Positions 1 to 64,000 of a stretch of 64,000 nucleotides of DNA are shown here, one piece after another (position 1 is the stretch's first letter; the number at the start of each line of letters is the position of its first letter). A program made the translations under genes and the position numbers. Source of the stretch: an uncultured Dehalococcoidales bacterium (GTDB lineage: Bacteria > Chloroflexota > Dehalococcoidia > E44-bin15). The DNA lies in assembly GCA_964428725.1 (NCBI GenBank), contig CAYRYW010000002.1, positions 27,733 to 91,732 of the forward strand, in the 5' to 3' direction. Below the pieces are notes generated by a model. That model was not told the origin of the DNA. It saw nothing but the letters and a program-made list of their open reading frames with translations, and ran no database searches.

Positions 1-195
1 GCCGTGGACCCGTGGAAATTGCGTGAGGATGGGTCAAACAACTGGAGTGTCCACTACTTTGACCGCATGGGGCGATGGACGGCCAGTGCAACAGGCATGA
101 GCAAGGCCGACGCAAAAAAGAAGGCAGCAAAAAAGCGGCGTAAGGCACGCCAGAAGATTGCCCAAAAACATTCAACCAGGTTAAGCAACGGCTGA
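1..195 (+). CDS. hypothetical protein, 3' end of gene starting upstream of window (basic K/R-rich C-terminus)
   Basis: Frame-1 ORF open from window start to stop at 195; same strand and packing as downstream genes. Confidence 0.35.
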   Translation, partial: AVDPWKLREDGSNNWSVHYFDRMGRWTASATGMSKADAKKKAAKKRRKARQKIAQKHSTRLSNG

Positions 196-210
196 GAGGC
201 TTGAAGGCGA

Positions 211-489
211 ATGAAGAAGAAATACTGGAAAAAGGTAACGCCGGACTGCACCAGGGGCTGGGGACTGAAGAAGCAGGGCCGGTTGTTCAGGAACAAGGAC
301 CGAGTCCGGCTAGAGGTTACCAAGCGACAGATCGGGCCTGGCATGACCTTTGGTGCAATCACAGAGCGATTCGAGTTGCGTGTACACGACAACGTAACGG
401 GGGTTGAATGCGTGATAGAGGATGACTTCCGAAGCGAGATCGAAGCCGTCACCGAGGCCGCCCAGTTGTTCAGGCTGGAGAAGTGGTAA
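211..489 (+). CDS. hypothetical small protein
   Basis: 92-aa ORF, ATG preceded by purine-rich GAAGG; fits gene packing. Confidence 0.4.
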   Translation: MKKKYWKKVTPDCTRGWGLKKQGRLFRNKDRVRLEVTKRQIGPGMTFGAITERFELRVHDNVTGVECVIEDDFRSEIEAVTEAAQLFRLEKW

Positions 490-504
490 GGAATAGAGAA
501 GAAG

Positions 505-987
505 ATGAAAGAAAACAGAGAGTTCAAGATGAGTTGTTACTTGTGCAAGCGGCACGAGCCTAGCATGGGGGCCGACGGTGTTCATTGTCGGGCCAAGGGT
601 TTCGAAATTGACCATGAGCGTGCCGTGAGTATTAGGTGTGAGATGTTCGAGCGCATGGCGGCGTCGGAGTGGCGCTATTGGTGGGTATGGAACAAGGATA
701 AGTACTCCAAGGGGATATACGCGAGCAAGGATGGAACGCCTGATAAGCAAGCCTCTCCATACCAGTTAGAGATAGAGCAGCCCTCATGCCCGGAGAAGCC
801 GGTAGAGCCAGACTGGCCGAATGGTTGGTACTGGGTGAAGGATGAAAACGGGCGAGAGTTGTTCCGTAGAAAAAGCGGCTATCATGCCTACGATAAGTAC
901 AACGGAAGGCGCGAAGAATGGGATTGCTATGAGGTGGTAGCCAGCTTTAATGGAGTCAAGTTCGTCAATGAGGAGGATGACAGATGA
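505..987 (+). CDS. hypothetical protein (Cys/His-containing N-terminus)
   Basis: 160-aa ORF; stop overlaps next start (ATGA at 984). Confidence 0.5.
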   Translation: MKENREFKMSCYLCKRHEPSMGADGVHCRAKGFEIDHERAVSIRCEMFERMAASEWRYWWVWNKDKYSKGIYASKDGTPDKQASPYQLEIEQPSCPEKPVEPDWPNGWYWVKDENGRELFRRKSGYHAYDKYNGRREEWDCYEVVASFNGVKFVNEEDDR

Positions 988-1412
988 TATACAAGAAAAG
1001 ACCGTTAAAGGTAGATGCAGAGCGTTGGTACAAGGTTGAGTACGACAGGCAGGCGGGGCAGAATACGCAGCCGATCTATCACCTAGACGTTGGGCACTTT
1101 CGGGATCCGGAGGTTGACGGCCAGGAGATGTGCGATCTGTGTAACAATGAAATGTACAAACACGGATGGATAGATAAGTACGACGGTAGTGGGCATGTGG
1201 TTTGTCCGGAGGACTGGGTTGTGACCGAGATAGATGGATCCAAGGTTCCGTACAAGCTTCACGATTTCGAAAAGTCCCATGAGCCCAACCTCGCATATGC
1301 TGTTTCGGCGCTCAGGGACAATTTCGAGAGAGACGCCGTTGTCTTGATAGAGAGAGTTGGCTCAGGAATGAGGTTCACCCCGATGGAGGGCGACGAAGAG
1401 ATCATCGGGTAA
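984..1412 (+). CDS. hypothetical protein
   Basis: 142-aa ORF, ATGA overlap with upstream gene. Confidence 0.5.
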   Translation: MIYKKRPLKVDAERWYKVEYDRQAGQNTQPIYHLDVGHFRDPEVDGQEMCDLCNNEMYKHGWIDKYDGSGHVVCPEDWVVTEIDGSKVPYKLHDFEKSHEPNLAYAVSALRDNFERDAVVLIERVGSGMRFTPMEGDEEIIG

Positions 1413-1419
1413 AGGAGGC

Positions 1420-1869
1420 GTGATGCCTGGTACAGATATTGGTTTCTGGTTGTTCCTGGTCAGCCTGATCCCTAGCTTTCTAATGCTTGTGGTTGTTGGG
1501 GTGATCACGTGGATACAAATCAAGTACAAGAATAGGCTATGGGGGGTGAACTGGGTCATTGCTTTCGGGGTCATGCTGATTGTGTTTTGGGCAACCTTTG
1601 GGTCTTACGGGCCGGGGATCGCGCCGGATCTCCCGCCACCGTCTGAGGAGGGGGTCAATGTGAGGATGGAGAGTGTTCCGCCAGAGGATGTAGGAGGCGC
1701 GGCGGCCAAGGCAGAGAGCAAGGTTCCCCCGGTGCTTAAGCAGGTGCGGGAAACCGCTCAGGGCGGGGCCGGGCCAGAGAAGATTGACGAAGACGAGAAG
1801 TTCAAGCGGACTCTTGAGAATGCACTCAGGATCCAAGACAATAAAAAGCGGAGAAAAGCCAAGAAATAG
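1420..1869 (+). CDS. membrane protein (2 TM helices, Pro/Glu-rich tail)
   Basis: AAGGAGG SD 6 nt upstream of ATG; hydrophobic N-terminal segments. Confidence 0.55.
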   Translation: MMPGTDIGFWLFLVSLIPSFLMLVVVGVITWIQIKYKNRLWGVNWVIAFGVMLIVFWATFGSYGPGIAPDLPPPSEEGVNVRMESVPPEDVGGAAAKAESKVPPVLKQVRETAQGGAGPEKIDEDEKFKRTLENALRIQDNKKRRKAKK

Positions 1870-1908
1870 CCCCCCCTTTCTTTCTTTCCGCAAAAGCACT
1901 TCCCCCTG

Positions 1909-1937
1909 TTGACAAACCACTAACGAGGCTGTAAATT
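1909..1937 (+). promoter_or_regulatory. sigma70-like promoter TTGACA-N17-TAAATT
   Basis: ctgTTGACAaa ... 17 nt ... ctgTAAATT, 45 nt upstream of the 1984 gene; same extended consensus recurs at 3446 and 15272. Confidence 0.45.
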
Positions 1938-1983
1938 AGCAATGAGAGCACAGCCCGAAGTTGACCGCTGAAAGGGGTTTCAG

Positions 1984-2643
1984 ATGAATAGTGAATTTAA
2001 AGACAGGGTAGCTTCTGATGTGGAGGCCATCGACAGTAACAACAGTAACAAGGGGATTATGTATTCACTAAACGATATGACTTACCAGTCTCCTCTTAGC
2101 GATCGATACTCTGTTAAATTCTTCAACAAGATATGGGGCAAGAAGTTGATTCTCTCGGCGACCGAGGTTGCCAGGTTGGACGCCAGTGATTCAGACAAGA
2201 TCTCTATTCTTCTTTCTAAGGTTAAAGACGAGGCGGCGATCCTGTGGGCCATTGAGTGTGTGAAGAACTCGGTCTGTCATGTCAATATGGCAAGGGCTGA
2301 GTTTGGGGTAGAGGTAGATAGCCGCTTTGACAGGGCGCTGTGGGCATTGTCTTCGACGGTAGCGTGCGGGAGCGACCACCCCGGCCTGAGCCGGATACGT
2401 GAAGACTGTGCGCGATTCAAGGCCGAGGAGGGGGACTATGAGTCAAGTTGTATAGCGGGGGCAGTGAACGATCTGTTCATCGCTGTCAGGAGACTCCGCG
2501 AGGATGTTGAGGTCGAGGGTGACGGCGCGGATGATACCATAGTCGAGATGGCAGAGAACGCTGCTGCGCTGGCGATGTTCAGTGACGAGGAAGAGAGGTG
2601 GCAATTGAACCTTCTCGTCAAGATGGCAGGAGGCCAGGTATGA
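1984..2643 (+). CDS. hypothetical protein
   Basis: 219-aa ORF downstream of promoter-like element. Confidence 0.5.
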   Translation: MNSEFKDRVASDVEAIDSNNSNKGIMYSLNDMTYQSPLSDRYSVKFFNKIWGKKLILSATEVARLDASDSDKISILLSKVKDEAAILWAIECVKNSVCHVNMARAEFGVEVDSRFDRALWALSSTVACGSDHPGLSRIREDCARFKAEEGDYESSCIAGAVNDLFIAVRRLREDVEVEGDGADDTIVEMAENAAALAMFSDEEERWQLNLLVKMAGGQV

Positions 2644-2724
2644 TCGACTGCCCAGGGGCAAGGGCGGAGACGACAGAAGAGAATGAAGGCAATGTTGCCG
2701 GTTAACAGCTGAAAGGAAACGAAG

Positions 2725-2952
2725 ATGGAAAGCAATCAAGGAATCAATCAAGTTGAGAAAACCACAACCATTCAGCAGACGAGCAAGAGTATCAAGCTGA
2801 TGTCTCTGGCTGGCACTCTAATGTTCTGGGGAGGGCTCGCGTTCACGATATGGGGAGGGGACGTGATGAAGGTTGTGGGATTTCTTTCGGTGGTGTCTGG
2901 GGTGATCATGGTAATCGGAGCCAAGATCTCCAAGTGGTGGTATCACAGCTAG
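2725..2952 (+). CDS. small membrane protein (2 TM)
   Basis: 75-aa ORF with two hydrophobic helices; GGAAACGAAG upstream. Confidence 0.45.
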   Translation: MESNQGINQVEKTTTIQQTSKSIKLMSLAGTLMFWGGLAFTIWGGDVMKVVGFLSVVSGVIMVIGAKISKWWYHS

Positions 2953-2967
2953 AGGTGGGTGGCTTTC

Positions 2968-2986
2968 TCGCGAACTCAAGTTCGCA
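2968..2986 (+). repeat. conserved palindromic hairpin motif GCGAACTCAAGTTCGC (copy 1/12)
   Basis: 6-bp stem GCGAAC/GTTCGC with 4-nt loop, immediately after stop of 2725..2952. Confidence 0.7.
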
Positions 2987-3007
2987 AAATAAGGAGACGA
3001 AGAGTCA

Positions 3008-3403
3008 ATGTTAAAGGGTACATCTGGTCGAGAAGTCGTGTTTCATATCCAGGATGGCAAGCAGCACTTAATCTCTCCTCCTCCAGGTTGGGAGCGCGGA
3101 GAGGTGAGGAGCGATGGTGCTGCTTGGGTTAACAGGAAGAAGTCGATGAGTGTCATTGCGAGCATCTCTGTTGAATCAGATGGCAAGCACTGGCTTCATG
3201 TGTCTTGTGCACATTTTAGAAGGATGCCGACCTATGAAGAGATGGCGATGGTGAAGAATGTTTTTGTCGGCAGAGACAAGTACGCGATCAGCGTGATGCC
3301 TCCAACCGAAAAGCATGTGAATATTCATAGGTACTGCCTTCACTGGTGGTCCTGCATGGATGGGCATCCGCTTCCGGAGTTTTCCTCTGGCGGAACCATC
3401 TGA
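3008..3403 (+). CDS. hypothetical protein (His/Cys-rich)
   Basis: 131-aa ORF; AAGGAGACGAAG SD-like upstream. Confidence 0.5.
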   Translation: MLKGTSGREVVFHIQDGKQHLISPPPGWERGEVRSDGAAWVNRKKSMSVIASISVESDGKHWLHVSCAHFRRMPTYEEMAMVKNVFVGRDKYAISVMPPTEKHVNIHRYCLHWWSCMDGHPLPEFSSGGTI

Positions 3404-3418
3404 ACTCGCCTCTAGTTT

Positions 3419-3435
3419 CGCGAACTCAAGTTCGC
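3419..3435 (+). repeat. palindromic hairpin motif copy 2/12
   Basis: CGCGAACTCAAGTTCGC 15 nt after stop of 3008..3403, directly abutting a promoter. Confidence 0.7.
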
Positions 3436-3445
3436 AATATTCATG

Positions 3446-3474
3446 TTGACAAAAGAATAACACGGTTGTAATTT
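3446..3474 (+). promoter_or_regulatory. sigma70-like promoter TTGACA-N17-TAATTT
   Basis: tgTTGACAaaag...ggttgTAATTT, 10 nt downstream of hairpin motif. Confidence 0.45.
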
Positions 3475-3523
3475 TCGGGCACAGTGTCTCGGGCGATTGA
3501 TGTCCGATTGAAGGGGTGCGTCG

Positions 3524-3931
3524 ATGACCAGTGAAGAATTGTTGATGTTGAAGGAAAGTCCGGGTTTTGCTTACATAGCTGCTCCGTATTCGCATGAATC
3601 ACAGGCGATCACTTTAGGGCGCGTGAGGATCGTCAATGCCGTGTGTGCTGCATTGATGAAAGAGGGCGTTCATCTGTTCTCTCCCATTAGTCACTGTCAT
3701 CCAATTATGAAGGCGGGCAATCTGCCTGGGGACTTCGGTTTCTGGGGTGGTTACAACAGGAAGATGCTCAGTCATTCGGAGCATTTTGTTGTCTTGGAGC
3801 TAAAGGGTTGGAAGGAATCGGATGGTGTTAACGGCGAATCCAAGACGGCCAAGGGGCTCCATGTTCCACGCATAGGAATAAGCTGGGAAGAGATTTGCGA
3901 CAGGTGGCTGGATCAGGCGCTCGGCATTTAG
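3524..3931 (+). CDS. hypothetical protein (possible nucleoside 2-deoxyribosyltransferase-like/DUF1937-like fold; weak)
   Basis: 135-aa ORF; motifs AYIAAPYSH ... LFSPISH reminiscent of that family; from memory only. Confidence 0.4.
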   Translation: MTSEELLMLKESPGFAYIAAPYSHESQAITLGRVRIVNAVCAALMKEGVHLFSPISHCHPIMKAGNLPGDFGFWGGYNRKMLSHSEHFVVLELKGWKESDGVNGESKTAKGLHVPRIGISWEEICDRWLDQALGI

Positions 3932-3992
3932 GGCTCGGTTGAAAGATGTTGTTGTTTACCTGGGCAGGGTGCCCGGTGTTGAGGAGGAAAGA

Positions 3993-4625
3993 ATGTTCGA
4001 GAATGTAGAAATCGGAGACAAGATCGTAGCGTATCGCGGCAATTACACGGATAAGATCCTTGTTACCGTGACCGACATAACCAACAAGTACATTAATACT
4101 CGCTGTGATCGCGGTGATAGAAGTGAGCGGGACGCTCGCTGGCATAAGTCTGATGGAGTTAGGACAAGATCAAGCAATGTAAAAGATGCCAACAAAGAGA
4201 GGATCACAGACGATGAAGAAGTTGTTGCCGAAGTTGAGAGGGTGTGGGCAGACGAGAATGAGCGACAGAGTCTTTTGAGAGAGAACAGAACAACTGCTGC
4301 AATCATACGGTCACTTTGTATTGACTTGGATTTGCCTGGCAATAGGGTTGCTGGCTGTATGCTCGGCAATGTCATAATTGCCTTAAAAGACCTTGGGAGG
4401 GTGGCAGGCGGAGATGAGCCTGCAAAAAGAAGCAATGGGCGTTATCCGCATCCGAAGTGTCCCTCTTGTGGCAAGCCCATGAATAAAACCATGACCAAGG
4501 GGAAGGCTGTAAAGCCGACCGATCCGTGGGCGTTTTGCCGAAACAAAGGATGCAAGCTGCATGGTAAGGATCAGATACTAAGAGGGAAGCTCAGGAAGCT
4601 CAAAAAGAAGAGCAAATCTTCCTAG
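3993..4625 (+). CDS. hypothetical protein with C-terminal zinc ribbon (CPSCG...C..GC)
   Basis: GAGGAGG SD 6 nt before ATG 3993 (ORF open from 3939). Confidence 0.5.
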   Translation: MFENVEIGDKIVAYRGNYTDKILVTVTDITNKYINTRCDRGDRSERDARWHKSDGVRTRSSNVKDANKERITDDEEVVAEVERVWADENERQSLLRENRTTAAIIRSLCIDLDLPGNRVAGCMLGNVIIALKDLGRVAGGDEPAKRSNGRYPHPKCPSCGKPMNKTMTKGKAVKPTDPWAFCRNKGCKLHGKDQILRGKLRKLKKKSKSS

Positions 4626-4645
4626 TCACGGATTGGAGATGACAG

Positions 4646-5056
4646 ATGAGAGTACCAAAGAGGTTCATACCTGGTTTCCCTAGTTGTCGGTTCAAGTGGT
4701 TAGAGAACAAGCTCCGGGATCTGCACTTGAAGCTGTTCCGGGGGTATTACGATGTTTTCATCCCTCCTTCGATGACAAACGGAGGCAAGGGGGTTTATAT
4801 CTGGAATGGCGGCCCTGAGATGACTTCCGATGAGATAGTCAGTGCTCAGCCTTTCACAGGCATGGGAGTGGATTGTCCATGGGAGTTCGTGTCTAGCGAT
4901 GGCACCGAGGAGACCTCGGACGATCTGTGTGTCCAGATAAGCAAGAAATGGCAGGCGTATTTCCTAGCGATTGGACAGCCAGGGGAAGAAGAGCGGTTGG
5001 CCGAGATAAGAGAGATGTCGGATCGGGCGCTCAAGCTCGTGAGGGATCGAGACTGA
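4646..5056 (+). CDS. hypothetical protein
   Basis: 136-aa ORF, TGATG overlap with next gene. Confidence 0.5.
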   Translation: MRVPKRFIPGFPSCRFKWLENKLRDLHLKLFRGYYDVFIPPSMTNGGKGVYIWNGGPEMTSDEIVSAQPFTGMGVDCPWEFVSSDGTEETSDDLCVQISKKWQAYFLAIGQPGEEERLAEIREMSDRALKLVRDRD

Positions 5057-5364
5057 TGGCCTACCGATCTGTTAGGAAGAAAAGGTTACAATCCATCCTC
5101 GGAAACGGCGGAAGCGATCTAGACAGCAGGGATGCGTCTATAAAGTCGATAAGAAAAGCGTTGCGTAAAGGTCTTATAAAAAGGCCGAGCAGGTGTTCGT
5201 ACTGCAAGCGTATCCCAGGTGTCGACGCTAAGGGAAATCCCAAGATAGAGGCTGTGCATCTGAAGGGGTATGCTCCAGAGCACCGTTTTGATTTTGAATG
5301 GTTGTGTGTAAGTTGCAGGTCCAGGGCCGTGTGGGCAAAGAAGAGGAAAGTTCAAAATGGATAG
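5056..5364 (+). CDS. CxxC...H...EHR...CVSCR zinc-ribbon protein (paralog of 11272..11685)
   Basis: Motif C-x2-C-x3-G-D-x2-GN-KI-x-A-H-x-KGY-x2-EHR-D-x2-W-CVSCR shared with 11272 ORF. Confidence 0.5.
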   Translation: MAYRSVRKKRLQSILGNGGSDLDSRDASIKSIRKALRKGLIKRPSRCSYCKRIPGVDAKGNPKIEAVHLKGYAPEHRFDFEWLCVSCRSRAVWAKKRKVQNG

Positions 5365-5536
5365 AGACATAAAGAGGTTCCTGGTTGCGTTGGCAGAATT
5401 CCTAGACGTCCACGACGCGGAGTTCAAGAGCGAGAGCGGAGGCATAAAGGTGTCGATTGGAAGCAATAACTTTGATACCGATCTCACCTTGTCGGCTGAT
5501 GCTGCTCGGTATCTAGTCGAGACGTATGGATCTTGA
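5357..5536 (+). CDS. small hypothetical protein (59 aa)
   Basis: Unlisted ORF ATG 5357 to TGA 5536 filling gap; overlaps neighbours by 8 and 11 nt. Confidence 0.3.
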   Translation: MDRDIKRFLVALAEFLDVHDAEFKSESGGIKVSIGSNNFDTDLTLSADAARYLVETYGS

Positions 5537-5732
5537 TTTTGTTGTCCTTTTGATCCTGGTGGCAGGGTTCGCTTTGCTGATCGTCAAAGGGGTAGCATCG
5601 GAGCGCAGGTTTCGTAGAGGACATCGAGGGTATCGCTGGGGTAGTCATAAGAAGCCTCCGAAGTGGGCGACCTTGAAACGGAGCGGGCGCAAGAAATGGA
5701 AGAAGGTGCTTAGGATGAAGGGTGGAAGATGA
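5526..5732 (+). CDS. small membrane protein with basic tail
   Basis: 68-aa ORF, one TM helix then R/K-rich tail. Confidence 0.4.
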   Translation: MDLDFVVLLILVAGFALLIVKGVASERRFRRGHRGYRWGSHKKPPKWATLKRSGRKKWKKVLRMKGGR

Positions 5733-6187
5733 TCAAATTTGACATTGCGGTCAGGTGCGATATTTGCCCTGAGGACAGATACCGGGCTTTGACAGTGCGG
5801 CTTCCGCCATGTGGGATCGATGAGGAGCCGATAAGGGATCTTCTTTTTTGGGCTAGCAAGGACGCTTGGTTTGGGCTGTGTTGTGATTGCGAGTCGTTGC
5901 CTACATGTGATTATGCTCGCGCTAACTCTACAATGCGCGACTATGACGGCGAGCAATTGCTTCCTGAAACGGTGAAGATTATCAGAGATCTTGGCAATGC
6001 GTTCAACAGTCGAATGCAGCGTTTGGTGGGCTACTATTCCGATGATACCGAGGTGGCTTCGTTGCATATTCTCAGGGACAGGGCCATCGACAGGGGCGAC
6101 ATTGAGGCTGCCATTGAGTGCAGTCGGAGGATGGGCTTTTTGGAAGGGCTAAGGTCTCAGGTTAAGAGTGTGAAATGCGGAAGATAA
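5729..6187 (+). CDS. hypothetical protein (Cys-containing)
   Basis: 152-aa ORF, ATGA overlap. Confidence 0.5.
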   Translation: MIKFDIAVRCDICPEDRYRALTVRLPPCGIDEEPIRDLLFWASKDAWFGLCCDCESLPTCDYARANSTMRDYDGEQLLPETVKIIRDLGNAFNSRMQRLVGYYSDDTEVASLHILRDRAIDRGDIEAAIECSRRMGFLEGLRSQVKSVKCGR

Positions 6188-6471
6188 AGCGAAAGAAAAA
6201 GAAACCCGTGGAAGAATTGCACAGTGGCAGGCTCAACAGGTGTCTGGACTGTGATGCCATGTGGAACAGTGGGAACAAATACTACAAGGGGTTTCCTGTA
6301 AAGAACGAGACTTCTCCTACTGCTACAGATGAGGGGTTCATTCGGTCTTCCGGGCCTTTCGTTTCTTCTGATACAGAGTGCGTTCATTGCGGCTCTGAAA
6401 ATGTGGTAGAGAACGGGAAGGAGAGGGAGAATGAAGGACGGAATGACAGATGCAGTGTCACAGGATTTTAG
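6175..6471 (+). CDS. hypothetical protein (basic N-terminus, CxxC pairs)
   Basis: 98-aa ORF. Confidence 0.4.
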   Translation: MRKIKRKKKKPVEELHSGRLNRCLDCDAMWNSGNKYYKGFPVKNETSPTATDEGFIRSSGPFVSSDTECVHCGSENVVENGKERENEGRNDRCSVTGF

Positions 6472-6679
6472 CGCTAAGTTCGACGCCTTGATAATCAGGG
6501 CGGCGACGATTCGAAGTAAGAGCACATACCCTTTGCCGAAGAGGGCATCGGAGGCGGTCAGGAGGATCGAGGCGGGCATGGAGAGCAGGGATCCGCTGTC
6601 CGTGTTTACAATGATCAGCGACCTTAGCTATTTCATCGGGTACATGGAGGCTCTTACAGATCCCAAGGGTGGCAAGTGA
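6431..6679 (+). CDS. hypothetical protein
   Basis: 82-aa ORF; GGAGAGGGAG SD-like before ATG. Confidence 0.4.
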   Translation: MKDGMTDAVSQDFSAKFDALIIRAATIRSKSTYPLPKRASEAVRRIEAGMESRDPLSVFTMISDLSYFIGYMEALTDPKGGK

Positions 6680-7041
6680 TGTGCAACTGCTTCAAGTGTA
6701 GGCATCACAGGATACGCGGTGATGGTGCATTGATATGCAAAAAGGATGGCGAGTATCTCGATCCGGAGACCCAAGGCAAGTGTATCGAGGAGTGCAAGTG
6801 CATTGGGTTCGAGGAGGATCTGGAATACTCGAACTGCCTTGAGTGTGACCTTTTGTTCGAAATACAGGGACGCAAGGGAATGTACTTGTGCGAAGGCAAT
6901 ACGCGTCGATTCGGAAACGGGTTGGTGGATGTCTCGGAGCCTGGGGTAAGGGCGCTCATGCGTGAAAGGGGGTGTGGCTGTTTTTCCCAAAAAGAGAAGG
7001 CTTCCCAGTCTTCACGGGAAGAAGCAAAGGAGCCAAGATGA
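6676..7041 (+). CDS. Cys-rich hypothetical protein (11 Cys in first 75 aa)
   Basis: 121-aa ORF, ATGA overlap. Confidence 0.5.
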   Translation: MMCNCFKCRHHRIRGDGALICKKDGEYLDPETQGKCIEECKCIGFEEDLEYSNCLECDLLFEIQGRKGMYLCEGNTRRFGNGLVDVSEPGVRALMRERGCGCFSQKEKASQSSREEAKEPR

Positions 7042-7044
7042 GCG

Positions 7045-7437
7045 ATGGGGACCCGAATGTTTGAGGACACAAAAGTCGGAGATACACTGGTCGTGAGGAC
7101 GAGTGGGTTCAAGGAACACGCTTACGAGACGGTCAAGGTGACGAGGATTACCAAGGCATCTGTTTTTACAGTGCTGAAGGATGGAGCGGCTGAGGTTCGG
7201 TGGTTCAGGAGTAACGGACGCCAGTATGGGGGCACTCATGACCGGTGGCATCCTCGCATGTTGTCGGACAATCCGAGGGATCTCACGAGGGCGCGGCGGT
7301 ACAGGAAGATGGATAGGCTATCTAGGCTGTGCAACTACATCTCTAGTCGTGCTGGCGGGTTGACAGATGAGGACTTAGATGCGGTTTTGCGTCAGCTGAG
7401 TGCTATACGTGATCAGTTTTTCATGGACAAGAAGTAG
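7045..7437 (+). CDS. hypothetical protein (paralogous to 14833..15216)
   Basis: 130-aa ORF; shares KVGD...T.T.....DG.....RW N-terminal pattern with 14833 ORF. Confidence 0.5.
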   Translation: MGTRMFEDTKVGDTLVVRTSGFKEHAYETVKVTRITKASVFTVLKDGAAEVRWFRSNGRQYGGTHDRWHPRMLSDNPRDLTRARRYRKMDRLSRLCNYISSRAGGLTDEDLDAVLRQLSAIRDQFFMDKK

Positions 7438-7440
7438 CAT

Positions 7441-7986
7441 ATGGAAAAGGAGGCGGTAATGGACCAGAAATTTATAAGTTTCATGCTTGAAAGACTAGGC
7501 GGGGAAGCGGCTGCACGGGAGGAGTACGAGAAGGCTCGTCCGGTGGAGATTGCCTTTGAGCTACCCGGCGAAGTGGTCACGATGATCGACAAGCAAGCTA
7601 GCGAGAAGGGTGTAGCCAAAAGCGAGGTCGTGGAGACGGCTGTGAGGGCATACGATGCGAGCGACAGAGCGCCTAAGAAGAAAAGACTGAATCTTGCTCC
7701 GGTTGAGAAGGTTATAAACGACGAGTGCGTTCTCAGGGTTTTGACTATCCAGACGGAGGGCGGCGGATCTGTTTTCATGACAGCTGTTCAGGTGGCTGAT
7801 TGCATTGACCACCTCGACAGGAACACCGCGAGGTCAACGCTGGATAGGCTGGTGCACTTCGGTAAAGTCATGCTTGACAAGAGGGGTCGCACGAACGAGT
7901 ACAAGATCAATCCTGAATACGTGAGGACGATTGATGTTCTGAGGGACGTTGTTGCCGGTGTCCTTAATGGAGAAGGTGAGTCCTGA
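7441..7986 (+). CDS. putative transcriptional regulator, ribbon-helix-helix N-terminus + winged-helix C-terminus
   Basis: GEVVTMIDKQASEKGVAKSEVVETAVRAY resembles CopG/Arc RHH; C-term RSTLDRLVHFGKVMLDKRGRTNEYKI wHTH-like. Confidence 0.45.
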   Translation: MEKEAVMDQKFISFMLERLGGEAAAREEYEKARPVEIAFELPGEVVTMIDKQASEKGVAKSEVVETAVRAYDASDRAPKKKRLNLAPVEKVINDECVLRVLTIQTEGGGSVFMTAVQVADCIDHLDRNTARSTLDRLVHFGKVMLDKRGRTNEYKINPEYVRTIDVLRDVVAGVLNGEGES

Positions 7987-8306
7987 TGGCCGACGACATA
8001 CTCTCCGTCAAGGAGTACCCAGGCAGCATTTATATGCGGCGCGGGAAAGAGGGTCTTGATGGGTGGGGGGTTACTCGTGAGACAGGTAGCGATATAGAGT
8101 ACATCCGAGGGGACATCGTGCGGGCCAGCGCGGCGCGTGCTGCGTTTATGTGGCACCACTTGACCGAGCGGGCAGGGTTGGCGCTTGCGGAGCTGAAAGG
8201 CGACTGTGAGGCCAATTGCAGAAACCCAGGGAAGTGCGACGAAGTGGAGCATTGCTACATTCGAAGCGCGATGGATATTCTTAAGAAGATGACAGGAGAG
8301 GGGTAG
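7986..8306 (+). CDS. hypothetical protein
   Basis: 106-aa ORF, TGATG overlap. Confidence 0.45.
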   Translation: MADDILSVKEYPGSIYMRRGKEGLDGWGVTRETGSDIEYIRGDIVRASAARAAFMWHHLTERAGLALAELKGDCEANCRNPGKCDEVEHCYIRSAMDILKKMTGEG

Positions 8307-8309
8307 CAG

Positions 8310-8561
8310 ATGGTGAGCGAAAAAGGTCTCTCAGAAGAAGAAAAGGCCGACCTGGACAAAGCCATTAGGGCGATGCTCAAGAAGGCTCGTGATCGTGGCG
8401 ATATTACGACGGAGCACTTCGTTAGTGTACCTCGCTCTAAGATCGTGGAGAGGCTCGACTCGTTTTGTGCGCATCATTGTCATGGCCGAGACGAGGGGTG
8501 CGATCCAGAGCGATGCCCGGTGGTTCAGGTTGTAGAGATGATAAAGTGGGACAAGGAATAG
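8310..8561 (+). CDS. hypothetical protein (C-terminal HHCHGRDEGCDPERC metal-binding-like)
   Basis: 83-aa ORF. Confidence 0.45.
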   Translation: MVSEKGLSEEEKADLDKAIRAMLKKARDRGDITTEHFVSVPRSKIVERLDSFCAHHCHGRDEGCDPERCPVVQVVEMIKWDKE

Positions 8562-8563
8562 GA

Positions 8564-8779
8564 ATGAAAATCAGCTCTGAATTAAGGTCTCATCTTGAGA
8601 TAGGGGTTCTCTTTCTGGCTCTGGTCTTGTTGATTGTTTGGCTCTCGACGAGGGGAGCTATCTGGGACACTTGCGAGTCGGAGTGCGCCCCGTACACGGT
8701 GGCGTTGTGCAGTCGAAAACTTGCTGTGTGTAAAACTGTTGACGGTTACTCCGTCAGGGAGAAAAAAGGTAAATTCTAA
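8564..8779 (+). CDS. small membrane-anchored Cys-rich protein
   Basis: ATG 8564 after GGAATAGGA; TM helix then CESECAPYTVALCSRKLAVCKTVDG. Confidence 0.4.
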   Translation: MKISSELRSHLEIGVLFLALVLLIVWLSTRGAIWDTCESECAPYTVALCSRKLAVCKTVDGYSVREKKGKF

Positions 8780-8780
8780 G

Positions 8781-8972
8781 ATGAAACAGACATTTTTAGA
8801 TTACACGTGTACACGAGAAACAGAGAAGGCGATCCTTGTCGAAGACGGTGGCGGGGAAGAGACATGGATCCCCAAATCACAGATCGACGACGATAGCGAG
8901 GTCTACAAAATGGGCACGGAGGGCGACCTGGTTATCTCGGAGTTTTTCGCTGGCAAGCTAGGGTGGTTGTAG
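8781..8972 (+). CDS. small acidic hypothetical protein
   Basis: 63-aa ORF from ATG 8781. Confidence 0.3.
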   Translation: MKQTFLDYTCTRETEKAILVEDGGGEETWIPKSQIDDDSEVYKMGTEGDLVISEFFAGKLGWL

Positions 8973-8994
8973 GGCTGCCAGAAAGAGGATTTAG

Positions 8995-9351
8995 ATGAAT
9001 GTTGAAGATGGGTCTTATGCTGATGTTGCGTCCGTTGAAGACTGTATGGTGACCACCACTGGGAAAGATGAGTACCTCACTGGGTATGAGGACGGGTTGG
9101 CCAAGGGCAAGCGGGACGCTAAGTTTAACAGTCAAGCTCTTCATATTGTGTACCTTACTTGCATTGCGTTCCTCTTTATCCTTTACATTGGATCGAGGTC
9201 TTTCAGGGCAATTGGTGAGCACGATGAACAGGTAATAGAGAACAAGTGCCGAGACATGTGTGAGCCATTTCGCATGGAGTCATGCGGCCCCAAGGCTAGG
9301 ACTGCAACGTGCAGGACTGTCGAGGGCTTTGTAGTGAGGAGTAAGGAATAA
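8995..9351 (+). CDS. membrane protein with C-terminal Cys-rich domain
   Basis: 118-aa ORF; TM helix; C-term CRDMCEPF...CGPKARTATCRTVEG similar to 8564 protein tail. Confidence 0.45.
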   Translation: MNVEDGSYADVASVEDCMVTTTGKDEYLTGYEDGLAKGKRDAKFNSQALHIVYLTCIAFLFILYIGSRSFRAIGEHDEQVIENKCRDMCEPFRMESCGPKARTATCRTVEGFVVRSKE

Positions 9352-9352
9352 A

Positions 9353-9583
9353 ATGAGTGAGTATACCTCCGAGCGGACAGTTTGGATAATCGTGGTGGCT
9401 CTTTTGCTTTTAGCGGCTACCTTGATTGAGTCTGGACAACGTGACGTTGCCCAAGAGGACGAAGGGCATGTTGCGCAGTGCGAGTGTGAGGAGTGCGAGC
9501 CGTGCGGAGCGTACTACGCTGAGCCATGCCCGACATTGGATGAACTTGAAGAAATGATTAATCTACTTAGGAGCCAGGAATGA
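9353..9583 (+). CDS. membrane-anchored Cys-rich protein with CPTLDELEE motif
   Basis: N-terminal TM, CECEECEPC...PCPTLDELEEMI. Confidence 0.45.
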   Translation: MSEYTSERTVWIIVVALLLLAATLIESGQRDVAQEDEGHVAQCECEECEPCGAYYAEPCPTLDELEEMINLLRSQE

Positions 9584-9822
9584 AAGACCGTAACGTGCTT
9601 TTTTGGCAGAGTGTCTTTATCGTCGTCTGTGCCGTTTTCATAGCCTTGCTCCTCCTTGATGGCGCCAGCTTCTCGGAGACACCAGAGGCACAGGAAGTCC
9701 TCGAAATACCTCTGCAAGAATGCCCATGCAGCTGCGAGGAAGTCATCAATTGCCTCGAAGACTGCAATGAGAAGCTAGAGGGAATCAACGAACTTCTTAA
9801 ACGCAGGTCAGGGGGCATGTGA
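9580..9822 (+). CDS. membrane-anchored Cys-rich protein
   Basis: TM then CPCSCEEVINCLEDCNEKLEGINELL; ATGA overlap. Confidence 0.45.
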   Translation: MKDRNVLFWQSVFIVVCAVFIALLLLDGASFSETPEAQEVLEIPLQECPCSCEEVINCLEDCNEKLEGINELLKRRSGGM

Positions 9823-10082
9823 TGCGTGATCGACTAGTTGTTTGGTTTGCGGCAGTGATGTCAGTGGTGTCTGTAATCGGGTTAATCGTTCTGTTCTTGA
9901 CATCACTTTATAACAACAGATTCACCCACGATGAGGCCAAGTCATGTCACTGTTACACCTATGAGGAGGCTGTCGGGATTTTTGATGGAACGATGGAGAG
10001 GCGCAATGATGCCTGCTATGGTACTAACAAATGTCCGTCCTTAACAGAGCTTGTGAATACAAAGGGCATGGAGAACTGGTGA
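9819..10082 (+). CDS. membrane-anchored Cys-rich protein with CPSLTEL motif
   Basis: TM then ...CYGTNKCPSLTELVNT. Confidence 0.45.
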   Translation: MMRDRLVVWFAAVMSVVSVIGLIVLFLTSLYNNRFTHDEAKSCHCYTYEEAVGIFDGTMERRNDACYGTNKCPSLTELVNTKGMENW

Positions 10083-10085
10083 AGC

Positions 10086-10370
10086 ATGAAGTCGAAGATT
10101 GTAGTAATGGTTCTAAGTATAATCGCTGCGGTGACGCTGCTGGCATTGGCGGTAACCAATATTTCCGGATGTGGAAAAAAGAAAGAGGAGTGCCCTCCTT
10201 GCCCGACGCTTGATGAGGTGAGAGAGATACTGGCCGGGACAAGACCTGCCCTTCCAAAGGGGTGTGGCCCCGAGTCGCCGAAGTGCCCTTCTATCGATGA
10301 GATGCTTTCAGAGGAAATGTCGCGCAGCTTCCGGATAATAGAGGACTATCGGCTAGGAGGGGCGAGGTGA
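10086..10370 (+). CDS. putative lipoprotein, Cys-rich, CPTLDEV/CPSIDEM motifs
   Basis: Signal peptide + lipobox ISGC; CPPCPTLDEVREI and KCPSIDEMLSEE. Confidence 0.5.
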   Translation: MKSKIVVMVLSIIAAVTLLALAVTNISGCGKKKEECPPCPTLDEVREILAGTRPALPKGCGPESPKCPSIDEMLSEEMSRSFRIIEDYRLGGAR

Positions 10371-10621
10371 TACTCGAAGGGACCGTCAAGAAGAGCAAAG
10401 AGTACTGGTTAGTAGAAGTGCCTGCGATCGATCTTATGACCCAGGGCAAGACTCGGGGCGAGGCGTTGGACATGATAATCGACGCGGTTGAGACCCTGGT
10501 AGATAAACCTGGTTTCAAGGTCGGGATACACGACAGGCGCAAGAACGTGATAGGTGTCTGGTCGGACGATGCTCAGGCTTTTATGGATCTGATGCTTGAG
10601 AGGGGTAAGAAGAGGGAGTAG
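10367..10621 (+). CDS. HicB-like antitoxin-fold protein (UPF0150), orphan
   Basis: GTG start after AGGAGGGG; EYWLVEVPAIDLMTQGKTRGEALDMIIDAVETLV matches HicB N-domain consensus (Y.A.VP.LPGC.TQG.T.EEAL.N..EAI). Confidence 0.5.
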   Translation: MILEGTVKKSKEYWLVEVPAIDLMTQGKTRGEALDMIIDAVETLVDKPGFKVGIHDRRKNVIGVWSDDAQAFMDLMLERGKKRE

Positions 10622-10626
10622 GCTTT

Positions 10627-10643
10627 GCGAACTTGAGTTCGCG
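10627..10643 (+). repeat. palindromic hairpin motif copy 3/12 (TTGA-loop orientation)
   Basis: GCGAACTTGAGTTCGCG 6 nt after stop of HicB-like gene. Confidence 0.7.
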
Positions 10644-10660
10644 AGAGCACGGGGGCTGAT

Positions 10661-10870
10661 ATGATAGAGTGGCCGAGGGTAGAATTTTTTACAGTTAGAC
10701 CTGTAATAGAATGCGGAGAAGAGAAGCGCAGACAGGCCATGGAGGTCCGGTGCAAAAAATGCCCCCACACCGACGAATGCAAGGGATTCCAGTACGGTGA
10801 CAAACTGGGACCTGCGGAAACTGCTGAGTTTTTGCGTATATACAGAGAAGAGTTGACAAACAAAAGATAG
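10661..10870 (+). CDS. hypothetical small protein (CKKCPHTDEC)
   Basis: 69-aa ORF. Confidence 0.4.
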   Translation: MIEWPRVEFFTVRPVIECGEEKRRQAMEVRCKKCPHTDECKGFQYGDKLGPAETAEFLRIYREELTNKR

Positions 10871-10933
10871 CAATGTAAGGGATCTGAGTGAGATGGCGAG
10901 CGACGATGCTCGTCAGAGGCGAAAAGAGGCAAG

Positions 10934-11275
10934 TTGATGGCTGGTTGTAATGGTTGCGAGCACGGGAAAGAAACGTTCAAGGTCGATGTCGTAGGCACGG
11001 TCGTTTATTGCAAGAAAAAGGGCAGGTCCGTGATTCCTGAGTTGTTTAACAATTGCCCTTCTCGTTCTACCATGGAGGGCAAGAAAGTCGCCAGGAGGGT
11101 GTTTCCAGACGAGAATGTGCCGTGCGATAATCCGTTTGATGAAGTGAAGCGTCTTGAGGGTCTTCTCAGGAATGCGAAGCGTGAGAATACCAAATTGCTG
11201 GACATGATAGGCAAGATGCGGGGCGCGAGCGCCGTAGTGATCAAAGCGGCTGATAAGGTATTGGGGGCGGGGTGA
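10934..11275 (+). CDS. hypothetical protein (Cys-containing)
   Basis: 113-aa ORF, GTGA overlap downstream. Confidence 0.45.
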   Translation: MMAGCNGCEHGKETFKVDVVGTVVYCKKKGRSVIPELFNNCPSRSTMEGKKVARRVFPDENVPCDNPFDEVKRLEGLLRNAKRENTKLLDMIGKMRGASAVVIKAADKVLGAG

Positions 11276-11685
11276 GCGAGCACAACAAGAGCGGGGAAAA
11301 ATGGGGAAGGACAGCTACGAAGGCGGCGGCTGTAAAGACGATCTTCGAGGCGGTCAGAACCGGGCGCATTATTCGTCCGGATACCTGTTCACAGTGCGGT
11401 GAAAAGCCGGGACTGGACGCGGTAGGTAATTCAAAGATTCAGGCAATACACACCAAGGGTTATGAGTTCGAGCACAGGATGGACGTGGTCTGGATGTGCG
11501 TGAGCTGTAGGAATAAATTTGCGTGGATAGCCAGGAGAGAGCGAGAGAACGAAAAGTGCGACATCTGCGGGGAGCCGACAAAAAGGGGAGAAGGCGAGCC
11601 CCGGCTGACACAGGTGAACGGAGAGGAACACGACAGTTATCACTCCATCTGTTTCGATTGCTATTTGCCTGGCGGATATGGCTGA
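11272..11685 (+). CDS. CxxC...AIH.KGY.FEHR...CVSCR zinc-ribbon protein (paralog of 5056..5364) plus second CxxC pair
   Basis: Shared motif with 5056 ORF; additional CDICGEP...CFDCY. Confidence 0.5.
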   Translation: MSEHNKSGEKWGRTATKAAAVKTIFEAVRTGRIIRPDTCSQCGEKPGLDAVGNSKIQAIHTKGYEFEHRMDVVWMCVSCRNKFAWIARRERENEKCDICGEPTKRGEGEPRLTQVNGEEHDSYHSICFDCYLPGGYG

Positions 11686-11696
11686 GGAGAAAAGGG

Positions 11697-12107
11697 ATGT
11701 CGGATTACTTTAAGCAGGCGAACGTTGCGTTTTTGATTTTGGCGGCGTTGTCCCTGGAGAAATCACTGGAAATCACGTGGTTCATGACACTGTTTCCGTA
11801 TTTGCTGATAGTGATATGGTGGTTGCTTGATTATCTGGTCCGGCCATGGTTCGGGCTGTCCAGCGAGGACACCTCTGATGACAGCATGGTCAGGGGGCTA
11901 GTGGACGGGACGTTCAATAATGCGAGGGCAGCCAAGTCTGTGTTACGGTACTATTGTGACAGCGTTTGTTCCCAGGATTACGGAGACTCGAAGCATTGTG
12001 AACGGTGTGAGCACATGAGGGCGCGTGAGTTTTTTGAGGCGGTGGATAGCATAGGTGCAAAGATCCGGTCGCGCAAGAGGCTCGAAGGAGAGGGCCGGAA
12101 TGCCTGA
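11697..12107 (+). CDS. membrane protein (2 TM) with Cys-rich C-terminus
   Basis: GAGGAG SD before ATG 11697; ORF track start 11523 overlaps previous gene and is likely spurious extension. Confidence 0.45.
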   Translation: MSDYFKQANVAFLILAALSLEKSLEITWFMTLFPYLLIVIWWLLDYLVRPWFGLSSEDTSDDSMVRGLVDGTFNNARAAKSVLRYYCDSVCSQDYGDSKHCERCEHMRAREFFEAVDSIGAKIRSRKRLEGEGRNA

Positions 12108-12330
12108 AATCGGAGGATCGGTTGCTGAGGTAATCGTGGAGCAGGCTGCGACCATCAAACACCAGGCTGCGGTTATCGAACATCTCAGGAGTGTCATTCT
12201 GGATCTGTGTCCGAGGGTTACGGTGAAGGATGTAGCCGATCTTGTGGCTATAGAGGCGGATCTAAAGAGGGCGGCTGCCAAGCGCAAGGAAATACGAGAG
12301 AAGCACAACATAGGGGGGTCTGATGGCTAA
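12100..12330 (+). CDS. hypothetical small protein
   Basis: GGAGAGGG SD before ATG 12100. Confidence 0.35.
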   Translation: MPEIGGSVAEVIVEQAATIKHQAAVIEHLRSVILDLCPRVTVKDVADLVAIEADLKRAAAKRKEIREKHNIGGSDG

Positions 12331-12733
12331 CTGTCACGAGTGCGAGCACAACGAGGAATTCAATACGAAGTTTGTGTGGTGCGATGCCAAGAAGTGGCAC
12401 GTCGAGCCTCATAACGAGCAGGACTGCAAAGAGTTCAAGAGCACCCTTGGGCGCAAGTTGTCTCCCAGTGAGGCAATCATGGGTTTTGCGCAGTGGCTCT
12501 CTACCCGGAACTATGAAGTTTCGATGTCGTGCCAGTGTGATCGCCGTACGGTCAAGGAGTTGATCGATGCTTATTGCGAATCGAACAATCTGGAGGATCC
12601 GAAGAGCGGGTGGTGGTCCATCTCCAAAGATCCGGGCAGCGATTACATGTCGGAAAGAGAGATAAGAAAATCGAACGAGCTGGGGATACTGGCTCCATTC
12701 AAGAGGGTGAAAAATGGAATGGGTAAAAGATAA
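12323..12733 (+). CDS. Cys/His-rich hypothetical protein
   Basis: 136-aa ORF: CHECEH...C...C...CQCDRR. Confidence 0.5.
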   Translation: MANCHECEHNEEFNTKFVWCDAKKWHVEPHNEQDCKEFKSTLGRKLSPSEAIMGFAQWLSTRNYEVSMSCQCDRRTVKELIDAYCESNNLEDPKSGWWSISKDPGSDYMSEREIRKSNELGILAPFKRVKNGMGKR

Positions 12734-13115
12734 GTTTAAGAATTTCTCTAGCTTGTCCATATGGATGAAGATCCTGACGGTCCTGGCGGCTATCCTGTTC
12801 CCTGTCCTGTTCGTGCTCTGGGTAGTGGGCAAAGTTGCTGGCTACAAAAGAGGATCCATTGCTGACAGAGAGGGTGGGTCGGACGAGGCTCACGAGAGCG
12901 TCGTTGACGTTGCTCTTGACGAGTTGGTTATTGTGGATCTTGGTATAGAGAAAGGCCAGAAAGAGGCAAAGATAAAGAGGCTGATCGCTGAAGAGAAGGT
13001 AATGGAGGAAGACAATGGCCGGAAGGAATTCCATGACAAAGTTGATGCTGCTGCTGACGCTGGTGGCGTCGATACTATTTTACTCTGGAGAGATGATCGC
13101 AGAGGAAAAGACTAG
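12714..13115 (+). CDS. membrane protein
   Basis: 133-aa ORF with N-terminal TM helix. Confidence 0.45.
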   Translation: MEWVKDKFKNFSSLSIWMKILTVLAAILFPVLFVLWVVGKVAGYKRGSIADREGGSDEAHESVVDVALDELVIVDLGIEKGQKEAKIKRLIAEEKVMEEDNGRKEFHDKVDAAADAGGVDTILLWRDDRRGKD

Positions 13116-13542
13116 CGTCGAGTTCGATGCGTTCAGGCTATTGGACTCGGCACCCAAAGCCAGGCGAGAGCTTCCAAGGGGGAAGAAGATAGTAAGAGAC
13201 GGTGTGGAGTACCAGGCTTTCACGGCGCGAGAGCTTGCCGAGATCGTCAAATTGGAAGACGACTATGTGTGGCTCCACAAGCGGTTCTTCCCGCTAGTTC
13301 ACGCGCACGCGCAGGGGCACTTGGAACTCAAGGCGCTGGATAACAGGAAGGCGCTGTGCGATGGTTCGAAGGAGATCCTAACAAGTGATCGCCTGTACTA
13401 CAAAGAGCGACTGAAAGAGAACAAGGCGTATACGCTAAAGCTCTCGAAGAGCGCCAAGGTAGAAAAGGTTTTACTGATAGGTGCTGTATTGATTGAGGCG
13501 GCGATCATAGGGGCGCTGGGCGTCAAGGTTGTTGTTGACTGA
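13015..13542 (+). CDS. secreted/membrane-anchored protein (signal peptide, C-terminal TM)
   Basis: GGAGG SD 6 nt before ATG; hydrophobic N-term LMLLLTLVASILF and C-term LLIGAVLIEAAIIGALG. Confidence 0.5.
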   Translation: MAGRNSMTKLMLLLTLVASILFYSGEMIAEEKTSVEFDAFRLLDSAPKARRELPRGKKIVRDGVEYQAFTARELAEIVKLEDDYVWLHKRFFPLVHAHAQGHLELKALDNRKALCDGSKEILTSDRLYYKERLKENKAYTLKLSKSAKVEKVLLIGAVLIEAAIIGALGVKVVVD

Positions 13543-13556
13543 GAAGGGCGAGAGAG

Positions 13557-13766
13557 ATGAAAGTTGATATTGAGCCGTTCGTTGCGATTGTCATAGTCGT
13601 CGGGATACTGGGGGCCATGTTCATTGGGCAGTACAACTGGAATGTCTGTGAGAAGTGCGATGTTTGCCATGAGGTAGATGTTGACTCTGATGAGCAAGAC
13701 GGCGGAGTCTTTGTTGAGAATGTTCCGTATCAGGTTGTCCCAATAGAGGTTGGAGCTATGCCATGA
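13557..13766 (+). CDS. small membrane protein
   Basis: 69-aa ORF with TM helix and CEKCDVCHE. Confidence 0.4.
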   Translation: MKVDIEPFVAIVIVVGILGAMFIGQYNWNVCEKCDVCHEVDVDSDEQDGGVFVENVPYQVVPIEVGAMP

Positions 13767-13942
13767 CCACGATTCAAGTAATTACAGTTGCTCTTTGTAT
13801 TTTCTCGCTTGCGACTTCATGCTTGGCGTTTGCTCTTACCTTCAGGAAGGCGAGAGGGTCAGAAATAGCCAGGGATAGGACACTCAGGATCTTAGGTGAG
13901 ATAGAGAGAGAAGCTGAAAAGTGGAATAAGGAGATCAGTTGA
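13763..13942 (+). CDS. small membrane protein (59 aa, unlisted)
   Basis: ATG 13763 overlapping upstream TGA; TM helix; stop overlaps next ATG. Confidence 0.3.
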   Translation: MTTIQVITVALCIFSLATSCLAFALTFRKARGSEIARDRTLRILGEIEREAEKWNKEIS

Positions 13943-14250
13943 TGGATTGTTTTGCTTGCGGATATTCAGACACAGGCGGCGACTTCGTGAGGTGCTGGCA
14001 AGGTGACCGAGAGGGGAAGAGGATCAGCAGAGAAGAGTCGATAAAGGGTTGTAAGTATATAGATTGTACTGGTGAAGAGTGGAGGCACCCGATCCAGATT
14101 GCGCCAGCGGAAAAGGGCGTCAAGGGGACTTTGTATGCGCTCTGCAACGATCATACGATCTGGTCTTATGCAGTGGGGGCCAAGGCGTGGTCGCGAATAA
14201 AGGGGATCCCTCAGCGCAAAAAGGGGGAGGAAGTTGATGGAGCGCGTTAA
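13942..14250 (+). CDS. Cys-rich protein with ALCNDHTIW motif (paralog of 15334..15705 C-terminus)
   Basis: 103-aa ORF; GVKGTLYALCNDHTIWSY vs GDKEVVVALCNDGTTWEL. Confidence 0.45.
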   Translation: MDCFACGYSDTGGDFVRCWQGDREGKRISREESIKGCKYIDCTGEEWRHPIQIAPAEKGVKGTLYALCNDHTIWSYAVGAKAWSRIKGIPQRKKGEEVDGAR

Positions 14251-14261
14251 TAGGGAGACAG

Positions 14262-14843
14262 TTGATGCCTGATGATAAATTGAAAGGTTGCCTTACACCC
14301 GTGGAGGTGCTTGAGAAACTGGGATCGGTTAGTTTCGTGAGGCCAGTGACGGATGACACAGAGAGGTACGCTGAGCAGAGTGGGTGGTTAAGATCTCATG
14401 CTGAGGATATTTCCGTCCTTACAATTGAGCATCTAACCGATTTTTGCGCCCTGGATTGCAAAGCGTGCTCTCCTGGCTGCCCCGGCTGCCCGATTGGGTG
14501 CGAGATAGAGATCCGGGCAATGGAGGGCAAAGGGCTCCGCGTTAGGGTGGATGAGAAGGACGGTACTACTTGCATGACCATGATCCACGGCGGGAAAGAG
14601 CCAGAGCCGTTAAGGTTCGACATAGGCCCTGTCGCCGAAGATACGGACGTTATGATGCTGGTCGGAAACGACTTCCGAATTGTGAAGGCCGGGGACTTGG
14701 CTGATCACGTGAACAAGGTCCGGGATGCCAAGGGGGTTAGCAGGGGTCTGGGTTTGAGCGGAGAGGTGGCCAAGGGGCTCAAGGAGAGCGCCGAGCATAT
14801 CAGAAAAATGGAAGCAAAACGCTGGGTGGGCAATGATGAGTGA
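14262..14843 (+). CDS. hypothetical protein (central Cys cluster CKACSPGCPGCPIGC)
   Basis: 193-aa ORF. Confidence 0.5.
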   Translation: MMPDDKLKGCLTPVEVLEKLGSVSFVRPVTDDTERYAEQSGWLRSHAEDISVLTIEHLTDFCALDCKACSPGCPGCPIGCEIEIRAMEGKGLRVRVDEKDGTTCMTMIHGGKEPEPLRFDIGPVAEDTDVMMLVGNDFRIVKAGDLADHVNKVRDAKGVSRGLGLSGEVAKGLKESAEHIRKMEAKRWVGNDE

Positions 14844-15216
14844 CGAGTTGAAAGTTGGAGACGTGGTCTACGGAAAGTCTACAGAATGGGGATGGAGGGG
14901 GATGGTGACCGGTCCCCCTAGAACCATTACCCGTGAGACGAAGACGTTGTGGATAACCGACGAGGGAACGCCGAACGAGCACAGGTGGAAGAAGGCGGGC
15001 ATGGGTTTGAGTCTCTACGATGACAAGGCGAGAGCCGACAGGAAGATCTACCAGGAGAACAAGGAGATCGGGATATTGCTGTACAGGCTGGGAAAGTTCA
15101 GATTCGACAGGCCCAGAGCCTGCACTCCAGAGGTGGCAAATCTTCTGCGGTTGGCTGTTAAGATCCTGTCGGATGAGGAACTGTCAAAGGAAAAGGCAGA
15201 CCTCTCGCCCAAGTGA
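14833..15216 (+). CDS. hypothetical protein (paralog of 7045..7437)
   Basis: 127-aa ORF. Confidence 0.5.
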   Translation: MMSDELKVGDVVYGKSTEWGWRGMVTGPPRTITRETKTLWITDEGTPNEHRWKKAGMGLSLYDDKARADRKIYQENKEIGILLYRLGKFRFDRPRACTPEVANLLRLAVKILSDEELSKEKADLSPK

Positions 15217-15247
15217 ACCATTAGGGGATTCCTGATAGTTGGATGCT

Positions 15248-15264
15248 CGCGAACTTGAGTTCGC
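15248..15264 (+). repeat. palindromic hairpin motif copy 4/12
   Basis: CGCGAACTTGAGTTCGC 32 nt after stop, 7 nt before TTGACA. Confidence 0.7.
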
Positions 15265-15271
15265 AATTCTG

Positions 15272-15300
15272 TTGACAAAGCATCATGCGGCCTGTAAATT
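15272..15300 (+). promoter_or_regulatory. sigma70-like promoter TTGACA-N17-TAAATT
   Basis: ctgTTGACAaag...gcctgTAAATT upstream of 15334 gene. Confidence 0.5.
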
Positions 15301-15333
15301 GCCAGGGTGGAAAGTTGATAGTGGAGGCTGAAA

Positions 15334-15705
15334 ATGAAGATGAAGATTGGCGAGGCAAAAGAGATGATTAAGGTTTGCAGCGATTGTGTTCATGGCCGGG
15401 GTTACTCGGATTTGGTTCACTGTTGCCACCCTAGTGGTAAATTTTCCTTACCCAACATTGACATTAGAACTGCTGAAAAATGCAAATTCTTTCAGGTAAA
15501 GCCGGATTTGGAACGCCCCAGGGTGAGTCCTGTGTCGCGCAAGATTATCGGTATAGCAGGATACGGGGACAAGGAAGTAGTTGTTGCGTTGTGTAACGAC
15601 GGTACGACATGGGAGCTGTGGCGCGAGCTAGTGGATATTCAGAATGGCCAGGCTGAGTACAGGGATTCATGGAGGAAGTTGCCTCCGATTCCACAGGACG
15701 AATAA
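15334..15705 (+). CDS. Cys-containing protein with ALCNDGTTW motif
   Basis: 123-aa ORF downstream of promoter. Confidence 0.5.
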   Translation: MKMKIGEAKEMIKVCSDCVHGRGYSDLVHCCHPSGKFSLPNIDIRTAEKCKFFQVKPDLERPRVSPVSRKIIGIAGYGDKEVVVALCNDGTTWELWRELVDIQNGQAEYRDSWRKLPPIPQDE

Positions 15706-15716
15706 GAAGGTTCAAA

Positions 15717-15956
15717 ATGAATAAAGCAGAGGCAAAAAGAAGGGTCTGCATGGATGTAGCAAGGTATCTGCGTGTCAATGCCGAGCTTGTGTTGGACAGG
15801 CTGGAGGCGCACGCCTTGGATCATAATTCGTTGCCATCGGCGCGAAAAACCGATTCGGAGAGAATGGTGGAGGCTACCTTGGAATTGGCAGCCGAGCTAG
15901 AGCGCCGGGGCACCCGTAGATACAGAGATGAGTCGGGGGACAACCAAGATGTATAA
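15717..15956 (+). CDS. hypothetical small protein
   Basis: ATG 15717 after AAGAAGG. Confidence 0.4.
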   Translation: MNKAEAKRRVCMDVARYLRVNAELVLDRLEAHALDHNSLPSARKTDSERMVEATLELAAELERRGTRRYRDESGDNQDV

Positions 15957-16158
15957 GCCGAACAAGGTTGAGATATTTTTGCCGGATGGAACGAGGCTGT
16001 TCTCGTCCGAGGATAAGCCGCCTGCGAAGAATGCGTACGCCTATCCGCCTCCGGTATCGGGGGTTGTCGGGCTAAAGAGGACGGCCAAGGACGGCGACGA
16101 CTACGATGGCCTAGTTGGTTTTTTGATTGCTGGTAAGGAGAAGGATGATGAGCGTTGA
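15949..16158 (+). CDS. hypothetical small protein
   Basis: ATG 15949; overlaps neighbours. Confidence 0.35.
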   Translation: MYKPNKVEIFLPDGTRLFSSEDKPPAKNAYAYPPPVSGVVGLKRTAKDGDDYDGLVGFLIAGKEKDDER

Positions 16159-17135
16159 TGACAAATAAATCCAAGATAACCTGGACTGACAGAACGTGGA
16201 ACATAATGACAGGATGCACCCAGGTGTCGGACGGTTGCAAATTCTGCTATGCGAAGCGACAGGCTAGGCGGCTGGCGACGATCCCAGGCAGTGGGTACGA
16301 GGGTGACTATGCGCACCCGTTTGACGGCATGGGCTTCGAGGTCCGGCTGAGGCCAGACAGGATGGAGGATCCCAAGGGATGGAGGAAGCCGTCCAAGGTG
16401 TTCGTCTGCTCCATGGGCGATCTGTTTCACGAGGAAGTTCCGTTTGAGTTCATCGGAGAGGCGTTCTATGTAATGGCGCGGACTCCTCAGCATACGTATC
16501 AGGTGCTCACGAAGCGACCGGCACGAATGCTCGAATTCTTTGAGTGGCTGGGCGGCACGAGCGGCGCGGGCTGGATAGCGATGCGTAAGGATTGCGTGTT
16601 CCCTCTCCCTAATGTGTGGCTAGGTGTATCGGTAGAGAACCAGGCGGCGGCGGACGAGCGCATTCCGATATTAGCTAAGGTTCCTGCTGCTGTTCGGTTC
16701 TTGAGCTGCGAGCCATTGCTGGGGTTCGTTAACCTGGGCTTCGGAGGTTCTTTTCCCAGTCATGGCCGATGGGGATGGATGGACAACGAGGTGATTCATC
16801 TCGTAATTGTTGGGGGAGAGAGCGGGCCTGGCGCACGCCCTATGCACCCAGAGTGGGCGATAGATCTGAGGGATCAATGTGTGGGTCACGACGTTCCGTT
16901 CATGTTCAAGCAATGGGGTGAATTCCAGCACGGGAGTGATTTGTCTAGGTCAACTGTGAACAAGATAGTTTTGAACGATGGTCGATATTGCGATACTCCT
17001 GCTGAACTTGGTTTTTCATCATCTGATGCCAGGAAGTGGTACGATCTGGATCCGACCATGATGGGCAAGGTCGGGAAGAAGAAAGCGGGCAGGTTGCTCA
17101 AAGGCAAGCTATGGAACGAGTATCCAAGAGAGTAG
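16155..17135 (+). CDS. phage Gp37/Gp68-family protein (DUF5131-like)
   Basis: TWNIMTGCTQVSDGCKFCYA, FVCSMGDLFHE, RFLSCEPLLG, VIVGGESG...ARPMHPEW, PFMFKQWG blocks match that family as I recall it. Confidence 0.55.
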   Translation: MMTNKSKITWTDRTWNIMTGCTQVSDGCKFCYAKRQARRLATIPGSGYEGDYAHPFDGMGFEVRLRPDRMEDPKGWRKPSKVFVCSMGDLFHEEVPFEFIGEAFYVMARTPQHTYQVLTKRPARMLEFFEWLGGTSGAGWIAMRKDCVFPLPNVWLGVSVENQAAADERIPILAKVPAAVRFLSCEPLLGFVNLGFGGSFPSHGRWGWMDNEVIHLVIVGGESGPGARPMHPEWAIDLRDQCVGHDVPFMFKQWGEFQHGSDLSRSTVNKIVLNDGRYCDTPAELGFSSSDARKWYDLDPTMMGKVGKKKAGRLLKGKLWNEYPRE

Positions 17136-17410
17136 CGAATTGCGAGTTGGAAGAGTTTTATCAGTTGCTCACGCGCGCACAGGGTGCCCTCTCCAAGGGC
17201 ATAGCGGCCATACGAAGGTTCGATAAGAGCAAGCAGGGGAAGGGCGTCATGAGGGACGCAGCGACGCGGGTGCGTGCGCTTGCGATGATCAATGATCGGA
17301 TGGCCGTCCGTCGTCATGAGGTTGGGCGTCAACTAGACAAGAAAAATGCTGCGGTTCTAATGCCGTGGCAGACGAGTACACTCGGGCATTATGACTCGCC
17401 TCCGGCATAG
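17111..17410 (+). CDS. hypothetical protein (start uncertain)
   Basis: ORF open from 17036 overlapping previous gene; first internal ATG 17111. Confidence 0.35.
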   Translation: MERVSKRVANCELEEFYQLLTRAQGALSKGIAAIRRFDKSKQGKGVMRDAATRVRALAMINDRMAVRRHEVGRQLDKKNAAVLMPWQTSTLGHYDSPPA

Positions 17411-17478
17411 GCGATCACGTGCAGAGAGGGTGAACGAAAATGAGAGAATTAATAGAGAGGATAAAAGGAGGCAAGAAA

Positions 17479-17820
17479 ATGGATAGGTACATAGCAGTGG
17501 ACTTGGACGGAACGCTGGCCGAATATCACGGCTGGGTAGGAGTCGATCACATTGGAGAACCGATCCCTAAGATGGTGAATCGAGTGAAAAAGTGGCTGGC
17601 AGAGGGCAAGGATGTCAGAATAATGACGGCCAGGGTTTCTCCTCAGCCGGAGGGAAGAACAGCAACAACGGTTCAAGCAATAGAGCGCTGGTGCTTGGAG
17701 CACATCGGCCAGTTGCTTCCTATAACGCACAGCAAAGACTATGGTATGATTGAGCTGTGGGACGACCGAGCGATCCAGGTTATTGAGAACACCGGAGAGA
17801 GGGCAGACGGCAAAGAGTAA
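17479..17820 (+). CDS. HAD-superfamily-like small phosphatase
   Basis: AAGGAGG SD 8 nt before ATG; IAVDLDGTLAEY (DxDGT motif I). Confidence 0.45.
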   Translation: MDRYIAVDLDGTLAEYHGWVGVDHIGEPIPKMVNRVKKWLAEGKDVRIMTARVSPQPEGRTATTVQAIERWCLEHIGQLLPITHSKDYGMIELWDDRAIQVIENTGERADGKE

Positions 17821-17871
17821 GCCGTCACTGTGGGGACTGGGCCTACTTGAGCCCTTAAACAGGAGGGCAAT

Positions 17872-18426
17872 ATGTGGGCAACTTTCGTTAGTACCATCAA
17901 ATATCTGGGCGTGATAATCAGGCACAAGTTCTTTGTGATCATTGCTGGCTTCAGGGTAAGGGCTCCGCTCATGCGGCTGCTCAGGCATGACATGTCCAAG
18001 TTCAGCCGGGCTGAGTTTCATCATTATAGGCGACAGTTTTGTGGGGACGCCGGGGATCCTGGCGGGTTCAGAGCAGCGTGGCTTCATCATCAGAACTCAA
18101 ACGATCATCATTGGGAGCACTGGATGCTTTCTAGGCGCATGTCTGCTTCTGAGAGCGCGGGCGCTGAAGTGGCTATGCCGATGCCGGAAGGGGCCGTCAG
18201 AGAGATGGTGGCGGACTGGATGGGCGCAACCAGGGCGTACGGCGGGAAGTGGCCCACGGTGGTGGAGTGGGACTGGTTCGTGGACAAGTGGCCCAGTGTT
18301 AGCAGTAAGATGCACCCGTCCACGAGAGCCAGGGTTTTCGCGGTAATGAGAGAGGCCGGTTATCACGATATTTTGAAGCAAACGGCGGAGTCCAAAACGC
18401 CGGTTCGGGAGCAGTCCGAGGTCTAG
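17872..18426 (+). CDS. hypothetical protein (His/Trp-rich)
   Basis: 184-aa ORF; GGAGGGCAAT ATG. Confidence 0.45.
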   Translation: MWATFVSTIKYLGVIIRHKFFVIIAGFRVRAPLMRLLRHDMSKFSRAEFHHYRRQFCGDAGDPGGFRAAWLHHQNSNDHHWEHWMLSRRMSASESAGAEVAMPMPEGAVREMVADWMGATRAYGGKWPTVVEWDWFVDKWPSVSSKMHPSTRARVFAVMREAGYHDILKQTAESKTPVREQSEV

Positions 18427-18535
18427 GATTCTCCGTCATTTAAATCACCTATAGCATTGCGAGATTTTGGTTTAACGTCGTGGTTGACCCGTGGTAGTGT
18501 TGTCGCAATGTTGCATGAATGAAGAGAGGTTGAAG

Positions 18536-19144
18536 ATGAAGTTTGAATACTATGTTGACAATGTTGTGATGAAGCTGGCGAGCGATGCTGGGGCAAGCTC
18601 CGGGCGGCTGGCTGAGTTGATGAGCAGTAGGCAGTTCGTGGATTTCTTACACGGTACAATCGGTATATCCAGTGAGATGGGCGAGCTTTTGGACGCTTAT
18701 AGAAAAGCAGATGCCAAGCCAGGTCCTATGTCCGATGAGCATCGCCGAGAGGTATTGGGAGAGCTTGGGGATATTTTATGGTTCACGGGCCTAGCTAGTC
18801 GGGCTCTGGGCGCGAGCGTTGAGGTGGGACAAGGGGTCGACAGTGGCAGTCGCAAATGGTCCGGGGATGCGGAGCTGGACATGGTCGTGTGTTCAGGGGA
18901 GCTTCTGTCCATAGCCAAGGCTCGGATCTTCTATGGTCGAGAGATAGCCCCAGGGCTGGCGATTTCAATGCTTAGTCGTATTGTGGACGGGGTGCGATCT
19001 TTGGCTCGCAAGGAGAGATGGACTCTTGAGGATGTAATGAGGGCGAATATTGCCAAACTTTCGAAGCGCTATCCCGAGTTAGAGTTCTCGGACGACAGCG
19101 CCAACAACAGGGACACGGACGCAGAATTCGTGGCCATGGAGTAG
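18536..19144 (+). CDS. MazG-like nucleotide pyrophosphohydrolase domain protein
   Basis: ISSEMGELLDAYRK ... HRREVLGELGDILWFTGLA resembles EExGEL / ELGDxLWY MazG motifs. Confidence 0.5.
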   Translation: MKFEYYVDNVVMKLASDAGASSGRLAELMSSRQFVDFLHGTIGISSEMGELLDAYRKADAKPGPMSDEHRREVLGELGDILWFTGLASRALGASVEVGQGVDSGSRKWSGDAELDMVVCSGELLSIAKARIFYGREIAPGLAISMLSRIVDGVRSLARKERWTLEDVMRANIAKLSKRYPELEFSDDSANNRDTDAEFVAME

Positions 19145-19168
19145 GTAGAAAATGGACGACACGGTCTT

Positions 19169-19184
19169 CGCGAACTCAAGTTCG
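19169..19184 (+). repeat. palindromic hairpin motif copy 5/12
   Basis: CGCGAACTCAAGTTCG 25 nt after MazG-like stop. Confidence 0.65.
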
Positions 19185-19287
19185 TGTTCTGTTTGCAAAA
19201 CAGATTTGACCGTAGTACAGGTTGCCCAGTTTTTTAATTGCCAGTTGAACATTGGACAGGGTGAGTTCGATGAAAAGGAGGGCGAGG

Positions 19288-20232
19288 ATGCTCGGAGCCA
19301 CGTGGGTGATTGGACATCGCGACGCAGATGGTTTTATGTCGGGGTATTTAGCGCACAAGAAGCTGAGCGAATTGGGCGTGCGCGATATAAAGATGCACTC
19401 GATCCAGTACGGAGAGAATCTCCCAAAGATCAATTACGACTTTGACGAAGTGTACATGCTTGACTTTTCGTTGCCTGATCAGGAGATGCGCGAGCTTGCT
19501 GACAAGCTCGGCGATCGGCTCATATGGATAGACCATCATAAGACATCGCTTGATACTGAGAAGAAGATGGAACTGTCCACAGTTCGCGGAGTAAGGATCT
19601 CCTCGGACAATGAGAAGGTTGCAGCGTGCGAGTTGTGCTGGGAGTATTTCTGGCCAGGGCGGAAGGTCCCTGGATGTGTGACGCTGGTAGGAGACTGGGA
19701 TACGTTCCGGTGGGTTGATATGTTGGATGGATCCAATGGCAAGAGGTTCGCTAGGTTCTTCGCTCAGTTTATTGATGGGCTAGGTCTGGATCCGTCCCTC
19801 AAAGAGGCGCGTGACCTTATGGAAGGGTCAATCGAGGAGATACCATCGCTGGAGCATGTTGGGGTCCGAATCGGGAAGATGCTGTGCGAAAAGCAAGACG
19901 CTCTCCACGCTGAGATCATGGAGAATTGCTCATTCACTACGGTGATGACAGTTCCAGAGGGTGATCAGCAGCTTACTGCATTGGTGGTAAACCATCGTGG
20001 CAATAGCTTGATGTTTCAGTCCAAGGTTCAGCCTCGGCATGAGATCCTGGTTAGCTACAGGATGAGGGGGAGAGACTGGGTGGAAGCCAGCTTGTACGGG
20101 GCGTCGGATCATGTCCATTGCGGGGAGATTGCGCGTTCGATAAGCAACGGTAAAGGCGGCGGACACAGGGGTGCTGCTGGGTTCACGATGCCCATGAGTG
20201 AGTTCTACGTGCGCATGGGCATGGATAGATGA
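19288..20232 (+). CDS. DHH/DHHA1-family phosphoesterase (NrnA/RecJ-like core)
   Basis: AAGGAGGG SD; VIGHRDADGFMSG (motif I), YMLDFS, IWIDHHKT (DHH), GGGHRGAAGF (DHHA1 GGGH). Confidence 0.65.
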   Translation: MLGATWVIGHRDADGFMSGYLAHKKLSELGVRDIKMHSIQYGENLPKINYDFDEVYMLDFSLPDQEMRELADKLGDRLIWIDHHKTSLDTEKKMELSTVRGVRISSDNEKVAACELCWEYFWPGRKVPGCVTLVGDWDTFRWVDMLDGSNGKRFARFFAQFIDGLGLDPSLKEARDLMEGSIEEIPSLEHVGVRIGKMLCEKQDALHAEIMENCSFTTVMTVPEGDQQLTALVVNHRGNSLMFQSKVQPRHEILVSYRMRGRDWVEASLYGASDHVHCGEIARSISNGKGGGHRGAAGFTMPMSEFYVRMGMDR

Positions 20233-20492
20233 GCGGCATTCTCAGTCTGAGTAAGTTCCTTTCCAAGAGGGGCAAGGCTGATCTATGTGGTCATGACGTC
20301 ATCGTTATCGACCGAGCGAAGCGCATAGTGATATGCGAGAGGTGCCTTGAGGAGCTGGACCCATTGGAGATGCTTGCCAGGTGCGGAGGTTTCAGTGATC
20401 AAGGAGAGATTGCTATTCAGCCGGGATCAGATAACGATAAGGGTGAGCCGACCCCGTATGCGACCGTGCATCGTTTGCGGCCAAAAAGTTAA
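20229..20492 (+). CDS. hypothetical protein (CERC...C)
   Basis: 87-aa ORF, ATGA overlap with DHH gene. Confidence 0.45.
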   Translation: MSGILSLSKFLSKRGKADLCGHDVIVIDRAKRIVICERCLEELDPLEMLARCGGFSDQGEIAIQPGSDNDKGEPTPYATVHRLRPKS

Positions 20493-20619
20493 GCCTGCAT
20501 ACAAGGGGCTCTGCAAGGATCGTTTTTTTCATTGCAAAAAATCTTGGTCGGTGGACCATCGGACGGGGGAGATTACGTTCGCGATGGATAGCGGTATGAA
20601 AGGGGACGAGGATTATTGA
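20458..20619 (+). CDS. small zinc-ribbon-like protein
   Basis: ATG 20458 in frame of ORF 20347..20619; CIVCGQK...C...HC. Confidence 0.3.
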   Translation: MRPCIVCGQKVKPAYKGLCKDRFFHCKKSWSVDHRTGEITFAMDSGMKGDEDY

Positions 20620-20766
20620 AGGTTCTGTCGAGGGCATCAGATCTGTTAGTCCCGACAGGTGGGTTTGACAATAACCTGTTGTAGGTTTCAAACTTGTATG
20701 AGATACAGGTAGAGAGGAAAAAAACAGTGACAGCGGTATAAAGCTAATTACAAGGAGGGGCTGCCC

Positions 20767-20985
20767 ATGGCGAAAAAAGGTGCTGAGAGGCGAAAGAGTA
20801 AAAGGCCGAGTCGGTATAAGATTTTTCGTTCACAGTGCGAGTGTGGAGCCAGGGCGGTTGATTGGTACAAGGAGGAATTCATTTGCCGGGATTGCATGTG
20901 CCCCGAAGTGGAGGGGCAAGAGATCGGCGATTTAGTGAGGGTGGCCAGCTCTCTTGACTGGTGTGTCCTCGGAGACATGAGATAA
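20767..20985 (+). CDS. hypothetical small basic Cys-rich protein
   Basis: AAGGAGGGG SD 7 nt before ATG. Confidence 0.45.
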   Translation: MAKKGAERRKSKRPSRYKIFRSQCECGARAVDWYKEEFICRDCMCPEVEGQEIGDLVRVASSLDWCVLGDMR

Positions 20986-20987
20986 AT

Positions 20988-21281
20988 ATGACCCCAAGTG
21001 TTTTTAAGAAGATCGCCCCAGGCGGGCGAGCGGGACGCGTTGGTGCGGGCATTAGCTGTGACGCTGGTAAGTTCTACTGCGAGATAGACGTTGCTTCCGG
21101 TGTGGGGAGCTTTGTTGCTCGGCTGAGTAACGGCGAAGAGTACAGAAGATCTCTGGATGAGTTAAGGATAGAATACGATGTGGCTGACGGTAGGGTCGAC
21201 GAGCCGGTGTCGGCTGATTCGTATCTCTTGAAGGGGATCGGATGGGTCCTGACTAAGTACAAACTATCCAAGAGTGACTAA
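20988..21281 (+). CDS. hypothetical protein
   Basis: ATG 20988 2 nt after upstream stop. Confidence 0.45.
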   Translation: MTPSVFKKIAPGGRAGRVGAGISCDAGKFYCEIDVASGVGSFVARLSNGEEYRRSLDELRIEYDVADGRVDEPVSADSYLLKGIGWVLTKYKLSKSD

Positions 21282-21384
21282 TTGGTGAGATCTTCGTAAA
21301 GTCGTGATATGTGTTGATGATTCAATGCTGTTCGGAGCGTAGGCTGATGGAGGAAAACTGTGAAATTGGAAGTTGGTGTCTTCA

Positions 21385-22290
21385 ATGGGTAAAGCAGCTA
21401 AACGTCTAAAGGGTAAGCCAACTGGGCGGATTGCTAATCTTAGGTGTTACGAGACTGTCCATGACATGGTGTGCGCAGGCTATCCGCTGACCGCGATTGC
21501 CAACTTGATACAGGACAAAATGCAAGAGTATCTTGATGTGCCTAAGCAGGCTGTTGTGATGGCCCTTCACAGGTACAGGGAGAGTCTTAAGGATAGCGGG
21601 GATTTGGTCCAGGGTGCAATGCCGAGGGTATTTGTAGAGGCCAAGAAGAAGTTCTCCAACAAAATGCAGGAGCTTGAGCGCCTGGAGGATATGATCCTCG
21701 TGCTCCAGTATCGGATTGATTTGGCCCATGGCGTGGAGCGGATAGCGAACGCAGTTGACCCTGGGGTCGACAGGATGACGAGGGAATTCACGAATGTGGT
21801 TGCGCGAATGCACGACATCAAAATGGATCTTGGACTTGTCGGCTCGCGGGACATCGGTACGATCACAGTCTCTGCGGAGAGACTGGAGGAAGTACGACTT
21901 AAGTACGGGGACAATGCAGCTAAGGCATACGCCGATCCTGTATCTCGAAATAGAGTTCTGGCAGCCATTGGTGCGATACGGAAGGTGTCGGGAGATAAGT
22001 CAGTCGAGCGACTTGCTACTGAGATGGGGGTTTCCGATCCTGACGGTGCTGTGATTGACGCTGAGTTTACGGCCAAAGAAGAGTCTGTCGCGATTCCTGT
22101 CGCGAAAGACGCCGGAGATGTCGCGAAAGCCAAGGGCAAGCCAGTGAAGAAGACCGCGAAAAAGCCCGCGAAGAAGAAGGCCAAGATCAAGCCAGCTGAC
22201 AAGCCAGTGGCGAAAGAGGCGCCGGTCGAAAAGCCTGCCCCAGTTTCAGTTCTCCCTCCTGGGCCAGAGAAGCCGAAGATAAAGAGGTGA
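21385..22290 (+). CDS. putative terminase small subunit
   Basis: Immediately upstream of TerL; N-terminal HTH-like segment, coiled-coil middle, K/A/P-rich basic tail; position analogous to T4 gene 16; no motif proof. Confidence 0.4.
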   Translation: MGKAAKRLKGKPTGRIANLRCYETVHDMVCAGYPLTAIANLIQDKMQEYLDVPKQAVVMALHRYRESLKDSGDLVQGAMPRVFVEAKKKFSNKMQELERLEDMILVLQYRIDLAHGVERIANAVDPGVDRMTREFTNVVARMHDIKMDLGLVGSRDIGTITVSAERLEEVRLKYGDNAAKAYADPVSRNRVLAAIGAIRKVSGDKSVERLATEMGVSDPDGAVIDAEFTAKEESVAIPVAKDAGDVAKAKGKPVKKTAKKPAKKKAKIKPADKPVAKEAPVEKPAPVSVLPPGPEKPKIKR

Positions 22291-22298
22291 GCTTAGCT

Positions 22299-22315
22299 CG
22301 CGAACTCAAGTTCGC
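22299..22315 (+). repeat. palindromic hairpin motif copy 6/12
   Basis: CGCGAACTCAAGTTCGC 8 nt after stop of putative TerS. Confidence 0.7.
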
Positions 22316-22330
22316 AGATGGGGATGACTG

Positions 22331-25300
22331 TTGATAGTTACGACACGCAAGGGGAGAAAGAAGTCTGTAATAACCAAGGAGGAGCTGGCGGCCCATGCCG
22401 GTGACATGGTTGACGCCCTGACAGACGCAGAGCTAGAGCTGGTGATGGGCCTGATAGACGAAGATCCGGAGATTCAGATAGAGCACCACAAGACGATGCG
22501 CGGGCACTTGTACCACCGAGAGCCTGTCTCTATGGAGCAATTCATAGAGGATCCACATTACCTGGGCGAGTCTTGCTCGACTCTCTACCCAGAGCTTAAG
22601 AAAGATCTCATAGATCTGTTTGATTATCCATTCAGAGAAGTTGTGCTCACAGGCGGAATTGGAGTTGGCAAATGCCAACGAGGGGTGAACGAGCTTTATG
22701 ATCCGGTCATGGGGAGAAGGCTAACTGTAGAAGATGCTGCATCTTTTGGCAAGTACAAAGCGTGCGCCACGTTCAACAAGGATGAGCGGAAGACAGTGAG
22801 TGGAGGGTGCAAAGTATTCGAAAGCGGAAGAAAGAAGGCGGGGGATCTCGTGCTTGGGAGCGGGAAGAAGATTGGACTAACTCCTGATCACCCTGTCTTG
22901 ACACCGTGGGGATACAAGCCAGTCGGAGAGCTTAAGAAGGGGGATCTTGTTGCGACTTCGCGAGAGATGCCCTTACCTGAGATGCCTTTGGCTATTTCTG
23001 ACAATGAGGTCAAGTGGGTGGGCTACATCTTGGCAGACGGCGGTGTGACAACGTCTCGGATTGTCTTCGTAAAGGGTGTTGATGAAATAATCTCAGAGTT
23101 TTGGTCTCTGTCGGAATCGCTTGGCGGGGATGTGAAGGAAGAGGATGTGGATGCTGATGCGCGGAGGGTTCGTGTCCTGGGGCTTGATCGCTTGAGGGAT
23201 AAATTTGATCTCAAACACAAGTCCAAGGACAAGAGAGTTCCGAGTGAGTTCTACGGGCTAGACAATCGCCAGCTTGCCTTGTTGCTGAATCGCATTTGGT
23301 CGTGTGATGGATGGTTCTGTCGCAGGGATAAGAAAAAGGGCAACTGGGAGATTGGAATATCCTTAGCCAGTGAGCCGTTCGTGAGGGATATTCAACAGCT
23401 CTTGCTTCGTTTTGGGATTCACTCTCGGATGCGTCCGCGTGAGATGGGGTACACGCACAACGGAGAGAGGAAGCATAGCGATGCTTGGTCTTTGCAGGTG
23501 CTGGGTAGGGATGAAGTTATTAGGTTCTTGAATTCGATTGGAAACCTCGTAGGCAAGGAAGAAGATTGCGAGACTGCGCGGCGCGAACTTGAGTTCGTAA
23601 AGGGCAACTCGAACGTGGACATTACCCCCATGAACAGAGAGGTGATGACCAGGGTTCGTAAAGAGATCGGGCCGGTGCCCAAGAAGGCGTACTGGCCGCG
23701 TCCGGCGCAGGGCTCGCAAATGGGCCACGGGGTGTTCTTGAGATTCGCTGAGGCGTATGATCTTCCCGAGTGGTGCTCCTGGTGGGGTGGAGTATTCTGG
23801 GATGAGGTGGAATCGTATGAGTGCGGCGATGAGTTAGAGCCTGTGTATGACATCGAGGTTCCTAAGACGAGGAACTTCTCAGTGCACGGGGTTATCGTTC
23901 ACAATACGTTCGTGCTCTCAATAGCCATATGCAGGGTGCTTTACGAGCTGTCTTGCTTAGTGAATCCCCAGAAGACTTTCGGCCTGTCGTCGGGTACGGA
24001 GATGGTTATTCCGTTGATCTCAAAGAACCTTCCGCTGGCGCGTGCTGTCATGAAGACGGCGGTTGACGACAAGATCAAAGAGTCTCCGTATTTCATGAAC
24101 GAGTTCTCTCCGAAGATCTCCAAGGAAGCCACGCTGTTTCCTCATAACATCCGAGTGATCATAGGGTCGTACGGTAGTGAGCGAGTTCTTGGCTCGAACG
24201 TTTTCTGTGTTGGGCTTGATGAGTGCCTAATACTAGAGGCAGGTTTGACAACGGAAAGAAAAGGTGTTAGGCGATCCATGACAGTTGGAGATCTTCTGGA
24301 AATGAGTCCAGAGGACGCTGAAAACTGCAAGGTTGTAGGTTTTGATCATGCGGAGAATAAGCTCAAGGCTGGATGGTGGAGAATCAAGAAGTCCACGGTT
24401 CAAGAGCTTGTTGAGATCAGGACTGCGCTGGGGTCGGTATCGCCGTCGAGAAAACATCCCGTTCTTGTCCAAAGAGGAGACTGGCTTGTTTACGTTCATG
24501 CGGAGGATGTCGTCCCTGGCGATTTTGTTGTCATGGAGGATCGTGATGCCAGCGAAGGGGCAGACTGTAAGCGAAGAGCAGAAGAAAAAACAATCGGAGA
24601 AGATGAAGGGTCGAGAGTTATCGGAGGAGACGAAAGAGAAGATGAGATCTGCGCAAAAGGCGCGGTACGAGAATGGGTACGTCAATCCGATGAAGGGGAA
24701 GACTCAGTCAGAGGAGACGAAGAAGAAAATCAGCGAGGCCCAAAAGGGGAGGAAGTTCTCCGAGGAACATCGGCGGAAGATCGGAGAGGCGAATCGCAGA
24801 AGGAAGATCTCGAAAGAGACGCGGGAGCGAATGAGCGAGGCTCAAAAGAGCAAGGCACCTGCAAGCGAGGAGCACAGACGGAAGATAAGCGAAGCCAATA
24901 CAGGCAGGAAGCATACGGACGAAGCTCGTGCGAACATGAGCAAGGCTCAGAAGGGTCGCGCCCTGTCAGAGGATCACAAAAAGAAGCTGTCAGAGGCGGC
25001 CAAGAAGCGCACAGGAGAGGCGAATCACTTCTACGGAAAGACTCACTCCGAGGAGGCGCGGAAGAAGATGAGAGAGGGTCAGGCGGGTGTACAGCGGAAG
25101 CCTCACTCCGAAGAGACAAAGAGAAAGATGAGCGAGTCTCAAAAGGGGCGCAAGTTTTCCGAGGAGACGAAGGAGAAGATGAGAAATGCTGCGAAGCGTC
25201 GTGCAGCCGATCCAGAGTGGCGAAAGAAGATGAGCGAGTCGTCGAAGAGGGGCTGGGCAGAGGGCACCATTGGCCAGAACATGCCACCCCGGCACGGAGA

Positions 25301-28300
25301 GGCGAACCCTTTCTACGGGAAGAAGCACACGGAGGAAACGAAGGCGCGTCTGAGCGAGGTTGCAAAGGCGAGAGAACCTCGCGTGCATACGGAGGCGTCG
25401 AAGGATGCGATTTCCGAGGGGAACATGCGGGCTATCAAGGACGGGACGAGGACGTACAAGTTCCGTGCGACGTCTCCGGATGGTGGGGTTGTGCCTTGCC
25501 GGACAGAGGCGGAGAAGAGACTAGCCGATCATCTTTGTTCTCAGGACGGGGTTGTTTCTGTTGTCGGCGAAGACAAGATGCCGTTTGTGGAGTACGATTT
25601 CAACGGCCAATCCAGGATAACGGTTGCGGACTTCATGGTAACAGCAAGCGACGGTCGAATCATTATCGTAGAAGGGAAGGCGCAGGGGTCGCTATACGGA
25701 GAGAGAGAGAGGGCTCGGTTTCTTGCTACATGGGAGCACTGCAAGGCGTGCGGGTTCGACATGATTATATCATTCAACCATGCAAGGGACCCCGATCTGT
25801 CTCTCGGTCCATTTGTGACACAGGAATTTGTGGAGATGGTGAAACAGGGGTTTGTTCCCATGTCACTGCTTTCGGACAATCGTGCCACTGGGGTTGCGGC
25901 AAGGCGAACGGGCTTTGGGCATCACGGGAAAAGAGTAGCTGGAGGAGACAGAAAGTATCTGTTCAGCACTGTGTCTCCGGACGGGGTGATCGTCAATTGC
26001 AGGACAAGGAACAGCCTGCGTGTAGCCGATCATCTTTGCTCTCAGAGCGGGGTTGTTTCTGTTGTAGGCGAAGACAAGATGAGTGCTATTTATCACAAGG
26101 TGAATGGAGAGGGGCGCCAGACGGTTGCAGACTTCATGGTTACTCGCAGCGACGGACATATTATTTTTGTGAATGTAGAGAGCAACACGTTTGCAGAGAG
26201 CAAGGGCCTCTGTCATCGTATGAATGCAATGTGGGACCATTGCAGGGCTGTCGGTTGCAGTTTCATGATGGTATTTGCCGATGCGTCCGTGGATCCAAAT
26301 GTGTGGGAGGGTCCGTTTGTCACGGATGCGTTTGTCGAGCGCGTCATGGGCACAGGGGTGATTCGACAAGGATTAATGGCCGATGCCAGAGTTCCTGCGT
26401 TGACGGTGGCGTCTCCGAGCGGGAGCACGATCCATTGCGCGACAGAGAAGGAGATGAGGCTGGCGGAGTGCCTATGTCAGCAAGAGGGCGTGGAGTCCAT
26501 TTCCTCAACAAAGAGGGAGTGCGTGGCGAGGTTCGAGTTCGAGGGGCGGGCGCGAAGGGCTGTGGCGGACTTTATTGTTCTCATGCGGGACGGGAGAGAG
26601 GTGGTTGTCTATTCCATACATGGGACAAACGCGAGGAGCGTATCATCAAGGAGTGCGCTCATGGCTATGTGGGATCACTGCAAAGAGATGGGCATGAGCA
26701 TGTTGCTAGCCCTCAAGGAAGCGAGGAATCCAGATCTGTCCCTTGGTCCGTTCGTGACGCAGGAGTTCGTGGATGGGTATATGCGCGGAGATGCCAAGAG
26801 GAGTGCGCTCATAGACAAAAGGCCAAAGGGAAGGAGACCATCTCCGTTGAAGGGCAGGAAACTTGGTCCTCGCAAGAAAATGACGAACTTGAGTTCGCAG
26901 GAATCCGCCCCGAAAGAACACATGTCGAAGAAATCCCTGTCGGTCTTTGCCTCGCGGAAGTAGTGTCCGTTTCTGCCCTGCCCGCTGAACAAACATATTC
27001 TCTATGCACGGAGCATCAGACGTTCATCGCTGATGGGTTCGTGGTGCATAATACGAACTTCCCGCCGAACCGTAAGAGCCAGCAGATCACTACAGCTATG
27101 GGCCAGAAGAAGACAAAGGCTCACTTTGATATTGTGGAGAAGGTCTACCGGAACTTGGTCCGGCGAATAAAGTCCAGGTTCCAGGTTGCAGGCGGGGATT
27201 TCCCTGGGATGATCATCTTGGCTTCTTCGGCTGCTACCCTGGACAGTTTCACTGAGCGGAAAATCCGGGAGAGCAGGCTTGATTCCTCTGTCTTCGTCCG
27301 AGATCACACTCAGTGGACGGCCAAGCCTGGGTCTAACTTCTGCGGGGAGAAGTTCTGGGTTCTGTGTTCGGCGTCCTCTATGCGCTCTAGGATAATCGGA
27401 GACGATGAAGTGAAGCACTTCACCGACGAGTGGCTGGAGGAGAACGATTCTTTTTTGATCGACATTCCGGTTGAGTACAAGTCGGACTTCGAGACAGACA
27501 TTGAGAATGCACTAAGGGACCTTGCTGGTATATCTACTCAGGCTATATCGATTTATATCCAGAGGCCCGACGCGGTGGACGCGTGTGTGAGCGAAGAGAT
27601 GGAGCATCCGTTTACTGCGTATGAGTGGACATCCGGGCAGGCCGGGGCGTTCAAGTGGAACATTCTGTGTAACATGTTCGAGCGTCGGCTGCCTGGCGGA
27701 TACACGGAGACAGCGTGGTCCCCCAAGATTAATCCTTCGAAGATGAGATGGTGTCACATTGATACATCTCTCTCGGGGGACTGTACGGGTTTCTGTGTTG
27801 GTCATATAGACAAGTGGGTTGAGGTAGTAAGGCGAGACGGGGACGGGGTTCGTTACACGGACCTGGCACCCTCTTACGTCATTGACGTGATGTTGCGAGT
27901 GAACCCACCGGCTGGAGAGCAAATCTACATGCCGGACTTGCGTCGTTTCATTTACGAACTACAGGCACATGGTTATCAGTTCCTTGGGTTTTCGTCGGAC
28001 ACATACCAGTCGGCGGAGATGCACCAGCAAGTAAAGAGAAGGGGGATTTCTACCCATATCATATCGACGGATACGTCCACGGATCCTTACGATGAGCTGA
28101 AGATGGCGATGTACGAGAACCGGATTACGTACTATCATTATCAGCCATTTATTGAGGAAATCAAAGACTTGGAATATGATCGCAACGTGGGCAAGATCGA
28201 TCATCAGCAGGCCGGGTGTTTTGTCGGAGAGACGCGGATTCCTCTTCTGGATGGAAGCTGCCCTATGATCTCAGAGTTGGATGGGGTGGATACGTGGGTG

Positions 28301-28870
28301 TACTCCTGTACAGAGGGTGGTCGCATTGTTCCGGGCCGAGCAAGGGGTCGATTAACGAAAGAGGTGACCGAGCTTGTGGATGTGGTTCTGGACAGCGGGG
28401 CTGTCGAGAGGTGTACGCATGAGCACCTTTGGATGTTGAGGGACGGGACGTACAAGAAGGCATGCGACTTGGATCCTGGCATTGACCGTTTGATGCCGAT
28501 TGATTTGAATTCTTTTCCGGTTGAGCACAAGGTCAGGCATGTAACTCCTGTTCGCCTTGATAAGCCGGTGGCTGTGTATGACTTAGAGGTTGAGGAGTAT
28601 TCCAACTTCTCGCTTTCTTCTGGAGTGTTCGTCCACAACTCCAAAGACGTTAGTGACGCAGTAGCGGGTGTGGTGTATGGTTTGATGAAGACATCGACCA
28701 AAATCCCTGCGATTGTGGGCGATAGTAAAAGTGCCGCTGTTGAAAACGAATACGACTGGGTCTCACCTATGATCCAGACGGACGGCATAAGCGCCGAAGA
28801 GCTAAGGGACATGAAGGACGCGGGAGATACAGACGTGTCGGAGTATGTCCCTATTGTGTTTGGAGACTGA
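22331..28870 (+). CDS. terL: terminase large subunit precursor interrupted by three inteins
   Basis: 2179-aa stop-free frame. Exteins: Walker A GGIGVGK|T, Walker [10 protein letters not shown]-terminal RNase-H-like nuclease ([21 protein letters not shown]|[10 protein letters not shown]). TTG start assumed and uncertain. Confidence 0.8.
22673..23905 (+). mobile_element. TerL intein 1 (411 aa) in P-loop, LAGLIDADG homing endonuclease domain
   Basis: Starts Cys after GVGK, block [18 protein letters not shown] motifs GYILADGG and [10 protein letters not shown], ends VYDIEV...[11 protein letters not shown]|T. Confidence 0.8.
23581..23597 (+). repeat. palindromic motif copy 7/12, inside intein-1 endonuclease coding region
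   Basis: GCGCGAACTTGAGTTCG encodes ARRELEFV in frame. Confidence 0.6.
24546..26963 (+). CDS. homing-endonuclease-like protein nested in intein 2 in the +1 frame, with own RBS
   Basis: GGAGGA 5 nt before ATG 24546. About 9 tandem NUMOD3 repeats ([22 protein letters not shown]). Then 3 tandem ~140-aa PD-(D/E)xK-like domains, first intact (E.R...VADFMV...IVEGK), two degenerate. Confidence 0.7.
26883..26898 (+). repeat. palindromic motif copy 8/12, at 3' end of nested endonuclease gene
   Basis: ACGAACTTGAGTTCGC; read as NDELEFAG in terminase frame and MTNLSSQ in endonuclease frame. Confidence 0.6.
28217..28639 (+). mobile_element. TerL intein 3 (141-aa mini-intein) in nuclease active-site motif
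   Basis: [13 protein letters not shown]..., block [10 protein letters not shown], ends [24 protein letters not shown]|S. Confidence 0.75.
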
Positions 28871-28871
28871 T

Positions 28872-31718
28872 ATGGGATTTACCGAACTAGTCAAAGGGCT
28901 CTTCAAGAGGGACAGGGATGTCCAGGCAGCAGCTATTGCCAAGGGTACGGCGATTGCTACCAACGTCTCTGTTGACAGTATGGATCCGAGTAGCGGGACA
29001 GAGGGCGTCAATGCCCTTCAGAGCCAGCTAGCCATCGAGCAAGATCTGATTTCTCGTTACATAGATTACGAGAATATGGACGACTATGTTGAAACCAGCG
29101 CAGCTCTAACGGTGTTCGCGGATGACTCTACTATTCCAGATACCCTCCATAGGAAGACCGTGTGGGCTACGTCGGAGGATCGGCTCGTTCGCGATCTTCT
29201 GAACGACATGCTTCACAGGATGATCCGTATCGAGGAGGACGCCTGGGTCACAGTTAGGAGCTTGGCAAAGTACGGGAACTTGTACGGGGAGGTTCTGACC
29301 ACAAAGGGCGGGGTAATAGGTATCAACTGGCTTCCCGCACCGTCGATACGTAGAATAATAAACAGCAAAGGCGTCCTTCTTGGGTTCATCCAAGATGTGT
29401 CTGGGCAGTTCAACTACGATGCGGGGGCGCTTGTAGAGGCTCTAGAGGCTGGCAAGAAGCCCATTCCTGAAAACGAGAACAACTCTGGGATTACCTTCTT
29501 CTACCCTTGGGAGATGGTCCATTGGCGGCTGCGCTCCAAGCGGCTTCGCTCTCCTTACGGGTACGGTGTTCTAGACAGTTCACGGTGGATCTGGAAGCGT
29601 CTCCAGTTGATGGAGGACACAGCCCTGGTTCAAAAGCTGACAAGGGCTCCGGGTCGGTATGCGTTCTACGTGGATACCGGAGACTTGCCGCCTAAAGAAG
29701 CGGTGGCTCTTGTCCGCAAGGTTAAGAGCGGATTCAAGAAGAAGCGTCTGATCGATCCGAGCACAGGCCAGCTGGATCTTCGCAATAACCCGCTGTGCCT
29801 AGCGGGTGACACGGAAGTTCCTCTCCTTGATGGGAGTAAAAAAACGATAGTCGAGATGGCGGAAGCGTTCGACAGGGGCGAGGAGCAGTGGGTTTACGGC
29901 GTTGACAGGAAAAATAACAGCAAGATGGTTCCTGGCAAGGTTGTGTGGGCAGGTCAGACACGTAAAGACGCTGAGCTAGTGCGCGTTACATTAGATAATG
30001 GCGAGTCTTTCAGGGTTACTCCTGATCATAAGTGCATATTGAGAAGCGGAGATCTGAAGGATGCCCAGGACTTGGTTCCTGGCGAATCCTTGATGCCGTT
30101 GCGTAGGACAATCTCTTCTTTTGAGAAGGGAGACACGATGGACGGGTATGAGAAGGTCTACGATCCGTCCAGCAAGAAATATGTGTATACGCACAGGATG
30201 GTTGTGCGGGAACTAGGGATGAAGGAAAAAGGCAAGCTCACTCATCACAACGCAGGGAAGCTGAATAACAATCCTAGTTGCCTTGAGAGCATGACATGGA
30301 GAGAGCACTCGGAGCATCATTGTAAACTGGGGCAAATGGGCGGTGCTAAACTCAGAGAGCTTCGCAAGACGGATAAAGCTCTGGATCAAAAGTTACGAGA
30401 TGCAGCGTCGAGGACGCTTAAAGAGCGTCACGCTGATCCTGAGTGGAAAAAGAGGAATGCTGAGGCAGTGCGTCGGAGTAACATCGAGCGTGATAGTGGT
30501 AGGTACATCCGTGCCTATAACGATTCTGACAAGCATGTAGAAGACAACGCGCAGAGAAGCTCCGCCATGAAGGCGTTCTGGACCGATGATGCCAGGTCTG
30601 AGTATTCGGAAACTAGGACGATCAGCTACTCGGATGTCTTCATTTCGGCGCTAGAGGAATTCGTCAGGAGCAACCCTGGGTCGAGCGCAGACGATGTGGC
30701 AGACTTCGTGTCTAGCGATTCTGTTGCTCTAGGTCTTCTCAATGAGGGAAGTTGCCGCGTGATAAAGAAAGCCCATCGTCATTTGCTTTTAAAGGCGTAT
30801 AGGGCGCATGGCTATTCTAACTTCAGCGAGTTCAAGGAATCTGCGTGTTCCTACAATCACAAAGTTGTGTCTGTTGAGCGTCTTTCCGAGAGAGAGGACA
30901 CGTATACGCTGACTGTTGACTCGTGTCACAACTTTGGCCTTTCTTCTGGGGTTGTAGTTTGCAACTCGCCATCCGAAGATTTTTGGATTCCTACCCGTGG
31001 AGGGAAAGATTCCACAAGGATCGAAGTCATCTCTGGGCCAGATGTTCAGATGATGGACGACGTGGAATACTTCCAAGGCAAGCTGGTTACATCGACGACG
31101 GTTCCGAGGCGCTTCATGGGTCTTGGGGATCCTGGTGACTCTACGAACATGATGGCGTCCCAGGATGACGTGAGATTTGCCCGTGCCTGTATGAGGCTCC
31201 AGCGTGAGTACGTGCAGGGGCTTGAGAAGGTTGCCCGTATACATCTCGCGGCGTTGAACATCGATCCCGATTCTGTGCCTTGGCAAATCAAGATGACGGT
31301 TCCGTCTGCGATCTTCGAGATGCAGCAGATTGAGGTTATGAATGCCCAAGCTGGGCTGGCGTCTTCGCTGTCTGATTACATGAGCAAGCCTTGGATTCTC
31401 CAACGCGTGTTCAACTTCACGAGAGACGATGCCCAGGCTATGATCCAGGCGAAACGCGATGAGGAGTCCGGGGATGTTGTCCGGGAAGCCGAAGCGCAAG
31501 CGAAGGTCATGAAGTTATTCCCCGAGCTTGAGGGCGCACTCGACGACAAAGACGGGGGAGGGAAAGAAGAAAGCGTTTCCCCTAAGAAGGCACCTATAGC
31601 GGAGAACGAGGACAGGAGGCTTCTTCGCTCCTTGAGCAAGAAGGCTAACGCGATTGAGCGTTCTGTCACTCGGATCAATAAAATGTCACGGATCAACGGG
31701 TCCGGAAAGAGGAGTTAG
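28872..31718 (+). CDS. portal protein (T4 gp20-like position) precursor with one intein
   Basis: GGAG SD 7 nt before ATG, 1 nt after TerL stop; ~950 aa follows TerL; extein resumes SPSEDFWIPTRGGKDS... Confidence 0.65.
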   Translation: MGFTELVKGLFKRDRDVQAAAIAKGTAIATNVSVDSMDPSSGTEGVNALQSQLAIEQDLISRYIDYENMDDYVETSAALTVFADDSTIPDTLHRKTVWATSEDRLVRDLLNDMLHRMIRIEEDAWVTVRSLAKYGNLYGEVLTTKGGVIGINWLPAPSIRRIINSKGVLLGFIQDVSGQFNYDAGALVEALEAGKKPIPENENNSGITFFYPWEMVHWRLRSKRLRSPYGYGVLDSSRWIWKRLQLMEDTALVQKLTRAPGRYAFYVDTGDLPPKEAVALVRKVKSGFKKKRLIDPSTGQLDLRNNPLCLAGDTEVPLLDGSKKTIVEMAEAFDRGEEQWVYGVDRKNNSKMVPGKVVWAGQTRKDAELVRVTLDNGESFRVTPDHKCILRSGDLKDAQDLVPGESLMPLRRTISSFEKGDTMDGYEKVYDPSSKKYVYTHRMVVRELGMKEKGKLTHHNAGKLNNNPSCLESMTWREHSEHHCKLGQMGGAKLRELRKTDKALDQKLRDAASRTLKERHADPEWKKRNAEAVRRSNIERDSGRYIRAYNDSDKHVEDNAQRSSAMKAFWTDDARSEYSETRTISYSDVFISALEEFVRSNPGSSADDVADFVSSDSVALGLLNEGSCRVIKKAHRHLLLKAYRAHGYSNFSEFKESACSYNHKVVSVERLSEREDTYTLTVDSCHNFGLSSGVVVCNSPSEDFWIPTRGGKDSTRIEVISGPDVQMMDDVEYFQGKLVTSTTVPRRFMGLGDPGDSTNMMASQDDVRFARACMRLQREYVQGLEKVARIHLAALNIDPDSVPWQIKMTVPSAIFEMQQIEVMNAQAGLASSLSDYMSKPWILQRVFNFTRDDAQAMIQAKRDEESGDVVREAEAQAKVMKLFPELEGALDDKDGGGKEESVSPKKAPIAENEDRRLLRSLSKKANAIERSVTRINKMSRINGSGKRS
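29796..30965 (+). mobile_element. portal intein (390 aa) with HNH endonuclease domain
   Basis: CLAGDTEVPLLDG (block A), TPDHKCIL (block B), HNH region KLTHHNAGKLNNNPSCLESMTWREHSEHH, C-term CHNFGLSSGVVVCN|S (penultimate Cys not His). Confidence 0.7.
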
Positions 31719-31721
31719 CAA

Positions 31722-32579
31722 ATGCCATTTATCCAAGGATCCAAGCTGGACAAGTATTACCGTGGCAGCCTAGCGCACCGGAGTCATGCCGTGGACGTGG
31801 CTGTAGCGGAGCGATTCGAGGGCAAGAAAGCTCAGGTCATGGTAGTCCAGGAAGACTCGGCGGTAGTGGTTATGGATAACAGTCCTGTCCTGATCGTTGG
31901 TTACGAGATGGACGGGGACATTGCCAAGATCACAAAAGAGTCCATATGTAAAGATATACCCGTGATAGAGAGCGGTAACATGGATGCTTTTGTAGCAGGT
32001 GAGCTTAGGGACATTGCGAAGAAGATGGCAATGGGCGAGGACGTTTCACGAACTCAAGTTCGCGAGCTGGCATCTGTGATGGAGCCGGGCGGGGACTATT
32101 GGCTCACTGGCGTTTTGTCCAAAATAGACGAGTCTACTGAGGACTCTGATTGGTTCAAAATGTACGAGGCCAACCAGGAGAAGGTCCGCACTGCCATGCA
32201 CGGTAGTATTAGGGCTATCGAGGGGGCGGTCCCGAGTACAAAATACGCGAGCATTTCCCCTGGAAAGCTCCATGCGTTTGAGGAAGAAATCAGGGAATCC
32301 ATGGGTGTCATATCGTCCGTTATTCAAGGAATAGTTGACGAATGCGACGCGATCATGTTTGATCAAAAGGAAGATGAGTTCTTTGGTGCCACCTGTGAAT
32401 CGTTGAAAGTTGAAGCGCAAGTCCTCACGGGCTTGCTCGGCAAGGCAGAAAAGTTGATGCGTTCTGAAGATATGGAGCGCATGTCCGTGGCACATGACAA
32501 ACTTGCTGGGCGAGCAAAACAAATGGCAGTCGTTGCCGCTTACCTCAAAAAGCGCAGCGCAAACGAAGTGAGGAGCTAG
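31722..32579 (+). CDS. head-module hypothetical protein
   Basis: 285-aa ORF between portal and scaffold-like gene. Confidence 0.5.
   Translation: MPFIQGSKLDKYYRGSLAHRSHAVDVAVAERFEGKKAQVMVVQEDSAVVVMDNSPVLIVGYEMDGDIAKITKESICKDIPVIESGNMDAFVAGELRDIAKKMAMGEDVSRTQVRELASVMEPGGDYWLTGVLSKIDESTEDSDWFKMYEANQEKVRTAMHGSIRAIEGAVPSTKYASISPGKLHAFEEEIRESMGVISSVIQGIVDECDAIMFDQKEDEFFGATCESLKVEAQVLTGLLGKAEKLMRSEDMERMSVAHDKLAGRAKQMAVVAAYLKKRSANEVRS
32047..32064 (+). repeat. palindromic motif copy 9/12, inside coding sequence
   Basis: CACGAACTCAAGTTCGCG encodes SRTQVRE in 31722 frame. Confidence 0.6.
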
Positions 32580-32581
32580 CA

Positions 32582-33649
32582 ATGATCACGCGCAAAGTCA
32601 AAAGTCTAGATGAAGATCTTAGGTCACTCGGTCTAATCGCAGAGGGCGAAGAGGTTAACTCCAGCTTGCTGGGTGAGGAATCCACGGAAGAAGCCGTTGC
32701 AGAAGACGACGATGCTGAAGAATCCGTAGAAGAGGCCAAGAAGCCTGCATGTGAAGGCGACGATTGCCCCAAGGCTGACGACGAAGAAGAGGAAGAGAAG
32801 GAAGAAAAAGACGAGGAGAAAGAGGAAGGCGCCAAGGAAGAGGATGTCGAGGATCTAGAGATCGACATGCTTGACGAGGACGACGCTCTTGACTCTGATA
32901 ACGTTAATATGGAGATGCTCAATGCTATCTCCGAGCTTCCGATTTCCGAGATGGACACAGATGACATAGCGGACGTCTTAGAGGCGCTCAAAGAGAAGAA
33001 TCTCCCAGAAGGTGACGAAGTTCTCGCTGAACGCGCAGAAGAAATCGTTGACGTTCTGGTTGCAGAGGCCGTAGCCAAAAAGACCCGTAGGTCCAAGGCT
33101 GGCTCCATGGCTAAAAAAGCATCCTTCCAGTGTCCTCAAGGCACTCGCAAGGATCCAAAAGATCCCGGTGGCCGTCGTTGTGTAAAAGCGGCGAAAGCTG
33201 CGGGCGGTGCTGGCAAGCTCGCCAAAGAGGGTCGCAAAAAAGCTCGCTGGTCCAAGAGCGGCGGCGGACAGAAGTCCCAGAAGAAATCTGCTCGCTGGGC
33301 AGCACGTCGTGAGGATGTAGAGCTATCCCCATTCGCAGCGGAACTCGCTGGGTTGCTGGAGAACGACGATATTCAAGTCGAGAGCGTAGTGACTATTCGC
33401 GGTGAGATCATTGATCGCATCGGTTCCATCATGGAGATGCTCCACGAGGAATTCCTGGACGAGAATGTCACATCCGTCATGGAAGGCGTCTATGAAGGCG
33501 TCGTTGAGGCTATGGACGAAGGTCGCCTTGACGAGAACACCATGGGCGAAGACGACTTTATTGCAGAGCTTAAAGCTCCTCTCCAGCTTATCGCTAAGTC
33601 TCTCGGTCAAATCGAGCAGAACGAAGGTAGTGAACTGGGAAACGAGTAG
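32582..33649 (+). CDS. highly acidic head protein (scaffold/internal-protein-like) with basic middle segment
   Basis: 355-aa; poly-E/D N-half, K/R-rich 170-230, acidic C-half; location before protease/MCP. Confidence 0.45.
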   Translation: MITRKVKSLDEDLRSLGLIAEGEEVNSSLLGEESTEEAVAEDDDAEESVEEAKKPACEGDDCPKADDEEEEEKEEKDEEKEEGAKEEDVEDLEIDMLDEDDALDSDNVNMEMLNAISELPISEMDTDDIADVLEALKEKNLPEGDEVLAERAEEIVDVLVAEAVAKKTRRSKAGSMAKKASFQCPQGTRKDPKDPGGRRCVKAAKAAGGAGKLAKEGRKKARWSKSGGGQKSQKKSARWAARREDVELSPFAAELAGLLENDDIQVESVVTIRGEIIDRIGSIMEMLHEEFLDENVTSVMEGVYEGVVEAMDEGRLDENTMGEDDFIAELKAPLQLIAKSLGQIEQNEGSELGNE

Positions 33650-33745
33650 GCCGTCGCAAAGGCGGCAAAGAGAGAAGGACGAAGTATTCGTCTGGTCGCA
33701 AGGAGGCAGTAGGTTTTGAGTCACTCAAGAAAAGCGCTCGTCCGG

Positions 33746-35476
33746 ATGGGAAGAAAACTGATAGGAAAGTCTCCCCAGAAGCCAAGCGGAGGCTCAAGCG
33801 AAACCCTCTTAGAAGAATACTCGCACGTCAGAAGGCGTGGTGAAGAAACAGGTGATGGAATGCCCCAGGTGCTAATCGAAGCTAGCCCGGTTCAGATGAC
33901 TCTCACGGAGTCTAAGAACGGGAAATTTGTTGCTCGTGGTGAGTTCGGACGCGTAGGTATCCCAACTCAAAATGGTCGCATCTATCGTAAAGAGCTGATG
34001 AACAGAGAGATCGGCAGACTTTCGGAGGACATCTCTTCTCGTCGGGTACTAGGTGAGCTTGACCATCCATCCGACGGTAAGACTTCGCTAAAGCGGGTTT
34101 CTCATGTGATTACCGATCTGACAGTCAACGATGACGGTCTGATTATCGGAGAGGCAGAGATTCTGGATACCGCAGAGGGTAAGAATCTCAAGGCCCTCAT
34201 CGCTGCCAATGTTCAGATAGGCGTTTCCTCTCGTGGATTCGGGAGCACTCGCCCATCTGACGATCCCAAGGTGGAAGGCGATGTTGTCCAAGATGACTTC
34301 GTTCTGAAGACATGGGATTTCGTAGCTGATCCTGCGGTCAAGACAGCGCTTCCTGAGATCTTCATCGAGGATGTTAACGAGAAAGAGGATGCAGCAGATC
34401 TGTTCTTGGCTGAGTTCCCTGAGATTGCAGGGAAGATCCAAGAGGACGCCAGGGTGAAGGCCCAGGCAGAGATCGACGCTACTGCCAAGGAAGAACTCCG
34501 CAGGGAAATGGCGGAGGGATTCGAGCAGCGTTTAGCGGATGCAATCACTGGTGTGCGTGCGGATCTCACTGAGTCCATCCGTGAAGAGTTCCAGTCCGAT
34601 CCAGAGGTAGGCGGGGCGAAAGGCGTCCTGGCTGCTATCTCTGAGATGGTGTCTGCGTACAACTCGGTTCCAGACGAGGACGCTGTACGCGATTCTCTCC
34701 GAGCTTCCGAGCTAGAGGTATCCGAGGCAAGGCAGCAAGCCAAGGATGCCGAGAAAGCGGCGCTGAGAGCGCAGTGCGAGCTGGTTATCGAGAGGAACAT
34801 CGGCGAGCACCCGATGCGTGATGCGTTTAGGAATATCATCGAGGGTGTAGAATTCACCAGCGTGGATGACGCAGAACGCAAGATTGGCATCATGATCGAG
34901 GAAGCCCCTGACCTGAGTGAGGGGTATGTGTCTGATGCAGAGGCGGAGCTTCGCGAGGAGAACGCCAAGTTAAAAGGTCAAATTTCTCTCCTGTCGGAGA
35001 AGACTGATACGTTGAATGATAAATTGTTGAAAGCTGTAGAAGTGGGTACGGAGGCCAGCGATCAATTACAGGCGGCGCGAAACGCCTTGGAAGAGTTCGA
35101 TGGCAAACTTGAGGCTATGACGGAAGAGCGCGACGAAGCATTAGCCGAGGCGGATAATGCGGAGAAGCGTTCCAGGTTGGAAGCCTACAAGGTCCAAAAG
35201 GTTGCTGGATTGTCTAATGGTAGACAGTTGATGAGCGTAATGGAGGGTGTAACTTCCAAGAGCGCAATTGATACGTTGGTTGAAGAGAGGGGAGTTCAAG
35301 GGATCCCAGGAGGAGATCTGGAGGCTATGCGGGCAAGGTTGTCCCGTGGCCAGGCCATGTCCGAGAGGGAATTGAACGAGTCGCATCAAGCTAAGCCTTC
35401 CGCATCTGGTCGTCCACAGGTCGACGAGTTCGGTAACAACATGAGCGAGATGCAACGCCTAGCCGGTCTGGAGTAA
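33746..35476 (+). CDS. putative prohead protease fused to coiled-coil scaffold-like C-terminal half (start uncertain)
   Basis: N-part ...RVLGELDHPSDGK... resembles prohead protease motif (memory-based); C-part ~350 aa E/A/K-rich coiled-coil; ORF open from 33716 (TTG). Confidence 0.4.
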   Translation: MGRKLIGKSPQKPSGGSSETLLEEYSHVRRRGEETGDGMPQVLIEASPVQMTLTESKNGKFVARGEFGRVGIPTQNGRIYRKELMNREIGRLSEDISSRRVLGELDHPSDGKTSLKRVSHVITDLTVNDDGLIIGEAEILDTAEGKNLKALIAANVQIGVSSRGFGSTRPSDDPKVEGDVVQDDFVLKTWDFVADPAVKTALPEIFIEDVNEKEDAADLFLAEFPEIAGKIQEDARVKAQAEIDATAKEELRREMAEGFEQRLADAITGVRADLTESIREEFQSDPEVGGAKGVLAAISEMVSAYNSVPDEDAVRDSLRASELEVSEARQQAKDAEKAALRAQCELVIERNIGEHPMRDAFRNIIEGVEFTSVDDAERKIGIMIEEAPDLSEGYVSDAEAELREENAKLKGQISLLSEKTDTLNDKLLKAVEVGTEASDQLQAARNALEEFDGKLEAMTEERDEALAEADNAEKRSRLEAYKVQKVAGLSNGRQLMSVMEGVTSKSAIDTLVEERGVQGIPGGDLEAMRARLSRGQAMSERELNESHQAKPSASGRPQVDEFGNNMSEMQRLAGLE

Positions 35477-35505
35477 CTAGAGCGGCCTAACCAACGGAGA
35501 AATTG

Positions 35506-37104
35506 ATGGAAGCTAGAGAACTATTCGAGCAAGCCGGAGCCAAGACTGTTTTTGACGAGTCTTATACTGGTGCATGCGTCCAAAAATGGGGAAAGATGCT
35601 TGGCGGCATCGAGGACACCCATCTGAAGAAAAACACCGCTGTCCTTTTGGAGAATGAGCTTCAACATTTGAAGAGCTTCAATGAGGATACTCTATCCACA
35701 AACGCAGGCGCGTTCACGAAATACGTGTTCCCGATCCTGCGCAGGGTTTTCCCGAATCTGATTGCCAACCAGTTGGTATCGGTTCAGCCCATGACCTCTC
35801 CTGTTTCCGGCATCTTCTACTACGAGAAAAAGTACGAAGATCGCAAAGGAACCAAGATTCCTCAGACACCTATTGCTGATCTTCCGACAGCCATGGGTTA
35901 CGACGGTGAATTGGCAGCAGGCGACAATCTCAATCAGAACTTCGCGAAGTATTACAGCTCTGAGTTCGTAGACTACGACGTAGTTTGCACAGACACAGGA
36001 ACGTCCACAGACGCCCTGACCCAGGCTGGAACCAACTGCCGTGGAGCAGCATGGTCTCCCATCCGTGACAACGGAACAGTCGGACAGCGCACTTTCTACG
36101 TCAAAGCGTACTACCGCTTTGTCGATCCTGATGCTGCATCGGCTCCAACCGAAGCCATCGCCACAATGGATGCTTCTGGCAATCTGATCGACAATACTGC
36201 CACTGGCAACACCGTTGGAACATTCACCATCGCCACAGGCGCATGGGCGATTGATCCTGTCGGTTCCGGTGGTACAGCTGCTGGCGCATTGTTCGTCGAC
36301 AACACCGTCATCTACCTCCAGTATTTCGTGAACTGGGAACTCGTAGGCCAGACTTCTGGTGCCGAGATTCCTTCGATTGGTCTGGACATCACTCTATCGA
36401 CCGTTCAAGCCGAGAGTCGTAAGCTCAAAGCTCGTTGGTCCGTAGAAGCCATGGACGACCTCAAAGCCCTTCACGGCTTGGATGCAGAGACAGAGTTTGT
36501 TTCTACGTTCTCCAACGAGGTTCTTCTGGAGACAGACCGCGAGATCATCACAGACCTCGTGAACAACGCCGGTCACACCGCTGCTTACACCTACAGCTCG
36601 ACTGTTCCTGGTGAAGTAGAGAGCATTCGCCAGCTGCTGACTCAAATCAGTGCAGTGTCCGCTCGCATTCACAAAACAACCACTCGCGCTCCCGCGAACT
36701 TCCTGGTTGTTTCGACTGCGGTCGGTGGACTCCTGGACCAACTCTCGACACACGGCGACTTCGCCTCCATCGAGCAGAATATCCAGAGCCCAAGTTACGG
36801 TCCTGTGACTGCCAACTTCGGCATCACCAGAATCGGAACTCTGCTTCGCAAGTATGCGGTCTACCAAGATCCTTACATGGCGGACGGACAGATCCTCGTC
36901 GGTCTCAAAGGCAACAGCTTCCTGGACGCTGGTTACGTGTACGCACCTTACGTGCCACTACAACTGACACCAACCTTCATGGATCCGAACGACTTCACAT
37001 TCCGTAAGGGTGTCCGCACTCGTTACGCAACTAAGATGTTGCGTCCTGAGTACTACGGAGTGATCAACGTTTCGGGTCTGCCTTCGGTGACAACTAGTCT
37101 CTAA
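35506..37104 (+). CDS. major capsid protein, T4 gp23-like
   Basis: LRRVFPNLIANQLVSVQPMTSPVSGIF parallels T4 gp23 VRRAIPNLIAFDICGVQPMNSPTGQVF; LKARWSVEAMDDLKALHGLDAE and YVYAPYVPLQLTP...RTRYA parallel gp23 C-terminal blocks. Confidence 0.8.
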   Translation: MEARELFEQAGAKTVFDESYTGACVQKWGKMLGGIEDTHLKKNTAVLLENELQHLKSFNEDTLSTNAGAFTKYVFPILRRVFPNLIANQLVSVQPMTSPVSGIFYYEKKYEDRKGTKIPQTPIADLPTAMGYDGELAAGDNLNQNFAKYYSSEFVDYDVVCTDTGTSTDALTQAGTNCRGAAWSPIRDNGTVGQRTFYVKAYYRFVDPDAASAPTEAIATMDASGNLIDNTATGNTVGTFTIATGAWAIDPVGSGGTAAGALFVDNTVIYLQYFVNWELVGQTSGAEIPSIGLDITLSTVQAESRKLKARWSVEAMDDLKALHGLDAETEFVSTFSNEVLLETDREIITDLVNNAGHTAAYTYSSTVPGEVESIRQLLTQISAVSARIHKTTTRAPANFLVVSTAVGGLLDQLSTHGDFASIEQNIQSPSYGPVTANFGITRIGTLLRKYAVYQDPYMADGQILVGLKGNSFLDAGYVYAPYVPLQLTPTFMDPNDFTFRKGVRTRYATKMLRPEYYGVINVSGLPSVTTSL

Positions 37105-37136
37105 GGCTTAGCTCACTAGTTTGATCAGAACCCCCA

Positions 37137-37173
37137 GGGCTGGGTCGGGAAAACCGGCTCGGCCCTTTTTTTT
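37137..37173 (+). terminator. rho-independent terminator after capsid gene
   Basis: GGGCTGGGTCGG-gaaaa-CCGGCTCGGCCC stem (12 bp incl. 3 G-U) followed by TTTTTTTT. Confidence 0.6.
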
Positions 37174-37187
37174 GAAGGAGATTTTTC

Positions 37188-37613
37188 ATGTCTAAAAAAT
37201 ATATGCTCGCAGGATTCCAGACCAAGCCATGTACCCATCACGGGGTTAAGCATGTGGCAGCCGAAGGAAATGCTCCTGCACGCAAGATATTTGTCGATGT
37301 AGCGTTCAAACCGGGCAAGATTACGGAGACGGATCTTGACATGAGCGCAATCGTGGAGGCCGGGTATATTACCGAGGTGCTGATTGCCAAACCGCCAGTC
37401 AAGGCGCCGGAGAAAAAAATTGTTGCTCCCGAAGTGCCGCAGGGTGACAATGAGAAGCAAGATGAGCCTATAAAAGTCGAGATCGGCGATATGGAGGCGA
37501 CCATAGATCCTGGTAAAGACGGTGAGCTTGGCACGAAAGACGATGTCGTAGAGGTCAAGCCGAAGCCCAAGAAGTCCAAAAGGAGGAGCAAGTTATCCTC
37601 TCTGAAGAACTAG
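37188..37613 (+). CDS. hypothetical virion-associated protein (possible capsid decoration)
   Basis: GAAGGAG SD 7 nt before ATG just past terminator; 141 aa. Confidence 0.5.
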   Translation: MSKKYMLAGFQTKPCTHHGVKHVAAEGNAPARKIFVDVAFKPGKITETDLDMSAIVEAGYITEVLIAKPPVKAPEKKIVAPEVPQGDNEKQDEPIKVEIGDMEATIDPGKDGELGTKDDVVEVKPKPKKSKRRSKLSSLKN

Positions 37614-37775
37614 GAATGACAAGGTCGATGAACCTTTCTGTGGAAAAGGCCAGCACAAGCATTGAAGCAGAGGGGTTCGTGGGTCTTCTTCTTGATAAGT
37701 GTCTGAATATTACCCGTTTACAGAGTTCATGGTTGGCGAACCGTCAGCCTGTCTCAACATGGATGAGGTTTTGAA

Positions 37776-38423
37776 ATGAGTATTCTGAATGAGATGCTAG
37801 AGATGGCTGGGGTTTCCGATGCCGATCTTCCTGAGTCCAATGGTTCCAGCGAGGAATTAGCCGAGGCAATGTCCAGGGTCAAGCATACACATGATCCGGG
37901 CAGGCAGAATCTTGTGGTTACTCACCCACAGGATGTTTTCAGGGCTGTCTTATCTCCGCTTGGTGCTTCGCCCATGCCTATGGCTGGTTACTCAGCATCA
38001 GCTCCGGTGGACTCTCCTAATGCGATTCAGATAAGGGCAGCCCTAGAGGAGCGGGGATACAAGAACCATTATCCTGTTCTTGTTCTTTATGCGCTTAGCC
38101 CGGCGACCAACAAAGAGAGCAGGATTGCATCGTTTGAATTCGGCAACAAGGTTCTCTACAGTGATTTAGGGGGCAGGCATAGCGCCTGGACCGTTGAAGG
38201 CGATCCATCTTTTGAACATGTCGGCAAGGCCGAAGCTGCCATTAATGTTGTAGTTTCAAAAGCCTCTAAGTTCATCAAAAATTATGTCAAAGCGGCTCAG
38301 AAGGTTCCAAAGAGCCCTGTTGGAGGAGAGTCTATCGACAGGGCATTGCAGATAAACAAGGAATTGGGTTTAAGGATACCTGAGGCAAAACTCAAGAAGC
38401 TCTTTCACGTACTGGGCAAGTAA
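37776..38423 (+). CDS. hypothetical structural-module protein
   Basis: 215-aa ORF after 160-nt gap. Confidence 0.5.
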   Translation: MSILNEMLEMAGVSDADLPESNGSSEELAEAMSRVKHTHDPGRQNLVVTHPQDVFRAVLSPLGASPMPMAGYSASAPVDSPNAIQIRAALEERGYKNHYPVLVLYALSPATNKESRIASFEFGNKVLYSDLGGRHSAWTVEGDPSFEHVGKAEAAINVVVSKASKFIKNYVKAAQKVPKSPVGGESIDRALQINKELGLRIPEAKLKKLFHVLGK

Positions 38424-38456
38424 TCTCAGATCGCTTCAATTGGAAGGAAAATCAGT

Positions 38457-39131
38457 ATGGCACTGGAACACGAGATGAGAATGAAAAACGTTGTCCCTGT
38501 TGGAGAGCTTTCAACAGGTGACTCGGTTGTTGTCCGGACTCGAATGGGCAAAGAAGTCATGTCGGGGTCTGTCCGGACGGTGACTCCTTTCGGTATCATC
38601 ATGGCGGAGAGCAGCGGGGGAACTAGCTTCTTCCGGAGTTCTCTCTATCTGTTCGCGTCTGAGAAGGCGGAGGAAGAGGTAGAGAATGCCCTCGATTCTC
38701 GTGTTCAGGCCAAGCTGGATGCAATGAGTGAGGCGGGGGATCCTACTGCCTCGGATACCGGGGGAGCAAAGAAGATGTCCTCCAGTATAGCCAAGAAGGA
38801 CAAAGAGGACGAAGAGGACAAGGAAGACGAAGAAGACGAAGAGTCCAAGGACGATAAAGAAGACGACAAGAAAGACGACAAGAAGGGTAAGAAGGATGGG
38901 GACAGCGATTCTGTCGATCCGGAAGACCTTCCGTCGGATATAAAAAGCTCCATTTCGTCGGCTGGCGAGTTCAGCGACGCTGAGGCTAACGAAGTTCTGT
39001 CTGACATAAACGACATAGCTATCAAGACGTTGAAGCGGAATGGCATTCTCGAAAAGGACGTTCTCCGCGTGGCTCAGGCTATCAGCGATGCTGTTGACAA
39101 GGTCTTGGCAGGAGAAGTTTCGAAGGAGTAG
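38457..39131 (+). CDS. hypothetical protein with poly-acidic KEDEEDKEDEEDEESKDDKEDDKKDDKK stretch
   Basis: 224-aa ORF. Confidence 0.5.
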   Translation: MALEHEMRMKNVVPVGELSTGDSVVVRTRMGKEVMSGSVRTVTPFGIIMAESSGGTSFFRSSLYLFASEKAEEEVENALDSRVQAKLDAMSEAGDPTASDTGGAKKMSSSIAKKDKEDEEDKEDEEDEESKDDKEDDKKDDKKGKKDGDSDSVDPEDLPSDIKSSISSAGEFSDAEANEVLSDINDIAIKTLKRNGILEKDVLRVAQAISDAVDKVLAGEVSKE

Positions 39132-39134
39132 CCA

Positions 39135-39854
39135 ATGCGTTTCAACGAGGCTCAAATAAAAGAGTGGATCCAGCGGCGGCTAGGCTTAGGGACAGTAAAG
39201 GTCGAGCTGACTGCGGAGCATCTCAACGACGCCATAACCGACGCTAAAGTATGGTGGCAGTCCTGGGTTGGCCAGGGCAAAGGGACCCTGTTTACGCTGA
39301 CCGGGGCTACCGAGTACGATGTGGATACGATTGCGGACGATGTTGACTCAGTGGTTGATGTTGCATTTGAGGTGTCTGGTCATTCGCTGACTGATTATTT
39401 CAAGTGGGCGGATGTAGAGGTGAACCCATATCAGTGGATTTACGGCGGCGGCGGTGGTGGATACTCGGCACTTCTTCAGTACACTCAATACAGGGAGATG
39501 GCCAAGCAGATTGCAGGTGCTGAGCAGGATTGGGTTTTCGAGCGAGCAAGAAGAGTGTTGGTCCTGACTCCGCAGCCAGATGCGGGGACCACGATACTTG
39601 TGAATTACATCTCTCGGAATGTGGATCTCACGTACCTAGAGAACCATGAGATGTACATTTTCAGGAAATATGCCCTGGCTCAAGCGATGAAGACTTTGGC
39701 TACTATCCGGATGAAATACTCTGGGAAGCCTTCGGCGACCGGGGAGTTCACGATGGATGGAGATGCTCTCTATGCGAATGGAGAGGCTCTAGAGCAAGAC
39801 ACCGAGGAGAAGGCCAGGTTGCTTCAGGCGCCAGTCGGCTTCTTCGCAGAATAA
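39135..39854 (+). CDS. hypothetical structural protein
   Basis: 239-aa ORF. Confidence 0.5.
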   Translation: MRFNEAQIKEWIQRRLGLGTVKVELTAEHLNDAITDAKVWWQSWVGQGKGTLFTLTGATEYDVDTIADDVDSVVDVAFEVSGHSLTDYFKWADVEVNPYQWIYGGGGGGYSALLQYTQYREMAKQIAGAEQDWVFERARRVLVLTPQPDAGTTILVNYISRNVDLTYLENHEMYIFRKYALAQAMKTLATIRMKYSGKPSATGEFTMDGDALYANGEALEQDTEEKARLLQAPVGFFAE

Positions 39855-39857
39855 TTT

Positions 39858-39874
39858 GCGAACTTGAGTTCGCG
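39858..39874 (+). repeat. palindromic hairpin motif copy 10/12
   Basis: GCGAACTTGAGTTCGCG 3 nt after stop, 10 nt before next ATG. Confidence 0.7.
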
Positions 39875-39884
39875 GGAGAAAGAA

Positions 39885-41261
39885 ATGTACCACGACATCA
39901 AGAAGCTGAAAGAGATGCACGAGGACGTCCTGGAGATCCTCAGCGAGGACGACAAGGCCAAGCTCGGGTATAGGAAGTTGGACGAGAGCGCCGTTGTTGA
40001 TCAGATTCATCAAATCGACGAGTCTGACATAGCAATATCCGGTAACCTGGTTCCCCTCATGCGCATGCAAGACCGCAAGGACATCAAGCCTGCGCAGGGC
40101 AAAGAGAGCGATGCAGAGATTTACTTCACATTTGAAGACCTCTCCGACGCGCAGGAGCTGTATGACTTCGTGTTGGACACAGGGATGTTGGAAGCCGGTG
40201 AAGTCAGATTGACCATGGAGTCGGGGCAGAACTCTGTCCATTTTGCTCCACATGTGATCTGGACCAAGCCGGACGTTTTCCAGGCCGTACTCATGGCGTA
40301 TGACGAGTACGTTACCGAGGATAGCGACGAAGCAGTAGACAACTTGACTGAGGCCGTAATGGTTGCCTTAGACGAGAAGTACAAGGTTTCTGGAGCACCC
40401 AAGAAGCGCAAAAAGGGCAACCCGTTCCACGACAAAGAGGGGAAACTTTCTGGTCCAAAGGAGATCGACAAAGCGGACGGTGGATCCTTTTCCTCTGGCA
40501 AGACCAAGCTCAAGTTCACGAAGGCAAAGAAGGCCAAAAGTGGTGACATGGTAGCGAACTTTGCGTCTACCAAGCGTCCCTGTGGAAGAACTGCTCGCGA
40601 AAAAGGTAAAGACATTCGCTGCTGGGACGGTTCAAAAGGCGCAGGGGCCGCTATGGCCAAGGTCCTAAAGAAGAAGCTCAGGAAAGAGGACATCTCTGAC
40701 GATGAACTCCGCACATTCATCGAGGCACTGGACTATCTTGACCGCAGCGTTGCCATGATGGAGGCAGAGCGCGGAGAGGAAAGAGGAGAGACACCCCCTT
40801 TTCAAAGTAAAGACATCGACTTAAGAGAGGCTCAGAAGGCCGACCCTGCATTGGCCATGCCCGACGACGAGAAGAAGGCAAAGCCAGGGGCTTTCAAGAT
40901 TAGCCAGAAGGCGATCAAGCTGTTCAAGTCTGGCATTCCCGAGTGGACACTGGACAAGGCGCTGTTTACAAAGGTCAACAAGGTCATAGACGAGATAGGC
41001 TGGGATGATTGGAACAAGGTGTTTGGTACGGAAGATCGTGCCGAGGCCCAGGATGTTATTGCTCGCTCGCCTAAGAGGGCATTTCAGAAGTTCATGCGAA
41101 ACATTCACAGGCATTCCCCCATGCTTGGTAAGTATATCCGGGCGGTTCCCTCGAACGCTTCGATTATCTTTTACATAGCTGTGTCGAAAATCTCCGGGGT
41201 TGACATGGCAGACATCATTCTGAAGAAATATTTCCTTACCAAAGACGAGACAGAAAAGTAA
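39885..41261 (+). CDS. hypothetical structural protein
   Basis: ATG 39885 after GGGAGAAAGAA; 459 aa. Confidence 0.5.
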   Translation: MYHDIKKLKEMHEDVLEILSEDDKAKLGYRKLDESAVVDQIHQIDESDIAISGNLVPLMRMQDRKDIKPAQGKESDAEIYFTFEDLSDAQELYDFVLDTGMLEAGEVRLTMESGQNSVHFAPHVIWTKPDVFQAVLMAYDEYVTEDSDEAVDNLTEAVMVALDEKYKVSGAPKKRKKGNPFHDKEGKLSGPKEIDKADGGSFSSGKTKLKFTKAKKAKSGDMVANFASTKRPCGRTAREKGKDIRCWDGSKGAGAAMAKVLKKKLRKEDISDDELRTFIEALDYLDRSVAMMEAERGEERGETPPFQSKDIDLREAQKADPALAMPDDEKKAKPGAFKISQKAIKLFKSGIPEWTLDKALFTKVNKVIDEIGWDDWNKVFGTEDRAEAQDVIARSPKRAFQKFMRNIHRHSPMLGKYIRAVPSNASIIFYIAVSKISGVDMADIILKKYFLTKDETEK

Positions 41262-41282
41262 GTCTCTCAGAAGGGTCTAACC

Positions 41283-41837
41283 ATGGCTCGTGTCTACTAC
41301 GACGAAGACGCTACGTATTTGCGTAGCCTTGAGGAGGAGCGGATCGAGCTATCAGGGCCGACCTGCGAATACTTCTCACTGAACAGGGGACAGAACGTCG
41401 ACGCTCTTTACGGGGAGCCGACCAATGATCCCCTGTACGGTGGGTCTTCGCCTCCTGGGACTCCATCTAGGAGCGAGGACGCGTGGAACTTTTACCCTGA
41501 CGCGGAGGCAGAGATACCGGAGCCTGATATTACCTTCCCGTGCGCTATGGAGTTCGTCGAATCTGACGGGCGGACTCCTTCTGTTCGGGAGGGTGGTTTC
41601 GTTGCTGAGTTCGACGGCATCGTATCCATATCCAGGAACCACTGGGAGTGTGCCTACGAGGGGACCACCGTGGAGGGGCGTCTACCCAAAGAAGGTGACG
41701 TGATTTATGTGTTTGATGAGTGGTGGGATGTTGTTAGATCGGGAACTAGCGGTAATGTGTTAGACTCGACGACGTACGTGGGATTCAGGCTAGAAGTGAA
41801 GAAAAGAACTCAGTTTACGCCTGATAAGAAGGACTGA
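41283..41837 (+). CDS. hypothetical structural protein
   Basis: 184-aa ORF. Confidence 0.5.
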   Translation: MARVYYDEDATYLRSLEEERIELSGPTCEYFSLNRGQNVDALYGEPTNDPLYGGSSPPGTPSRSEDAWNFYPDAEAEIPEPDITFPCAMEFVESDGRTPSVREGGFVAEFDGIVSISRNHWECAYEGTTVEGRLPKEGDVIYVFDEWWDVVRSGTSGNVLDSTTYVGFRLEVKKRTQFTPDKKD

Positions 41838-41839
41838 CG

Positions 41840-42220
41840 ATGATTGATGCTGATAGCGCAAACAAAGCTGTTAAAAACGGACTGGTTGCAATGTGCGCTT
41901 GGTGCGAGAGGCTATGGGAATCGTACGACAAAACAGGGTCGTTATCGTGCCGGGAGGACTGCGGCGGACCGGCGTCTAGCCGTGGGTTTCCTCGGTACAA
42001 GGGTCCTTGGAGGCAGGGGCGAGCACGCTTCTGCTTTAGGTGCGGGGGAGAGGCCACCGCAATGGTCGAGTTCAGGGAGCGAGACGGCGAGCGCCACATG
42101 ATCGGGATATGCGAAGAGCATATGGATGAGCTGAAAAGGATCGTGGGCAGTCAAAAGGGTGTAATTGTTAAGGAGAAGAGAATCAGCATAATGGATCTCT
42201 TTGATTCAGAGGCAACATGA
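41840..42220 (+). CDS. zinc-ribbon protein (CAWC...C..C, CFRC...C..H)
   Basis: 126-aa ORF, ATGA overlaps. Confidence 0.5.
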   Translation: MIDADSANKAVKNGLVAMCAWCERLWESYDKTGSLSCREDCGGPASSRGFPRYKGPWRQGRARFCFRCGGEATAMVEFRERDGERHMIGICEEHMDELKRIVGSQKGVIVKEKRISIMDLFDSEAT

Positions 42221-43803
42221 CCAAGATTGCTCGGTTCGGAACAGGCGCAAGCGGTGGCGTTTATATAAACGACATTGAGCCAAACGGAGGAGGGAACGTC
42301 GGGGGCAAGGTCTTTGTGACCGGCTCCAATGACAACATCCTTGAGTCCTGCGTTGCCGATGATCCGAATTTGAGAGTTTACGTTGTTGCCTTGATCGGCG
42401 TGAGCAACCTAAGACCAGCTGTTTCTGTGAACGGAGTGTCCGTAGGCAACTGGGATTATGATGCGTACGAGACAGATAATCGGGTGCTGTTCAGGGGATA
42501 CGCGGACATCGTTCTGAGTGGGACGGTTGTCACGGCTACCCATGAGGACGGGGTGACAGATTCGTGCATAGTGGAAGCGGACCCTCGTCCTGTTATTTCA
42601 TCTGCTGAATTCGTGGGCGTGTATCCGACTGGTCCGACGGGCGTTGTTCAGACACAGGTGAAGGACGGGGATACGTTCTCCGTCTCTGTGGCCACTGACA
42701 TCGATTTTGACAGGGTTGAGTTCGAGGACAGTGGAGCGCTTAGGTCTGGGACGCAGGCGGTCACACAGGGGGTCTCAGCGACCGTGGACGCGACGATAGA
42801 TGCAACAGGGACCAGTACGCAGTCCTTGGGCGGTCGCGTGCGCGTGAGTACACCCTCTGGCTCGTGGAGCGAGTGGTTCAATATTACGAACACCGTGGAC
42901 TGCAATGACACTGTTCCGAGCGTGTCGTTTGGGCTGAAGACGTATCCGGCTGGGCAGAGTGCACTGAAGAACAGCGAGTCGGCTACTGTGGTGAATACCA
43001 TCTCCGGATGGAGCGCTTCTGTGGACGAGGTTACGTATTCGACTCCTGGGCAGCTCGCGATAGTGAACGACACAGTGTACGAGAGTCCTAAGTCGGTAAG
43101 CCGGGCGAGCGGATCGTACAATGTTACCGTGGATAATCTCAGTATTCTGGCTACCAGGATCGCGAATGGGGCGCAGGATACGAGCAGTACAGTCATAAAG
43201 ATCGCCAACGTTCTGCCCGTGATAGATGTCTCGATAGTGGGAGCGACTAGGATGAGGACGGGCGGCAACGATGGGACACCTGTCCAGTCTTACCAAATCC
43301 TCATTGAGTCCTCTCAGGATCTGATTTCGGCGCCCTTGCTTTCCAAGGCTGTTGCCGATGACAACGCGTTTGGTATGTTCTCCGGATCCGGCGACACATG
43401 GACGGCCACGTATGAGGCCGACGATGACAACCCGGTGGGTTCTTTTGCCTGGAATACACTGTCGGCTACGAACCTATCAGGGATGACTCAGACGACGATT
43501 GCGAGCGGTGTGAACTATGAAGTTGGCGGGTTCGTGTCTCGGACGATTGCGATACCTGGAAGCGTCGACAATGGGGAGATAAATGTAAGGATTACAGAGT
43601 GGACATCGAAGATTGTCTTCTCGTGGACGTCTGATGCGACAGTAATCACAAAGGGAACAATCGGAGATACTACACAATACATACAGGACACATGGACCAT
43701 TGATGCGCTGGACACGTATCCGACAAGGATCTTGATACAGGACACGTCTGCTGCGCTTTCATCGACCGACGTAAGTTACGTTACGCTTGAAGAGGAAGAG
43801 TGA
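42217..43803 (+). CDS. virion structural protein (528 aa, Thr/Ser/Val-rich beta-type)
   Basis: Long ORF in structural module. Confidence 0.5.
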   Translation: MTKIARFGTGASGGVYINDIEPNGGGNVGGKVFVTGSNDNILESCVADDPNLRVYVVALIGVSNLRPAVSVNGVSVGNWDYDAYETDNRVLFRGYADIVLSGTVVTATHEDGVTDSCIVEADPRPVISSAEFVGVYPTGPTGVVQTQVKDGDTFSVSVATDIDFDRVEFEDSGALRSGTQAVTQGVSATVDATIDATGTSTQSLGGRVRVSTPSGSWSEWFNITNTVDCNDTVPSVSFGLKTYPAGQSALKNSESATVVNTISGWSASVDEVTYSTPGQLAIVNDTVYESPKSVSRASGSYNVTVDNLSILATRIANGAQDTSSTVIKIANVLPVIDVSIVGATRMRTGGNDGTPVQSYQILIESSQDLISAPLLSKAVADDNAFGMFSGSGDTWTATYEADDDNPVGSFAWNTLSATNLSGMTQTTIASGVNYEVGGFVSRTIAIPGSVDNGEINVRITEWTSKIVFSWTSDATVITKGTIGDTTQYIQDTWTIDALDTYPTRILIQDTSAALSSTDVSYVTLEEEE

Positions 43804-43806
43804 TCC

Positions 43807-44460
43807 TTGGCGACGATTGAGGGAAATGCGTTTGAGATTCAAAGACGTTCGGTTATGTACAACCAGAACACGTCGATGTCTGCTGCCCAGGGCGGCGGAA
43901 CTCTCGGATACAACGGAGATCCCAACCTAGTACCAGTCCCTCCTCTTGGAACTTCAGGGGAGCAGTTAATCTACAACTGTGCGATGGGGTCGGCGTATCA
44001 GCATTCAGACGGCACGATATACGACAAGACAGAGCGGCCAAATACGTGGGTGGTACGCATACAGGCTGGTGAGCCGAGTCTTACCGGGTACGTGGACGTG
44101 GCTTGTCTAACGACGGACGTTGTTGGGTCTCCGGTGTCGATACGGGAGGCTCCGATTAATGGGAAGTGGAGGGTCCAGACAGCGGATCCTACTGATTTCA
44201 CGAAGATGCCGTCTTTAGGGGTGTTAATCTCTAAATCTACCCCTACGGTCGGCGTGGCAAAAATACTTGGTGTGTGTGATGTATTCACAGGTCTTACGCC
44301 TGGCGTTAATTACATGGTTGGAACAAGCGGGGGCCTTTTAGAAGAGGTTCCGATTTCGTCTCCGACCGGAGTGTTCTGGGGCCAACATCTCGGTGTGGCA
44401 GTAAGCGAGAGCATTTTGATGCTAGGAGGAAATGTGAATATGATTGGATATAGTGTATGA
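43807..44460 (+). CDS. hypothetical structural protein (TTG start uncertain)
   Basis: 217-aa ORF. Confidence 0.4.
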   Translation: MATIEGNAFEIQRRSVMYNQNTSMSAAQGGGTLGYNGDPNLVPVPPLGTSGEQLIYNCAMGSAYQHSDGTIYDKTERPNTWVVRIQAGEPSLTGYVDVACLTTDVVGSPVSIREAPINGKWRVQTADPTDFTKMPSLGVLISKSTPTVGVAKILGVCDVFTGLTPGVNYMVGTSGGLLEEVPISSPTGVFWGQHLGVAVSESILMLGGNVNMIGYSV

Positions 44461-44503
44461 TTAATGAAAGTTGAAAGAGATGACTGATGAAGGAGATGGA
44501 ACG

Positions 44504-45010
44504 ATGAGCAAGGGTAAGAACAAAGAGGAAATGGTAAAGGCGGGAAAAGTTGAGGATCTGAGAGTCTTCAAGTTGATGTATTTAGAGAAGAGCGTTAGCG
44601 AGACGAAGCTCATGGCGGAGCTGAAAAGGCGTGCCTTTAATGACCAGATTGAGCAGCTTAAGATCGAGAGACAGTCTCAGGCGAAGGGGTTCGAGCTTCG
44701 CGCAAAAGCCTTAGCCGATGAGATTCTTCAGATTCGTAAGATGTTCGAGGAAGAGTACGAGATTAGCCTAGCGGAGTGGGGGTATGACGACGCAACAGGA
44801 GTGCTAGTTCCTCTTAGCCATGAGGTCCTTGAGAGGATCCATTCTCAGAGAGCGTTGCAGAAGGATATTGATGTTGAGAAATCTGAGGAGAAAAAGAAGA
44901 GAGTGAGAAAGAAACGGAAGCTCAAGCTACCGGTGGGCGATTCTGCTCCAGCCGAAGTCGAGAGCAAAGAAGGCGAACAGAAGCCTCCGACTGCTACAGC
45001 GGAGGCTTAG
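44504..45010 (+). CDS. coiled-coil protein with K-rich C-terminus
   Basis: GAAGGAG SD 8 nt before ATG 44504. Confidence 0.45.
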   Translation: MSKGKNKEEMVKAGKVEDLRVFKLMYLEKSVSETKLMAELKRRAFNDQIEQLKIERQSQAKGFELRAKALADEILQIRKMFEEEYEISLAEWGYDDATGVLVPLSHEVLERIHSQRALQKDIDVEKSEEKKKRVRKKRKLKLPVGDSAPAEVESKEGEQKPPTATAEA

Positions 45011-45041
45011 TTCGGCGCTAGAAGCGTCAGGAGGTTAGGCT

Positions 45042-46895
45042 ATGGCTACTAGGAAGTTCCTTTATGGTGGTGCTAACGGATACCCGCGTGAAGCGGATCC
45101 AGCGGACGACATTCAACTAGGTGGACTGGAGATGTCTGGCGGCATCGACATGAACACCAACAAAGTCACTGAGCTGGCTGCTGCTACAGCTTCTGGTGAT
45201 GCGCTCTCTTTTGGACAGTCTGGCGCTGAGCTAAGCGGGCTGTCTATCACGACTTCAGCTCTTGACATGAACTCGCAGCAGATTACCAATCTAGCTGATG
45301 GTACTGTCAGTCATCACGCGGTCAATCTTTCTCAAATGGAAGATGCGATCACATTGGGTAGAACTTGGAAAGAGTTTCTTCTTTATTCCCGTCAGCTAAA
45401 CAATGCACAAGGTGTATTGGGAGCTTCGGCATTGTACATGTCGGCTAATCCGGTAGCTGGCGATACAATCACAATCACGAACGGGACAGTAACCAGAACG
45501 TACGGCGCGACTTCTGGTGGCGATGCTCAGTACACAATTGGTGCAACTCCAGCCGACACGATGGCAAATCTTGCAGCAGCAATCGAAGCTGACGGGTCTG
45601 CATGGGTGTCGAATTTCGACACTGATCTGGACGCAATCAACTCCGCTGGTGTTGTTGTTATTATGGAGTCGACTACAAGCGCTGGTGATTCTGAGGTTTA
45701 TGGTACGTGGGCAACGCCTGCCAGCATTCAGCTTGTTGATTTCACGGATGAGACCGACTACACGAAGAAGACTTCGTCGAATCTTCCTGGGTCTGCTCCT
45801 GGCGCTACAAACTTCGGTATTCGCAGGACACAAGCAAACCTCATCGCTGGTGAGGTTCACTATGTAGAGAATAACGACAGGTTGTACGGTTGGGATGACG
45901 ATGCCGACGAGTGGAATGCTCTGTCTGGTAGCGTTTCTATCCCTGATGCGACTGCTGCATCTGGTGGTGGGATTAAGGGTAAAATCACAGTAGACAGTGA
46001 TTTTGGTCTTGCCGTAAATACCGGTATCTTGACTATAGATCTCGCATCCAACAGAGGTCTTGGTTTTAGTTCTGGTGAACTTGAAGTCGTAGAGAATACC
46101 GCCGCAGGTATCGAAGTCACATCTTCTGGTATCGGGATTGACCTCGCAGCATCTACTCCAGCTCTGTCATTCGATGGCAGTGGTGATCTGCAAGTAGACG
46201 TTGATACCACAGCTGGTATCGAGAAGACAGCCAATGGTGTTGCGATTGACCTCGCGGCAACCACTCCTGCTCTTGGATTTGACGGATCAGGTGATCTCGA
46301 AGTCACTGTCGTGTCGACAGGCGGCGTAGAGAAAGCGGCTGGTGGGCTCCAAATCAAAATTGACGATACGCCAGACACCTTGGACGTTGATGGCGACGGC
46401 CTTAAAGTTGTCGGTGTTCCTTCGTTGTTCAAAGTTGGTGGCACTGCTGTCAGTGCGAACGTTACTGCCCCTAACCTCGACACCTTGACAGGTGGCGGTG
46501 TTACCACGCTGCATAGTCATGCTGGTTCCGACGAGGCGACTCGTGTAGAGAACGCTTTCACAGCAGGCGAGAACGTCACGATTGGTGATCCAGTTTATCT
46601 GGATGCAACCAACAACCAAGTGGCCAAAGCAGATGCTGGCGACGACAGCAAGTACGAGACAATTGGTGTTGCCAAAGCGACCATCAGTTCCGGCAATCCA
46701 GTCGAAGTTATTACTCTAGGACCAGCTAATGTGCTTACGGGTGCGACTGCTGGAGCGAGGTATTACCTCGATGATACTGGCGGAATGACAACTACTATTC
46801 CAACTGGCCAGAAATGGGTTGTTGTTATAGGGTTTGCTGTTGACGCCGATACGCTGTTTGTGATGCCAAGGGTACTCCACAAGCAATTCGCGTAG
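45042..46895 (+). CDS. tail fiber protein
   Basis: N-terminal tail-fibre repeats (NKVTELAAATASGDALSFGQ, QQITNLADGTVSHHAVNLSQM); GGAGG SD. Confidence 0.6.
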   Translation: MATRKFLYGGANGYPREADPADDIQLGGLEMSGGIDMNTNKVTELAAATASGDALSFGQSGAELSGLSITTSALDMNSQQITNLADGTVSHHAVNLSQMEDAITLGRTWKEFLLYSRQLNNAQGVLGASALYMSANPVAGDTITITNGTVTRTYGATSGGDAQYTIGATPADTMANLAAAIEADGSAWVSNFDTDLDAINSAGVVVIMESTTSAGDSEVYGTWATPASIQLVDFTDETDYTKKTSSNLPGSAPGATNFGIRRTQANLIAGEVHYVENNDRLYGWDDDADEWNALSGSVSIPDATAASGGGIKGKITVDSDFGLAVNTGILTIDLASNRGLGFSSGELEVVENTAAGIEVTSSGIGIDLAASTPALSFDGSGDLQVDVDTTAGIEKTANGVAIDLAATTPALGFDGSGDLEVTVVSTGGVEKAAGGLQIKIDDTPDTLDVDGDGLKVVGVPSLFKVGGTAVSANVTAPNLDTLTGGGVTTLHSHAGSDEATRVENAFTAGENVTIGDPVYLDATNNQVAKADAGDDSKYETIGVAKATISSGNPVEVITLGPANVLTGATAGARYYLDDTGGMTTTIPTGQKWVVVIGFAVDADTLFVMPRVLHKQFA

Positions 46896-46913
46896 TTCTA
46901 GTGTTGTTCTTGT

Positions 46914-46948
46914 CTGGGGGTCATCGGCCCCCAGGCTTTTTCTTCTTT
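46914..46948 (+). terminator. rho-independent terminator
   Basis: CTGGGGG-tcatcgg-CCCCCAG followed by gcTTTTTcTTcTTT. Confidence 0.5.
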
Positions 46949-46961
46949 GAGAGGTCTTCGT

Positions 46962-48314
46962 ATGGCGTTAGACAGGGTCAGAGTACTGAAGATCGAGAAT
47001 CCGTCGACTGGTGGCACGCAGACTGACATTTACCAGACAATGATACGTCCAGAAGAGGACGCGATTGATGTTCGCGGCGTAGTCATTCAAAATGACACGT
47101 CAAACGATGAGACGGTTCTGGTTTCAAGAGATGCGTCAGACAACATGACGTTTCAAGACGGACAAGTTGCAGGTGTAAAGACTTTGGACGACCTGCTCTC
47201 GGCAGGCGGTGATGACGACGATCAAGTGAAGGACAATGTTCCCGTTGGGGAGACATTCATTGTTAAGGAAGAGCATCAGCATATTACCTATGATGAGTTT
47301 ACCGTTGCCGGAGAATATTTGGTAAACGGTGAAGCAGTTGTACTGGGAGGGTATGAAGAAGGTGGAGGGCTTGCAGAACACGCACTTGGTGGGATGTACC
47401 ACACGGAGTCTACTCTAGCGCAGTTGAACGCTCTAGTTTCCGACGCAACCTTGGACACTTCGTCTGCCAGTAGGACGCCGAATGCGCACTCAAGTTCCCA
47501 TGAGAATGGCAATTCTGATGAAATAAGTGTAGCTGGGTTATCGGGAACGCTTGCAGATGATCAACCTCCTGTCGCGCACGCGCTGGGTGGTTCGAAGCAT
47601 ACGTCGGCAACCCTGGCGCAATTGAATGCACTTGTTTCGGATGCAACTTTGGACACTTCGTCTGCTAGCAGAACACCGAGTTCGCATGCCAGTTCCCATC
47701 AGGCTGCCGGTGGAGACGCAATTAAATTAGATGATTTGGCGAGTCCTGACGACAACACGGATTTGAATGCCACAACATCTGCGCATGGGCTCTTGCTCAA
47801 GCTAGGCGGCGGAATAAGTAATTTTTTGCGAGCGGATGGGACGTGGGCACCGCCTACTGCAACACCATCGTTTACTGTGTTTAGTGGTTATGACAGCGCT
47901 GGAGGGACGGCCATTGCAGCTACGTGGATTGATGTGCCTCTTGATACGGAGAATAAAAAAACAAATGGATTTACTCACTCTACGGTGACTAGTCCGGCAG
48001 AAGTGACTATCGATGCAACGGGCACGTATAGGATTGATGTTCAAGTTTCATCTTACATTACGTCAGGAAATGATCGAAGCGAGACAACGATTAGAGTTCT
48101 TGTCGACAGTGGAAGCGGTTTTTCTGAAATAGATGGGACTAGGGCAATTATCTATAATCGCATAGACCCTGAAGGGGGAGGGACGGCTTCTGTTTCACTC
48201 ATTAAGGATTTTACTGAGGATGATATTATCAAGGTGCAAGCGATTAGGAGTGGTGGGACAAGTACCATCAATCTGTTAGCTGATGGCTCAAGGGTTGTTA
48301 TAGAAAAAAGGTGA
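46962..48314 (+). CDS. tail fiber / receptor-binding protein paralog 1
   Basis: Repeats ...LAQLNALVSDATLDTSSASRTP...H.SSH and IKLDDLASPDDNTDLNATTSAHGLLLKLGGGISNFLRADGTWAPP. Confidence 0.55.
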   Translation: MALDRVRVLKIENPSTGGTQTDIYQTMIRPEEDAIDVRGVVIQNDTSNDETVLVSRDASDNMTFQDGQVAGVKTLDDLLSAGGDDDDQVKDNVPVGETFIVKEEHQHITYDEFTVAGEYLVNGEAVVLGGYEEGGGLAEHALGGMYHTESTLAQLNALVSDATLDTSSASRTPNAHSSSHENGNSDEISVAGLSGTLADDQPPVAHALGGSKHTSATLAQLNALVSDATLDTSSASRTPSSHASSHQAAGGDAIKLDDLASPDDNTDLNATTSAHGLLLKLGGGISNFLRADGTWAPPTATPSFTVFSGYDSAGGTAIAATWIDVPLDTENKKTNGFTHSTVTSPAEVTIDATGTYRIDVQVSSYITSGNDRSETTIRVLVDSGSGFSEIDGTRAIIYNRIDPEGGGTASVSLIKDFTEDDIIKVQAIRSGGTSTINLLADGSRVVIEKR

Positions 48315-48318
48315 GCTG

Positions 48319-50178
48319 ATGGGACGATTAGTTTTTGAGCATCAAGACACGCAAGACTCTCCTGCATCTGGAGCGACGGCTATTTATGTCAAGACAGATG
48401 GCGCAGTGTACAAAAAAGACTCGGATGGGAATGAGTCAGGCATAGCGGAAGCATCTGCTCCTCTCGCTCACGTTGAAACGCACCTTGTTGGTGGAGATGA
48501 CGCGTTGCCTGAGTCATCGGCGTCTGTGCCTGGCCTGTTGTGTTGTTCTGACAAAACGAAATTGGACACTGTCGCAGCCAATGCTGATGTCACAGCGTCT
48601 AATGCTCCGAAGGCCCACGCTGCTAGTCATGTGTCCGGATCTAGCGATGCAATCAAGCTCGATGACTTAGCAGCACCGGACGACAACACCGACTTGGACG
48701 CCTCTACTTCGAAGCATGGTTTGTTGAAAAAACTCGGAGGCGGAACGAGCAACTTTTTGCGAGCTGATGGGACATGGGCGGCCCCTCCTGGCGGTGGAGG
48801 TGAGAATGACAAGGTTGGAGTCGACTCGGGTGCAACTGCTGGTTACTTGGGTGCAGCATCTAATGATGGCGTACTGCGTGTCGGTTCGCAGCTTAGCTAT
48901 GTAGATGGGGGAGACCACGTTACGCTGGATGTAGCTGAGGCTAATATCAAACTGGACGATCTTGGAGCCCCAGATGATAACACTGATCTGAATGCCTCTA
49001 CTTCTAAGCACGGTTTGCTTCCCAAATTAGGGGGTGGAACGTCGAATTTTTTGCGAGCGGATGGGACGTGGGCACCGCCTGCTGGAGGGAGCAGTGGGCC
49101 ATCTGAGCTTGTATATGACCGCGTTCGAGGAGAAAGCTGGACCCCCACATGGGCACAGCTTGATTCTGCTGGGGATATGATAGTTGTAAATTCTAGGCTT
49201 ATTTCGGATAACTTTGTAGGCAATGCGACGGTGGCGCAGATTAATGCAATGTCTCCTGTGCAAAACCAAGCTTATGTAGTGACTGATTCAGGAACGATCG
49301 GATTCAACAGTGTGACACCAGGTGCTGTTGTTGTGTACATGGGCATTTTTTGGATAATGGCGACTAGTGGGGTTGAAGGCTATGTTGAGTCAGGGGCTAG
49401 GCTGAGACTCTCCACAACCATAGCACTGGTAAGCCCCTACACAGATGGCACGGACGATGGGAAGTTTATGTCTTTTGATGGGACCAGCTTAACTGGTTCA
49501 GAGGCCACAGAAGACATCACAATCTCGTTGCCTTACTCTGGTGATTTAGAAGACTCTGACCGTTACCGTGGACCTATTGTTGTTCAGCGATTGGGATATG
49601 CGTCTTCGACAGAGGGCAAAATAATTGTACGCCCAGCCTCTCCTTATGTATTCAGGGATGGCTTGGACGCTGTGCATTTGTTGCGAGACTATGAATCGGT
49701 GTCTCTAATTGCATCTCCAGAACTTGGCTGGAGCAGGACCACTAAGCTGGAGAACGTGTTTCAGGCGATCAGAGCTGCTACGTGGGCGCATACAAATTTT
49801 CAAACGGCGGCTGGGATCCCGTGGGACACTACTGCGGAGGCTGGATCTACTGAGATCATGGAGATAGACAGTACCAACACGAACAGGATAAACATCCTGC
49901 ACAGTGGATGGTACGAGATAAGTACGTTTGCACAGGTGAATTCAACAATTGTTGGTCTTGCATATACGGTTGACTCTTATTTAAGGGTGAATGGGACGAC
50001 CGAGCTTACAGAAAGCAGGGTCCAGATTGTGAACTGGGAGGATGAGAACATGTATACGTCTCATTCGTCGTATGTGGCATTTCTTGGTTCTAATACATAT
50101 ATAGAACTTATGTTTTGGAATTCGCAATTGGCTGGTAGCATTGATCATGCAAGAATGACGCTGAGGAGCCTTTATTAG
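48319..50178 (+). CDS. tail fiber / receptor-binding protein paralog 2
   Basis: Two copies of IKLDDL.APDDNTDL.ASTSKHGLL.KLGGGTSNFLRADGTWA.PP motif. Confidence 0.55.
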   Translation: MGRLVFEHQDTQDSPASGATAIYVKTDGAVYKKDSDGNESGIAEASAPLAHVETHLVGGDDALPESSASVPGLLCCSDKTKLDTVAANADVTASNAPKAHAASHVSGSSDAIKLDDLAAPDDNTDLDASTSKHGLLKKLGGGTSNFLRADGTWAAPPGGGGENDKVGVDSGATAGYLGAASNDGVLRVGSQLSYVDGGDHVTLDVAEANIKLDDLGAPDDNTDLNASTSKHGLLPKLGGGTSNFLRADGTWAPPAGGSSGPSELVYDRVRGESWTPTWAQLDSAGDMIVVNSRLISDNFVGNATVAQINAMSPVQNQAYVVTDSGTIGFNSVTPGAVVVYMGIFWIMATSGVEGYVESGARLRLSTTIALVSPYTDGTDDGKFMSFDGTSLTGSEATEDITISLPYSGDLEDSDRYRGPIVVQRLGYASSTEGKIIVRPASPYVFRDGLDAVHLLRDYESVSLIASPELGWSRTTKLENVFQAIRAATWAHTNFQTAAGIPWDTTAEAGSTEIMEIDSTNTNRINILHSGWYEISTFAQVNSTIVGLAYTVDSYLRVNGTTELTESRVQIVNWEDENMYTSHSSYVAFLGSNTYIELMFWNSQLAGSIDHARMTLRSLY

Positions 50179-50189
50179 GAGGGTCTACG

Positions 50190-51746
50190 ATGGGCAGAAT
50201 AACTGTAAAAGAAGAGAATACGCAGACCACTCCGCCGACTGGTTACAACAAGCTTTATCCCAAAGAGGACAGTAAGTGGTATTTCAAGAATGACGCTGGG
50301 ACTGAGACAGCACTTGTGACTGGTGACCATGCTGCAACGCACAAGGGTGGTGGATCCGATGAAATTGACGCTGTTACGACTGGCGTCAATGGCTTGATGT
50401 CTAGCGCTGATAAAACTAAGCTGAACGGCATCGCAACTGGTGCTGACGTGACAGCATCAAATGCTCCGCAGGCGCATAAGGCGTCCCATGAAAACGGCAG
50501 CGGAGACGAGATAAGCGTTGCTGGATTGAGCGGGGTCTTGGCCGATGAACAGGACGCAGGTGCTATTAAGGGTTTCGATGTAGTTCTGACAGATCCAGCA
50601 CGGCGTCATCCGATCGTGTATGACGAGGTAAATAACGAATGGGTCAATGAGTCTTTGTACGCTGTTGCGTATGGAACGGTAATAATTGCAGATTGGTCCC
50701 CTAGTTGGGACGACATGAAAGAGTTCTACAAGTTTATTCCTGTCAACACTAAACCAGCCGTAACTTCGCACGTAGGTAACGGGACTGTTTCCTATTTGAA
50801 TGGAATAACGGGAGTAACAGGTGACACGTACACTGTAACCGATGCTGGTACTTTAACTGCTGGTTCTCTGGCAGTTACGTCTGGCCATGTTGTCATGTGG
50901 TACATTGCGCAATGGATCAGCATTATGCCGCCAACAGATGTTGGGAATGTTGTTGGCGGATTGATGGTCCAGCTGTCTACGACAACTGCTCTGATTAGCC
51001 CTTACACAGACGGGACCGACGATGGGAAGCTGATTGGTTTTCAGAACGACGGGCTCGTTGGAGTGGAAACCAGTCAAGACATTACTATAACGCTGCCAGA
51101 CCCTGCTGGTCTTCCGTATAATGATGGGTCACTTAAGGGGATGTTTTACGTCGGCAAGCTGAGTGACGGAGGTTCAGTTACTGTTGTTTGTGATGGCGTT
51201 GAGGGCAAGTACTTGGATGGGCTTGAAAGCGTTCTACTGACTCAACAAATGCAGCAAACGACGCTTGCTGTTTCAAATGCTTCGTTGGCTAAGATTTGGA
51301 TGCGTATTTCGGCTTTGCCCGATTATTTGCAAGTTCGACGGGCAGCTACGTGGGCAGCTACAAACTTTTCATCGCCCACTGGGTTGCCGTGGGACACAAT
51401 AGACGAAGCTGGGAACCCGGATGTTTCAGAATGGGACACGCCTACAAATACATCCAGGATTTATGCTCGATACAAAAAGAACTACCAAATTGGTGGAACA
51501 ATAAATATCGACACAACGGGCGGTTCAACTTGGATTTTTGAGTGCTGGTTGAGAAAAAACGGAACAACAGAGGTTCCTGGTTCGAGGGTGAGGACAGGCA
51601 ACTACCAGGGCGAGGACATGGCCGTTTCTTTGTTTGGTATCGAGGTTTTGTTGGAGGTTGACGATTACATTGAGTGGATGTGTGAACACACGAGTTTGAC
51701 TGGCCAGGTTTATAGCGCGACTCTAACCATGTCGACGGTTTACTAG
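50190..51746 (+). CDS. tail fiber / receptor-binding protein paralog 3
   Basis: Shares SADKTKL..(I/V)A..ADVTASNAP.AH.ASHE/V.GS.DEISVAGLSG.LAD block with 46962 and 48319 ORFs; C-terminal domain homologous to 48319 ORF. Confidence 0.55.
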   Translation: MGRITVKEENTQTTPPTGYNKLYPKEDSKWYFKNDAGTETALVTGDHAATHKGGGSDEIDAVTTGVNGLMSSADKTKLNGIATGADVTASNAPQAHKASHENGSGDEISVAGLSGVLADEQDAGAIKGFDVVLTDPARRHPIVYDEVNNEWVNESLYAVAYGTVIIADWSPSWDDMKEFYKFIPVNTKPAVTSHVGNGTVSYLNGITGVTGDTYTVTDAGTLTAGSLAVTSGHVVMWYIAQWISIMPPTDVGNVVGGLMVQLSTTTALISPYTDGTDDGKLIGFQNDGLVGVETSQDITITLPDPAGLPYNDGSLKGMFYVGKLSDGGSVTVVCDGVEGKYLDGLESVLLTQQMQQTTLAVSNASLAKIWMRISALPDYLQVRRAATWAATNFSSPTGLPWDTIDEAGNPDVSEWDTPTNTSRIYARYKKNYQIGGTINIDTTGGSTWIFECWLRKNGTTEVPGSRVRTGNYQGEDMAVSLFGIEVLLEVDDYIEWMCEHTSLTGQVYSATLTMSTVY

Positions 51747-51755
51747 GAGGCACGA

Positions 51756-52241
51756 ATGAGTATGAAACAAATCATGGGGCTTCCTGGTAAGCCGGATCAA
51801 GGTTATCTGAAGTTCTTACATGATCGGTCCAGCGTGATGGCTGGATTGTCATGGATAGACATCTCTTATCATCCAGGGGAAAACTGGATAAAAATATGGT
51901 ACGGCGAGGAACTGACAGGGGCACAGGAGGCTGAGCTTGAAGCCTTGGTCTCTGCATGCCAGATCTCAAGCAAGTTCAAGCTACAGGAGGGTGAGGAGTA
52001 TTTTGAGCACAAGGCGGGGAATAAGCGCGGATCGAAACACCGATCTCGCGTTAAGTTTAGGAGTGCTTTTGCGTCTGAGCCGACTATAGAGATTTTTAAT
52101 GCAGAGCTAACCGGACTTGCAAATATGGAGCTTGTAAAGACAACTCTTAATGGGTTTAATTTTTTAGTTGAAGCTAATGGCTCTCGCAAGGGAGACGCCA
52201 TCACAACGATGCAATTTCAATGGAGAGCGTGGACGACATGA
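51756..52241 (+). CDS. hypothetical protein
   Basis: 161-aa ORF. Confidence 0.45.
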   Translation: MSMKQIMGLPGKPDQGYLKFLHDRSSVMAGLSWIDISYHPGENWIKIWYGEELTGAQEAELEALVSACQISSKFKLQEGEEYFEHKAGNKRGSKHRSRVKFRSAFASEPTIEIFNAELTGLANMELVKTTLNGFNFLVEANGSRKGDAITTMQFQWRAWTT

Positions 52242-52831
52242 GCTTGAGTTTTGGAACACAGAAAAACGGGTTGTCAGTTGAGTGCATTCAAGACTCGATT
52301 GGCGTGCATGATTTTGCAGATGAGGGTTCTTGGATTAACGGTACGGCTGACAGTTCGTGGGTTCTAGACCCATCCGATGAAAATGCGCCATCTGATTACA
52401 AGGACAAAGTCGTCAAGATTACTGGCATGCAACTTGATCTTGCAGAAGATGTTGATATGCCTTCGGGTTCTGAGCTTTTGGTGGAGTTTTACGGGTATAT
52501 TCCGCAAGACGGCTACACAACGGAAATGAAGCTAAAGACAGTCACGTACGCGACTATGAAAGATTGGATTTCACGAGCGCACACGAAGACGCCTGTGAAA
52601 AACGAGTCAGGTGCAGTTGGTGACTACACTCAGTATGATATTTCGTTTCCGATACCGCCAACGTTTTGGTCAACAAAAGGGCTTGACGCTGCTGGCGGTC
52701 TGAAGCTTACGAAGATGGTGATTCGAATTGCAGACAACGCTCCATACAAAAAGAAGTCGAATGTGGCAGAGAACGCAACAATCGCGAAGCCTCGTTATTT
52801 TGTTGAGATCTACGAGGATCCAGATCTATGA
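52238..52831 (+). CDS. hypothetical protein
   Basis: ATGA overlap at 52238. Confidence 0.45.
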   Translation: MSLSFGTQKNGLSVECIQDSIGVHDFADEGSWINGTADSSWVLDPSDENAPSDYKDKVVKITGMQLDLAEDVDMPSGSELLVEFYGYIPQDGYTTEMKLKTVTYATMKDWISRAHTKTPVKNESGAVGDYTQYDISFPIPPTFWSTKGLDAAGGLKLTKMVIRIADNAPYKKKSNVAENATIAKPRYFVEIYEDPDL

Positions 52832-53361
52832 GTAATAGAGTCTTGATAGTTCTGGCAAGGTCCAACTCTTGGTATGCGCCATTGATTCGCGCTGTCACTG
52901 ATACTTGGTTCAATCATGTTTTTGTGGTGTACCAGGACAAGGGTTTTGAGGAGTGGATGGCGCTGGACATTCTAGAGGATGGCCCGGTTATTCTTCCGGT
53001 GGATCGGGCAATGAAGCGTTACCAGCGGATCGAATGCTGGGAGTACAAGGGAGATCTGTGGGAAGGCATACGTCTATCAGGAGGGGACCTTGGCGGAGGG
53101 TACGACTGGCTCGGACTATTTACTTCGATCATCAAGCTGCTGCTTTTCAAGATTCTACGTATCAAGAGGCTTAAGCCTATTCATTGGGCCTCTAGGTATA
53201 TGTGCTTTGAGTGGGTGTTGACAGTGATGAAACGGGCAGGGGTTCCCGGAGGGGAGAACCTGGATCCGGTGATAGTCCCTCCTGCTCAGTTTTGCAATTT
53301 CGTGGAAAGGCACGGCGACTTTTTGAAGGTCAACCCTCCGAAGGACGTGTGGGACAACTAG
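52828..53361 (+). CDS. hypothetical protein (possible permuted Cys/His hydrolase; speculative)
   Basis: 177-aa ORF; conserved-looking His (FNHVF) and Cys (YMCFEW). Confidence 0.4.
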   Translation: MSNRVLIVLARSNSWYAPLIRAVTDTWFNHVFVVYQDKGFEEWMALDILEDGPVILPVDRAMKRYQRIECWEYKGDLWEGIRLSGGDLGGGYDWLGLFTSIIKLLLFKILRIKRLKPIHWASRYMCFEWVLTVMKRAGVPGGENLDPVIVPPAQFCNFVERHGDFLKVNPPKDVWDN

Positions 53362-53467
53362 CACGTCTGGGTGGTGGTGCGTCCGCTGCTCAAGTTGAAT
53401 AACTAGAGGGCGGGTTAGATATATGCAATAATGTTCCTGGGTATGACACCGCCTACGGAGGCAAATA

Positions 53468-53938
53468 GTGGTAAAATTACAGAATGTGTCCCAGGTGGAA
53501 CTTCAGGTCGTCGCCCAAGAGTTAGATGGGACCCCTAAGACGAATATAACGACAGCCTTTGTTCGGGTTTACCATATAGTATCAGGCGTTGAGACAGAGG
53601 TCCTGGCCTCGACGGCGCTGGCTCAGGTAGGGACGAGCAGTACGTTTCGGTATACCTGGGCAACCACGGTGTCTCCGGGAACGTATTTCGCTGAATACAC
53701 GCTAACCGATGTGAACTCGAAGCAGAGCACCACGGTTGAAGACGTGGATGTTTTGGATTTGGCGGTCAAGGCAGACATCGATACCATTCGGATTATCGAG
53801 TCTGGGCGCTGGCGCATATTGAATAATCAGATGGTTTTTTATGCAGAGGATGGATTGACACCTTTCATGACTTTCGATCTGTTCGACGAGAACGGGCTCC
53901 CGTCATCCATAGATGTCTCTGAGAGGAGACCTGTTTGA
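53468..53938 (+). CDS. hypothetical beta-rich protein (GTG start)
   Basis: GGAGG SD 7 nt before GTG. Confidence 0.4.
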   Translation: MVKLQNVSQVELQVVAQELDGTPKTNITTAFVRVYHIVSGVETEVLASTALAQVGTSSTFRYTWATTVSPGTYFAEYTLTDVNSKQSTTVEDVDVLDLAVKADIDTIRIIESGRWRILNNQMVFYAEDGLTPFMTFDLFDENGLPSSIDVSERRPV

Positions 53939-54402
53939 ACAAACTGGTCACCAGAGGGCTTGGGCCAGGCCATCTACTGATCACTGGCGGATTTAACGTA
54001 GGCAGATTCCTTGATGAGCTTGTGGAGATTCTCCGCATGACATCAAAGATTGCGACGTCCATGGGTCTTACATCCAAGGTCGTCACGTCCATGGATCTTG
54101 TGTCCAGGACGTTGTCATCTATGGGGATCACGTCGGGTGTTACAGCGTCCATGGATCTTGTGTCGAAGGTAACGGAATCCATGGATCTGGTGTCCAGGGC
54201 GCTGTTGTCCATGGATCTGTCGTCTAAAGTCACAACGTCCATGGGGATTGTGTCCAAGACGTTATCGTCCATGGAGCTTTCATCTAAGACATTGTCGTCC
54301 ATGGATCTTTCATCTAAAGTTGCAACATCTATGGAACTAGTGTCCAAAGTAGTGGCAGCCGTGACCGGAACATCGAAAGTGGACCTAGAGGGAGAAGAAT
54401 AA
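53935..54402 (+). CDS. protein built of ~10 tandem decapeptide repeats TSMDLVSKV(T/V)
   Basis: 155-aa ORF (TTG start); 30-nt tandem repeats 54055-54354. Confidence 0.45.
   Translation: MNKLVTRGLGPGHLLITGGFNVGRFLDELVEILRMTSKIATSMGLTSKVVTSMDLVSRTLSSMGITSGVTASMDLVSKVTESMDLVSRALLSMDLSSKVTTSMGIVSKTLSSMELSSKTLSSMDLSSKVATSMELVSKVVAAVTGTSKVDLEGEE
54055..54354 (+). repeat. 30-nt imperfect tandem repeat x10 (tccatggatcttgtgtccaaggt-like)
   Basis: Repeating tccatggAtctNgtgtcNaNgNtNNNNNNN units visible in lines 54061-54360. Confidence 0.7.
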
Positions 54403-54710
54403 TGACCTGTAGCACTCCATGTGATTGTCCAGGAAAGTACTATGTCGGAGACATCGGGACTATTATCATTATCGATGTTTGCAGCGATATAACTACGGCT
54501 ACCCTCATGGCGTTGGACGTAACCAAACCGGACGGAACCACCGATAGGTGGGTGGGCTCTCTTTCTGGGTCAACGAGTATTCAGTACGTGGTTGACGTGG
54601 ATGACTTCGACCAGGCGGGAGAGTATCGAGTTCAGTCTTATATTGAGATGCCGAACTGGAGTGGGCACGGGGACACTACCCAGTTCACAGTTAGCGAAGT
54701 GTATCAGTAA
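54402..54710 (+). CDS. small Ig-like/beta protein
   Basis: 102-aa ORF, ATGA overlap. Confidence 0.45.
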   Translation: MTCSTPCDCPGKYYVGDIGTIIIIDVCSDITTATLMALDVTKPDGTTDRWVGSLSGSTSIQYVVDVDDFDQAGEYRVQSYIEMPNWSGHGDTTQFTVSEVYQ

Positions 54711-55606
54711 TGAGCGAGAAGACTCTCAGGTATAGGCCGCCAAGGCTTTCCACAGAGTCTCCTGTGCCTGCGATCTTTATGACCCGCAAGCACATCAAGA
54801 TGTACAACGAGATGGTTAGCGATGCGCTGGACAGGGCTGACTGGGGGATGATGCTGTTCCTATTGGAAGTAGCGAATATCGTGAGGAGCAAGGTTCAGCA
54901 ACTGGCGCCAGATCTTCTTGTTGGAAAAGAAAAGGTTTCATACGCGGATGATCTTCGCATTGCCCTTCTCCATGTCGAGAAGAGCAACGTAGCCGTTGCG
55001 ATATATCTCGATTCCAGGTCGTTCAAGGTAAGCGAGAAGGACGTGGATAAACTCGCTTTGTTTTTTCAGCCCAAACATGGGTCGCCGGAGTGGGTTGACG
55101 TGCTGAGGCACTATGGTCCTTGGCCGTCCGACATGCTCCCGTTTTATGTTCCAGAGGGAAAGGCGCGGATTATCTCGCGCCGTGCTCGCGAGGATGAGAT
55201 TGGAGCACTGAAGAGACGGATACTGAAGCAGCGTAAAGCCATACAGAAGGCACTGAGGGCGACCAAGGCTCCGAGCTATGAAATCCAAGAAGACGGTTAC
55301 AACGCTACGTCTGGGAATGCCGTCGGGATTGTGGCTAGAGAAGACATGGGGTACAATGTGCTCAGGGCAGAGTTTGGGTACGACGGGGAGTCGCAAAATG
55401 CTCACTGGAGACCTGCTCTGAGGGCATTGGATGACGAAATCCCTGGCCTAATGAGAAAGTATATCGAGTATGTTGAAACCGGCAGAGAAAGCTCATTTAA
55501 CATACCCAGTGAAGTGCTGGAGATGACCAGTGCTGAATACAGAAAGGGCGATGCGTTTGCGAGAGCGCTTGCGCCGTATGCACCCACGGGGAAAGTTGGA
55601 GGATGA
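54710..55606 (+). CDS. hypothetical protein
   Basis: 298-aa ORF. Confidence 0.5.
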   Translation: MSEKTLRYRPPRLSTESPVPAIFMTRKHIKMYNEMVSDALDRADWGMMLFLLEVANIVRSKVQQLAPDLLVGKEKVSYADDLRIALLHVEKSNVAVAIYLDSRSFKVSEKDVDKLALFFQPKHGSPEWVDVLRHYGPWPSDMLPFYVPEGKARIISRRAREDEIGALKRRILKQRKAIQKALRATKAPSYEIQEDGYNATSGNAVGIVAREDMGYNVLRAEFGYDGESQNAHWRPALRALDDEIPGLMRKYIEYVETGRESSFNIPSEVLEMTSAEYRKGDAFARALAPYAPTGKVGG

Positions 55607-55607
55607 C

Positions 55608-55781
55608 ATGGAAGATAAGCTGAAGGAACTAAACGTAACGTTGAAGGATGTAGAGAACAACCTGATGAGTCGAAAGATTGAGCGCCAGGATGCGACGATC
55701 GACGACGCGTTGGAGATTATCAATATGGCCCAGGAAGCTGGAGCCATCGAAGTAGACGATTGCGCAGCGTGCGGAGACTGA
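55608..55781 (+). CDS. small acidic coiled-coil protein with C-terminal CAACGD
   Basis: GGAGG SD 5 nt before ATG 55608. Confidence 0.4.
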   Translation: MEDKLKELNVTLKDVENNLMSRKIERQDATIDDALEIINMAQEAGAIEVDDCAACGD

Positions 55782-55784
55782 ACT

Positions 55785-55801
55785 CGCGAACTTGAGTTCG
55801 C
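55785..55801 (+). repeat. palindromic hairpin motif copy 11/12
   Basis: CGCGAACTTGAGTTCGC 3 nt after stop. Confidence 0.7.
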
Positions 55802-55813
55802 AAGGGGCAGCAA

Positions 55814-56512
55814 ATGACAGTAATCGGAACAGCGGATATTCGAGACTGGGATGAAGGGTGTATGCAGACTCTCGGCGCCGAGATCACGACATATGTTGTG
55901 GACGGCGATACCCGGAATATTTACGCGTGCGATGTTCCGGGACTTGACTCTGGCTTCCCTGCCATAGATGGAAAAGTTCCGTGTCAATTTGTTGAGCCAG
56001 AGGGAGTGTATCAGCCGTACAGGGTTCCGTGTTTCCAGTTTAGGCGTTCTGATATGACTCCGGCGTTTGATCGCCACCCTTGGTATCAATGGGTTGCAAG
56101 AGGCCCTTCGAAGACAGCCAGGAAGGTCACTCTTGAAGACGGGACAGAGGGTTATACTGAGTATGAGAACCAATGGCGGGGTACTCCGTTTGACATATCT
56201 TACGAGTGCAGCGTCATTGCGAGGCGACAGCAGGACTCAACCCTTATGCTGACATATGCGCTTAGGCACTTTCTTCCGCCGAGCTTCATTTTCAAAATAA
56301 TTGACAGTCTAGGGGACGTGCGGGAATATGATGCTGTAGATGTGTCTATTACGAACGCTTCGGAGCTTGTCGATATTGCGGACAGAGTTGTTGCCTGGTC
56401 GGTGTCCTTTGTTGTTCGTGGCGAGGTTGATCTACATGACTCGCGTGAATTCCCGGCCATGTTGGAACCGAGGATTACGTATGAGCAATTCGTGATAGGC
56501 GAGGAGGATTAG
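55814..56512 (+). CDS. tail-module protein upstream of sheath (possible neck/tail-completion role)
   Basis: 232-aa ORF; position only. Confidence 0.45.
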   Translation: MTVIGTADIRDWDEGCMQTLGAEITTYVVDGDTRNIYACDVPGLDSGFPAIDGKVPCQFVEPEGVYQPYRVPCFQFRRSDMTPAFDRHPWYQWVARGPSKTARKVTLEDGTEGYTEYENQWRGTPFDISYECSVIARRQQDSTLMLTYALRHFLPPSFIFKIIDSLGDVREYDAVDVSITNASELVDIADRVVAWSVSFVVRGEVDLHDSREFPAMLEPRITYEQFVIGEED

Positions 56513-56514
56513 AA

Positions 56515-56952
56515 ATGCCGTGGTTTTACTATTCAGGAACTGTTTCGAGATCTATCCCTGTAAAAAAAGGTTTGAGCGTTGCGGTGCGGCCACATTCGAG
56601 GGTTGAGATTTTCGATGCTCAGGCTCGCGAAGTGCAGAGTTTGATCAAAAAAGGGCAGCTGAAGAGGACCGGCAAGCCCGCAGGCGTTGAGAGCACAATT
56701 AACGCTGAGACAGTGACAGGAAAAGACATTGAGAGTGTGACTCCTCGCTCGGCTATCGCTGATAGCTTTGCGGAAAAAGGAATCTCCACTGGTCCTGACA
56801 AGCCCCCTAAGAAGCTCAAGGGGGCTCCCGAGATGACATCTGCTGAAGTAGGATTAGCTGAGGGTGACAAGCCCGTGGTTGACGAGTTGAAAAGCGTTGA
56901 GAGCAAAAAAGAAAAACAAGGCAAAGGAAAAAGCAAAAAACGCGATGCGTAG
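56515..56952 (+). CDS. hypothetical protein with K-rich tail
   Basis: 145-aa ORF. Confidence 0.45.
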   Translation: MPWFYYSGTVSRSIPVKKGLSVAVRPHSRVEIFDAQAREVQSLIKKGQLKRTGKPAGVESTINAETVTGKDIESVTPRSAIADSFAEKGISTGPDKPPKKLKGAPEMTSAEVGLAEGDKPVVDELKSVESKKEKQGKGKSKKRDA

Positions 56953-56980
56953 GCGCTAAACTCGGCAAACGGAGCTAAAA

Positions 56981-59842
56981 ATGACAGATTACACGTACCC
57001 AGGGGTATATGTGCAGGAGCAGTCGAGCGGTCCAGGACCGATCACTGGCGTCTCCACATCGAACTTAGGATTGCTCGGTTGGACTAACAAGGGTCCAATC
57101 GACGAGCCTACACTGTGCACCAGCTTCTCTGATTTCAAGACGAAGTTCGGGACATTTACCGAAGACGGCCTAACGCCAACAATGGCGTATGCGTTCTTCC
57201 AAAACGGTGGGCAGCGTGCGTACGTCGTGCGTGCGGCTCCGTCCGATGCTGACGAGGCATACTACGACTACGAGTACACGATTCCCTCCGGGAGCGAAGA
57301 GGATCTTGGAAACACAGTCGAGGCGAGTGGCATTTACGAGCTTCAACTTGCACATCCCCCGGTTACGCCGGGTTCGGTGACGATTACCTTCGAGGGTACT
57401 CTCACCAATATCTTTACTGACCCAGGTTCGGACGGAGTGCTTGTCGCTTCTGGAACTGGCGCTGGCGGATCGGGATCTATCGATTACACCACTGGCGAAG
57501 TCAACATTACGCTGACCAACCCTGCTCAGTTCACAGGTAGCTCCTATCACATTGAGGCCGTGTACACTTATCGCGTGTTCCGCTTCCAGATGAAATGGCC
57601 TGGGGCTGCGGGGAATTATTACCGCGTAAGGATCACTCCTGGGTCTGATGACTACCAGGTGTCTGGACAGGCTGAGTGGACTCGGTTCAACGTGTTTGTT
57701 GACGAGGATATTGATGCCGGGGCAACTGGCATTTCCTCATGGGTGGTGGATGAGCAGTTTACCGACTTGGTATTCGACGATCCATCCGATCCGAACTACG
57801 TAGCCACGATTTTGAATGCTGATTACAATGGCTCGGATTTCTTCGAGGTCATTGGATACGGCAACGAAATGAACCCGACTGAGCTGGCTGGTGTTGCCAC
57901 GACAGCAGAGGATTTCTCTGCGACTATGGTACACAGTGACGACTCTTCGGTTGTCACTCCTGACCACTACAACACGAAGTGGAAGGGTTGGACTTACGAC
58001 CTAGCGAACGGAGCATATCCTGCGACGTTCACCGCCAGCTTCACATTTGAAGAGGGTGGGCCTCTCATGGCCAGAAGCGTTGCAGCGGCAGCTACTGCTA
58101 CTGTAGTGGGTCCAGATGTCTTCGATACGACATTGCTACCCATCACCGCTGGGACGGTTCGCATTAGCGCCAAGCTGACAGGTGACGGATTCGTAGACAT
58201 CGTGGACGACGGAGCCGGTAACCTCACAGAGGCAAAGACATCCACAGCCGTGGGTACAATCGATTACACAACCGGTGCCATTGCTGATACGGGTGCTGTA
58301 GCTAACCAACTCAACGTTGGCGGTGTTGGTCTTGCTGACACATTCGCAGTTGGCTCTGACATCCGCTGGTGCAGTGGGACTCAGATCGGAACCGGAGCAG
58401 CTGGTCCTGCGGCTGCGGCGGCTATCGTATCTCCTGGGACGGCTTCTGCTCCTGCGGCAATCACACCTGGCAGCGTTCGCATCTCTGCTACTCTGACTGG
58501 CGACGGAACGGTATCCATCGTTGATGACGGAGCGGGAAGTCTCTCTGAGTCGCTGACGAGCACTGTGGTTGGATCAATCGACTACACAACCGGAATCATC
58601 TCCGACACTGGCGCTACAGCGAATCAGCTGGACGTAGGCGGTGTTGGTCTTGCTGACACGTTCGTAGCGGGTTCTGCGATTTACTTGGAATGCCAGTACG
58701 CAGCCGTGGTCGACGTTTCTGATGATGGAGACGGATACCTCTCGCTGGCTACCACGCAGGCGACTGGTTATCCTCAGAAGTTCGTTCTTGATTCCAACGG
58801 GACCAACGAGATCGATTACACGACTGGCAACTTTACGTTGACCTGGTCGGTGAGTGGGAATCCTGCTCTCAGCATTTCCTCGGCGGTCACTCAGGTAGCC
58901 ACGTACTATACATACCCAAGCACAAGCATTGAAGGGGAGATGGCGCTGGGAAGCAACGGATCTGCGATGACGTCTTCGGACATCGTTGGAGCGTCCTTGG
59001 CTTCTGACCAGAAGGGCCTCTGGGCGTTTGGCAAGGTTGATGAGTTGATGCAGTTAGTTGCATCCGACTTCCAGACCGATGTCACTGTTGCCGACGCGCT
59101 AATCACCTATGCAGAATTGACACAGGACAAGTTCGTTATCCTGACAGTTCCTGCTGGACTGACTCCGCAAGAAGCTCTCACTTGGAAGAAATTCCAGTTG
59201 AACAAGTACACCTCCTACGCTGCTTTATACTACCCGCACATCAAGATCATCGATCCTGTGACGGATGTAGCGACAGACGTTCCTTGTGGTGGTCACGTAG
59301 CAGGCGTCTATGCGCGTACTGATACAGTCCGCAACGTAGGCAAGGCTCCTGCGGGCACCGACGACGGTCGTCTTAACTGGGCAATCGGCCTAGAGCAGGA
59401 TCTAACTCCTGAGCAAGTCGGAACGGTATATCCGAACCGAATCAACTGCTTGGTTCAATGGCCGCACACTGGTCGATGCGTATGGGGTGCTCGCACTCTA
59501 GACATCGCAGGCGGAGAATGGCCGTACATCCAGGGTCGTCGTTTGTTCATGTTCCTGAAGAAGTCCGTGTTCAACGCGACTCATGGTCATGTGTTCAAAA
59601 ACAACGGACCTCAGCTGTGGTCTGCCATCAGAACTCAGGTTTCCAGCTTCATGACAGGTTTGTTCCAGGCCGGTTATTTCGCGGGAACCACTCCGGACGA
59701 GTCGTTCTTCGTAGTATGCGACCGAACGAACAATCCTCAGAACACCGTGGATCAGGGCATTGTATTCTGTGACGTTGGTGCAGCTACCAACAAACCAGCA
59801 GAATATTTGGTATTTAGATTTTCCCAAAGAAGCCTAGCATAA
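56981..59842 (+). CDS. contractile tail sheath protein (953 aa, with internally duplicated insertion domain)
   Basis: N-terminus YTYPGVYVQEQ typical of sheath proteins; conserved C-terminal region; internal repeat 58150-58375 / 58465-58690. Confidence 0.75.
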   Translation: MTDYTYPGVYVQEQSSGPGPITGVSTSNLGLLGWTNKGPIDEPTLCTSFSDFKTKFGTFTEDGLTPTMAYAFFQNGGQRAYVVRAAPSDADEAYYDYEYTIPSGSEEDLGNTVEASGIYELQLAHPPVTPGSVTITFEGTLTNIFTDPGSDGVLVASGTGAGGSGSIDYTTGEVNITLTNPAQFTGSSYHIEAVYTYRVFRFQMKWPGAAGNYYRVRITPGSDDYQVSGQAEWTRFNVFVDEDIDAGATGISSWVVDEQFTDLVFDDPSDPNYVATILNADYNGSDFFEVIGYGNEMNPTELAGVATTAEDFSATMVHSDDSSVVTPDHYNTKWKGWTYDLANGAYPATFTASFTFEEGGPLMARSVAAAATATVVGPDVFDTTLLPITAGTVRISAKLTGDGFVDIVDDGAGNLTEAKTSTAVGTIDYTTGAIADTGAVANQLNVGGVGLADTFAVGSDIRWCSGTQIGTGAAGPAAAAAIVSPGTASAPAAITPGSVRISATLTGDGTVSIVDDGAGSLSESLTSTVVGSIDYTTGIISDTGATANQLDVGGVGLADTFVAGSAIYLECQYAAVVDVSDDGDGYLSLATTQATGYPQKFVLDSNGTNEIDYTTGNFTLTWSVSGNPALSISSAVTQVATYYTYPSTSIEGEMALGSNGSAMTSSDIVGASLASDQKGLWAFGKVDELMQLVASDFQTDVTVADALITYAELTQDKFVILTVPAGLTPQEALTWKKFQLNKYTSYAALYYPHIKIIDPVTDVATDVPCGGHVAGVYARTDTVRNVGKAPAGTDDGRLNWAIGLEQDLTPEQVGTVYPNRINCLVQWPHTGRCVWGARTLDIAGGEWPYIQGRRLFMFLKKSVFNATHGHVFKNNGPQLWSAIRTQVSSFMTGLFQAGYFAGTTPDESFFVVCDRTNNPQNTVDQGIVFCDVGAATNKPAEYLVFRFSQRSLA

Positions 59843-59866
59843 CCGAGGATTTTGACTGTGAATTGT

Positions 59867-59895
59867 TTGACACAGCATTCTGTTTCCAATAGAAG
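59867..59895 (+). promoter_or_regulatory. possible promoter TTGACA-N17-TAGAAG for endonuclease gene
   Basis: gtTTGACAcag... weak -10. Confidence 0.25.
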
Positions 59896-59920
59896 CGCAG
59901 CACATGTTGCTGTGAAAGAA

Positions 59921-60790
59921 ATGGAGACTAATATGGTGTTGTCAAGCGAGGAGCAGTTGGAAGTTGTTAGGCTGTACGAGGGTGACGATATGACGACGAA
60001 GGGCATTGCGAGCAGATTTGGTGTCTCTGATACCACTGTCCGCAATGTTCTCCGTAGTCATGGGATCACTCCTCACAGGGGGAGTAAGGCGATTTTGCCA
60101 GAGGCAGAGGATCGTATGATTTCTCTGTATGAATCTGGCCTCAATGTCCATGATGTCGCCAAGGGGTGCGGTGTTGTTCCGTCCACGGTTCTGAAGGTTC
60201 TGCGTCGCAGAGGGATCGAGCGTCGAGCGAATGTTAAGCGCAAGGTTCTTTCCGATGAGCAACGTTTGGAGCTTGCTCGTAAATACGCGGACGGATCTAC
60301 ATTTAGCGACTTAGAGAGTGAGTACAAGGTGTCTTGCTCGGTGGTCAAGAGTTGCTTGGATGAATTCAATGTTGAGCACCGAACCAGTGGCAGGGCCGGG
60401 TCGATTGAGTACATGGACACCCTTGGTCAAACGTGGATGTTCAAATCGACCTGGGAGCATCTTTACGCGCAGTGGCTGGACAAAGGGGGCTTCAGGTGGT
60501 CGTATGAGCCGCGCAGTTTCGATCTGAGCGAGCGACGGTGCTACACACCAGATTTCTCTGTGGTTGTCGATGGGTCTGTTGAATACCACGAGGTAAAGGG
60601 TTGGCTTAATGAAAAGGCAGAGGATCGCATGCGTGAGTTTGTGTCCATGTATCCGAGCGAGACGCTTGTTCTCGTTGGGCCTTCTGACATGGCGAGACTA
60701 GGATTGGTAGAAGAATGGTATCAGCGGCATTCGATGGCGGATGTCGTCGATGCTTTTAAGGCGTCCCTGGTAGCGAAGGAGGAGAGATGA
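59921..60790 (+). CDS. free-standing homing-endonuclease-like protein: 3 tandem HTH (NUMOD1-like) modules + PD-(D/E)xK nuclease domain
   Basis: Repeats EEQLEVVRLYEG..TKGIASRFGVSDTTVRNVLR x3; nuclease motifs E.L, YTPDF, VEYHEVKGW; start could be 59852 (TTG) or 59933. Confidence 0.55.
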   Translation: METNMVLSSEEQLEVVRLYEGDDMTTKGIASRFGVSDTTVRNVLRSHGITPHRGSKAILPEAEDRMISLYESGLNVHDVAKGCGVVPSTVLKVLRRRGIERRANVKRKVLSDEQRLELARKYADGSTFSDLESEYKVSCSVVKSCLDEFNVEHRTSGRAGSIEYMDTLGQTWMFKSTWEHLYAQWLDKGGFRWSYEPRSFDLSERRCYTPDFSVVVDGSVEYHEVKGWLNEKAEDRMREFVSMYPSETLVLVGPSDMARLGLVEEWYQRHSMADVVDAFKASLVAKEER

Positions 60791-61548
60791 GTACTGAAGT
60801 TATCCCAGCTGTGCAGGTGCACGAGGTCATAACCGGCGTGACATTAGGGGGAGATCCTCCAGATGTAGACGGCACGGACGAGACGCTCTACAGAGGGCGC
60901 ATCCAGGAATGGCTAGGCGCTTCGCAGGGCGGAGAATTCTCGGCTCCGGATGGCATAGGGATGCGAGTCTCTCAGGTCTTCTGGAACTTGGATTGTGCCA
61001 CTGACCCGGATGTCTCCATTTACTTGGTAGACGACGGTGGAATCGAATATCTCGTTAGTACGGAGAGTGCTCTTTCGGGGAGCTACATCCAGACAAACGG
61101 CGGGATACTCGTTCCTCCTTCGTTCAAGCTCCGGGTTAAGGCGAATGTGGCGATTGATTCAGCCACATCGGTAGCCTCTGAAGATACAGGGGTTACAGGG
61201 GATGGAACGACATCAGATTACAGCGTTCAGCTTGCTAATCGTCCTGTTACCACGTCGTCTGTTTCACTGGTCGCTGGTTCTGTCACTTTCACCGATAACG
61301 GCGCAGGCGTTCTAACGGGTGCAGGCGGCGGCGGCGGAACAGGGACTATCAACTATGTGACAGGGGCTGTTGAGATCACGGTGACTACACCTAGTGATTT
61401 CAATGGAACGAATGTGATTGCCACGTATGATTATGACAGCGTGGGTCGTGTGATGGTTTACACGGCGCAGGAATGGGGAACGTTGACAACTTCCTTGTTC
61501 GGCCAAATAGGAACACAAGTATTACCACCGGCCATGCAAAGATCGTAA
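60787..61548 (+). CDS. tail protein paralogous to sheath N-terminal insertion domain
   Basis: NRPVTTSSVSLVAG...DNGAGVLTGAGGGGGTGTINYVTGAVEITVTTPSDF parallels sheath HPPVTPGSVTITF...GSGSIDYTTGEVNITLTNPAQF. Confidence 0.5.
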   Translation: MSTEVIPAVQVHEVITGVTLGGDPPDVDGTDETLYRGRIQEWLGASQGGEFSAPDGIGMRVSQVFWNLDCATDPDVSIYLVDDGGIEYLVSTESALSGSYIQTNGGILVPPSFKLRVKANVAIDSATSVASEDTGVTGDGTTSDYSVQLANRPVTTSSVSLVAGSVTFTDNGAGVLTGAGGGGGTGTINYVTGAVEITVTTPSDFNGTNVIATYDYDSVGRVMVYTAQEWGTLTTSLFGQIGTQVLPPAMQRS

Positions 61549-61566
61549 GGCTGGAAGGAGAGAGTT

Positions 61567-62091
61567 ATGTCACGAGCAGCAGTCGATGATCTTATGCAAG
61601 GATTCCGGTTCCACGTTGTCGCTCAAACGGCAGGCGGAGAGAATCCCCTTGAGTATGCTCGCCAGGGTGAATACCAGGGCGGTGGGCAAGCCGGTTTCAC
61701 GTCGGCAACTCTTCCTGAGCTATCGGTAGAGGTCGCTGAGTACAGAGAAGGCACATTCCAGTGGACTCAGAAGTACGCTGGCGTTCCTACTGTCTCCGAC
61801 GTCTCCTTGATGCGTGGTGTTGCGAAGCAGGATACTGCATTCTTGGACTGGGTAAGAGCCTCAGTTGATGGAGAAGAGTATCGTTGCGACGTAACCATTT
61901 ACCACTACCAACGCACAGAGATGGGTCAAGCAAGCCAGTCTGAGGTTGGAGACGACATCCGTCGCGTGGAATGCAAAAACTGTGTTCCTATTCGTGGTAA
62001 AGCGGCTGGCGATTTCGATTCAACATCTTCCGAAGTCTCTGTTTCTGAAGTTGACTTCGCGTTGGAATCTTTCGAGATCAAAACTTCGTAG
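61567..62091 (+). CDS. tail tube protein
   Basis: 174 aa; N-term LMQGFRFHV; directly after sheath module; paralogous to exteins of next gene. Confidence 0.6.
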   Translation: MSRAAVDDLMQGFRFHVVAQTAGGENPLEYARQGEYQGGGQAGFTSATLPELSVEVAEYREGTFQWTQKYAGVPTVSDVSLMRGVAKQDTAFLDWVRASVDGEEYRCDVTIYHYQRTEMGQASQSEVGDDIRRVECKNCVPIRGKAAGDFDSTSSEVSVSEVDFALESFEIKTS

Positions 62092-62108
62092 AGAGGTGGT
62101 GACGCTCA

Positions 62109-63686
62109 ATGGCCAGGAGTCGCACAGAAGATCTGATGTTAACGCATCGTTTCTGGCTAATGGACGTCGTCCCTAGCGCTACGTTTCCCTTCCTTGTTTT
62201 AGGTACGCCCTTCATGGGTTTCCAGTCGATCACCTCTCCTGAGTACACGGCAGAAATGGTCGAGATCAAAGAGTTGAACTCGATGTACAAGAAGTACGGG
62301 TACGGGGGAGGCTCGGTCTCCCCTATTACTCTTACTCGTGGCGTGCGCGGATACGACGAAACAATGTGGAACTGGATGCAGACGGCTATTCGTGGAAATG
62401 ATATGACGAATCGCCATCTCGTCCTTCTCCATTTCACAAACATGGCCATGCCGGTAGGTGGAGATAGCGATCTCCCGTTTGACGCTTGGGAGACCAGGCC
62501 GTTTTTGCCGGGCAAGGCATGGCTTCTGTGGGATTGCTTAGATGAGGACACTGAGATCCTGACAAGCAAAGGATGGAGGGGAAGCGATGGTGTTAAGGAG
62601 GGCGATCTTGTTTACTCGATGAATGTCGAGACGGAGAAGCTGGAAACAGTCCCAGTTGATGGGTATGTGAAGCGTAGAAGGGCGCCTGATGATGACATGG
62701 TTTCTGTAGCAGGACGACGTTTTAACTTCAGGGTTACGGGTAAACACGGGTTCTACCTCAAGCCTTCCAATGGTGGCGCCATGGTTCGGCATCAGGCTGC
62801 GGATCTTTTGTCGTTAAAAGGAGAGCACTTGATGCCCGTTGCTTCTCGCATGTCTAGCGAACACAAGGGTGTCGATTTGACCGACGATGAGCTTCGTTTT
62901 GTCGCGTGGTTTGTAACGGATGGTCACCTCAAGGAAGGCCAGAGGCTGATCATATCCCAAGCCAAAGAATACCGTAACGACATTAGGGATCTTCTGAGTA
63001 GGATAGGCTTGCACTTCACGGAGCGGGTTATTGAGCGATCCGTGGATGATGGTTCGTATGCGAATGGCAAGCCTCTTCACGAGTTTGGCGTCCCCAAGGG
63101 AACGGGGGGCAAGGGCCTGTCCGGGTGGAGTAGGTACAGCGAGTATCTTGACAAGGATATTTCTGAATTGCTTCACGACATGACCCGTGATCAGTTTATG
63201 GTTTTCTGGAAAGAGCTTGTAAAAGGAAATGGCTTCTTCCTGAATGAAGAAGATGACGATTGGATAAACAATTCTCAGTTGTGGTGTCCCTCCAAGGAGC
63301 AGGCTGACGCCCTTGTGTGGATGGCGACGGTGCGCGGAGTAGCGCTTAGCTGCTATGAGCGGGAGACAGAAAATGGGCATGCTATGTATTGCCTTACGGC
63401 ACGGGACAAAGAGTGGATAATTGTTCGCCCTGGACGCATGGCGGAAAGAGAAAAGCCCCTTATCAAAGAGAGGGTTTTTGTAGATGAATTCGTATGGTGC
63501 GTATCGAATAGGAATCGCAGTATCGTAACAAGAAGAGGCGGAAAGGTCGCTATCATGGGTAATTGCCTCCCGACTCGGTACAAGGCGGCGTCAGACTTCG
63601 ACGCAACCAGTTCGAGCGTCAGTATCTCGGAGCTAGAGATACAACCCCAAGCGGTCACAGAAATGACCCTGCTGGATCCGACGTAG
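62109..63686 (+). CDS. tail tube protein paralog precursor with intein
   Basis: Exteins LMLTHRFWLMDV... and CLPTRYKAASDFDATSSSVSISELE parallel 61567 protein. Confidence 0.65.
   Translation: MARSRTEDLMLTHRFWLMDVVPSATFPFLVLGTPFMGFQSITSPEYTAEMVEIKELNSMYKKYGYGGGSVSPITLTRGVRGYDETMWNWMQTAIRGNDMTNRHLVLLHFTNMAMPVGGDSDLPFDAWETRPFLPGKAWLLWDCLDEDTEILTSKGWRGSDGVKEGDLVYSMNVETEKLETVPVDGYVKRRRAPDDDMVSVAGRRFNFRVTGKHGFYLKPSNGGAMVRHQAADLLSLKGEHLMPVASRMSSEHKGVDLTDDELRFVAWFVTDGHLKEGQRLIISQAKEYRNDIRDLLSRIGLHFTERVIERSVDDGSYANGKPLHEFGVPKGTGGKGLSGWSRYSEYLDKDISELLHDMTRDQFMVFWKELVKGNGFFLNEEDDDWINNSQLWCPSKEQADALVWMATVRGVALSCYERETENGHAMYCLTARDKEWIIVRPGRMAEREKPLIKERVFVDEFVWCVSNRNRSIVTRRGGKVAIMGNCLPTRYKAASDFDATSSSVSISELEIQPQAVTEMTLLDPT
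62535..63563 (+). mobile_element. intein (343 aa) in tail tube paralog, LAGLIDADG-type
   Basis: CLDEDTEILT (block A), RVTGKHGFYL (block B), FVAWFVTDGHL and FWKELVKGNGFF dodecapeptide motifs, C-term FVWCVSNRNRSIV...VAIMGN|C (penultimate Gly). Confidence 0.65.
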
Positions 63687-63691
63687 AAGTG

Positions 63692-63720
63692 TTGACAAAC
63701 AACCCTAAAGGGGTTAAAGA
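63692..63720 (+). promoter_or_regulatory. sigma70-like promoter TTGACA-N17-TAAAGA
   Basis: gtgTTGACAaac ... gggtTAAAGA, followed by hairpin motif then gene. Confidence 0.35.
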
Positions 63721-63728
63721 ACTAGTAC

Positions 63729-63744
63729 ACGAACTTGAGTTCGT
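63729..63744 (+). repeat. palindromic hairpin motif copy 12/12
   Basis: ACGAACTTGAGTTCGT between promoter and AAGGAG SD. Confidence 0.65.
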
Positions 63745-63758
63745 TAAGGAGTGTTGAG

Positions 63759-64000
63759 ATGAAACTTCAAGAGATGGTCGAACAGTACATAGTAGAAGGT
63801 TCGGAATCGGAGGGTGTCATCAAGGCACTCAGGGACACGGACTACAAAGACTCGGACGCGTATTTCAAGATGGTCCAGCTTCTCAAGGGGCTCGCTGTAG
63901 CAAGCGCCGAGGATGAGAAGGCTGCTGCATTTTTGCGCAAGCTCAGTGATGCGCTGACGGATGTTGCCAAGAAGGTTCAAGGCAAGGCCGAAGAGTCAGC
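63759..64000 (+). CDS. hypothetical protein, 5' part (runs off window end)
   Basis: AAGGAG SD 9 nt before ATG 63759; open to end of window. Confidence 0.45.
   Translation, partial: MKLQEMVEQYIVEGSESEGVIKALRDTDYKDSDAYFKMVQLLKGLAVASAEDEKAAAFLRKLSDALTDVAKKVQGKAEES

What the first reader, a model, noticed from the sequence alone, without database searches (positions are those of the whole stretch)
24224..27052. Intein carrying a complete homing-endonuclease gene in a different reading frame while the host frame stays open (overprinted intein)
In TerL intein 2 the N-terminal (CLILEAG...GDFVV) and C-terminal ([10 protein letters not shown]|T) splicing domains are in the terminase frame. Between them the obviously real protein, with NUMOD3 repeats and nuclease domains, is in the +1 frame. 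It has its own SD (GGAGGA) 5 nt before ATG 24546 and its own stop at 26961. Inteins normally carry their endonuclease in frame. Here the terminase frame nevertheless runs about 830 codons without a stop through this region, encoding R/G/E/C-rich low-complexity sequence. No other alternative-frame ORF in this 64 kb exceeds about 250 codons. Reading the endonuclease codons by eye, I found no T-ending codon followed by a codon starting AA, AG or GA, which is exactly the constraint needed to keep the terminase frame open. This suggests selection for read-through, so the intein could still splice and TerL still be made. It may be a snapshot of a free-standing HEN invading a mini-intein.
Basis: partly seen in the sequence, partly recalled or inferred. 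Interest (0 to 1): 0.93.

Follow-up and report, generated by a model that had tools for sequence, protein, structure and literature searches.

The report
Terminase intein with out-of-frame homing endonuclease
A self-splicing protein insert (intein) in a phage DNA-packaging gene carries its 805-codon homing-endonuclease gene in a shifted reading frame, and careful codon choice keeps the packaging gene's own frame free of stop codons; this rare layout has been described recently, but this is a very large, well-conserved example with a new type of nuclease.

Summary
Intein 2 of the terminase large subunit (TerL; 24224-27052) has its splicing halves in the TerL frame. An 805-aa homing endonuclease (HEN; 24546-26963) sits in the +1 frame with its own Shine-Dalgarno (SD) site, and the TerL frame has no stop across it. 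Synonymous-codon shuffles expect 43 stops (minimum 23 in 20,000). T-ending codons are never used before AA/AG/GA codons (0/188), against 38% elsewhere in the gene and 27% at such positions in other window genes.

Eleven further metagenomic loci (GC 35-66%, TerL C-extein 45-63% identical in the nine measured) have the same intein, site, +1 HEN and open host frame. Pooled over all 12 loci: 0/957 against 738/2416, with about 190 stops expected. Most relatives have an empty site. Two have mini-inteins, and one still carries the HEN start and tail.

The HEN frame is conserved (57% aa identity, pN/pS 0.41). The host frame over it is not (29%, 1.44). The HEN is a NUMOD3 array plus a TnsA-like PD-(D/E)xK nuclease, with one intact and two degenerate copies here.

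This is a stable overprinted intein, not a snapshot of invasion. Out-of-frame intein HENs are already described (Gorbalenya 1998, as cited by the preprints read; preprints of 2025-2026), so it is a new variant of a known, rare kind.

The parts
22331..28870 (+). TerL (terminase large subunit) precursor ORF, 2179 aa, carrying three inteins. The spliced exteins total 684 aa.
   Evidence: ORF. The C-extein is ~32% identical to annotated phage TerL proteins. Intein-free homologues of 683-702 aa are seen.
24224..27052 (+). Intein 2 (943 codons in the TerL frame), inserted after the Walker-B-like ...GLDE and followed by Thr +1 (27053-27055).
   Evidence: Boundaries. Empty-site relatives read GLDE|TNFPP. 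PF14890 matches residues 19-943 against profile positions 10-155.
24224..24541 (+). N-terminal splicing domain in the TerL frame (Cys1; block B S-x-x-H in ...[10 protein letters not shown]...; ends ...GDFVVMED).
   Evidence: Alignments A1 and A4 with invariant C1, H78, P79 and others. The profile matches solved inteins only.
24535..24540 (+). Shine-Dalgarno sequence GGAGGA for the endonuclease, 5 nt upstream of the ATG. It is embedded in TerL-frame codons.
   Evidence: Sequence. A purine-rich SD (GGAGG in 8 of 12 loci, weaker GGAGA/GAGG variants in the rest) sits at the same distance from the ATG in all 12 loci.
24546..26963 (+). Homing-endonuclease ORF (805 aa plus stop) in the +1 frame relative to TerL.
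   Evidence: Pfam NUMOD3 E=4e-44 and PHROG homing endonuclease E=5e-35. NCBIfam TnsA-like E=1.4e-11.
24603..25400 (+). NUMOD3 repeat array (DNA-binding repeats) of the endonuclease. At least 7 clear repeats, with repeat spacings that are multiples of 3 nt.
25410..25853 (+). Nuclease domain 1: TnsA-like PD-(D/E)xK fold with intact candidate catalytic residues (GED ... ADF ... VEGK).
25953..26360 (+). Nuclease domain 2: a tandem duplicate with the ExK motif lost (VNVE).
   Evidence: Alignment A2. A 59-nt stretch is 93% identical to domain 1 at a spacing of 501 nt.
26394..26795 (+). Nuclease domain 3: a tandem duplicate with both the ED and ExK motifs lost (STK ... VYSI).
   Evidence: Alignment A2.
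24542..26884 (+). TerL-frame read-through linker (781 codons), hydrophilic and low-complexity (G/R/E/S/C-rich). No family match and no stop codon.
   Evidence: No Pfam or NCBIfam hit. Composition and 16.5% hydrophobic residues. Host-frame identity between loci is 29% with pN/pS 1.44.
26885..27052 (+). C-terminal splicing region in the TerL frame ([11 protein letters not shown]...[11 protein letters not shown]...[22 protein letters not shown]).
   Evidence: Invariant G, R, E, V, EQTYS, TF, HN columns in A4. TIGR01443 intein_Cterm scores above its cut-off.
26885..26963 (+). The only stretch where both frames probably matter: the endonuclease's poorly conserved C-terminal tail overlaps the start of the C-terminal splicing region.
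   Evidence: Coordinates. The tail varies between loci while the host frame is conserved.

Best explanation
This is a non-canonical ('overprinted') class-1-type intein in the terminase large subunit of a myovirus with a T4-like structural module.

Ribosomes that translate TerL read straight through the intein in frame 0. The product is N-extein, a ~106-aa N-splicing domain, a ~780-aa hydrophilic and probably disordered linker, a ~56-aa C-splicing domain, and C-extein. The two splicing halves associate, excise the whole 943-aa insert and ligate TerL (inferred).

The same mRNA segment carries an independent cistron in the +1 frame. A conserved SD and ATG lie right after the N-splicing domain. 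They drive translation of a homing endonuclease made of a NUMOD3 DNA-binding array and a TnsA-like PD-(D/E)xK nuclease. This enzyme presumably cuts intein-less TerL alleles during co-infection, so that the intein and HEN are copied in (inferred).

A stop in frame 0 would abolish TerL and kill the phage. In this frame relationship every possible frame-0 stop is a T at a HEN third codon position followed by AA/AG/GA, and every NNT codon has a synonymous NNC codon. Selection can therefore purge all stops at no cost to the endonuclease, and it has done so completely.

In the window's lineage the endonuclease grew by in-frame tandem duplications, giving extra NUMOD3 repeats and two further, now catalytically degenerate, nuclease domains. 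Both frames were preserved automatically. The element follows a homing cycle: empty sites, full inteins, and HEN-deleted mini-inteins all occur among relatives.
For: Shown directly:
- Zero frame-0 stops against 43 expected (minimum 23 in 20,000 shuffles). T-ending codons 0/188 at stop-forming positions against 154/403 elsewhere. Other window genes use T there 27% of the time, and their open runs are at most 130 codons. T use at harmless positions (38%) matches the 36% at the same kind of position in the other window genes, so the constraint is specific to stops.
- Eleven more loci from independent assemblies share the intein site, a +1 HEN with an SD at the same distance from the ATG and the N-terminus M[PA]xKG (L028 reads MRKGE), and an open host frame. 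Pooled over 12 loci: 0/957 against 738/2416, ~190 stops expected and 0 seen. This includes an AT-rich locus (HEN GC 0.38, 25 expected).
- A gap-free 142-codon alignment of 9 loci gives HEN-frame identity 57% and pN/pS 0.41, against host-frame identity 29% and pN/pS 1.44.
- The HEN frame matches NUMOD3 (4e-44), homing-endonuclease PHROGs and a TnsA-like family. The host-frame linker matches nothing.
- The splicing halves carry Cys1, SxxH, HN|T. They match the Pfam and TIGR intein models, and a profile of them hits only solved inteins.
- Empty sites occur in 12 relatives. L017 is a 1290-nt in-frame deletion of an L018-like HEN that retains the SD, the ATG plus two codons, and the HEN tail.

Precedent for the architecture.
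Against: - Nothing here shows protein splicing, translation of either frame, or endonuclease activity. All of these are inferred.
- A 780-aa linker with 6.4% Cys inside an intein is unusually large, and its effect on splicing is unknown.
- Initiation at an internal SD inside a translated ORF may be inefficient.
- Pfam's intein model scores below its gathering threshold on the stitched splicing domain (26.8 against 35.8 bits).
- The 12 loci are related by descent, so they are not fully independent tests, although synonymous sites are near saturation.
- The cleavage target is unknown.
Confidence: 0.85

Rival explanations
1. Fractured gene with a split intein (the arrangement of Dassa et al. 2009). 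TerL-N plus IntN and IntC plus TerL-C would be made as separate polypeptides flanking a free-standing HEN gene, and joined by trans-splicing. The open frame across the HEN would then be irrelevant.
For: The layout (IntN, HEN with its own SD and ATG, IntC) resembles fractured genes (PMC2677866). In the window a host-frame GTG (26963-26965) overlaps the HEN stop codon and could in principle restart a 30-aa IntC (read from the sequence).
Against: A split arrangement needs a stop after IntN, and none exists in any of 12 loci. It also gives no reason to purge ~190 expected stops. The GTG/stop overlap is not conserved, because HEN stops fall at different places in other loci. The conserved host-frame segment ELEFAG.R.ER lies upstream of that GTG.
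Confidence: 0.04
2. Programmed ribosomal frameshifting. Ribosomes would shift +1 near 24540 and back near 26960, producing a canonical in-frame intein with an endonuclease domain.
For: A strong internal SD (GGAGG) lies just upstream of the frame junction, and internal SDs stimulate some known frameshifts (established knowledge of prfB and dnaX).
Against: If the shifted frame were the one read, there would be no selection to keep frame 0 open for 800 codons, yet that selection is absolute. An ATG preceded by a purine-rich SD at 5-7 nt is conserved in all 12 loci, as expected for ordinary initiation. In L010 a +1-frame stop lies immediately before the start, so no fusion could form. No shift-back signal was seen by eye near the HEN stop, but no systematic search for slippery sites was run.
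Confidence: 0.03
3. True dual coding. The frame-0 polypeptide across the HEN would be a functional domain (for example a regulator of splicing or packaging) rather than a passive linker.
For: It is always translated if TerL is made. Its composition is consistently hydrophilic.
Against: It has no family match. Identity between loci is only 29% with pN/pS 1.44, which is what overlap with a conserved +1 frame would give. Its length varies from ~0 (mini-inteins) to ~780 aa. Its composition follows from HEN codon positions 1-2 becoming host positions 2-3. T use at positions that cannot create a stop is the same as in the other window genes.
Confidence: 0.05
4. Artefact or chance. Two compensating indel errors in the assembly, or a compositional accident of a purine-rich strand.
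For: The coding strand is purine-rich (AT skew up to 0.58 over the NUMOD3 part), which lowers the stop frequency somewhat.
Against: The null model preserves composition, amino acids and codon usage and still expects 43 stops. Twelve independent assemblies from different samples show the same frame relationship. With indel errors the frame-0 read-through would still be unexplained.
Confidence: 0.01

Closest known systems
Non-canonical inteins with out-of-frame or antisense homing endonucleases (Gosselin, Arsenault & Gogarten, bioRxiv 10.1101/2025.01.02.630785; Phillips, DeSimone & Gogarten, bioRxiv 10.64898/2026.09.14.751524; both cite Gorbalenya 1998 for earlier cases)
   Same: The HEN ORF lies between the splicing blocks in a frame other than the host's. 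The host-frame stretch is stop-free and unstructured. A Shine-Dalgarno sequence sits before the HEN start. The HEN frame is under purifying selection while the host frame shows inflated dN/dS. Empty, full and mini-intein alleles coexist. TerL is among the reported hosts.
   Different: The published cases use endonuclease VII-like (frame 3), LAGLIDADG (+2 or antisense) or Vsr-like (antisense) HENs. Here the HEN is a NUMOD3 array plus a TnsA-like PD-(D/E)xK nuclease in the +1 frame. It has 1-3 tandem nuclease domains and an overlap of up to 2.4 kb. The hosts are uncultivated phages with T4-like structural genes, not actinophages or cyanobacteria. The passages of those papers that I read report no codon-level test of stop purging.
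ShiLan-type out-of-frame HNH insertions in phage DNA methylase genes (Arsenault et al. 2025, PMC11855218)
   Same: A homing endonuclease ORF is hidden in an alternative frame of an insertion that adds no stop codon to the host gene.
   Different: ShiLan has no splicing domains and stays in the host protein as a loop. Here clear intein splicing blocks flank the insert, so it can be removed.
Fractured genes with split inteins and free-standing Vsr-like (EDxHD) HENs (Dassa et al. 2009, PMC2677866; I-Bth0305I, PMC3239194)
Canonical phage TerL inteins, such as this same gene's intein 1 with an in-frame LAGLIDADG
   Same: HINT splicing domain, insertion at a conserved ATPase motif of TerL, sporadic distribution.
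   Different: The endonuclease is in frame in the canonical case.

Membership tests
Intein (HINT splicing domain, class 1 type) | In-frame insertion at a conserved host site that is uninterrupted in homologues | tested here: met
   Twelve relatives read ...(G/C/M/I)(L/C)DE|TNFPP... with no insert. The insert is in frame in all carriers.
Intein (HINT splicing domain, class 1 type) | N-terminal Cys/Ser nucleophile, block B (T/S)xxH, C-terminal HN, and Cys/Ser/Thr at +1 | tested here: met
   C1, S75-x-x-H78, H167-N168 are invariant in 9 sequences, and Thr +1 is present in all.
Intein (HINT splicing domain, class 1 type) | Sequence-profile match to intein splicing models or solved inteins | tested here: met
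   TIGR01443 scores 17.1 bits against a cut-off of 15.6. PF14890 gives E=5e-6 but is below its gathering score (26.8 against 35.8 bits). The family profile hits Pho RadA (9e-7), Pab PolC, NrdJ-1, TFIIB, Spl DnaX and Mxe GyrA inteins; 19 of the 20 listed matches (E up to 1) are inteins and the one exception is a weak Sm-like protein at E=0.22.
Intein (HINT splicing domain, class 1 type) | Protein splicing activity | not testable with these tools
   Inferred from TerL being essential and the host frame being kept open.
Non-canonical intein with out-of-frame HEN | A complete HEN ORF between the splicing blocks in another frame, with its own translation signals | tested here: met
   +1 ORF 24546-26963. 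The SD and ATG are conserved in 12 loci.
Non-canonical intein with out-of-frame HEN | Host frame stop-free across the HEN, beyond chance | tested here: met
   0 stops against 43 expected in the window. 0 against ~190 over 12 loci.
Non-canonical intein with out-of-frame HEN | Purifying selection on the HEN frame and not on the overlapping host frame | tested here: met
   pN/pS 0.41 against 1.44. Amino-acid identity 57% against 29%.
PD-(D/E)xK nuclease, TnsA-like | Restriction-endonuclease-like fold | tested here: met
PD-(D/E)xK nuclease, TnsA-like | Catalytic acidic residues and Lys (E/D ... D ... ExK) | tested here: met
   GED, (A/G/P)DF and (V/I)E(G/A)K are conserved in the first domain of 9 loci. 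They are lost in the extra domains. Assigning them as catalytic is by analogy, not tested.
PD-(D/E)xK nuclease, TnsA-like | Curated family HMM above threshold | tested here: not met
   PF08722 best E=0.001, below its gathering score. NF033179 scores 44 bits against a cut-off of 110. The domain has the fold and the motifs, but it is not a member of the curated TnsA families.
Vsr-like EDxHD homing endonucleases (I-Bth0305I family) | EDxHD catalytic motif and close similarity to Vsr or I-Bth0305I | tested here: not met
Fractured gene / split intein | The host gene is broken into two ORFs, with a stop after IntN and a start before IntC | tested here: not met
   No host-frame stop in any of 12 loci.
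Group I/II intron with HEN ORF | Ribozyme structure flanking the ORF | tested here: not met
   No Rfam match at E<=0.1 in 22000-29000. The insert is translated in frame with intein motifs.

The most novel reading that the evidence does not exclude
The element would be a previously undescribed family of homing endonucleases (NUMOD3 array plus TnsA-like PD-(D/E)xK nuclease). Among the close relatives whose genomic context I could read, all but one live as +1-frame overprints inside one TerL intein. On this reading the overprint is an evolutionarily stable end state rather than a transition. It would be stable because in this particular frame relationship every host-frame stop can be removed by a synonymous NNT-to-NNC change. 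The window's 3-domain version, with one active and two degenerate nuclease domains, would represent evolution towards a single-chain asymmetric enzyme. It would also give one of the longest same-strand two-frame overlaps (2.4 kb) in any phage.
Probability: 0.45. Interest if true: 0.72.

Novelty: new variant of a known kind. Interest (0 to 1): 0.62.

Why it matters
It gives the clearest quantitative demonstration I could find, in the material I searched, that an essential gene's frame is kept open purely by synonymous codon choice in an overlapping selfish gene. Across 12 diverged loci, 0 of 957 permissive positions use T.

It shows that out-of-frame intein endonucleases are not confined to actinophages and cyanobacteria, and that they can be long-lived.

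It adds a new nuclease class (TnsA-like PD-(D/E)xK with NUMOD3) to intein-associated homing endonucleases. That supports the 'splicing domain first, endonuclease invades later' view of intein origins.

There is a practical consequence. Gene callers miss such nested endonucleases: a word-indexed search of 5.8 billion predicted protein clusters found no match to the nuclease domain. They also annotate an inflated 2179-aa 'terminase'.

The intein tolerates a ~780-aa unstructured insert, which is of interest for intein engineering. The endonuclease is a candidate new site-specific enzyme.

Tried and rejected
- Megablast of the TerL region against 50,697 phage records found no match.
- tblastn of the HEN against phages matched only the NUMOD3 part, in ordinary free-standing or intron HENs, and nothing matched the nuclease part.
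- A single-sequence pattern scan of IMG/VR with the three-domain region found nothing. An alignment-based scan was needed.
- The search for homologous proteins with nuclease domain 1 gave no hit.
- A profile of the nuclease domain against PDB sequences gave nothing meaningful (one toxin at E=0.24). A fold comparison was required.
- P0012, a 1709-aa repeat protein in the exhaustive search, is a low-complexity false positive.
- The promoter and terminator scan of 24000-27200 found no sigma-70-like promoter. The 'terminator-like' hits are weak, and two of them are simply the duplicated HLCSQ.GVVSVV coding segment.
- The 68-codon upstream extension of the +1 ORF (24342-24545) is not conserved in relatives and is taken as chance.
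- I looked for selection on the linker beyond stop avoidance. T-ending codon use at harmless positions (38%) matches the 36% at the same kind of position in other window genes, so none was detected.

Full report
**What is in the window**

The ORF 22331-28870 encodes a 2179-aa precursor. Its exteins, 684 aa once three inserts are removed, are ~32% identical to annotated phage terminase large subunits. They are 58-73% identical to 15 IMG/VR relatives.

The neighbouring genes are a T4-type portal, a prohead protease, a gp23-like capsid protein, a tail sheath and a tail tube. The window therefore comes from a myovirus with a T4-like structural module.

TerL carries three inteins:
- Intein 1 (22673-23905) has an in-frame LAGLIDADG domain.
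- Intein 2 (24224-27052) is the finding.
- Intein 3 (28217-28639) is a mini-intein.

**Checking the observation**

Across 24224-27052 the TerL frame has no stop. The +1 frame is open from 24342 to the TAG at 26961-26963. The third frame has 49 stops and the reverse frames have 20-31. GGAGGA lies 5 nt before ATG 24546.

The +1 protein (805 aa) matches NUMOD3 (E=4e-44), homing-endonuclease PHROGs (5e-35), an NCBIfam group I intron endonuclease model and a TnsA-like model (1.4e-11). The TerL-frame translation of the same DNA (781 aa) matches nothing.

With the HEN in the +1 frame, a TerL-frame stop can only be formed by a HEN codon ending in T followed by a codon starting AA, AG or GA. There are 269 such 'danger' positions, and at 188 of them the amino acid has a T-ending codon available. 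None uses T. Elsewhere in the gene 154/403 do.

Permuting synonymous codons within the gene keeps the protein and the codon usage unchanged. It gives 42.9 +/- 4.7 TerL-frame stops, never fewer than 23 in 20,000 trials. The third frame behaves as expected, with 40 observed against 36.6.

Twenty-one other coding segments of the window use T at danger positions 27% of the time. They never stay open for more than 130 codons in that relative frame.

**Relatives**

Twelve of the 15 TerL relatives read ...GLDE|TNFPP... without an insert, which fixes the intein boundaries. I then scanned IMG/VR and JGI metagenomes with alignments of the intein N-domain and of the nuclease domain, and ran an exhaustive HMM search of 1.84 billion protein representatives.

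These gave eleven further distinct loci: L010, L018 (=L032), L020, L021, L022, L023, L027, L028, L033 (=L034), L036 and L038. Each has the same intein at the same site, a homologous HEN in the +1 frame and an open TerL frame.

They span locus GC of 35-66% (HEN GC 0.38-0.67). The C-extein is 45-63% identical to the window's in the nine loci measured.

Expected host-frame stops per locus range from 3 (GC-rich, short HEN) to 25 (AT-rich L027). All loci have zero. Pooled over the 12 loci, T-ending codons are 0/957 at danger positions against 738/2416 elsewhere, with ~190 stops expected.

A purine-rich SD lies 5-7 nt before the ATG in every locus, and the N-terminus reads M[PA]xKG in eleven of the twelve (L028 reads MRKGE).

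**Which frame is under selection**

A gap-free 142-codon alignment of the first nuclease domain from nine loci gives these means:
- HEN frame: amino-acid identity 57%, pN/pS 0.41. The closest pair gives dN/dS 0.11.
- TerL frame over the same nucleotides: identity 29%, pN/pS 1.44.

The endonuclease is therefore a maintained protein. The host-frame product is constrained only to lack stops. Consistent with this, T use at harmless positions (38%) equals the 36% at the same kind of position in the other window genes.

The linker is rich in G, R, E, S and C and only 16.5% hydrophobic. This follows from HEN codon positions 1-2, which are purine-rich, becoming host positions 2-3.

**The endonuclease**

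The motifs GED, (A/G/P)DF and (V/I)E(G/A)K are conserved in every first domain. The window's second and third domains, and L018's second, have lost them.

The closest relative found (L033, 79% nt identity) has a single domain and the same C-terminal tail. The window's three-domain form therefore probably arose by in-frame tandem duplication, although loss of two domains in the L033 lineage is not excluded. A 59-nt stretch is still 93% identical between domains 1 and 2 at a spacing of 501 nt, and NUMOD3 repeat spacings are multiples of 3.

The family is rare, with 32 hits at E<=1e-3 in 1.84 billion representatives. The close hits whose context could be read are all nested in the TerL intein, with one exception: P0010, a free-standing gene in a related phage contig with degenerate catalytic residues. 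More distant free-standing HEN-like proteins exist (P0014, P0015).

**The intein**

The splicing halves carry Cys1, SxxH, HN and Thr +1, all invariant in nine sequences. They match TIGR01443 above its cut-off and PF14890 at E=5e-6. As a profile they hit essentially only solved inteins: 19 of the 20 listed matches, with the one exception a weak Sm-like protein at E=0.22.

The HEN ORF begins right after the N-domain. Its poorly conserved tail overlaps about 26 codons of the conserved C-terminal region (26885-26963). This is the only place where both frames probably matter.

No Rfam family, and so no group I or II intron, is detected.

**Life cycle**

L004 and L017 have HEN-less mini-inteins at the same site. 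L017 is 98-99% identical to L018 in the flanks. It differs by replacement of 1301 nt with 11 nt, a net loss of 1290 nt that keeps the frame.

L017 still carries the SD, the HEN's ATG plus two codons, and its last ~42 codons. L004 keeps a remnant of the HEN tail. The mini-inteins are therefore decay products, not the uninvaded ancestor. Empty, full and mini alleles coexist, as in a homing cycle.

**Interpretation and rivals**

The best explanation is cis-splicing through a long read-through linker, plus independent initiation of the HEN from its own SD and ATG. Host-frame stops are purged because TerL is essential. Every NNT codon has a synonymous NNC codon, so this purge costs the endonuclease nothing.

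- A split-intein 'fractured gene' is contradicted by the absence of any host-frame stop.
- Programmed frameshifting would remove the need for an open frame 0.
- A functional linker is contradicted by its lack of conservation and by its variable length, which includes zero.
- Assembly error is excluded by twelve independent assemblies.

Splicing, translation of both frames and nuclease activity remain inferred.

**Comparison with the literature**

Out-of-frame or antisense HENs inside inteins are described in two preprints that I read:
- Gosselin et al. 2025 report an endonuclease VII-like HEN in frame 3 and antisense LAGLIDADG and Vsr-like HENs, with TerL among the hosts.
- Phillips et al. 2026 report a +2-frame LAGLIDADG in cyanobacterial dnaX, with frame-dependent omega.

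Both cite Gorbalenya 1998 for earlier cases. A related intein-less case is the ShiLan HNH.

A full-text search found no paper that describes a TnsA-like homing endonuclease in an intein; the three papers holding all three terms are gene-editing and CRISPR reviews.

The architecture is therefore known but rare. What appears to be new is the nuclease class, the +1 frame, the multi-domain expansion, the 2.4-kb overlap, the different phage lineage and the codon-level proof of stop purging.

Noticed in passing
window 22673-23905 and 28217-28639; L010, L020, L022, L027, L017/L018: TerL in this phage lineage is an intein hot spot. The window has a LAGLIDADG intein at the P-loop (GIGVGK|C...HN|T) and a mini-intein near the C-terminus. 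In L004, L010, L022 and L027 the intein at that C-terminal site carries an in-frame HNH-like insert. L020 has two inteins near Walker A, and L017/L018 have another at ...ISGD|C. At least five distinct insertion sites occur in one gene family.
   Followed up: partly
window 28845-31718 (intein about aa 325-707): The T4-type portal gene also contains an intein (PF14890 E=3e-16) with an in-frame His-rich, HNH-like middle region. L010's portal has one at the same place, and L004's portal has none.
   Followed up: partly
window 34213-34968 (- strand): This is the only other nested ORF of at least 250 aa in the window. It is a 251-aa antisense ORF inside the prohead-protease gene 33716-35476. I did not test whether it is more than chance.
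   Followed up: no
L035 5001-5714 (Logan SRR23867498 contig, 70 kb): A free-standing 237-aa homologue of the nuclease domain (P0010, E=3e-25). It has no NUMOD3 array, its catalytic residues are degenerate (D to N, K to S), and it has an extra C-terminal region. It lies upstream of an SNF2 helicase and an intein-bearing large ORF in a phage-like contig. It could be a relic or a domesticated copy of the ancestral free-standing gene.
   Followed up: partly
window 25522-25580 and 26023-26081: A 59-nt segment is 93% identical between nuclease domains 1 and 2, although the domains are only 46% identical in protein overall. This suggests a recent duplication followed by fast divergence, or gene conversion between the copies.
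   Followed up: partly
L017 6001-6570 and L018 5926-7806 (start of the intein): In otherwise 98-99% identical genomes the first ~20 residues of the intein differ completely (CLGRESRLSIYDNGNGTQF against CLSGSAWLQIKINIDFCAGLCDTIGM, a 21-nt length difference). This is a local replacement right after the catalytic Cys.
   Followed up: no
window 26960-26965: The endonuclease stop codon TAG overlaps a TerL-frame GTG (GTAGTG) just before the last ~30 residues of the intein. The configuration resembles termination-reinitiation coupling. It is not conserved in relatives, so it is probably fortuitous.
   Followed up: partly
window 19252-20232: A DHH/DHHA1-family phosphoesterase gene lies upstream of the packaging module. 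All ORFs of at least 250 aa except one lie on the + strand, and GC skew is positive throughout the 20000-30000 stretch profiled.
   Followed up: no
L036 4485-8786: The gene caller on this contig annotated the nested endonuclease and a 477-aa 'gene' for the TerL C-part, and left the N-part uncalled. The TerL frame is in fact open for 1433 codons. This shows how such loci get mis-annotated as split genes.
   Followed up: yes

Follow-up and report, generated by a model that had tools for sequence, protein, structure and literature searches.

A phage terminase large-subunit gene with three inteins, one of which probably carries an overprinted homing-endonuclease gene

The window, that is, the whole stretch of 64,000 nucleotides that was analysed, contains a gene for a terminase large subunit (TerL) that is interrupted by three in-frame inteins, and two further inteins are found in a portal gene and in a tail-tube gene. 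Inside the second TerL intein lies another gene, in a different reading frame of the same strand. The features are listed here in order of position, with a slash marking each splice junction.

22331-28870, + strand: TerL precursor ORF, TTG start, 2,179 aa; the whole ORF is the terminase large subunit
22331-22672, + strand: TerL extein E1
22673-23905, + strand: intein 1, 411 aa (aa 115-525), GIGVGK/C...VHN/T, with in-frame LAGLIDADG endonuclease
23906-24223, + strand: TerL extein E2
24224-27052, + strand: intein 2, 943 aa (aa 632-1574), VGLDE/C...VHN/TNF, after Walker B (DE/T)
about 24224-24550, + strand: N-terminal splicing part of intein 2
24535-24540, + strand: Shine-Dalgarno sequence GGAGGA, 5 nt 5' of the nested ATG and within the intein codons M-E-D
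24546-26963, + strand: nested gene in the +1 frame with respect to TerL, 805 aa, running from an ATG to a TAG; putative free-standing homing endonuclease
24546-25415, + strand: NUMOD3 repeat array (nested aa 1-290), about ten DNA-binding repeats, Pfam NUMOD3 1.3e-43
25422-25853, + strand: nuclease copy 1, predicted TnsA-like PD-(D/E)XK, in which E, GED, D and ExK are all present
25926-26357, + strand: nuclease copy 2, catalytic ExK lost (FVNVES)
26361-26792, + strand: nuclease copy 3, catalytic ExK lost (VVYSIH)
about 26880-27052, + strand: C-terminal splicing part of intein 2
27053-28216, + strand: TerL extein E3
28217-28639, + strand: intein 3, a 141-aa mini-intein (aa 1963-2103), DHQQAG/C...VHN/S
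28640-28867, + strand: TerL extein E4
29796-30965, + strand: portal (gp20-like) intein, 390 aa, Intein_splicing 2.4e-17, weak in-frame HNH-like match
62535-63563, + strand: tail-tube (gp19-like) intein, 343 aa, LAGLIDADG-like motif; homologues with the site empty are found

In-silico removal of the three TerL inteins joins E1, E2, E3 and E4 into a protein of 684 aa, which gave a single tblastn HSP over residues 14-624 against intein-free Vibrio and Rhodobacter phage terminases (E about 1e-70) and matched phrog_2, annotated as terminase large subunit, over residues 64-651 (2.7e-10). In a six-sequence alignment (A4), the spliced TerL is gap-free at the intein junctions, and its Walker A (GGIGVGKT) and Walker B (CVGLDE) motifs are invariant or nearly so in this alignment and in a further one (A5). 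For an AlphaFold model of the middle extein E3 (pLDDT 81), the best Foldseek match was the HK97 TerL (6z6d, E 1.9e-6), and the other leading matches were the large terminases (nucleases) of G20c, D6E, P74-26 and SPP1, so that the model predicts a C-terminal RNase-H-like nuclease domain in TerL. The comparison with T4 gp17 that the preliminary description had proposed was not significant for the extein profile (hhalign probability 0.2), as the divergence is too great, and it was with the closer terminases that the exteins aligned continuously over the junctions. No terminase family was returned by a Pfam search of the spliced TerL, although relatives carry the label PF27249, and neither the extein, its profile nor the nested nuclease domain gave anything useful in searches of PDB sequences.

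In TerL relatives detected in IMG/VR, the segments corresponding to E1, E2, E3 and E4 adjoin exactly at all three junctions, which confirms the intein boundaries to single-residue precision and excludes chance. Nine of these loci lack an intein at all three sites, and others are filled at one, two or three of them. For the three TerL inteins and for the tube intein alike, the insertion is in frame, its exact removal yields a colinear host protein, and empty alleles exist. The placement of the TerL inteins at Walker A, at Walker B and at the last nuclease motif, as first described from the sequence, is thus borne out by empty-site relatives, by the spliced alignment and by the predicted fold of E3.

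Intein 1 is a classical LAGLIDADG intein situated between K and T of Walker A (K/T); it begins with Cys1, has TPDH as block B, ends with VHN before T, and matches Intein_splicing (2.5e-13) and LAGLIDADG_3 (1.2e-14). Homologues occupy the same site in three other loci (L009, L010 and L013), and the site is empty elsewhere. Intein 3, with Cys1, block B THEH and VHN before S, directly follows IDHQQAG, within the last nuclease motif of TerL, and lies between the invariant D-H that ends the last beta-strand and a near-invariant K-D..D helix. Its homologue in locus L004 retains an in-frame HNH and has 314 aa. Intein 3 scored 30 bits with intein_Cterm (cutoff 15.6) and 31.5 bits with the Pfam model, against a gathering score of 35.8. 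The portal intein begins with Cys1 and ends with VCN before S; the tube intein has Cys1, block B TGKH and GN before C, and ten intein-free tube homologues read KAWLLWD/C[IV]PTRYKAG straight through. The count of five inteins in structural genes given in the preliminary description holds, over a span of about 41 kb, with the portal intein confirmed by its Intein_splicing match and the tube intein by its intein-free homologues. Cysteine is indeed the first residue of all three TerL inteins, but the TxxH block B ascribed to each of them is found in inteins 1 and 3 and is SxxH (PSRKH) in intein 2; an HN end before Thr or Ser likewise applies to the three TerL inteins and not to the tube intein (GN/C). 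When scored with intein HMMs, intein 1 and the portal intein lie above the Pfam cutoff, inteins 2 and 3 lie above that of NCBIfam intein_Cterm but below that of Pfam, and the tube intein matches none.

Intein 2 is a mini-intein of ~140 aa whose halves lie 2.4 kb apart. It begins with Cys1 and ends with HN before T, and in relatives block B reads PSLEH, LSPDH and similar. Without the overprinted stretch it matches Intein_splicing (2.3e-6, 27.9 bits, gathering score 35.8) and NCBIfam intein_Cterm (16.8 bits, above the cutoff). Read in the intein frame, the interior is of low complexity and gave no Pfam or PHROG domain; the read-through peptide is rich in G, R, E and S, is 17% hydrophobic (extein 32%), has a GRAVY of -1.07 and contains no hydrophobic segment, and the 805-residue insert between the halves contains 51 cysteines. 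The alleles at this site range from no intein, through a mini-intein of 180 aa without nested-gene insert in L004, to inteins with nested genes of 216-805 aa. The host gene is one continuous stop-free ORF and not the two ORFs of a split intein or fractured gene.

The nested protein matches a family of homing endonucleases (phrog_314, 1.2e-35). A model of its nuclease domain (pLDDT 79) found TnsA in Foldseek (1t0f/1f1z, E 1.3e-5, probability 1.0, TM 0.60) and, after it, other PD-(D/E)XK nucleases, pointing to a TnsA-like PD-(D/E)XK fold; with Pfam Tn7_TnsA-like_N the protein reached 19 bits (cutoff 26.5). The residues E, D and ExK are kept in the first or only nuclease domain of every locus. 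Since two of the three copies in the window lack the catalytic residues, the enzyme could be a nickase or impaired. No promoter-like site was found within the gene, so that synthesis of the nested protein would have to start internally on the TerL mRNA, and ribosomes in transit may interfere with this. Two terminator-like hairpins, at 25533 and 26034, are repeated coding sequence of two nuclease copies and were rejected as terminators.

Between 24546 and 26963, the intein frame and the nested frame are both open, and the third frame contains 40 stops. In 5,000 synonymous-codon shuffles of the nested gene, 43.0 +/- 4.7 stops were expected in the intein frame, with a minimum of 23, and 0 are observed. 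An AA, AG or GA codon follows none of the 154 nested codons that end in T, although it follows 269 of the gene's codons. Between the window and the related locus L035, amino-acid identity is 71.6% in the nested frame and 51.7% in the intein frame, and the nucleotide differences number 103, 78 and 185 at nested codon positions 1, 2 and 3, respectively. These comparisons show that the nested frame is under purifying selection and that the intein frame is constrained to be stop-free. The exclusion of stops would follow from the need of TerL ribosomes to read through the nested gene. The endonuclease ORF thus lies between the splicing halves, in another frame, with the host frame open, which is the arrangement of an intein whose homing endonuclease is encoded out of frame. 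With 805 codons read in two frames of one strand, the locus offers an exceptionally clear natural case of extended dual coding: selection maintains the protein sequence of one frame and, in the other, nothing beyond freedom from stops. The signal is statistically unambiguous and replicated across lineages.

At this TerL site, ten more metagenomic loci (GC 38–67%) are arranged in the same way, giving 11 lineages with the window included. In seven further loci (GC 38-67%), the intein frame has zero stops, the nested gene is in the +1 frame, and a GGAGG-type Shine-Dalgarno sequence precedes its ATG; the GGAGG/GAGG motif is kept in 8 of 8 loci tested. Loci L035/L036, L048 and L049 share the nested arrangement, and across loci a nested gene encodes one, two or three nuclease domains. 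L047 has a free-standing relative, which is degenerate. When 1.84 billion protein representatives were searched exhaustively, only about a dozen family members came to light, mostly on contigs too short for the whole TerL ORF, a scarcity that points to an annotation blind spot. No match came from a six-frame tblastn search of 50,697 GenBank phage records with the nuclease domain, from a megablast of the gene against GenBank phages, or from a k-mer-indexed protein search with the nuclease domain or the N-domain of intein 2, and the whole nested protein gave only NUMOD3-driven matches in IMG/VR, at unrelated loci (L016-L026). A repeat protein of 1,709 aa (P0012) was rejected as a family member, being a false positive of the profile search.

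We consider it probable, at about 0.8, that the locus encodes a TerL precursor with three self-excising inteins, the second of which is a mini-intein with an overprinted homing-endonuclease gene. Excision of the three inteins would convert the 2,179-aa precursor into the 684-aa enzyme. Intein 2 would be a composite mobile element, in which a free-standing endonuclease gene sits, in the +1 frame, in the loop of the Hint domain where endonucleases are usually inserted. Ribosomes translating TerL would read through this gene and produce a hydrophilic, probably disordered tether of ~805 residues joining the Hint halves, across which the protein would be spliced. From its own Shine-Dalgarno sequence and ATG, the nested gene would be translated separately. 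During co-infection, its NUMOD3 and TnsA-like product, presumably active as a nuclease, would find the TerL allele that lacks the intein and cleave it at the conserved GACGAG/ACNAAYTTCCCGCC, a target assumed from the insertion site only, and repair of the cut allele would copy in the intein together with the nuclease gene. Such a homing function is suggested, indirectly, by the NUMOD3 array, the intact nuclease motif, the patchy occurrence of occupied and empty alleles and the conservation of the target sequence.

A decaying nested gene, no longer homing and inherited vertically, with selection only for a stop-free intein frame, would account for the degenerate nuclease copies 2 and 3, for the degenerate free-standing relative and for the possibility of gene loss seen in L004. 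We regard it as unlikely, as the substitutions are biased towards third positions and identity is higher in the nested frame, the start, the Shine-Dalgarno sequence and the E/D/ExK of the first domain are kept in every locus despite a GC content of 38-67%, and the patchy occupied and empty alleles among close relatives fit ongoing mobility.

Very little probability attaches to an error of assembly or sequencing (two compensating indels), or to two programmed frameshifts, either of which would mean that the endonuclease really is in frame in the intein. An untranslated intein frame would not stay stop-free, and stops are absent in the window, where 43 are expected, and also in all other independent assemblies; moreover, every nested gene has its own Shine-Dalgarno sequence and ATG. 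The metagenomic origin of the DNA and the fact that the nested gene ends near the borders of the Hint halves on both sides are what speaks for such an explanation. The preliminary description had implicitly taken intein 2 as an ordinary large intein of 943 aa, which would make its endonuclease domain in-frame and the +1 ORF a coincidence. The single unbroken ORF with correct Cys1 and HN/T ends agrees with this, but the domain-free, low-complexity interior and the NUMOD3 match and TnsA-like fold given by the +1 frame do not, and the reading, which we hold to be scarcely tenable, is refuted by an amino-acid constraint that falls on the +1 frame and not on the intein frame. Endonucleases with NUMOD3 are common in phage introns, but a group I or group II intron with an endonuclease ORF, removed as RNA, is the least credible explanation, since a search of 22000-29200 at E<=1 gave no intron or other RNA family in Rfam, an open host frame would be unnecessary, and the flanks are Hint halves homologous to the contiguous mini-intein of L004.

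Beyond the overprinted mini-intein, it is conceivable, at somewhat below even odds, that the NUMOD3 and TnsA-like protein represents a new homing-endonuclease family, that this family exists almost only overprinted in one TerL intein, that its out-of-frame state is stable and selected, and that the inactive copies form a pseudo-oligomer around one active site. Such an existence would explain why gene callers and protein databases miss the family almost entirely, and the out-of-frame arrangement would not be a transitional stage that leads to an in-frame or a split intein; the selected state could reflect, for example, a throttling of endonuclease initiation by TerL translation. The allelic series, from empty sites through a mini-intein to one, two or three nuclease domains, is open to experiment, and splicing across a disordered tether of ~800 residues, if it occurs, would be informative for intein engineering.

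The architecture is already known, as descriptions of contiguous inteins that hold endonuclease genes out of frame appeared in 2025–2026. One close case is the cyanobacterial dnaX intein, whose LAGLIDADG homing endonuclease is out of frame (Phillips, DeSimone & Gogarten, bioRxiv 10.64898/2026.09.14.751524); according to a citation in that preprint, the out-of-frame idea was first raised by Gorbalenya in 1998. Both inteins are contiguous, with a disordered read-through loop, a same-strand overlapping endonuclease ORF with its own Shine-Dalgarno sequence, purifying selection on the nested frame, and coexisting mini-intein and empty alleles. The dnaX case concerns bacterial dnaX, LAGLIDADG and a '+2 ORF', whereas ours concerns Walker B of a phage TerL, a NUMOD3 and TnsA-like PD-(D/E)XK enzyme and the +1 frame, with a much longer overlap (805 codons) and a triplicated nuclease domain. 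Non-canonical inteins of actinobacteriophages, many of them in TerL, have endonucleases that are antisense (LAGLIDADG, VSR-like) or in 'frame 3' of the same strand (endonuclease VII-like), and they are proposed to have arisen when a free-standing endonuclease gene invaded an intein (Gosselin, Arsenault & Gogarten, bioRxiv 10.1101/2025.01.02.630785). Our intein differs from these in frame, phage group and endonuclease family, as that preprint does not refer to NUMOD or TnsA and the nuclease domain has no match among the GenBank phage records searched.

In the 'fractured genes' (Dassa et al. 2009, PMC2677866), the halves of a split intein are separated by an endonuclease gene that is free-standing and of the GIY-YIG or Vsr-like type. 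Shared features are a phage enzyme gene, an endonuclease between the N and C halves, in some cases with NUMOD3 repeats, and an endonuclease ORF whose 3' end overlaps the downstream intein part; fractured genes, however, have two host ORFs and trans-splicing, whereas here the host frame is unbroken and the intein contiguous. The locus is thus a contiguous counterpart of that model, which concerns the entry of free-standing endonucleases into inteins and the origin of split inteins. ShiLan, in which HNH is inserted out of frame into phage DNA methylases (Arsenault et al. 2025, PMC11855218), also hides an endonuclease gene in another frame of a stop-free host gene, but it lacks a splicing domain and remains part of the mature host protein, whereas the flanking Hint halves described here could remove the insert. 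Mycobacteriophage TerL inteins, all in the ATPase domain and with canonical in-frame endonucleases (Kelley et al. 2016, PMC5050341), likewise lie between the P-loop's invariant Lys and Thr, as well as in Walker B, but our TerL has three inteins, one of them in the nuclease domain. TnsA of Tn7 (PDB 1f1z, 1t0f) is the best structural match to the nested nuclease and shares its E...D...ExK pattern, at about 14% identity; in contrast to TnsA, the nested protein has no TnsA C-terminal domain and no transposon partners, and, in the manner of homing endonucleases, it combines its nuclease domain with NUMOD3 repeats. The nucleases reported with inteins in the closest literature are of the LAGLIDADG, HNH, GIY-YIG, Vsr-like and endonuclease VII-like types, and a TnsA-type, restriction-endonuclease-like nuclease is now linked to an intein. 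The novelty lies in the nuclease family, in the host site, in how long the overlap is and in the triplication of the domain.

The terminase large subunit (TerL) of the window is encoded by a single ORF split by three inteins, and the preliminary description had placed two more in the portal and a tail-tube paralog. The features are as follows (bars mark junctions).

22331-28870, + strand: TerL precursor ORF, TTG start, 2,179 aa, single ORF
22673-23905, + strand: intein 1, aa 115-525, junctions GIGVGK|C…VHN|T
24224-27052, + strand: intein 2, aa 632-1574, junctions VGLDE|C…VHN|T
28217-28639, + strand: intein 3, aa 1963-2103, junctions DHQQAG|C…VHN|S
29796-30965: portal intein, strongly supported
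62535-63563: tail-tube intein, ending GN|C, not HN, with a LAGLIDADG-like FVAWFVTDGHL motif

All three junction strings quoted for TerL in the preliminary description were found in place, and the alignment, a break in which would have spoken against it, is continuous across them. Spliced in silico, TerL has 684 aa and matches phrog_2 (terminase large subunit, PHROG) in one stretch, residues 64-651; tblastn gave one HSP, residues 14-624, to intein-free Vibrio and Rhodobacter phage terminases (E ~1e-70). Aligned with five intein-free relatives, it shows no gaps at the junctions, and the flanking residues GK|T, DE|TNFPP, and …|SKD..D are invariant. In nine of 15 related IMG/VR TerL loci (58-73% identity) all three sites are empty, the four extein segments adjoining exactly at the predicted junctions; the others are occupied at the first site, at the second and third, or at every site. 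The TerL inteins and their boundaries are thus real and exact.

Intein models were passed by the portal intein and by intein 1 (Pfam Intein_splicing, 2.5e-13), which has a LAGLIDADG_3 domain in frame (1.2e-14). Intein 3, a mini-intein of 141 aa, matches intein_Cterm at 30 bits and Pfam at 1.8e-7; its homologue in the related locus L004 retains an in-frame HNH. Without its middle, intein 2 passes NCBIfam intein_Cterm only, the Intein_splicing match (2.3e-6) lying under the gathering score, and its block B is SxxH, with the Ser kept in relatives, so that the TxxH ascribed to every intein does not apply here. The tail-tube insert matched none of the Pfam and NCBIfam intein models; ten intein-free tail-tube homologues have an uninterrupted KAWLLWD|C[IV]PTRYKAG. 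The total of five inteins was borne out, within ~41 kb. The window as a whole is a T4-like structural module (Gp23, Gp20, S77 protease, sheath, gp19).

Intein 2 is not an ordinary intein. Read in the intein frame, its interior has no recognisable domain and resembles an out-of-frame translation; a second, overlapping ORF in the +1 frame matches NUMOD3 (1.3e-43) and a PHROG homing endonuclease (1.2e-35). This nested gene likely starts at the ATG at 24546, 5 nt after GGAGGA, and stops at TAG 26961-26963, giving an 805-aa product. Its Shine-Dalgarno (SD) sequence and ATG fall within the intein codons for VVMEDRDA, and its end runs for ~30 codons into the conserved C-terminal splicing region of intein 2. 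The preliminary description, sound in its observation and partly so in its interpretation, had overlooked this overprinted gene, which is of more interest than three inteins as such.

Across the 805 codons, the third frame contains 40 stops and the intein frame none. In 5,000 shuffles of synonymous codons, with the nested protein and codon usage held constant, 43.0 ± 4.7 intein-frame stops were expected (minimum 23). None of the 154 T-ending codons occurs among the 269 codons that precede an AA-, AG- or GA-starting codon, and such avoidance of stop-forming pairs was not seen in control genes. The absence of stops against 43.0 expected, together with the controls, indicates that selection keeps the intein frame open, and hence that ribosomes must read through the nested gene region.

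The site-2 intein of the related locus L010 likewise carries a nested gene (260 aa), and a DNA-level search of IMG/VR with the nuclease-domain alignment as query yielded six further loci, all of them TerL genes whose DE|C…HN|TNF inteins enclose +1-frame genes of 216-477 aa. In all eight loci, which range from 38% to 67% GC, the host frame lacks stops, against 2.9-43 expected, T-ending codons never stand before AA/AG/GA, and the nested ATG is preceded by GGAGG/GAGG. The window was compared with L035, a close relative whose nested protein, P0001 (470 aa), has a single nuclease domain and shares both termini. Amino-acid identity is 71.6% in the nested frame versus 51.7% in the intein frame, with 103/78/185 nucleotide differences at nested codon positions 1/2/3. 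Purifying selection at the protein level acts on the nested frame, whereas the sole constraint on the intein frame is to remain open. The read-through peptide (G14/R13/E12/S8/C6%; 17% hydrophobic versus 32% in the extein; GRAVY -1.07; no hydrophobic segment) has a composition consistent with a disordered tether.

The nested gene could be a decaying relic, but this frame-specific conservation contradicts such a reading. An intron is unlikely, since there is no Rfam match and an open host frame would be needless. Assembly artefact and programmed frameshifting both fail, as they leave the open host frame without need and the arrangement recurs in independent assemblies.

Searched exhaustively with HMMER, 1.84 billion protein representatives gave only 13 proteins at E ≤ 1e-10; those that could be placed again sit inside this TerL intein (L035/L036, L048, L049), with the single exception of L047, and a six-frame search of 50,697 GenBank phage records found no homologue of the nuclease domain. 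The L047 relative (5001-5714, 237 aa, on a 70-kb contig) is free-standing and catalytically degenerate, having lost its catalytic residues; it is without NUMOD3, has an additional C-terminal region, and both its other frames are closed. L004 has a mini-intein of 180 aa that is homologous to the two splicing halves of intein 2 and lacks the nested gene; with the empty and gene-bearing alleles, every allelic state therefore exists. This mini-intein (9461-10000) keeps GGAGGG at the would-be SD position but lacks an ATG, and its linker is just ~30 residues long; it could represent a precise endonuclease-gene deletion or a pre-invasion state. The number of nuclease domains encoded by gene-bearing site-2 inteins runs from one through two (L033) to three (window).

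In the nested protein, an array of about ten NUMOD3 repeats (aa 1-290) precedes a ~145-aa nuclease domain present in three copies, which are 48-56% identical at the nucleotide level. A pair of near-identical terminator-like hairpins with T-runs (25533-25561 and 26034-26062) proved to be the repeated HLCSQxGVVSVV coding sequence of copies 1 and 2. The structure model of copy 1 (pLDDT 79, pTM 0.74) best matched TnsA of Tn7 (E 1.3e-5, probability 1.0, TM 0.60), in agreement with a sub-threshold Pfam Tn7_TnsA-like_N match, followed by Cas4-like, Hjc, and EndoMS, all PD-(D/E)XK nucleases. Every locus keeps the residues E, GED, D, and ExK in its sole or first nuclease domain; the extra copies have lost them. 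The conserved GACGAG|ACNAAYTTCCCGCC of the empty site is the probable nuclease target. The Asp codon before the junction (24221-24223) is GAC in all seven distinct empty alleles and GAT in five of nine occupied ones, which could be a mark of co-conversion or target immunity.

Spliced TerL displays Walker A (GGIGVGKT) and Walker B (CVGLDE), both kept in 27 homologues. The proposed alignment to T4 gp17 failed at such divergence (hhalign probability 0.2), and PDB sequence searches with the extein gave zero matches; as both were uninformative, the middle extein was modelled from a 27-sequence alignment (pLDDT 81). By structure the model is closest to large terminases: HK97 (E 1.9e-6) and the nuclease domains of G20c, D6E, P74-26, and SPP1. 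Intein 3 comes immediately behind the invariant D-H that closes the last β-strand, ahead of a near-invariant K-D..D helix. The Walker A and Walker B insertion points stand, and placing the third within the final nuclease motif is fair at the level of strand and helix. Relatives carry inteins at further positions: upstream of the P-loop and beyond site 3 by three or four residues (both L028, 3276-9308), twice within the P-loop, six residues apart (L029, 2103-8039), at SISGD|C, the first Asp motif of the nuclease (L033, 4500-9755), and in L032 (3702-8003), giving at least seven distinct insertion points in the clade.

Around these genes, 21 of the 22 ORFs of ≥ 250 aa in window 1-64000 lie on the + strand, and GC skew is positive almost everywhere (up to +0.28). 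Directly upstream of TerL, ORF 21373-22290 (305 aa; K/A/P-rich terminal tail, …KAKGKPVKKTAKKPAKKKAKIKPADKPVAKEAPVEKPAP…) is, by position, a candidate small terminase. In the prohead protease ORF (33716-35476, 586 aa), the S77 domain covers residues 47-192 only, leaving ~390 aa unassigned.

The P-loop K|T and Walker B sites are shared with mycobacteriophage TerL, where they are known intein sites; terminase inteins in that survey lay in the ATPase domain in every case (Kelley et al. 2016, PMC5050341). Out-of-frame or antisense endonuclease genes within contiguous inteins have been reported, so the architecture itself is known: the cyanobacterial dnaX intein, studied by per-frame dN/dS, likewise contains an overlapping endonuclease gene, a +2-ORF LAGLIDADG gene, with its own SD (bioRxiv 10.64898/2026.09.14.751524). 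Related arrangements are fractured genes with split inteins (Dassa 2009, PMC2677866) and the out-of-frame HNH of ShiLan (PMC11855218). What is new here is the NUMOD3 plus TnsA-like PD-(D/E)XK endonuclease type, unmentioned in these papers, the host site in TerL Walker B of T4-like environmental phages, the extent of the overlap, which bears an explicit stop-exclusion signature, and the series of one, two, and three nuclease domains.

Follow-up and report, generated by a model that had tools for sequence, protein, structure and literature searches.

Coding copies of a dispersed palindrome in the TerL inteins and a head-region gene of a T4-like phage as putative dimer-binding sites

A palindrome family in the gaps between phage genes

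Here, we present an analysis of a palindromic motif in a 64,000-nt stretch of DNA, the whole of which we refer to as the window. The genome looks lytic and T4-like; the window is ~95% coding and ~5% non-coding, and the + strand holds all genes. We found 12 exact copies of CGAACT(TG/CA)AGTTCG in the window, compared with an expectation of 0.06 for the 12-mer core and of 0.6 at up to two mismatches. The N4 spacer is uniform across all 12 copies, none of which is degenerate; no one-mismatch variants are present in the window, and at two mismatches the sole additional window match is at 47485. Nine of the 12 copies are intergenic (roughly 2 kb of the window) and three lie in coding sequence.

Among the intergenic copies, those at 2971-2984, 10628-10641, and 55787-55800 are followed 23, 19, and 13 nt downstream by the ATGs at 3008, 10661, and 55814, respectively, and the TerL gene starts 16 nt downstream from the copy at 22301-22314; a copy just 5' of TerL is also found in relatives (L031 at 1565; L030, L032, and L036 at 8036). 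The copies at 3421-3434 and 15250-15263 lie 11 and 8 nt upstream from TTGACA-17-TAATTT and TTGACA-17-TAAATT, respectively, the copy at 19171-19184 is flanked by MazG-like and DHH genes, the copy at 39859-39872 is 3' of a head-tail adaptor gene, and the copy at 63730-63743 is directly 3' of TTGACA-17-TAAAGA, at approximately the predicted transcription start. Most intergenic copies are located just 5' of a ribosome-binding site, with the start codon 8-26 nt further on. A sigma-70-like promoter adjoins 7 of 83 motif sites, and the placement is mixed, i.e., 5' of the -35 hexamer, over the transcription start, or directly before a ribosome-binding site. In the window, the 63730 copy lies over the predicted transcription start, three copies are 7-11 nt 5' of a -35 hexamer, and the remaining copies have no sigma-70-like promoter nearby. 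In this T4-like phage, the motif family marks the intergenic gaps. Almost no intergenic DNA is present between 22 and 37 kb, in the late operon.

Copies within the TerL inteins and a head-region gene

The gene for the DNA-packaging enzyme TerL is interrupted by intein-1 (22673-23905, + strand; 411 aa, LAGLIDADG), which is inserted at the P-loop (GVGK|C ... VHN|T), and by intein-2 (24224-27052, + strand; 943 aa), which follows Walker B (GLDE|C ... VHN|T); a further intein, intein-3, spans 28217-28639. Nested within intein-2 in the +1 frame is a NUMOD3 endonuclease gene (24546-26963, + strand; ORF 24342-26963) with its own GGAGG-ATG start, and the intein-2 frame remains open throughout this insert. 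The encoded endonuclease has five NUMOD3 motifs and three tandem nuclease-like repeats. The initial annotation had reported the motif within the coding sequence of both TerL inteins and of one head-region gene, and all three copies are there as exact matches: CGAACTTGAGTTCG occupies 23584-23597 and 26884-26897, whereas 32049-32062 carries its reverse complement, CGAACTCAAGTTCG. The starts given in that annotation (23581, 26883, and 32047) mark real copies and take in one to three flanking bases; the peptides quoted, ARRELEFVK for intein-1 and ENDELEFAG for the TerL frame, are correct.

The copy in the head-region gene has the longest history. It lies in an ORF of 285 aa (31722-32579, + strand) between the portal and prohead protease genes, a position that suggests a head or scaffold protein as the product, and reads CGA ACT CAA GTT CGC (RTQVR) with a CA centre. 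In all relatives found (GC 35-67%, 40-48% identical in protein), the site occupies the same codons. The codons CGA ACT CAA GTT CG are the same in 10 of 11 aligned RTQVR relatives (genome GC 44 to 63%, protein 42-49% identical), and the eleventh, L001, differs by one base (GTG at the Val codon). In the alignment of the whole gene, the longest invariant nucleotide run is the one carried by the motif. All RTQVR-frame copies have a CA centre, the only one that this frame admits because a TG centre would make a TGA stop. At these codons, other lineages have perfect palindromes of their own (CGAACCCGGGTTCG, CGAACACGTGTTCG, CGAAATCGATTTCG, CGCACACGTGTGCG), which change the peptide to RTRVR or RNRFR; where a lineage's repeated variant can be defined, the palindrome at this site is that variant or one base off. 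Judged from these alignments, the 32049 site is ancient; it is the oldest coding copy and the most conserved site of the whole family.

The copy in intein-1 (23584-23597) has a TG centre, is located in the LAGLIDADG region 911 nt from the intein start, and reads C GAA CTT GAG TTC G (RELEF). It is exact in this phage only; the nearest alleles match at 13/14, the other 19 aligned alleles lack a copy, and one that is 60% identical shows no match at all at this position. The longest exact run common to the window intein-1 and the 59%-identical intein of L034, the two closest alleles, is the motif itself. By this allele comparison, the intein-1 copy is young.

The copy in intein-2 (26884-26897) also has a TG centre, lies in the intein linker 169 nt before the intein end, and is double-coding: the TerL frame yields DELEFA, and the 3' tail of the endonuclease gene TNLSS. 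We compared 11 distinct intein-2 alleles, whose phages span 35-66% GC: nine have an exact motif copy, a tenth (L102) matches at 13/14, and L043 has none. The copies fall into two position classes: 169-172 nt before the intein end, with 169 nt shared by the window, L037, and L038; and ~200 nt into the intein, ~120 nt 5' of the endonuclease ATG. In all homologues of the intein-2 endonuclease that were found (eight loci and the window), the motif is at most about 120 nt from the ORF or at its 3' end, except in L043. Two mini-inteins that lack the endonuclease retain the motif at the empty site, L025 as an exact copy 172 nt from the intein end with the opposite centre (CTCAAG there vs CTTGAG here) and L102 as the 13/14 copy at the position of the 26884 copy; alleles that bear the endonuclease keep the motif too. 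Moreover, a free-standing Vsr-like endonuclease ORF in L031 has a motif copy within its first 20 codons, which is not the main variant of L031. The intein copy is usually the variant of the resident genome (L039, L040, L044, L037, and the window), whereas in L031 and L015 it is CGAACACGTGTTCG and the main variant of the genome is CGCACACGTGTGCG. On this allele survey, the association of the motif with intein-2 and its endonuclease is real.

The initial annotation placed the motif specifically in the mobile parts of TerL. The location inside both inteins and the association with intein-2 stand; however, the oldest coding copy is in the head-region gene, and L142/L061 have a perfect 16-mer, GCGAACTCGAGTTCGC, in the TerL C-extein, which shows that the motif family is not limited to mobile DNA. 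Placement of at least two of the three coding copies in TerL inteins has a chance probability of about 0.016, which rises to about 0.024 (calculated by hand) when the portal intein is included; the test is post hoc. In the comparison that the annotation called for, intein-free TerL alleles lack an internal motif copy, so that the result it named as refuting was not seen at the two intein positions, the nearest case being the C-extein copy of L142/L061 at a different position.

Three explanations offered for the coding copies did not hold. The motif is not simply tolerated as a peptide; rather, the DNA is conserved and the peptide follows (RTQVR, RTRVR, or RNRFR at 32049; ELEF or ELKF in intein-2). 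The homing site of a LAGLIDADG enzyme is the intein-less extein junction; the motif is absent from the junctions of six intein-free alleles and from the spliced junction of the window, and the intein-bearing genome retains 12 intact copies, where a homing site would be absent or disrupted. All that the intein-2 junction contains is a non-conserved CGAACTT half-site derived from the codons T-N-F. Nor is the motif the mark of an insertion, whether scar or target-site duplication: no repeats flank the inteins, in each of which the motif occurs once, 911 nt past the start of intein-1 and 169 nt short of the end of intein-2. Judged from codon-level conservation, the coding copies truly belong to the family and are under selection at the level of the DNA sequence.

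Duplex symmetry and alternative explanations

We analysed symmetry in 130 distinct motif sites. Positions 6 and 9 are complementary in 123 of them, the pair varying by lineage (T-A, C-G, A-T, or G-C), and the central step is Y-R in 124. No pairing extends beyond position 1 on either side in the 130 sites, and at positions -1/+1, 12 G.U pairs stand against 12 A.C mismatches. The centre also flips at the same intergenic site, which is TG at 39859 and CA in L002, L006, and L008. A hairpin that paired positions 6 and 9 would have a loop of 2 nt; because this complementarity is unpairable in a hairpin, the symmetry belongs to the duplex DNA.

We favor, with a probability of roughly 0.55, that the coding copies function as part of a family of 16-bp palindromes that extends through the genome and is bound as duplex by a homodimeric protein. 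The family consensus is GCGAAC-TYRA-GTTCGC, and the candidate target of such a sequence-specific homodimer is GCGAACTYRAGTTCGC, which could be bound in the manner of an operator or a roadblock. Selection acts on the DNA, and the peptide adapts wherever a site falls in a gene. The TerL copies sit in intein linkers or loops and, in one relative, in a surface stretch of the extein, which may be the cheapest coding places for a fixed 14-16 nt; that they are in inteins is probably because the late operon offers so little intergenic DNA. Intein-2 may have had its own copy before the lineages diverged. Neither LexA nor an S24 peptidase or a clear HTH repressor was found among ORFs 1-22290 or in the fetched loci, and the lone hint of a binder is ORF 7441-7986, which has a weak winged-helix match. 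Also counting against this reading, 12 identical sites without degenerate ones are unusual for a host regulon, few sites adjoin promoters and their placement is mixed, position -1 is G where actinobacterial LexA boxes have T, the low cost of such coding stretches does not alone account for the regular intein-2 copy beside the endonuclease, and the intein copies in L031 and L015 differ from the main variants of their genomes.

Could the element instead act as an RNA hairpin, for example by stabilising mRNA, signalling processing, or forming a REP-like boundary, with the coding copies as tolerated hairpins? The placement of most intergenic copies just ahead of ribosome-binding sites agrees with this, as does a predicted transcript at 63730 that would start at the hairpin and a predicted fold of a 6-bp stem and a tetraloop (-5 to -9 kcal/mol). 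However, the 6/9 complementarity is impossible as hairpin pairing, the loops are palindromes in their own right, G.U pairs do not outnumber A.C mismatches at -1/+1, and there is no match in Rfam, so that the pairing-preserving covariation of a structured RNA is not seen; moreover, both orientations occur within a single transcription direction, and a weak hairpin in a translated ORF would be unwound. Nor is the motif an intrinsic terminator, as no T-run follows it and the genuine terminators of the phage at 37136 and 46912 have 11-13-pair stems followed by T-runs. We therefore regard an RNA hairpin as very unlikely. That the intein copies are functionless passengers, present by chance or hitch-hiking where the peptide (ELEF) is acceptable, fits the restriction of the exact intein-1 copy to this phage, the decayed copy in L102, and the lack of a copy in L043. 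It is nonetheless improbable, given that an exact 14-mer is expected by calculation only about 0.0005 times per 64 kb; that the intein-2 copy, in phages spanning 35-66% GC, keeps to two fixed positions, usually tracks the resident variant, and remains palindromic when its centre flips; and that no exact run longer than the motif is common to the two closest intein-1 alleles.

Two further possibilities concern the identity of the protein. Dimeric nucleases recognise palindromes, and the motif might be the recognition site of the PD-(D/E)XK or Vsr-like endonuclease of intein-2 or of a paralogue; endonuclease cassettes would then land and persist beside the motif, and the lineage variants would reflect escape between competing phages. 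The proximity of the motif to the intein-2 endonuclease homologues, its retention at the empty sites of L025 and L102, and the non-main-variant copy in the Vsr-like ORF of L031 speak for this possibility. We nevertheless consider it unlikely: with 12 intact copies, the genome would be cut by its own enzyme unless protected; relatives that lack intein-2 or the endonuclease still carry the complete family, at conserved positions; the sites read by homing enzymes of the NUMOD3 type are usually long and asymmetric; and the 9 of 11 alleles are not independent, as the two positional classes may represent only two ancestral events. A specific and rather unlikely form of the dimer-binding reading is that the sites are SOS boxes for a Gram-positive-type LexA of the host. 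The Gram-positive LexA box consensus is CGAAC-N4-GTTCG (PMC4551915, PMC9380542), that of Streptomyces is tCGAAC-N4-GNNCGa (PMC9380542), and phage GIL01 uses the host LexA at such a box, dinBox1 (PMC4551915). If so, the DNA-damage state of the host would be linked to phage genes, TerL and the intein endonuclease among them, or the phage would soak up LexA. All 12 window copies and most variants of relatives fit the dyad-symmetric Gram-positive consensus, which is that of B. subtilis, and CGAACACGTGTTCG of lineage C fits equally; as in the known dimer-bound LexA/DinR SOS (Cheo) box, a palindrome of 14-16 bp has 5-bp arms and a 4-bp spacer. In addition, N4 varies among the copies in L024 with the arms kept, as a LexA-type readout would permit, the 63730 copy overlaps the predicted transcription start, and no phage-encoded regulator was found among the ORFs and loci searched. 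Known LexA regulons, however, have T at -1, variable N4, and degenerate sites. Here, N4 is uniform within genomes (except in L024) and differs between lineages, G occupies position -1 in 77% of half-sites rather than the T of actinobacterial boxes, the arms are CGCAC in some lineages, most copies are off promoters, and several are in genes, so that the likeness is one of sequence only. Moreover, a search of 185,579 species genomes yielded no relative, the phage genome has a lytic, T4-like appearance, and among the IMG/VR matches listed, the contigs with multiple copies of the 16-mer either come from relatives of this phage or had already been recognised as relatives.

Comparison with known dispersed sites and nested endonucleases

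Inteins with an out-of-frame homing endonuclease, either endonuclease VII-like in frame 3 or an antisense Vsr/LAGLIDADG enzyme, and fractured genes with Vsr-like free-standing endonucleases have been described (bioRxiv 10.1101/2025.01.02.630785; PMC2677866). As in the out-of-frame cases, a free-standing-type endonuclease is nested here in a TerL intein in another frame and the intein frame is open (bioRxiv 10.1101/2025.01.02.630785); the parts of these accounts available to us report no palindromic repeat adjoining the endonuclease (bioRxiv 10.1101/2025.01.02.630785; PMC2677866). Compared with the cases covered there, the endonuclease here differs in being sense-strand, +1-frame, and NUMOD3 plus PD-(D/E)XK-like.

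The motif family resembles stoperators and parS-type 16-bp palindromes in having many near-identical dispersed copies, including in coding sequence. The stoperators of Cluster A mycobacteriophages (L5 gp71 sites) and the dispersed centromere or parS sites of N15 or chromosomes are protein-binding sites that function at a distance from promoters, where they block elongation or load a protein. Stoperators, however, are asymmetric, orientation-dependent 13-mers, and parS requires the ParB protein, which we did not find among the ORFs scanned with Pfam. Neither is known to occur inside inteins.

A close counterpart is the 17-bp palindromic repeat TGTTCGGNNNCCGAACA of the Cluster O mycobacteriophages, for which a dimeric DNA-binding protein has also been proposed (PMC4351075). 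The arms are GTTCG..CGAAC there and CGAAC..GTTCG here, the spacer is odd there, and the Cluster O phages are siphoviruses of Mycobacterium, whereas this phage is T4-like. Lineage-specific co-varying variants, an ancient in-gene site, and an association with inteins, as seen here, are not reported for Cluster O (PMC4351075). In both cases, dozens of invariant dyad-symmetric copies are dispersed genome-wide, mainly in short intergenic gaps with a minority in genes; the orientation of the centre is independent of transcription, positions are kept among relatives, and few copies are near promoters (PMC4351075).

The palindrome family and the inteins of TerL

The palindrome (GCGAACTTGAGTTCGC) is present as CGAACTTGAGTTCG or its reverse complement CGAACTCAAGTTCG, in which two 6-nt arms flank a non-palindromic TG or CA centre. 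We found 12 exact copies in the window, whereas shuffling predicts 0.06 for the 12-mer core and 0.6 for matches with up to two mismatches; one-mismatch variants are absent from the window, and no regular spacing between copies was seen by eye. The window is ~95% coding with every gene on the + strand, and the roughly 2 kb of intergenic DNA hold nine of the 12 copies, indicating that the element is primarily intergenic. The other three lie in coding sequence at 23584-23597 (TerL intein-1), 26884-26897 (TerL intein-2) and 32049-32062 (ORF 31722-32579, encoding a 285-aa protein between portal and prohead protease), confirming the observation in the initial annotation of copies in both endonuclease regions of TerL and in one head gene. 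Because we calculate that only ~0.0005 exact 14-mers are expected per 64 kb, three coding copies are far beyond chance. By our comparisons, these copies belong to a palindrome family found throughout the clade and are under selection as DNA sites, and the most likely mechanism, to which we assign a probability of roughly 0.55, is binding by a dimeric protein.

The phage is a distant T4-like myovirus with a portal, a prohead protease and a gp23-type capsid protein ~30% identical to those of cultured phages. A near-identity DNA search with 22000-29000 against cultured phages gave no match, and looking up the major capsid protein by its exact sequence gave no identical protein on record. The packaging enzyme TerL (ORF 22331-28870, 2179 aa) contains three inteins, i.e., the LAGLIDADG-type intein-1 in the P-loop (22673-23905), intein-2 after Walker B (24224-27052) and the mini-intein intein-3 in the nuclease domain (28217-28639). 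A fourth packaging-gene intein lies in the 957-aa portal (28845-31718; intein at aa 318-707, nt 29796-30965) and has an HNH match and an unusual VVCN/S end; neither intein-3 nor the portal intein has a motif copy. Intein-2 carries a NUMOD3 endonuclease in the +1 frame (ATG at 24546 behind GGAGG, stop at 26963), across which the TerL/intein reading frame remains open, over 943 codons in all. The copy at 26884 falls within both frames and is, therefore, double-coding. This out-of-frame layout (shift +1, no stops) is present in all eight homologous loci, from phages of 35-66% GC (L031, L015, L037-L044; L numbers denote loci of related phages in IMG/VR). In the endonuclease, three tandem nuclease-like domains of ~135 aa (25600-26800, endonuclease residues ~420-820), 40-50% identical to each other, come after five NUMOD3 motifs; the L031 and L015 endonucleases have one copy of this domain.

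Motif copies within coding sequence

Using the capsid protein, the TerL extein, the endonuclease domain and intein-1 as IMG/VR queries, we identified more than 70 loci that form one clade and span 35-67% GC. For intein-1, a single-protein query against viral contigs returned nothing and an alignment query succeeded instead; a metagenome scan with intein-1 gave only a 54-residue fragment. The repeated motif variant is specific to each lineage, i.e., CGAACTYRAGTTCG or CGAACTCGAGTTCG in the clade of the window and CGAACCYRGGTTCG, CGAACACGTGTTCG, CGCACACGTGTGCG or CGCACGCGCGTGCG in others. L024 keeps the CGAAC/GTTCG arms and varies the four central bases (TCCG, TGCA, TCAA, TCCA) among copies at 3183, 4982, 13415 and 20685, while these bases are uniform or nearly so in the other genomes examined.

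The protein of ORF 31722-32579, for which a PDB sequence search gave no match, is only 38-49% identical to full-length homologues in relatives. Nevertheless, the codons CGA ACT CAA GTT CG(C/T) for RTQVR at 32049 are identical in 10 of the 11 aligned relatives sharing this peptide, the exception being L001 with GTG for Val, and even with L001 included, the motif holds the longest invariant nucleotide run of the gene. At the same codons, distant lineages have other perfect palindromes (CGAACCCGGGTTCG encoding RTRVR, CGAACACGTGTTCG, CGAAATCGATTTCG encoding RNRFR, and CGCACACGTGTGCG), and the peptide changes along with the lineage palindrome, which is the repeated variant of the lineage or one base off wherever that variant is definable. 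Every copy at this site has the CA centre because TG in this frame would create a TGA stop codon. These patterns show that selection at this site acts on the nucleic acid and that the protein sequence follows.

Among 11 distinct intein-2 alleles, the motif is found at two positions. One, where the endonuclease insert meets the intein on its 3' side, is 169-172 nt short of the intein end and is occupied in the window, in L037 and L038 (both CTCGAG), in the endonuclease-less 180-aa mini-intein of L025, where the centre is flipped to CTCAAG, and, as the 13/14 copy CGAATTCAAGTTCG, in L102, which also lacks the endonuclease. In L031, L015, L039, L044 and L040, the motif occupies a loop ~200 nt from the intein start, and the endonuclease ATG follows ~120 nt downstream; no promoter common to these alleles lies between copy and ATG. 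The L043 allele has no copy. The intein-2 copy is mostly the variant of the resident genome, with the exceptions of L031 and L015, which have CGAACACGTGTTCG in intein-2 versus CGCACACGTGTGCG at conserved sites. In L031, a free-standing ORF for a Vsr-like endonuclease (14092-14847), located downstream of the ORF 31722-32579 homologue where one would expect the protease and capsid genes, has CGAACACGTGTTCG rather than the main CGCACACGTGTGCG in its first 20 codons; this ORF and the L031 intein-2, thus, carry the same off-variant. Based on these sequences, the association of the motif with intein-2 is real and old. It may rest on just two ancestral events, and the link is genuine but unexplained.

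Among the 22 other loci in the intein-1 alignment, two of which are from one contig, none has the exact motif of the window. L034, L045 and L046 have TGAACTTGAGTTCG, one synonymous change from the motif, while L047 (60% identical) and all remaining aligned alleles have nothing at this position. When the window is compared with L034 (62% nucleotide and 40% third-position identity), no other exact run is as long as the motif; we estimate from run-length statistics that 14 nt is only slightly above the expected length. The intein-1 copy is young and of uncertain function.

The initial annotation had proposed that the motif either is tolerated as the peptide ELEF/RELA or travels with or targets the mobile elements, and had suggested a comparison with intein-free alleles. 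Those TerL alleles have no internal copy. However, the motif is not confined to mobile DNA: L142 has the perfect 16-mer GCGAACTCGAGTTCGC at 2240 (same contig as L061 5391) in the nuclease domain of the TerL C-extein, where GGELEFAM replaces AGEQIYM, and the oldest coding site is in the head-region gene. The proposed interpretation is partly supported: the intein-2 link stands, while we reject the ideas of an insertion scar and of a LAGLIDADG homing site because the copies lie deep within the elements, away from the borders, and all copies in the genome are intact; moreover, the six intein-free alleles compared lack the motif at their extein junctions. We asked whether CGAACTT, a half-site where intein-2 is inserted, is the remnant of a target. 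This half-site derives from the first extein codons after intein-2, ACG AAC TTC (T-N-F; 27053-27060), is present at the intein-free junctions of L023 and L026 and is lost by synonymous changes in L024, L028 and L033; we rejected it as probably coincidental.

Duplex DNA, RNA and the candidate readers

We compared 130 distinct sites with their flanks. Positions 6 and 9 are Watson-Crick complementary in 123 of them, with the pair itself varying by lineage, and the central step is Y-R in 124. If the palindrome formed an RNA hairpin, pairing of positions 6 and 9 would reduce the loop to 2 nt, which is impossible. Pairing ends with the G/C at −1/+1, where G.U (12) does not outnumber A.C (12), and the centre orientation flips at homologous sites; the hairpin would be weak (6 bp, −5 to −9 kcal/mol) and without a U-tract, and Rfam and tRNA scans were empty. 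All of this argues against RNA. The sites have the properties expected of duplex DNA recognised by a homodimer, with a central step that is flexible. An intrinsic terminator was likewise rejected, since a U-tract is lacking and the real terminators of the window look different; a clear one follows the capsid gene (37136-37166) and another lies at 46912-46936. We also rejected a promoter, since sigma-70-like hexamers adjoin only 7/83 sites. Three near-consensus sigma-70-type promoters are present in the early region (1909-1937, 3446-3474 and 15272-15300; TTGACA-17-TAAATT or TAATTT), two of them 8-11 nt downstream of a motif copy and the third without one.

As regards the binder, the core of the motif is identical to the Gram-positive LexA box CGAAC(n)4GTTCG (PMC4551915; tCGAAC-N4-GNNCGa in Streptomyces, PMC9380542). 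Several points speak against a plain host SOS regulon, i.e., the uniform spacer within each genome, G at −1, CGCAC arms in some lineages, the few sites adjoined by a promoter (7/83) and multi-copy occurrence only in this phage clade among the IMG/VR matches listed. Pfam and PHROG scans of the concatenated early ORFs detected no LexA, S24 or repressor gene, and LexA of E. coli or B. subtilis as a tblastn query likewise gave no match. Among the ORFs scanned (1-22290), the sole plausible sequence-specific DNA binder, and a weak candidate, is the predicted 181-aa product of ORF 7441-7986, with a ribbon-helix-helix-like N-terminus (by eye), a winged-helix C-terminus (DUF7342, E = 0.0025) and weak TubR-like matches to PDB sequences (E = 0.2-0.7). 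The most interesting rival to a binding protein is a palindrome-specific nuclease. As a side observation, ORFs 4927-5364 and 11272-11685 look paralogous by eye and share a Cys-rich ...C..C...H...C..C motif; a weak PHROG endonuclease match near the end of the concatenated ORFs (phrog_2340, E = 2.4e-4) was assigned to 11272-11685.

Searches of genome contigs with the capsid protein and the 20-mer around the conserved site gave chance-level matches only and, thus, no host clue. The 305-aa ORF 21373-22290, directly upstream of TerL in the small-terminase position, has no family match and no match in a PDB sequence search; its C-terminus is a Lys/Ala/Pro-rich, histone-H1-like tail (KKTAKKPAKKKAKIKPADKP...) of a kind common among DNA-binding proteins of actinobacteria, and by analogy this tail may be a weak hint at the host.

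Significance and known systems

A clear case in which a non-coding DNA signal dictates protein sequence is provided by this 14-16 bp palindrome, fixed or symmetrically changed in a head-region gene across phages of 35-67% GC. The cis-element family, not described before, has lineage-specific variants in a large uncultured clade of T4-like phages, serves as an annotation marker for this clade and is tied to terminase-gene inteins and the endonucleases nested in them. With host LexA as the binder, a lytic-type phage would be connected to the SOS state; with a phage-encoded binder, the co-varying sites would be a ready-made specificity series for protein-DNA co-evolution. We speculate, as an idea more likely wrong than right by a wide measure, that a dimeric protein, be it a regulator or a nuclease of the PD-(D/E)XK type, reads the palindrome as an address label specific to each lineage and co-evolves with it, and that selfish elements in TerL (intein-2 with its out-of-frame endonuclease, free-standing endonucleases) are expressed, tolerated or mobilised only if they have a copy, with the resident variant adopted or the donor's still showing (L031, L015). 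Under this idea, the variants would record an arms race of related phages and the history of mobile-element transfer.

A recent preprint (bioRxiv 10.1101/2025.01.02.630785) describes out-of-frame intein endonucleases, which the intein-2 endonuclease resembles in its encoding; in contrast to the cases described there, it is of the NUMOD3 plus PD-(D/E)XK or Vsr-like type. Exact motif strings matched only unrelated shRNA work in the literature searched and no relevant context. Among described elements, the motif comes nearest to a 17-bp palindrome that Cluster O mycobacteriophages carry in 34 invariant copies and that is reported without an assigned function; 11 of these copies are clearly intragenic (PMC4351075).
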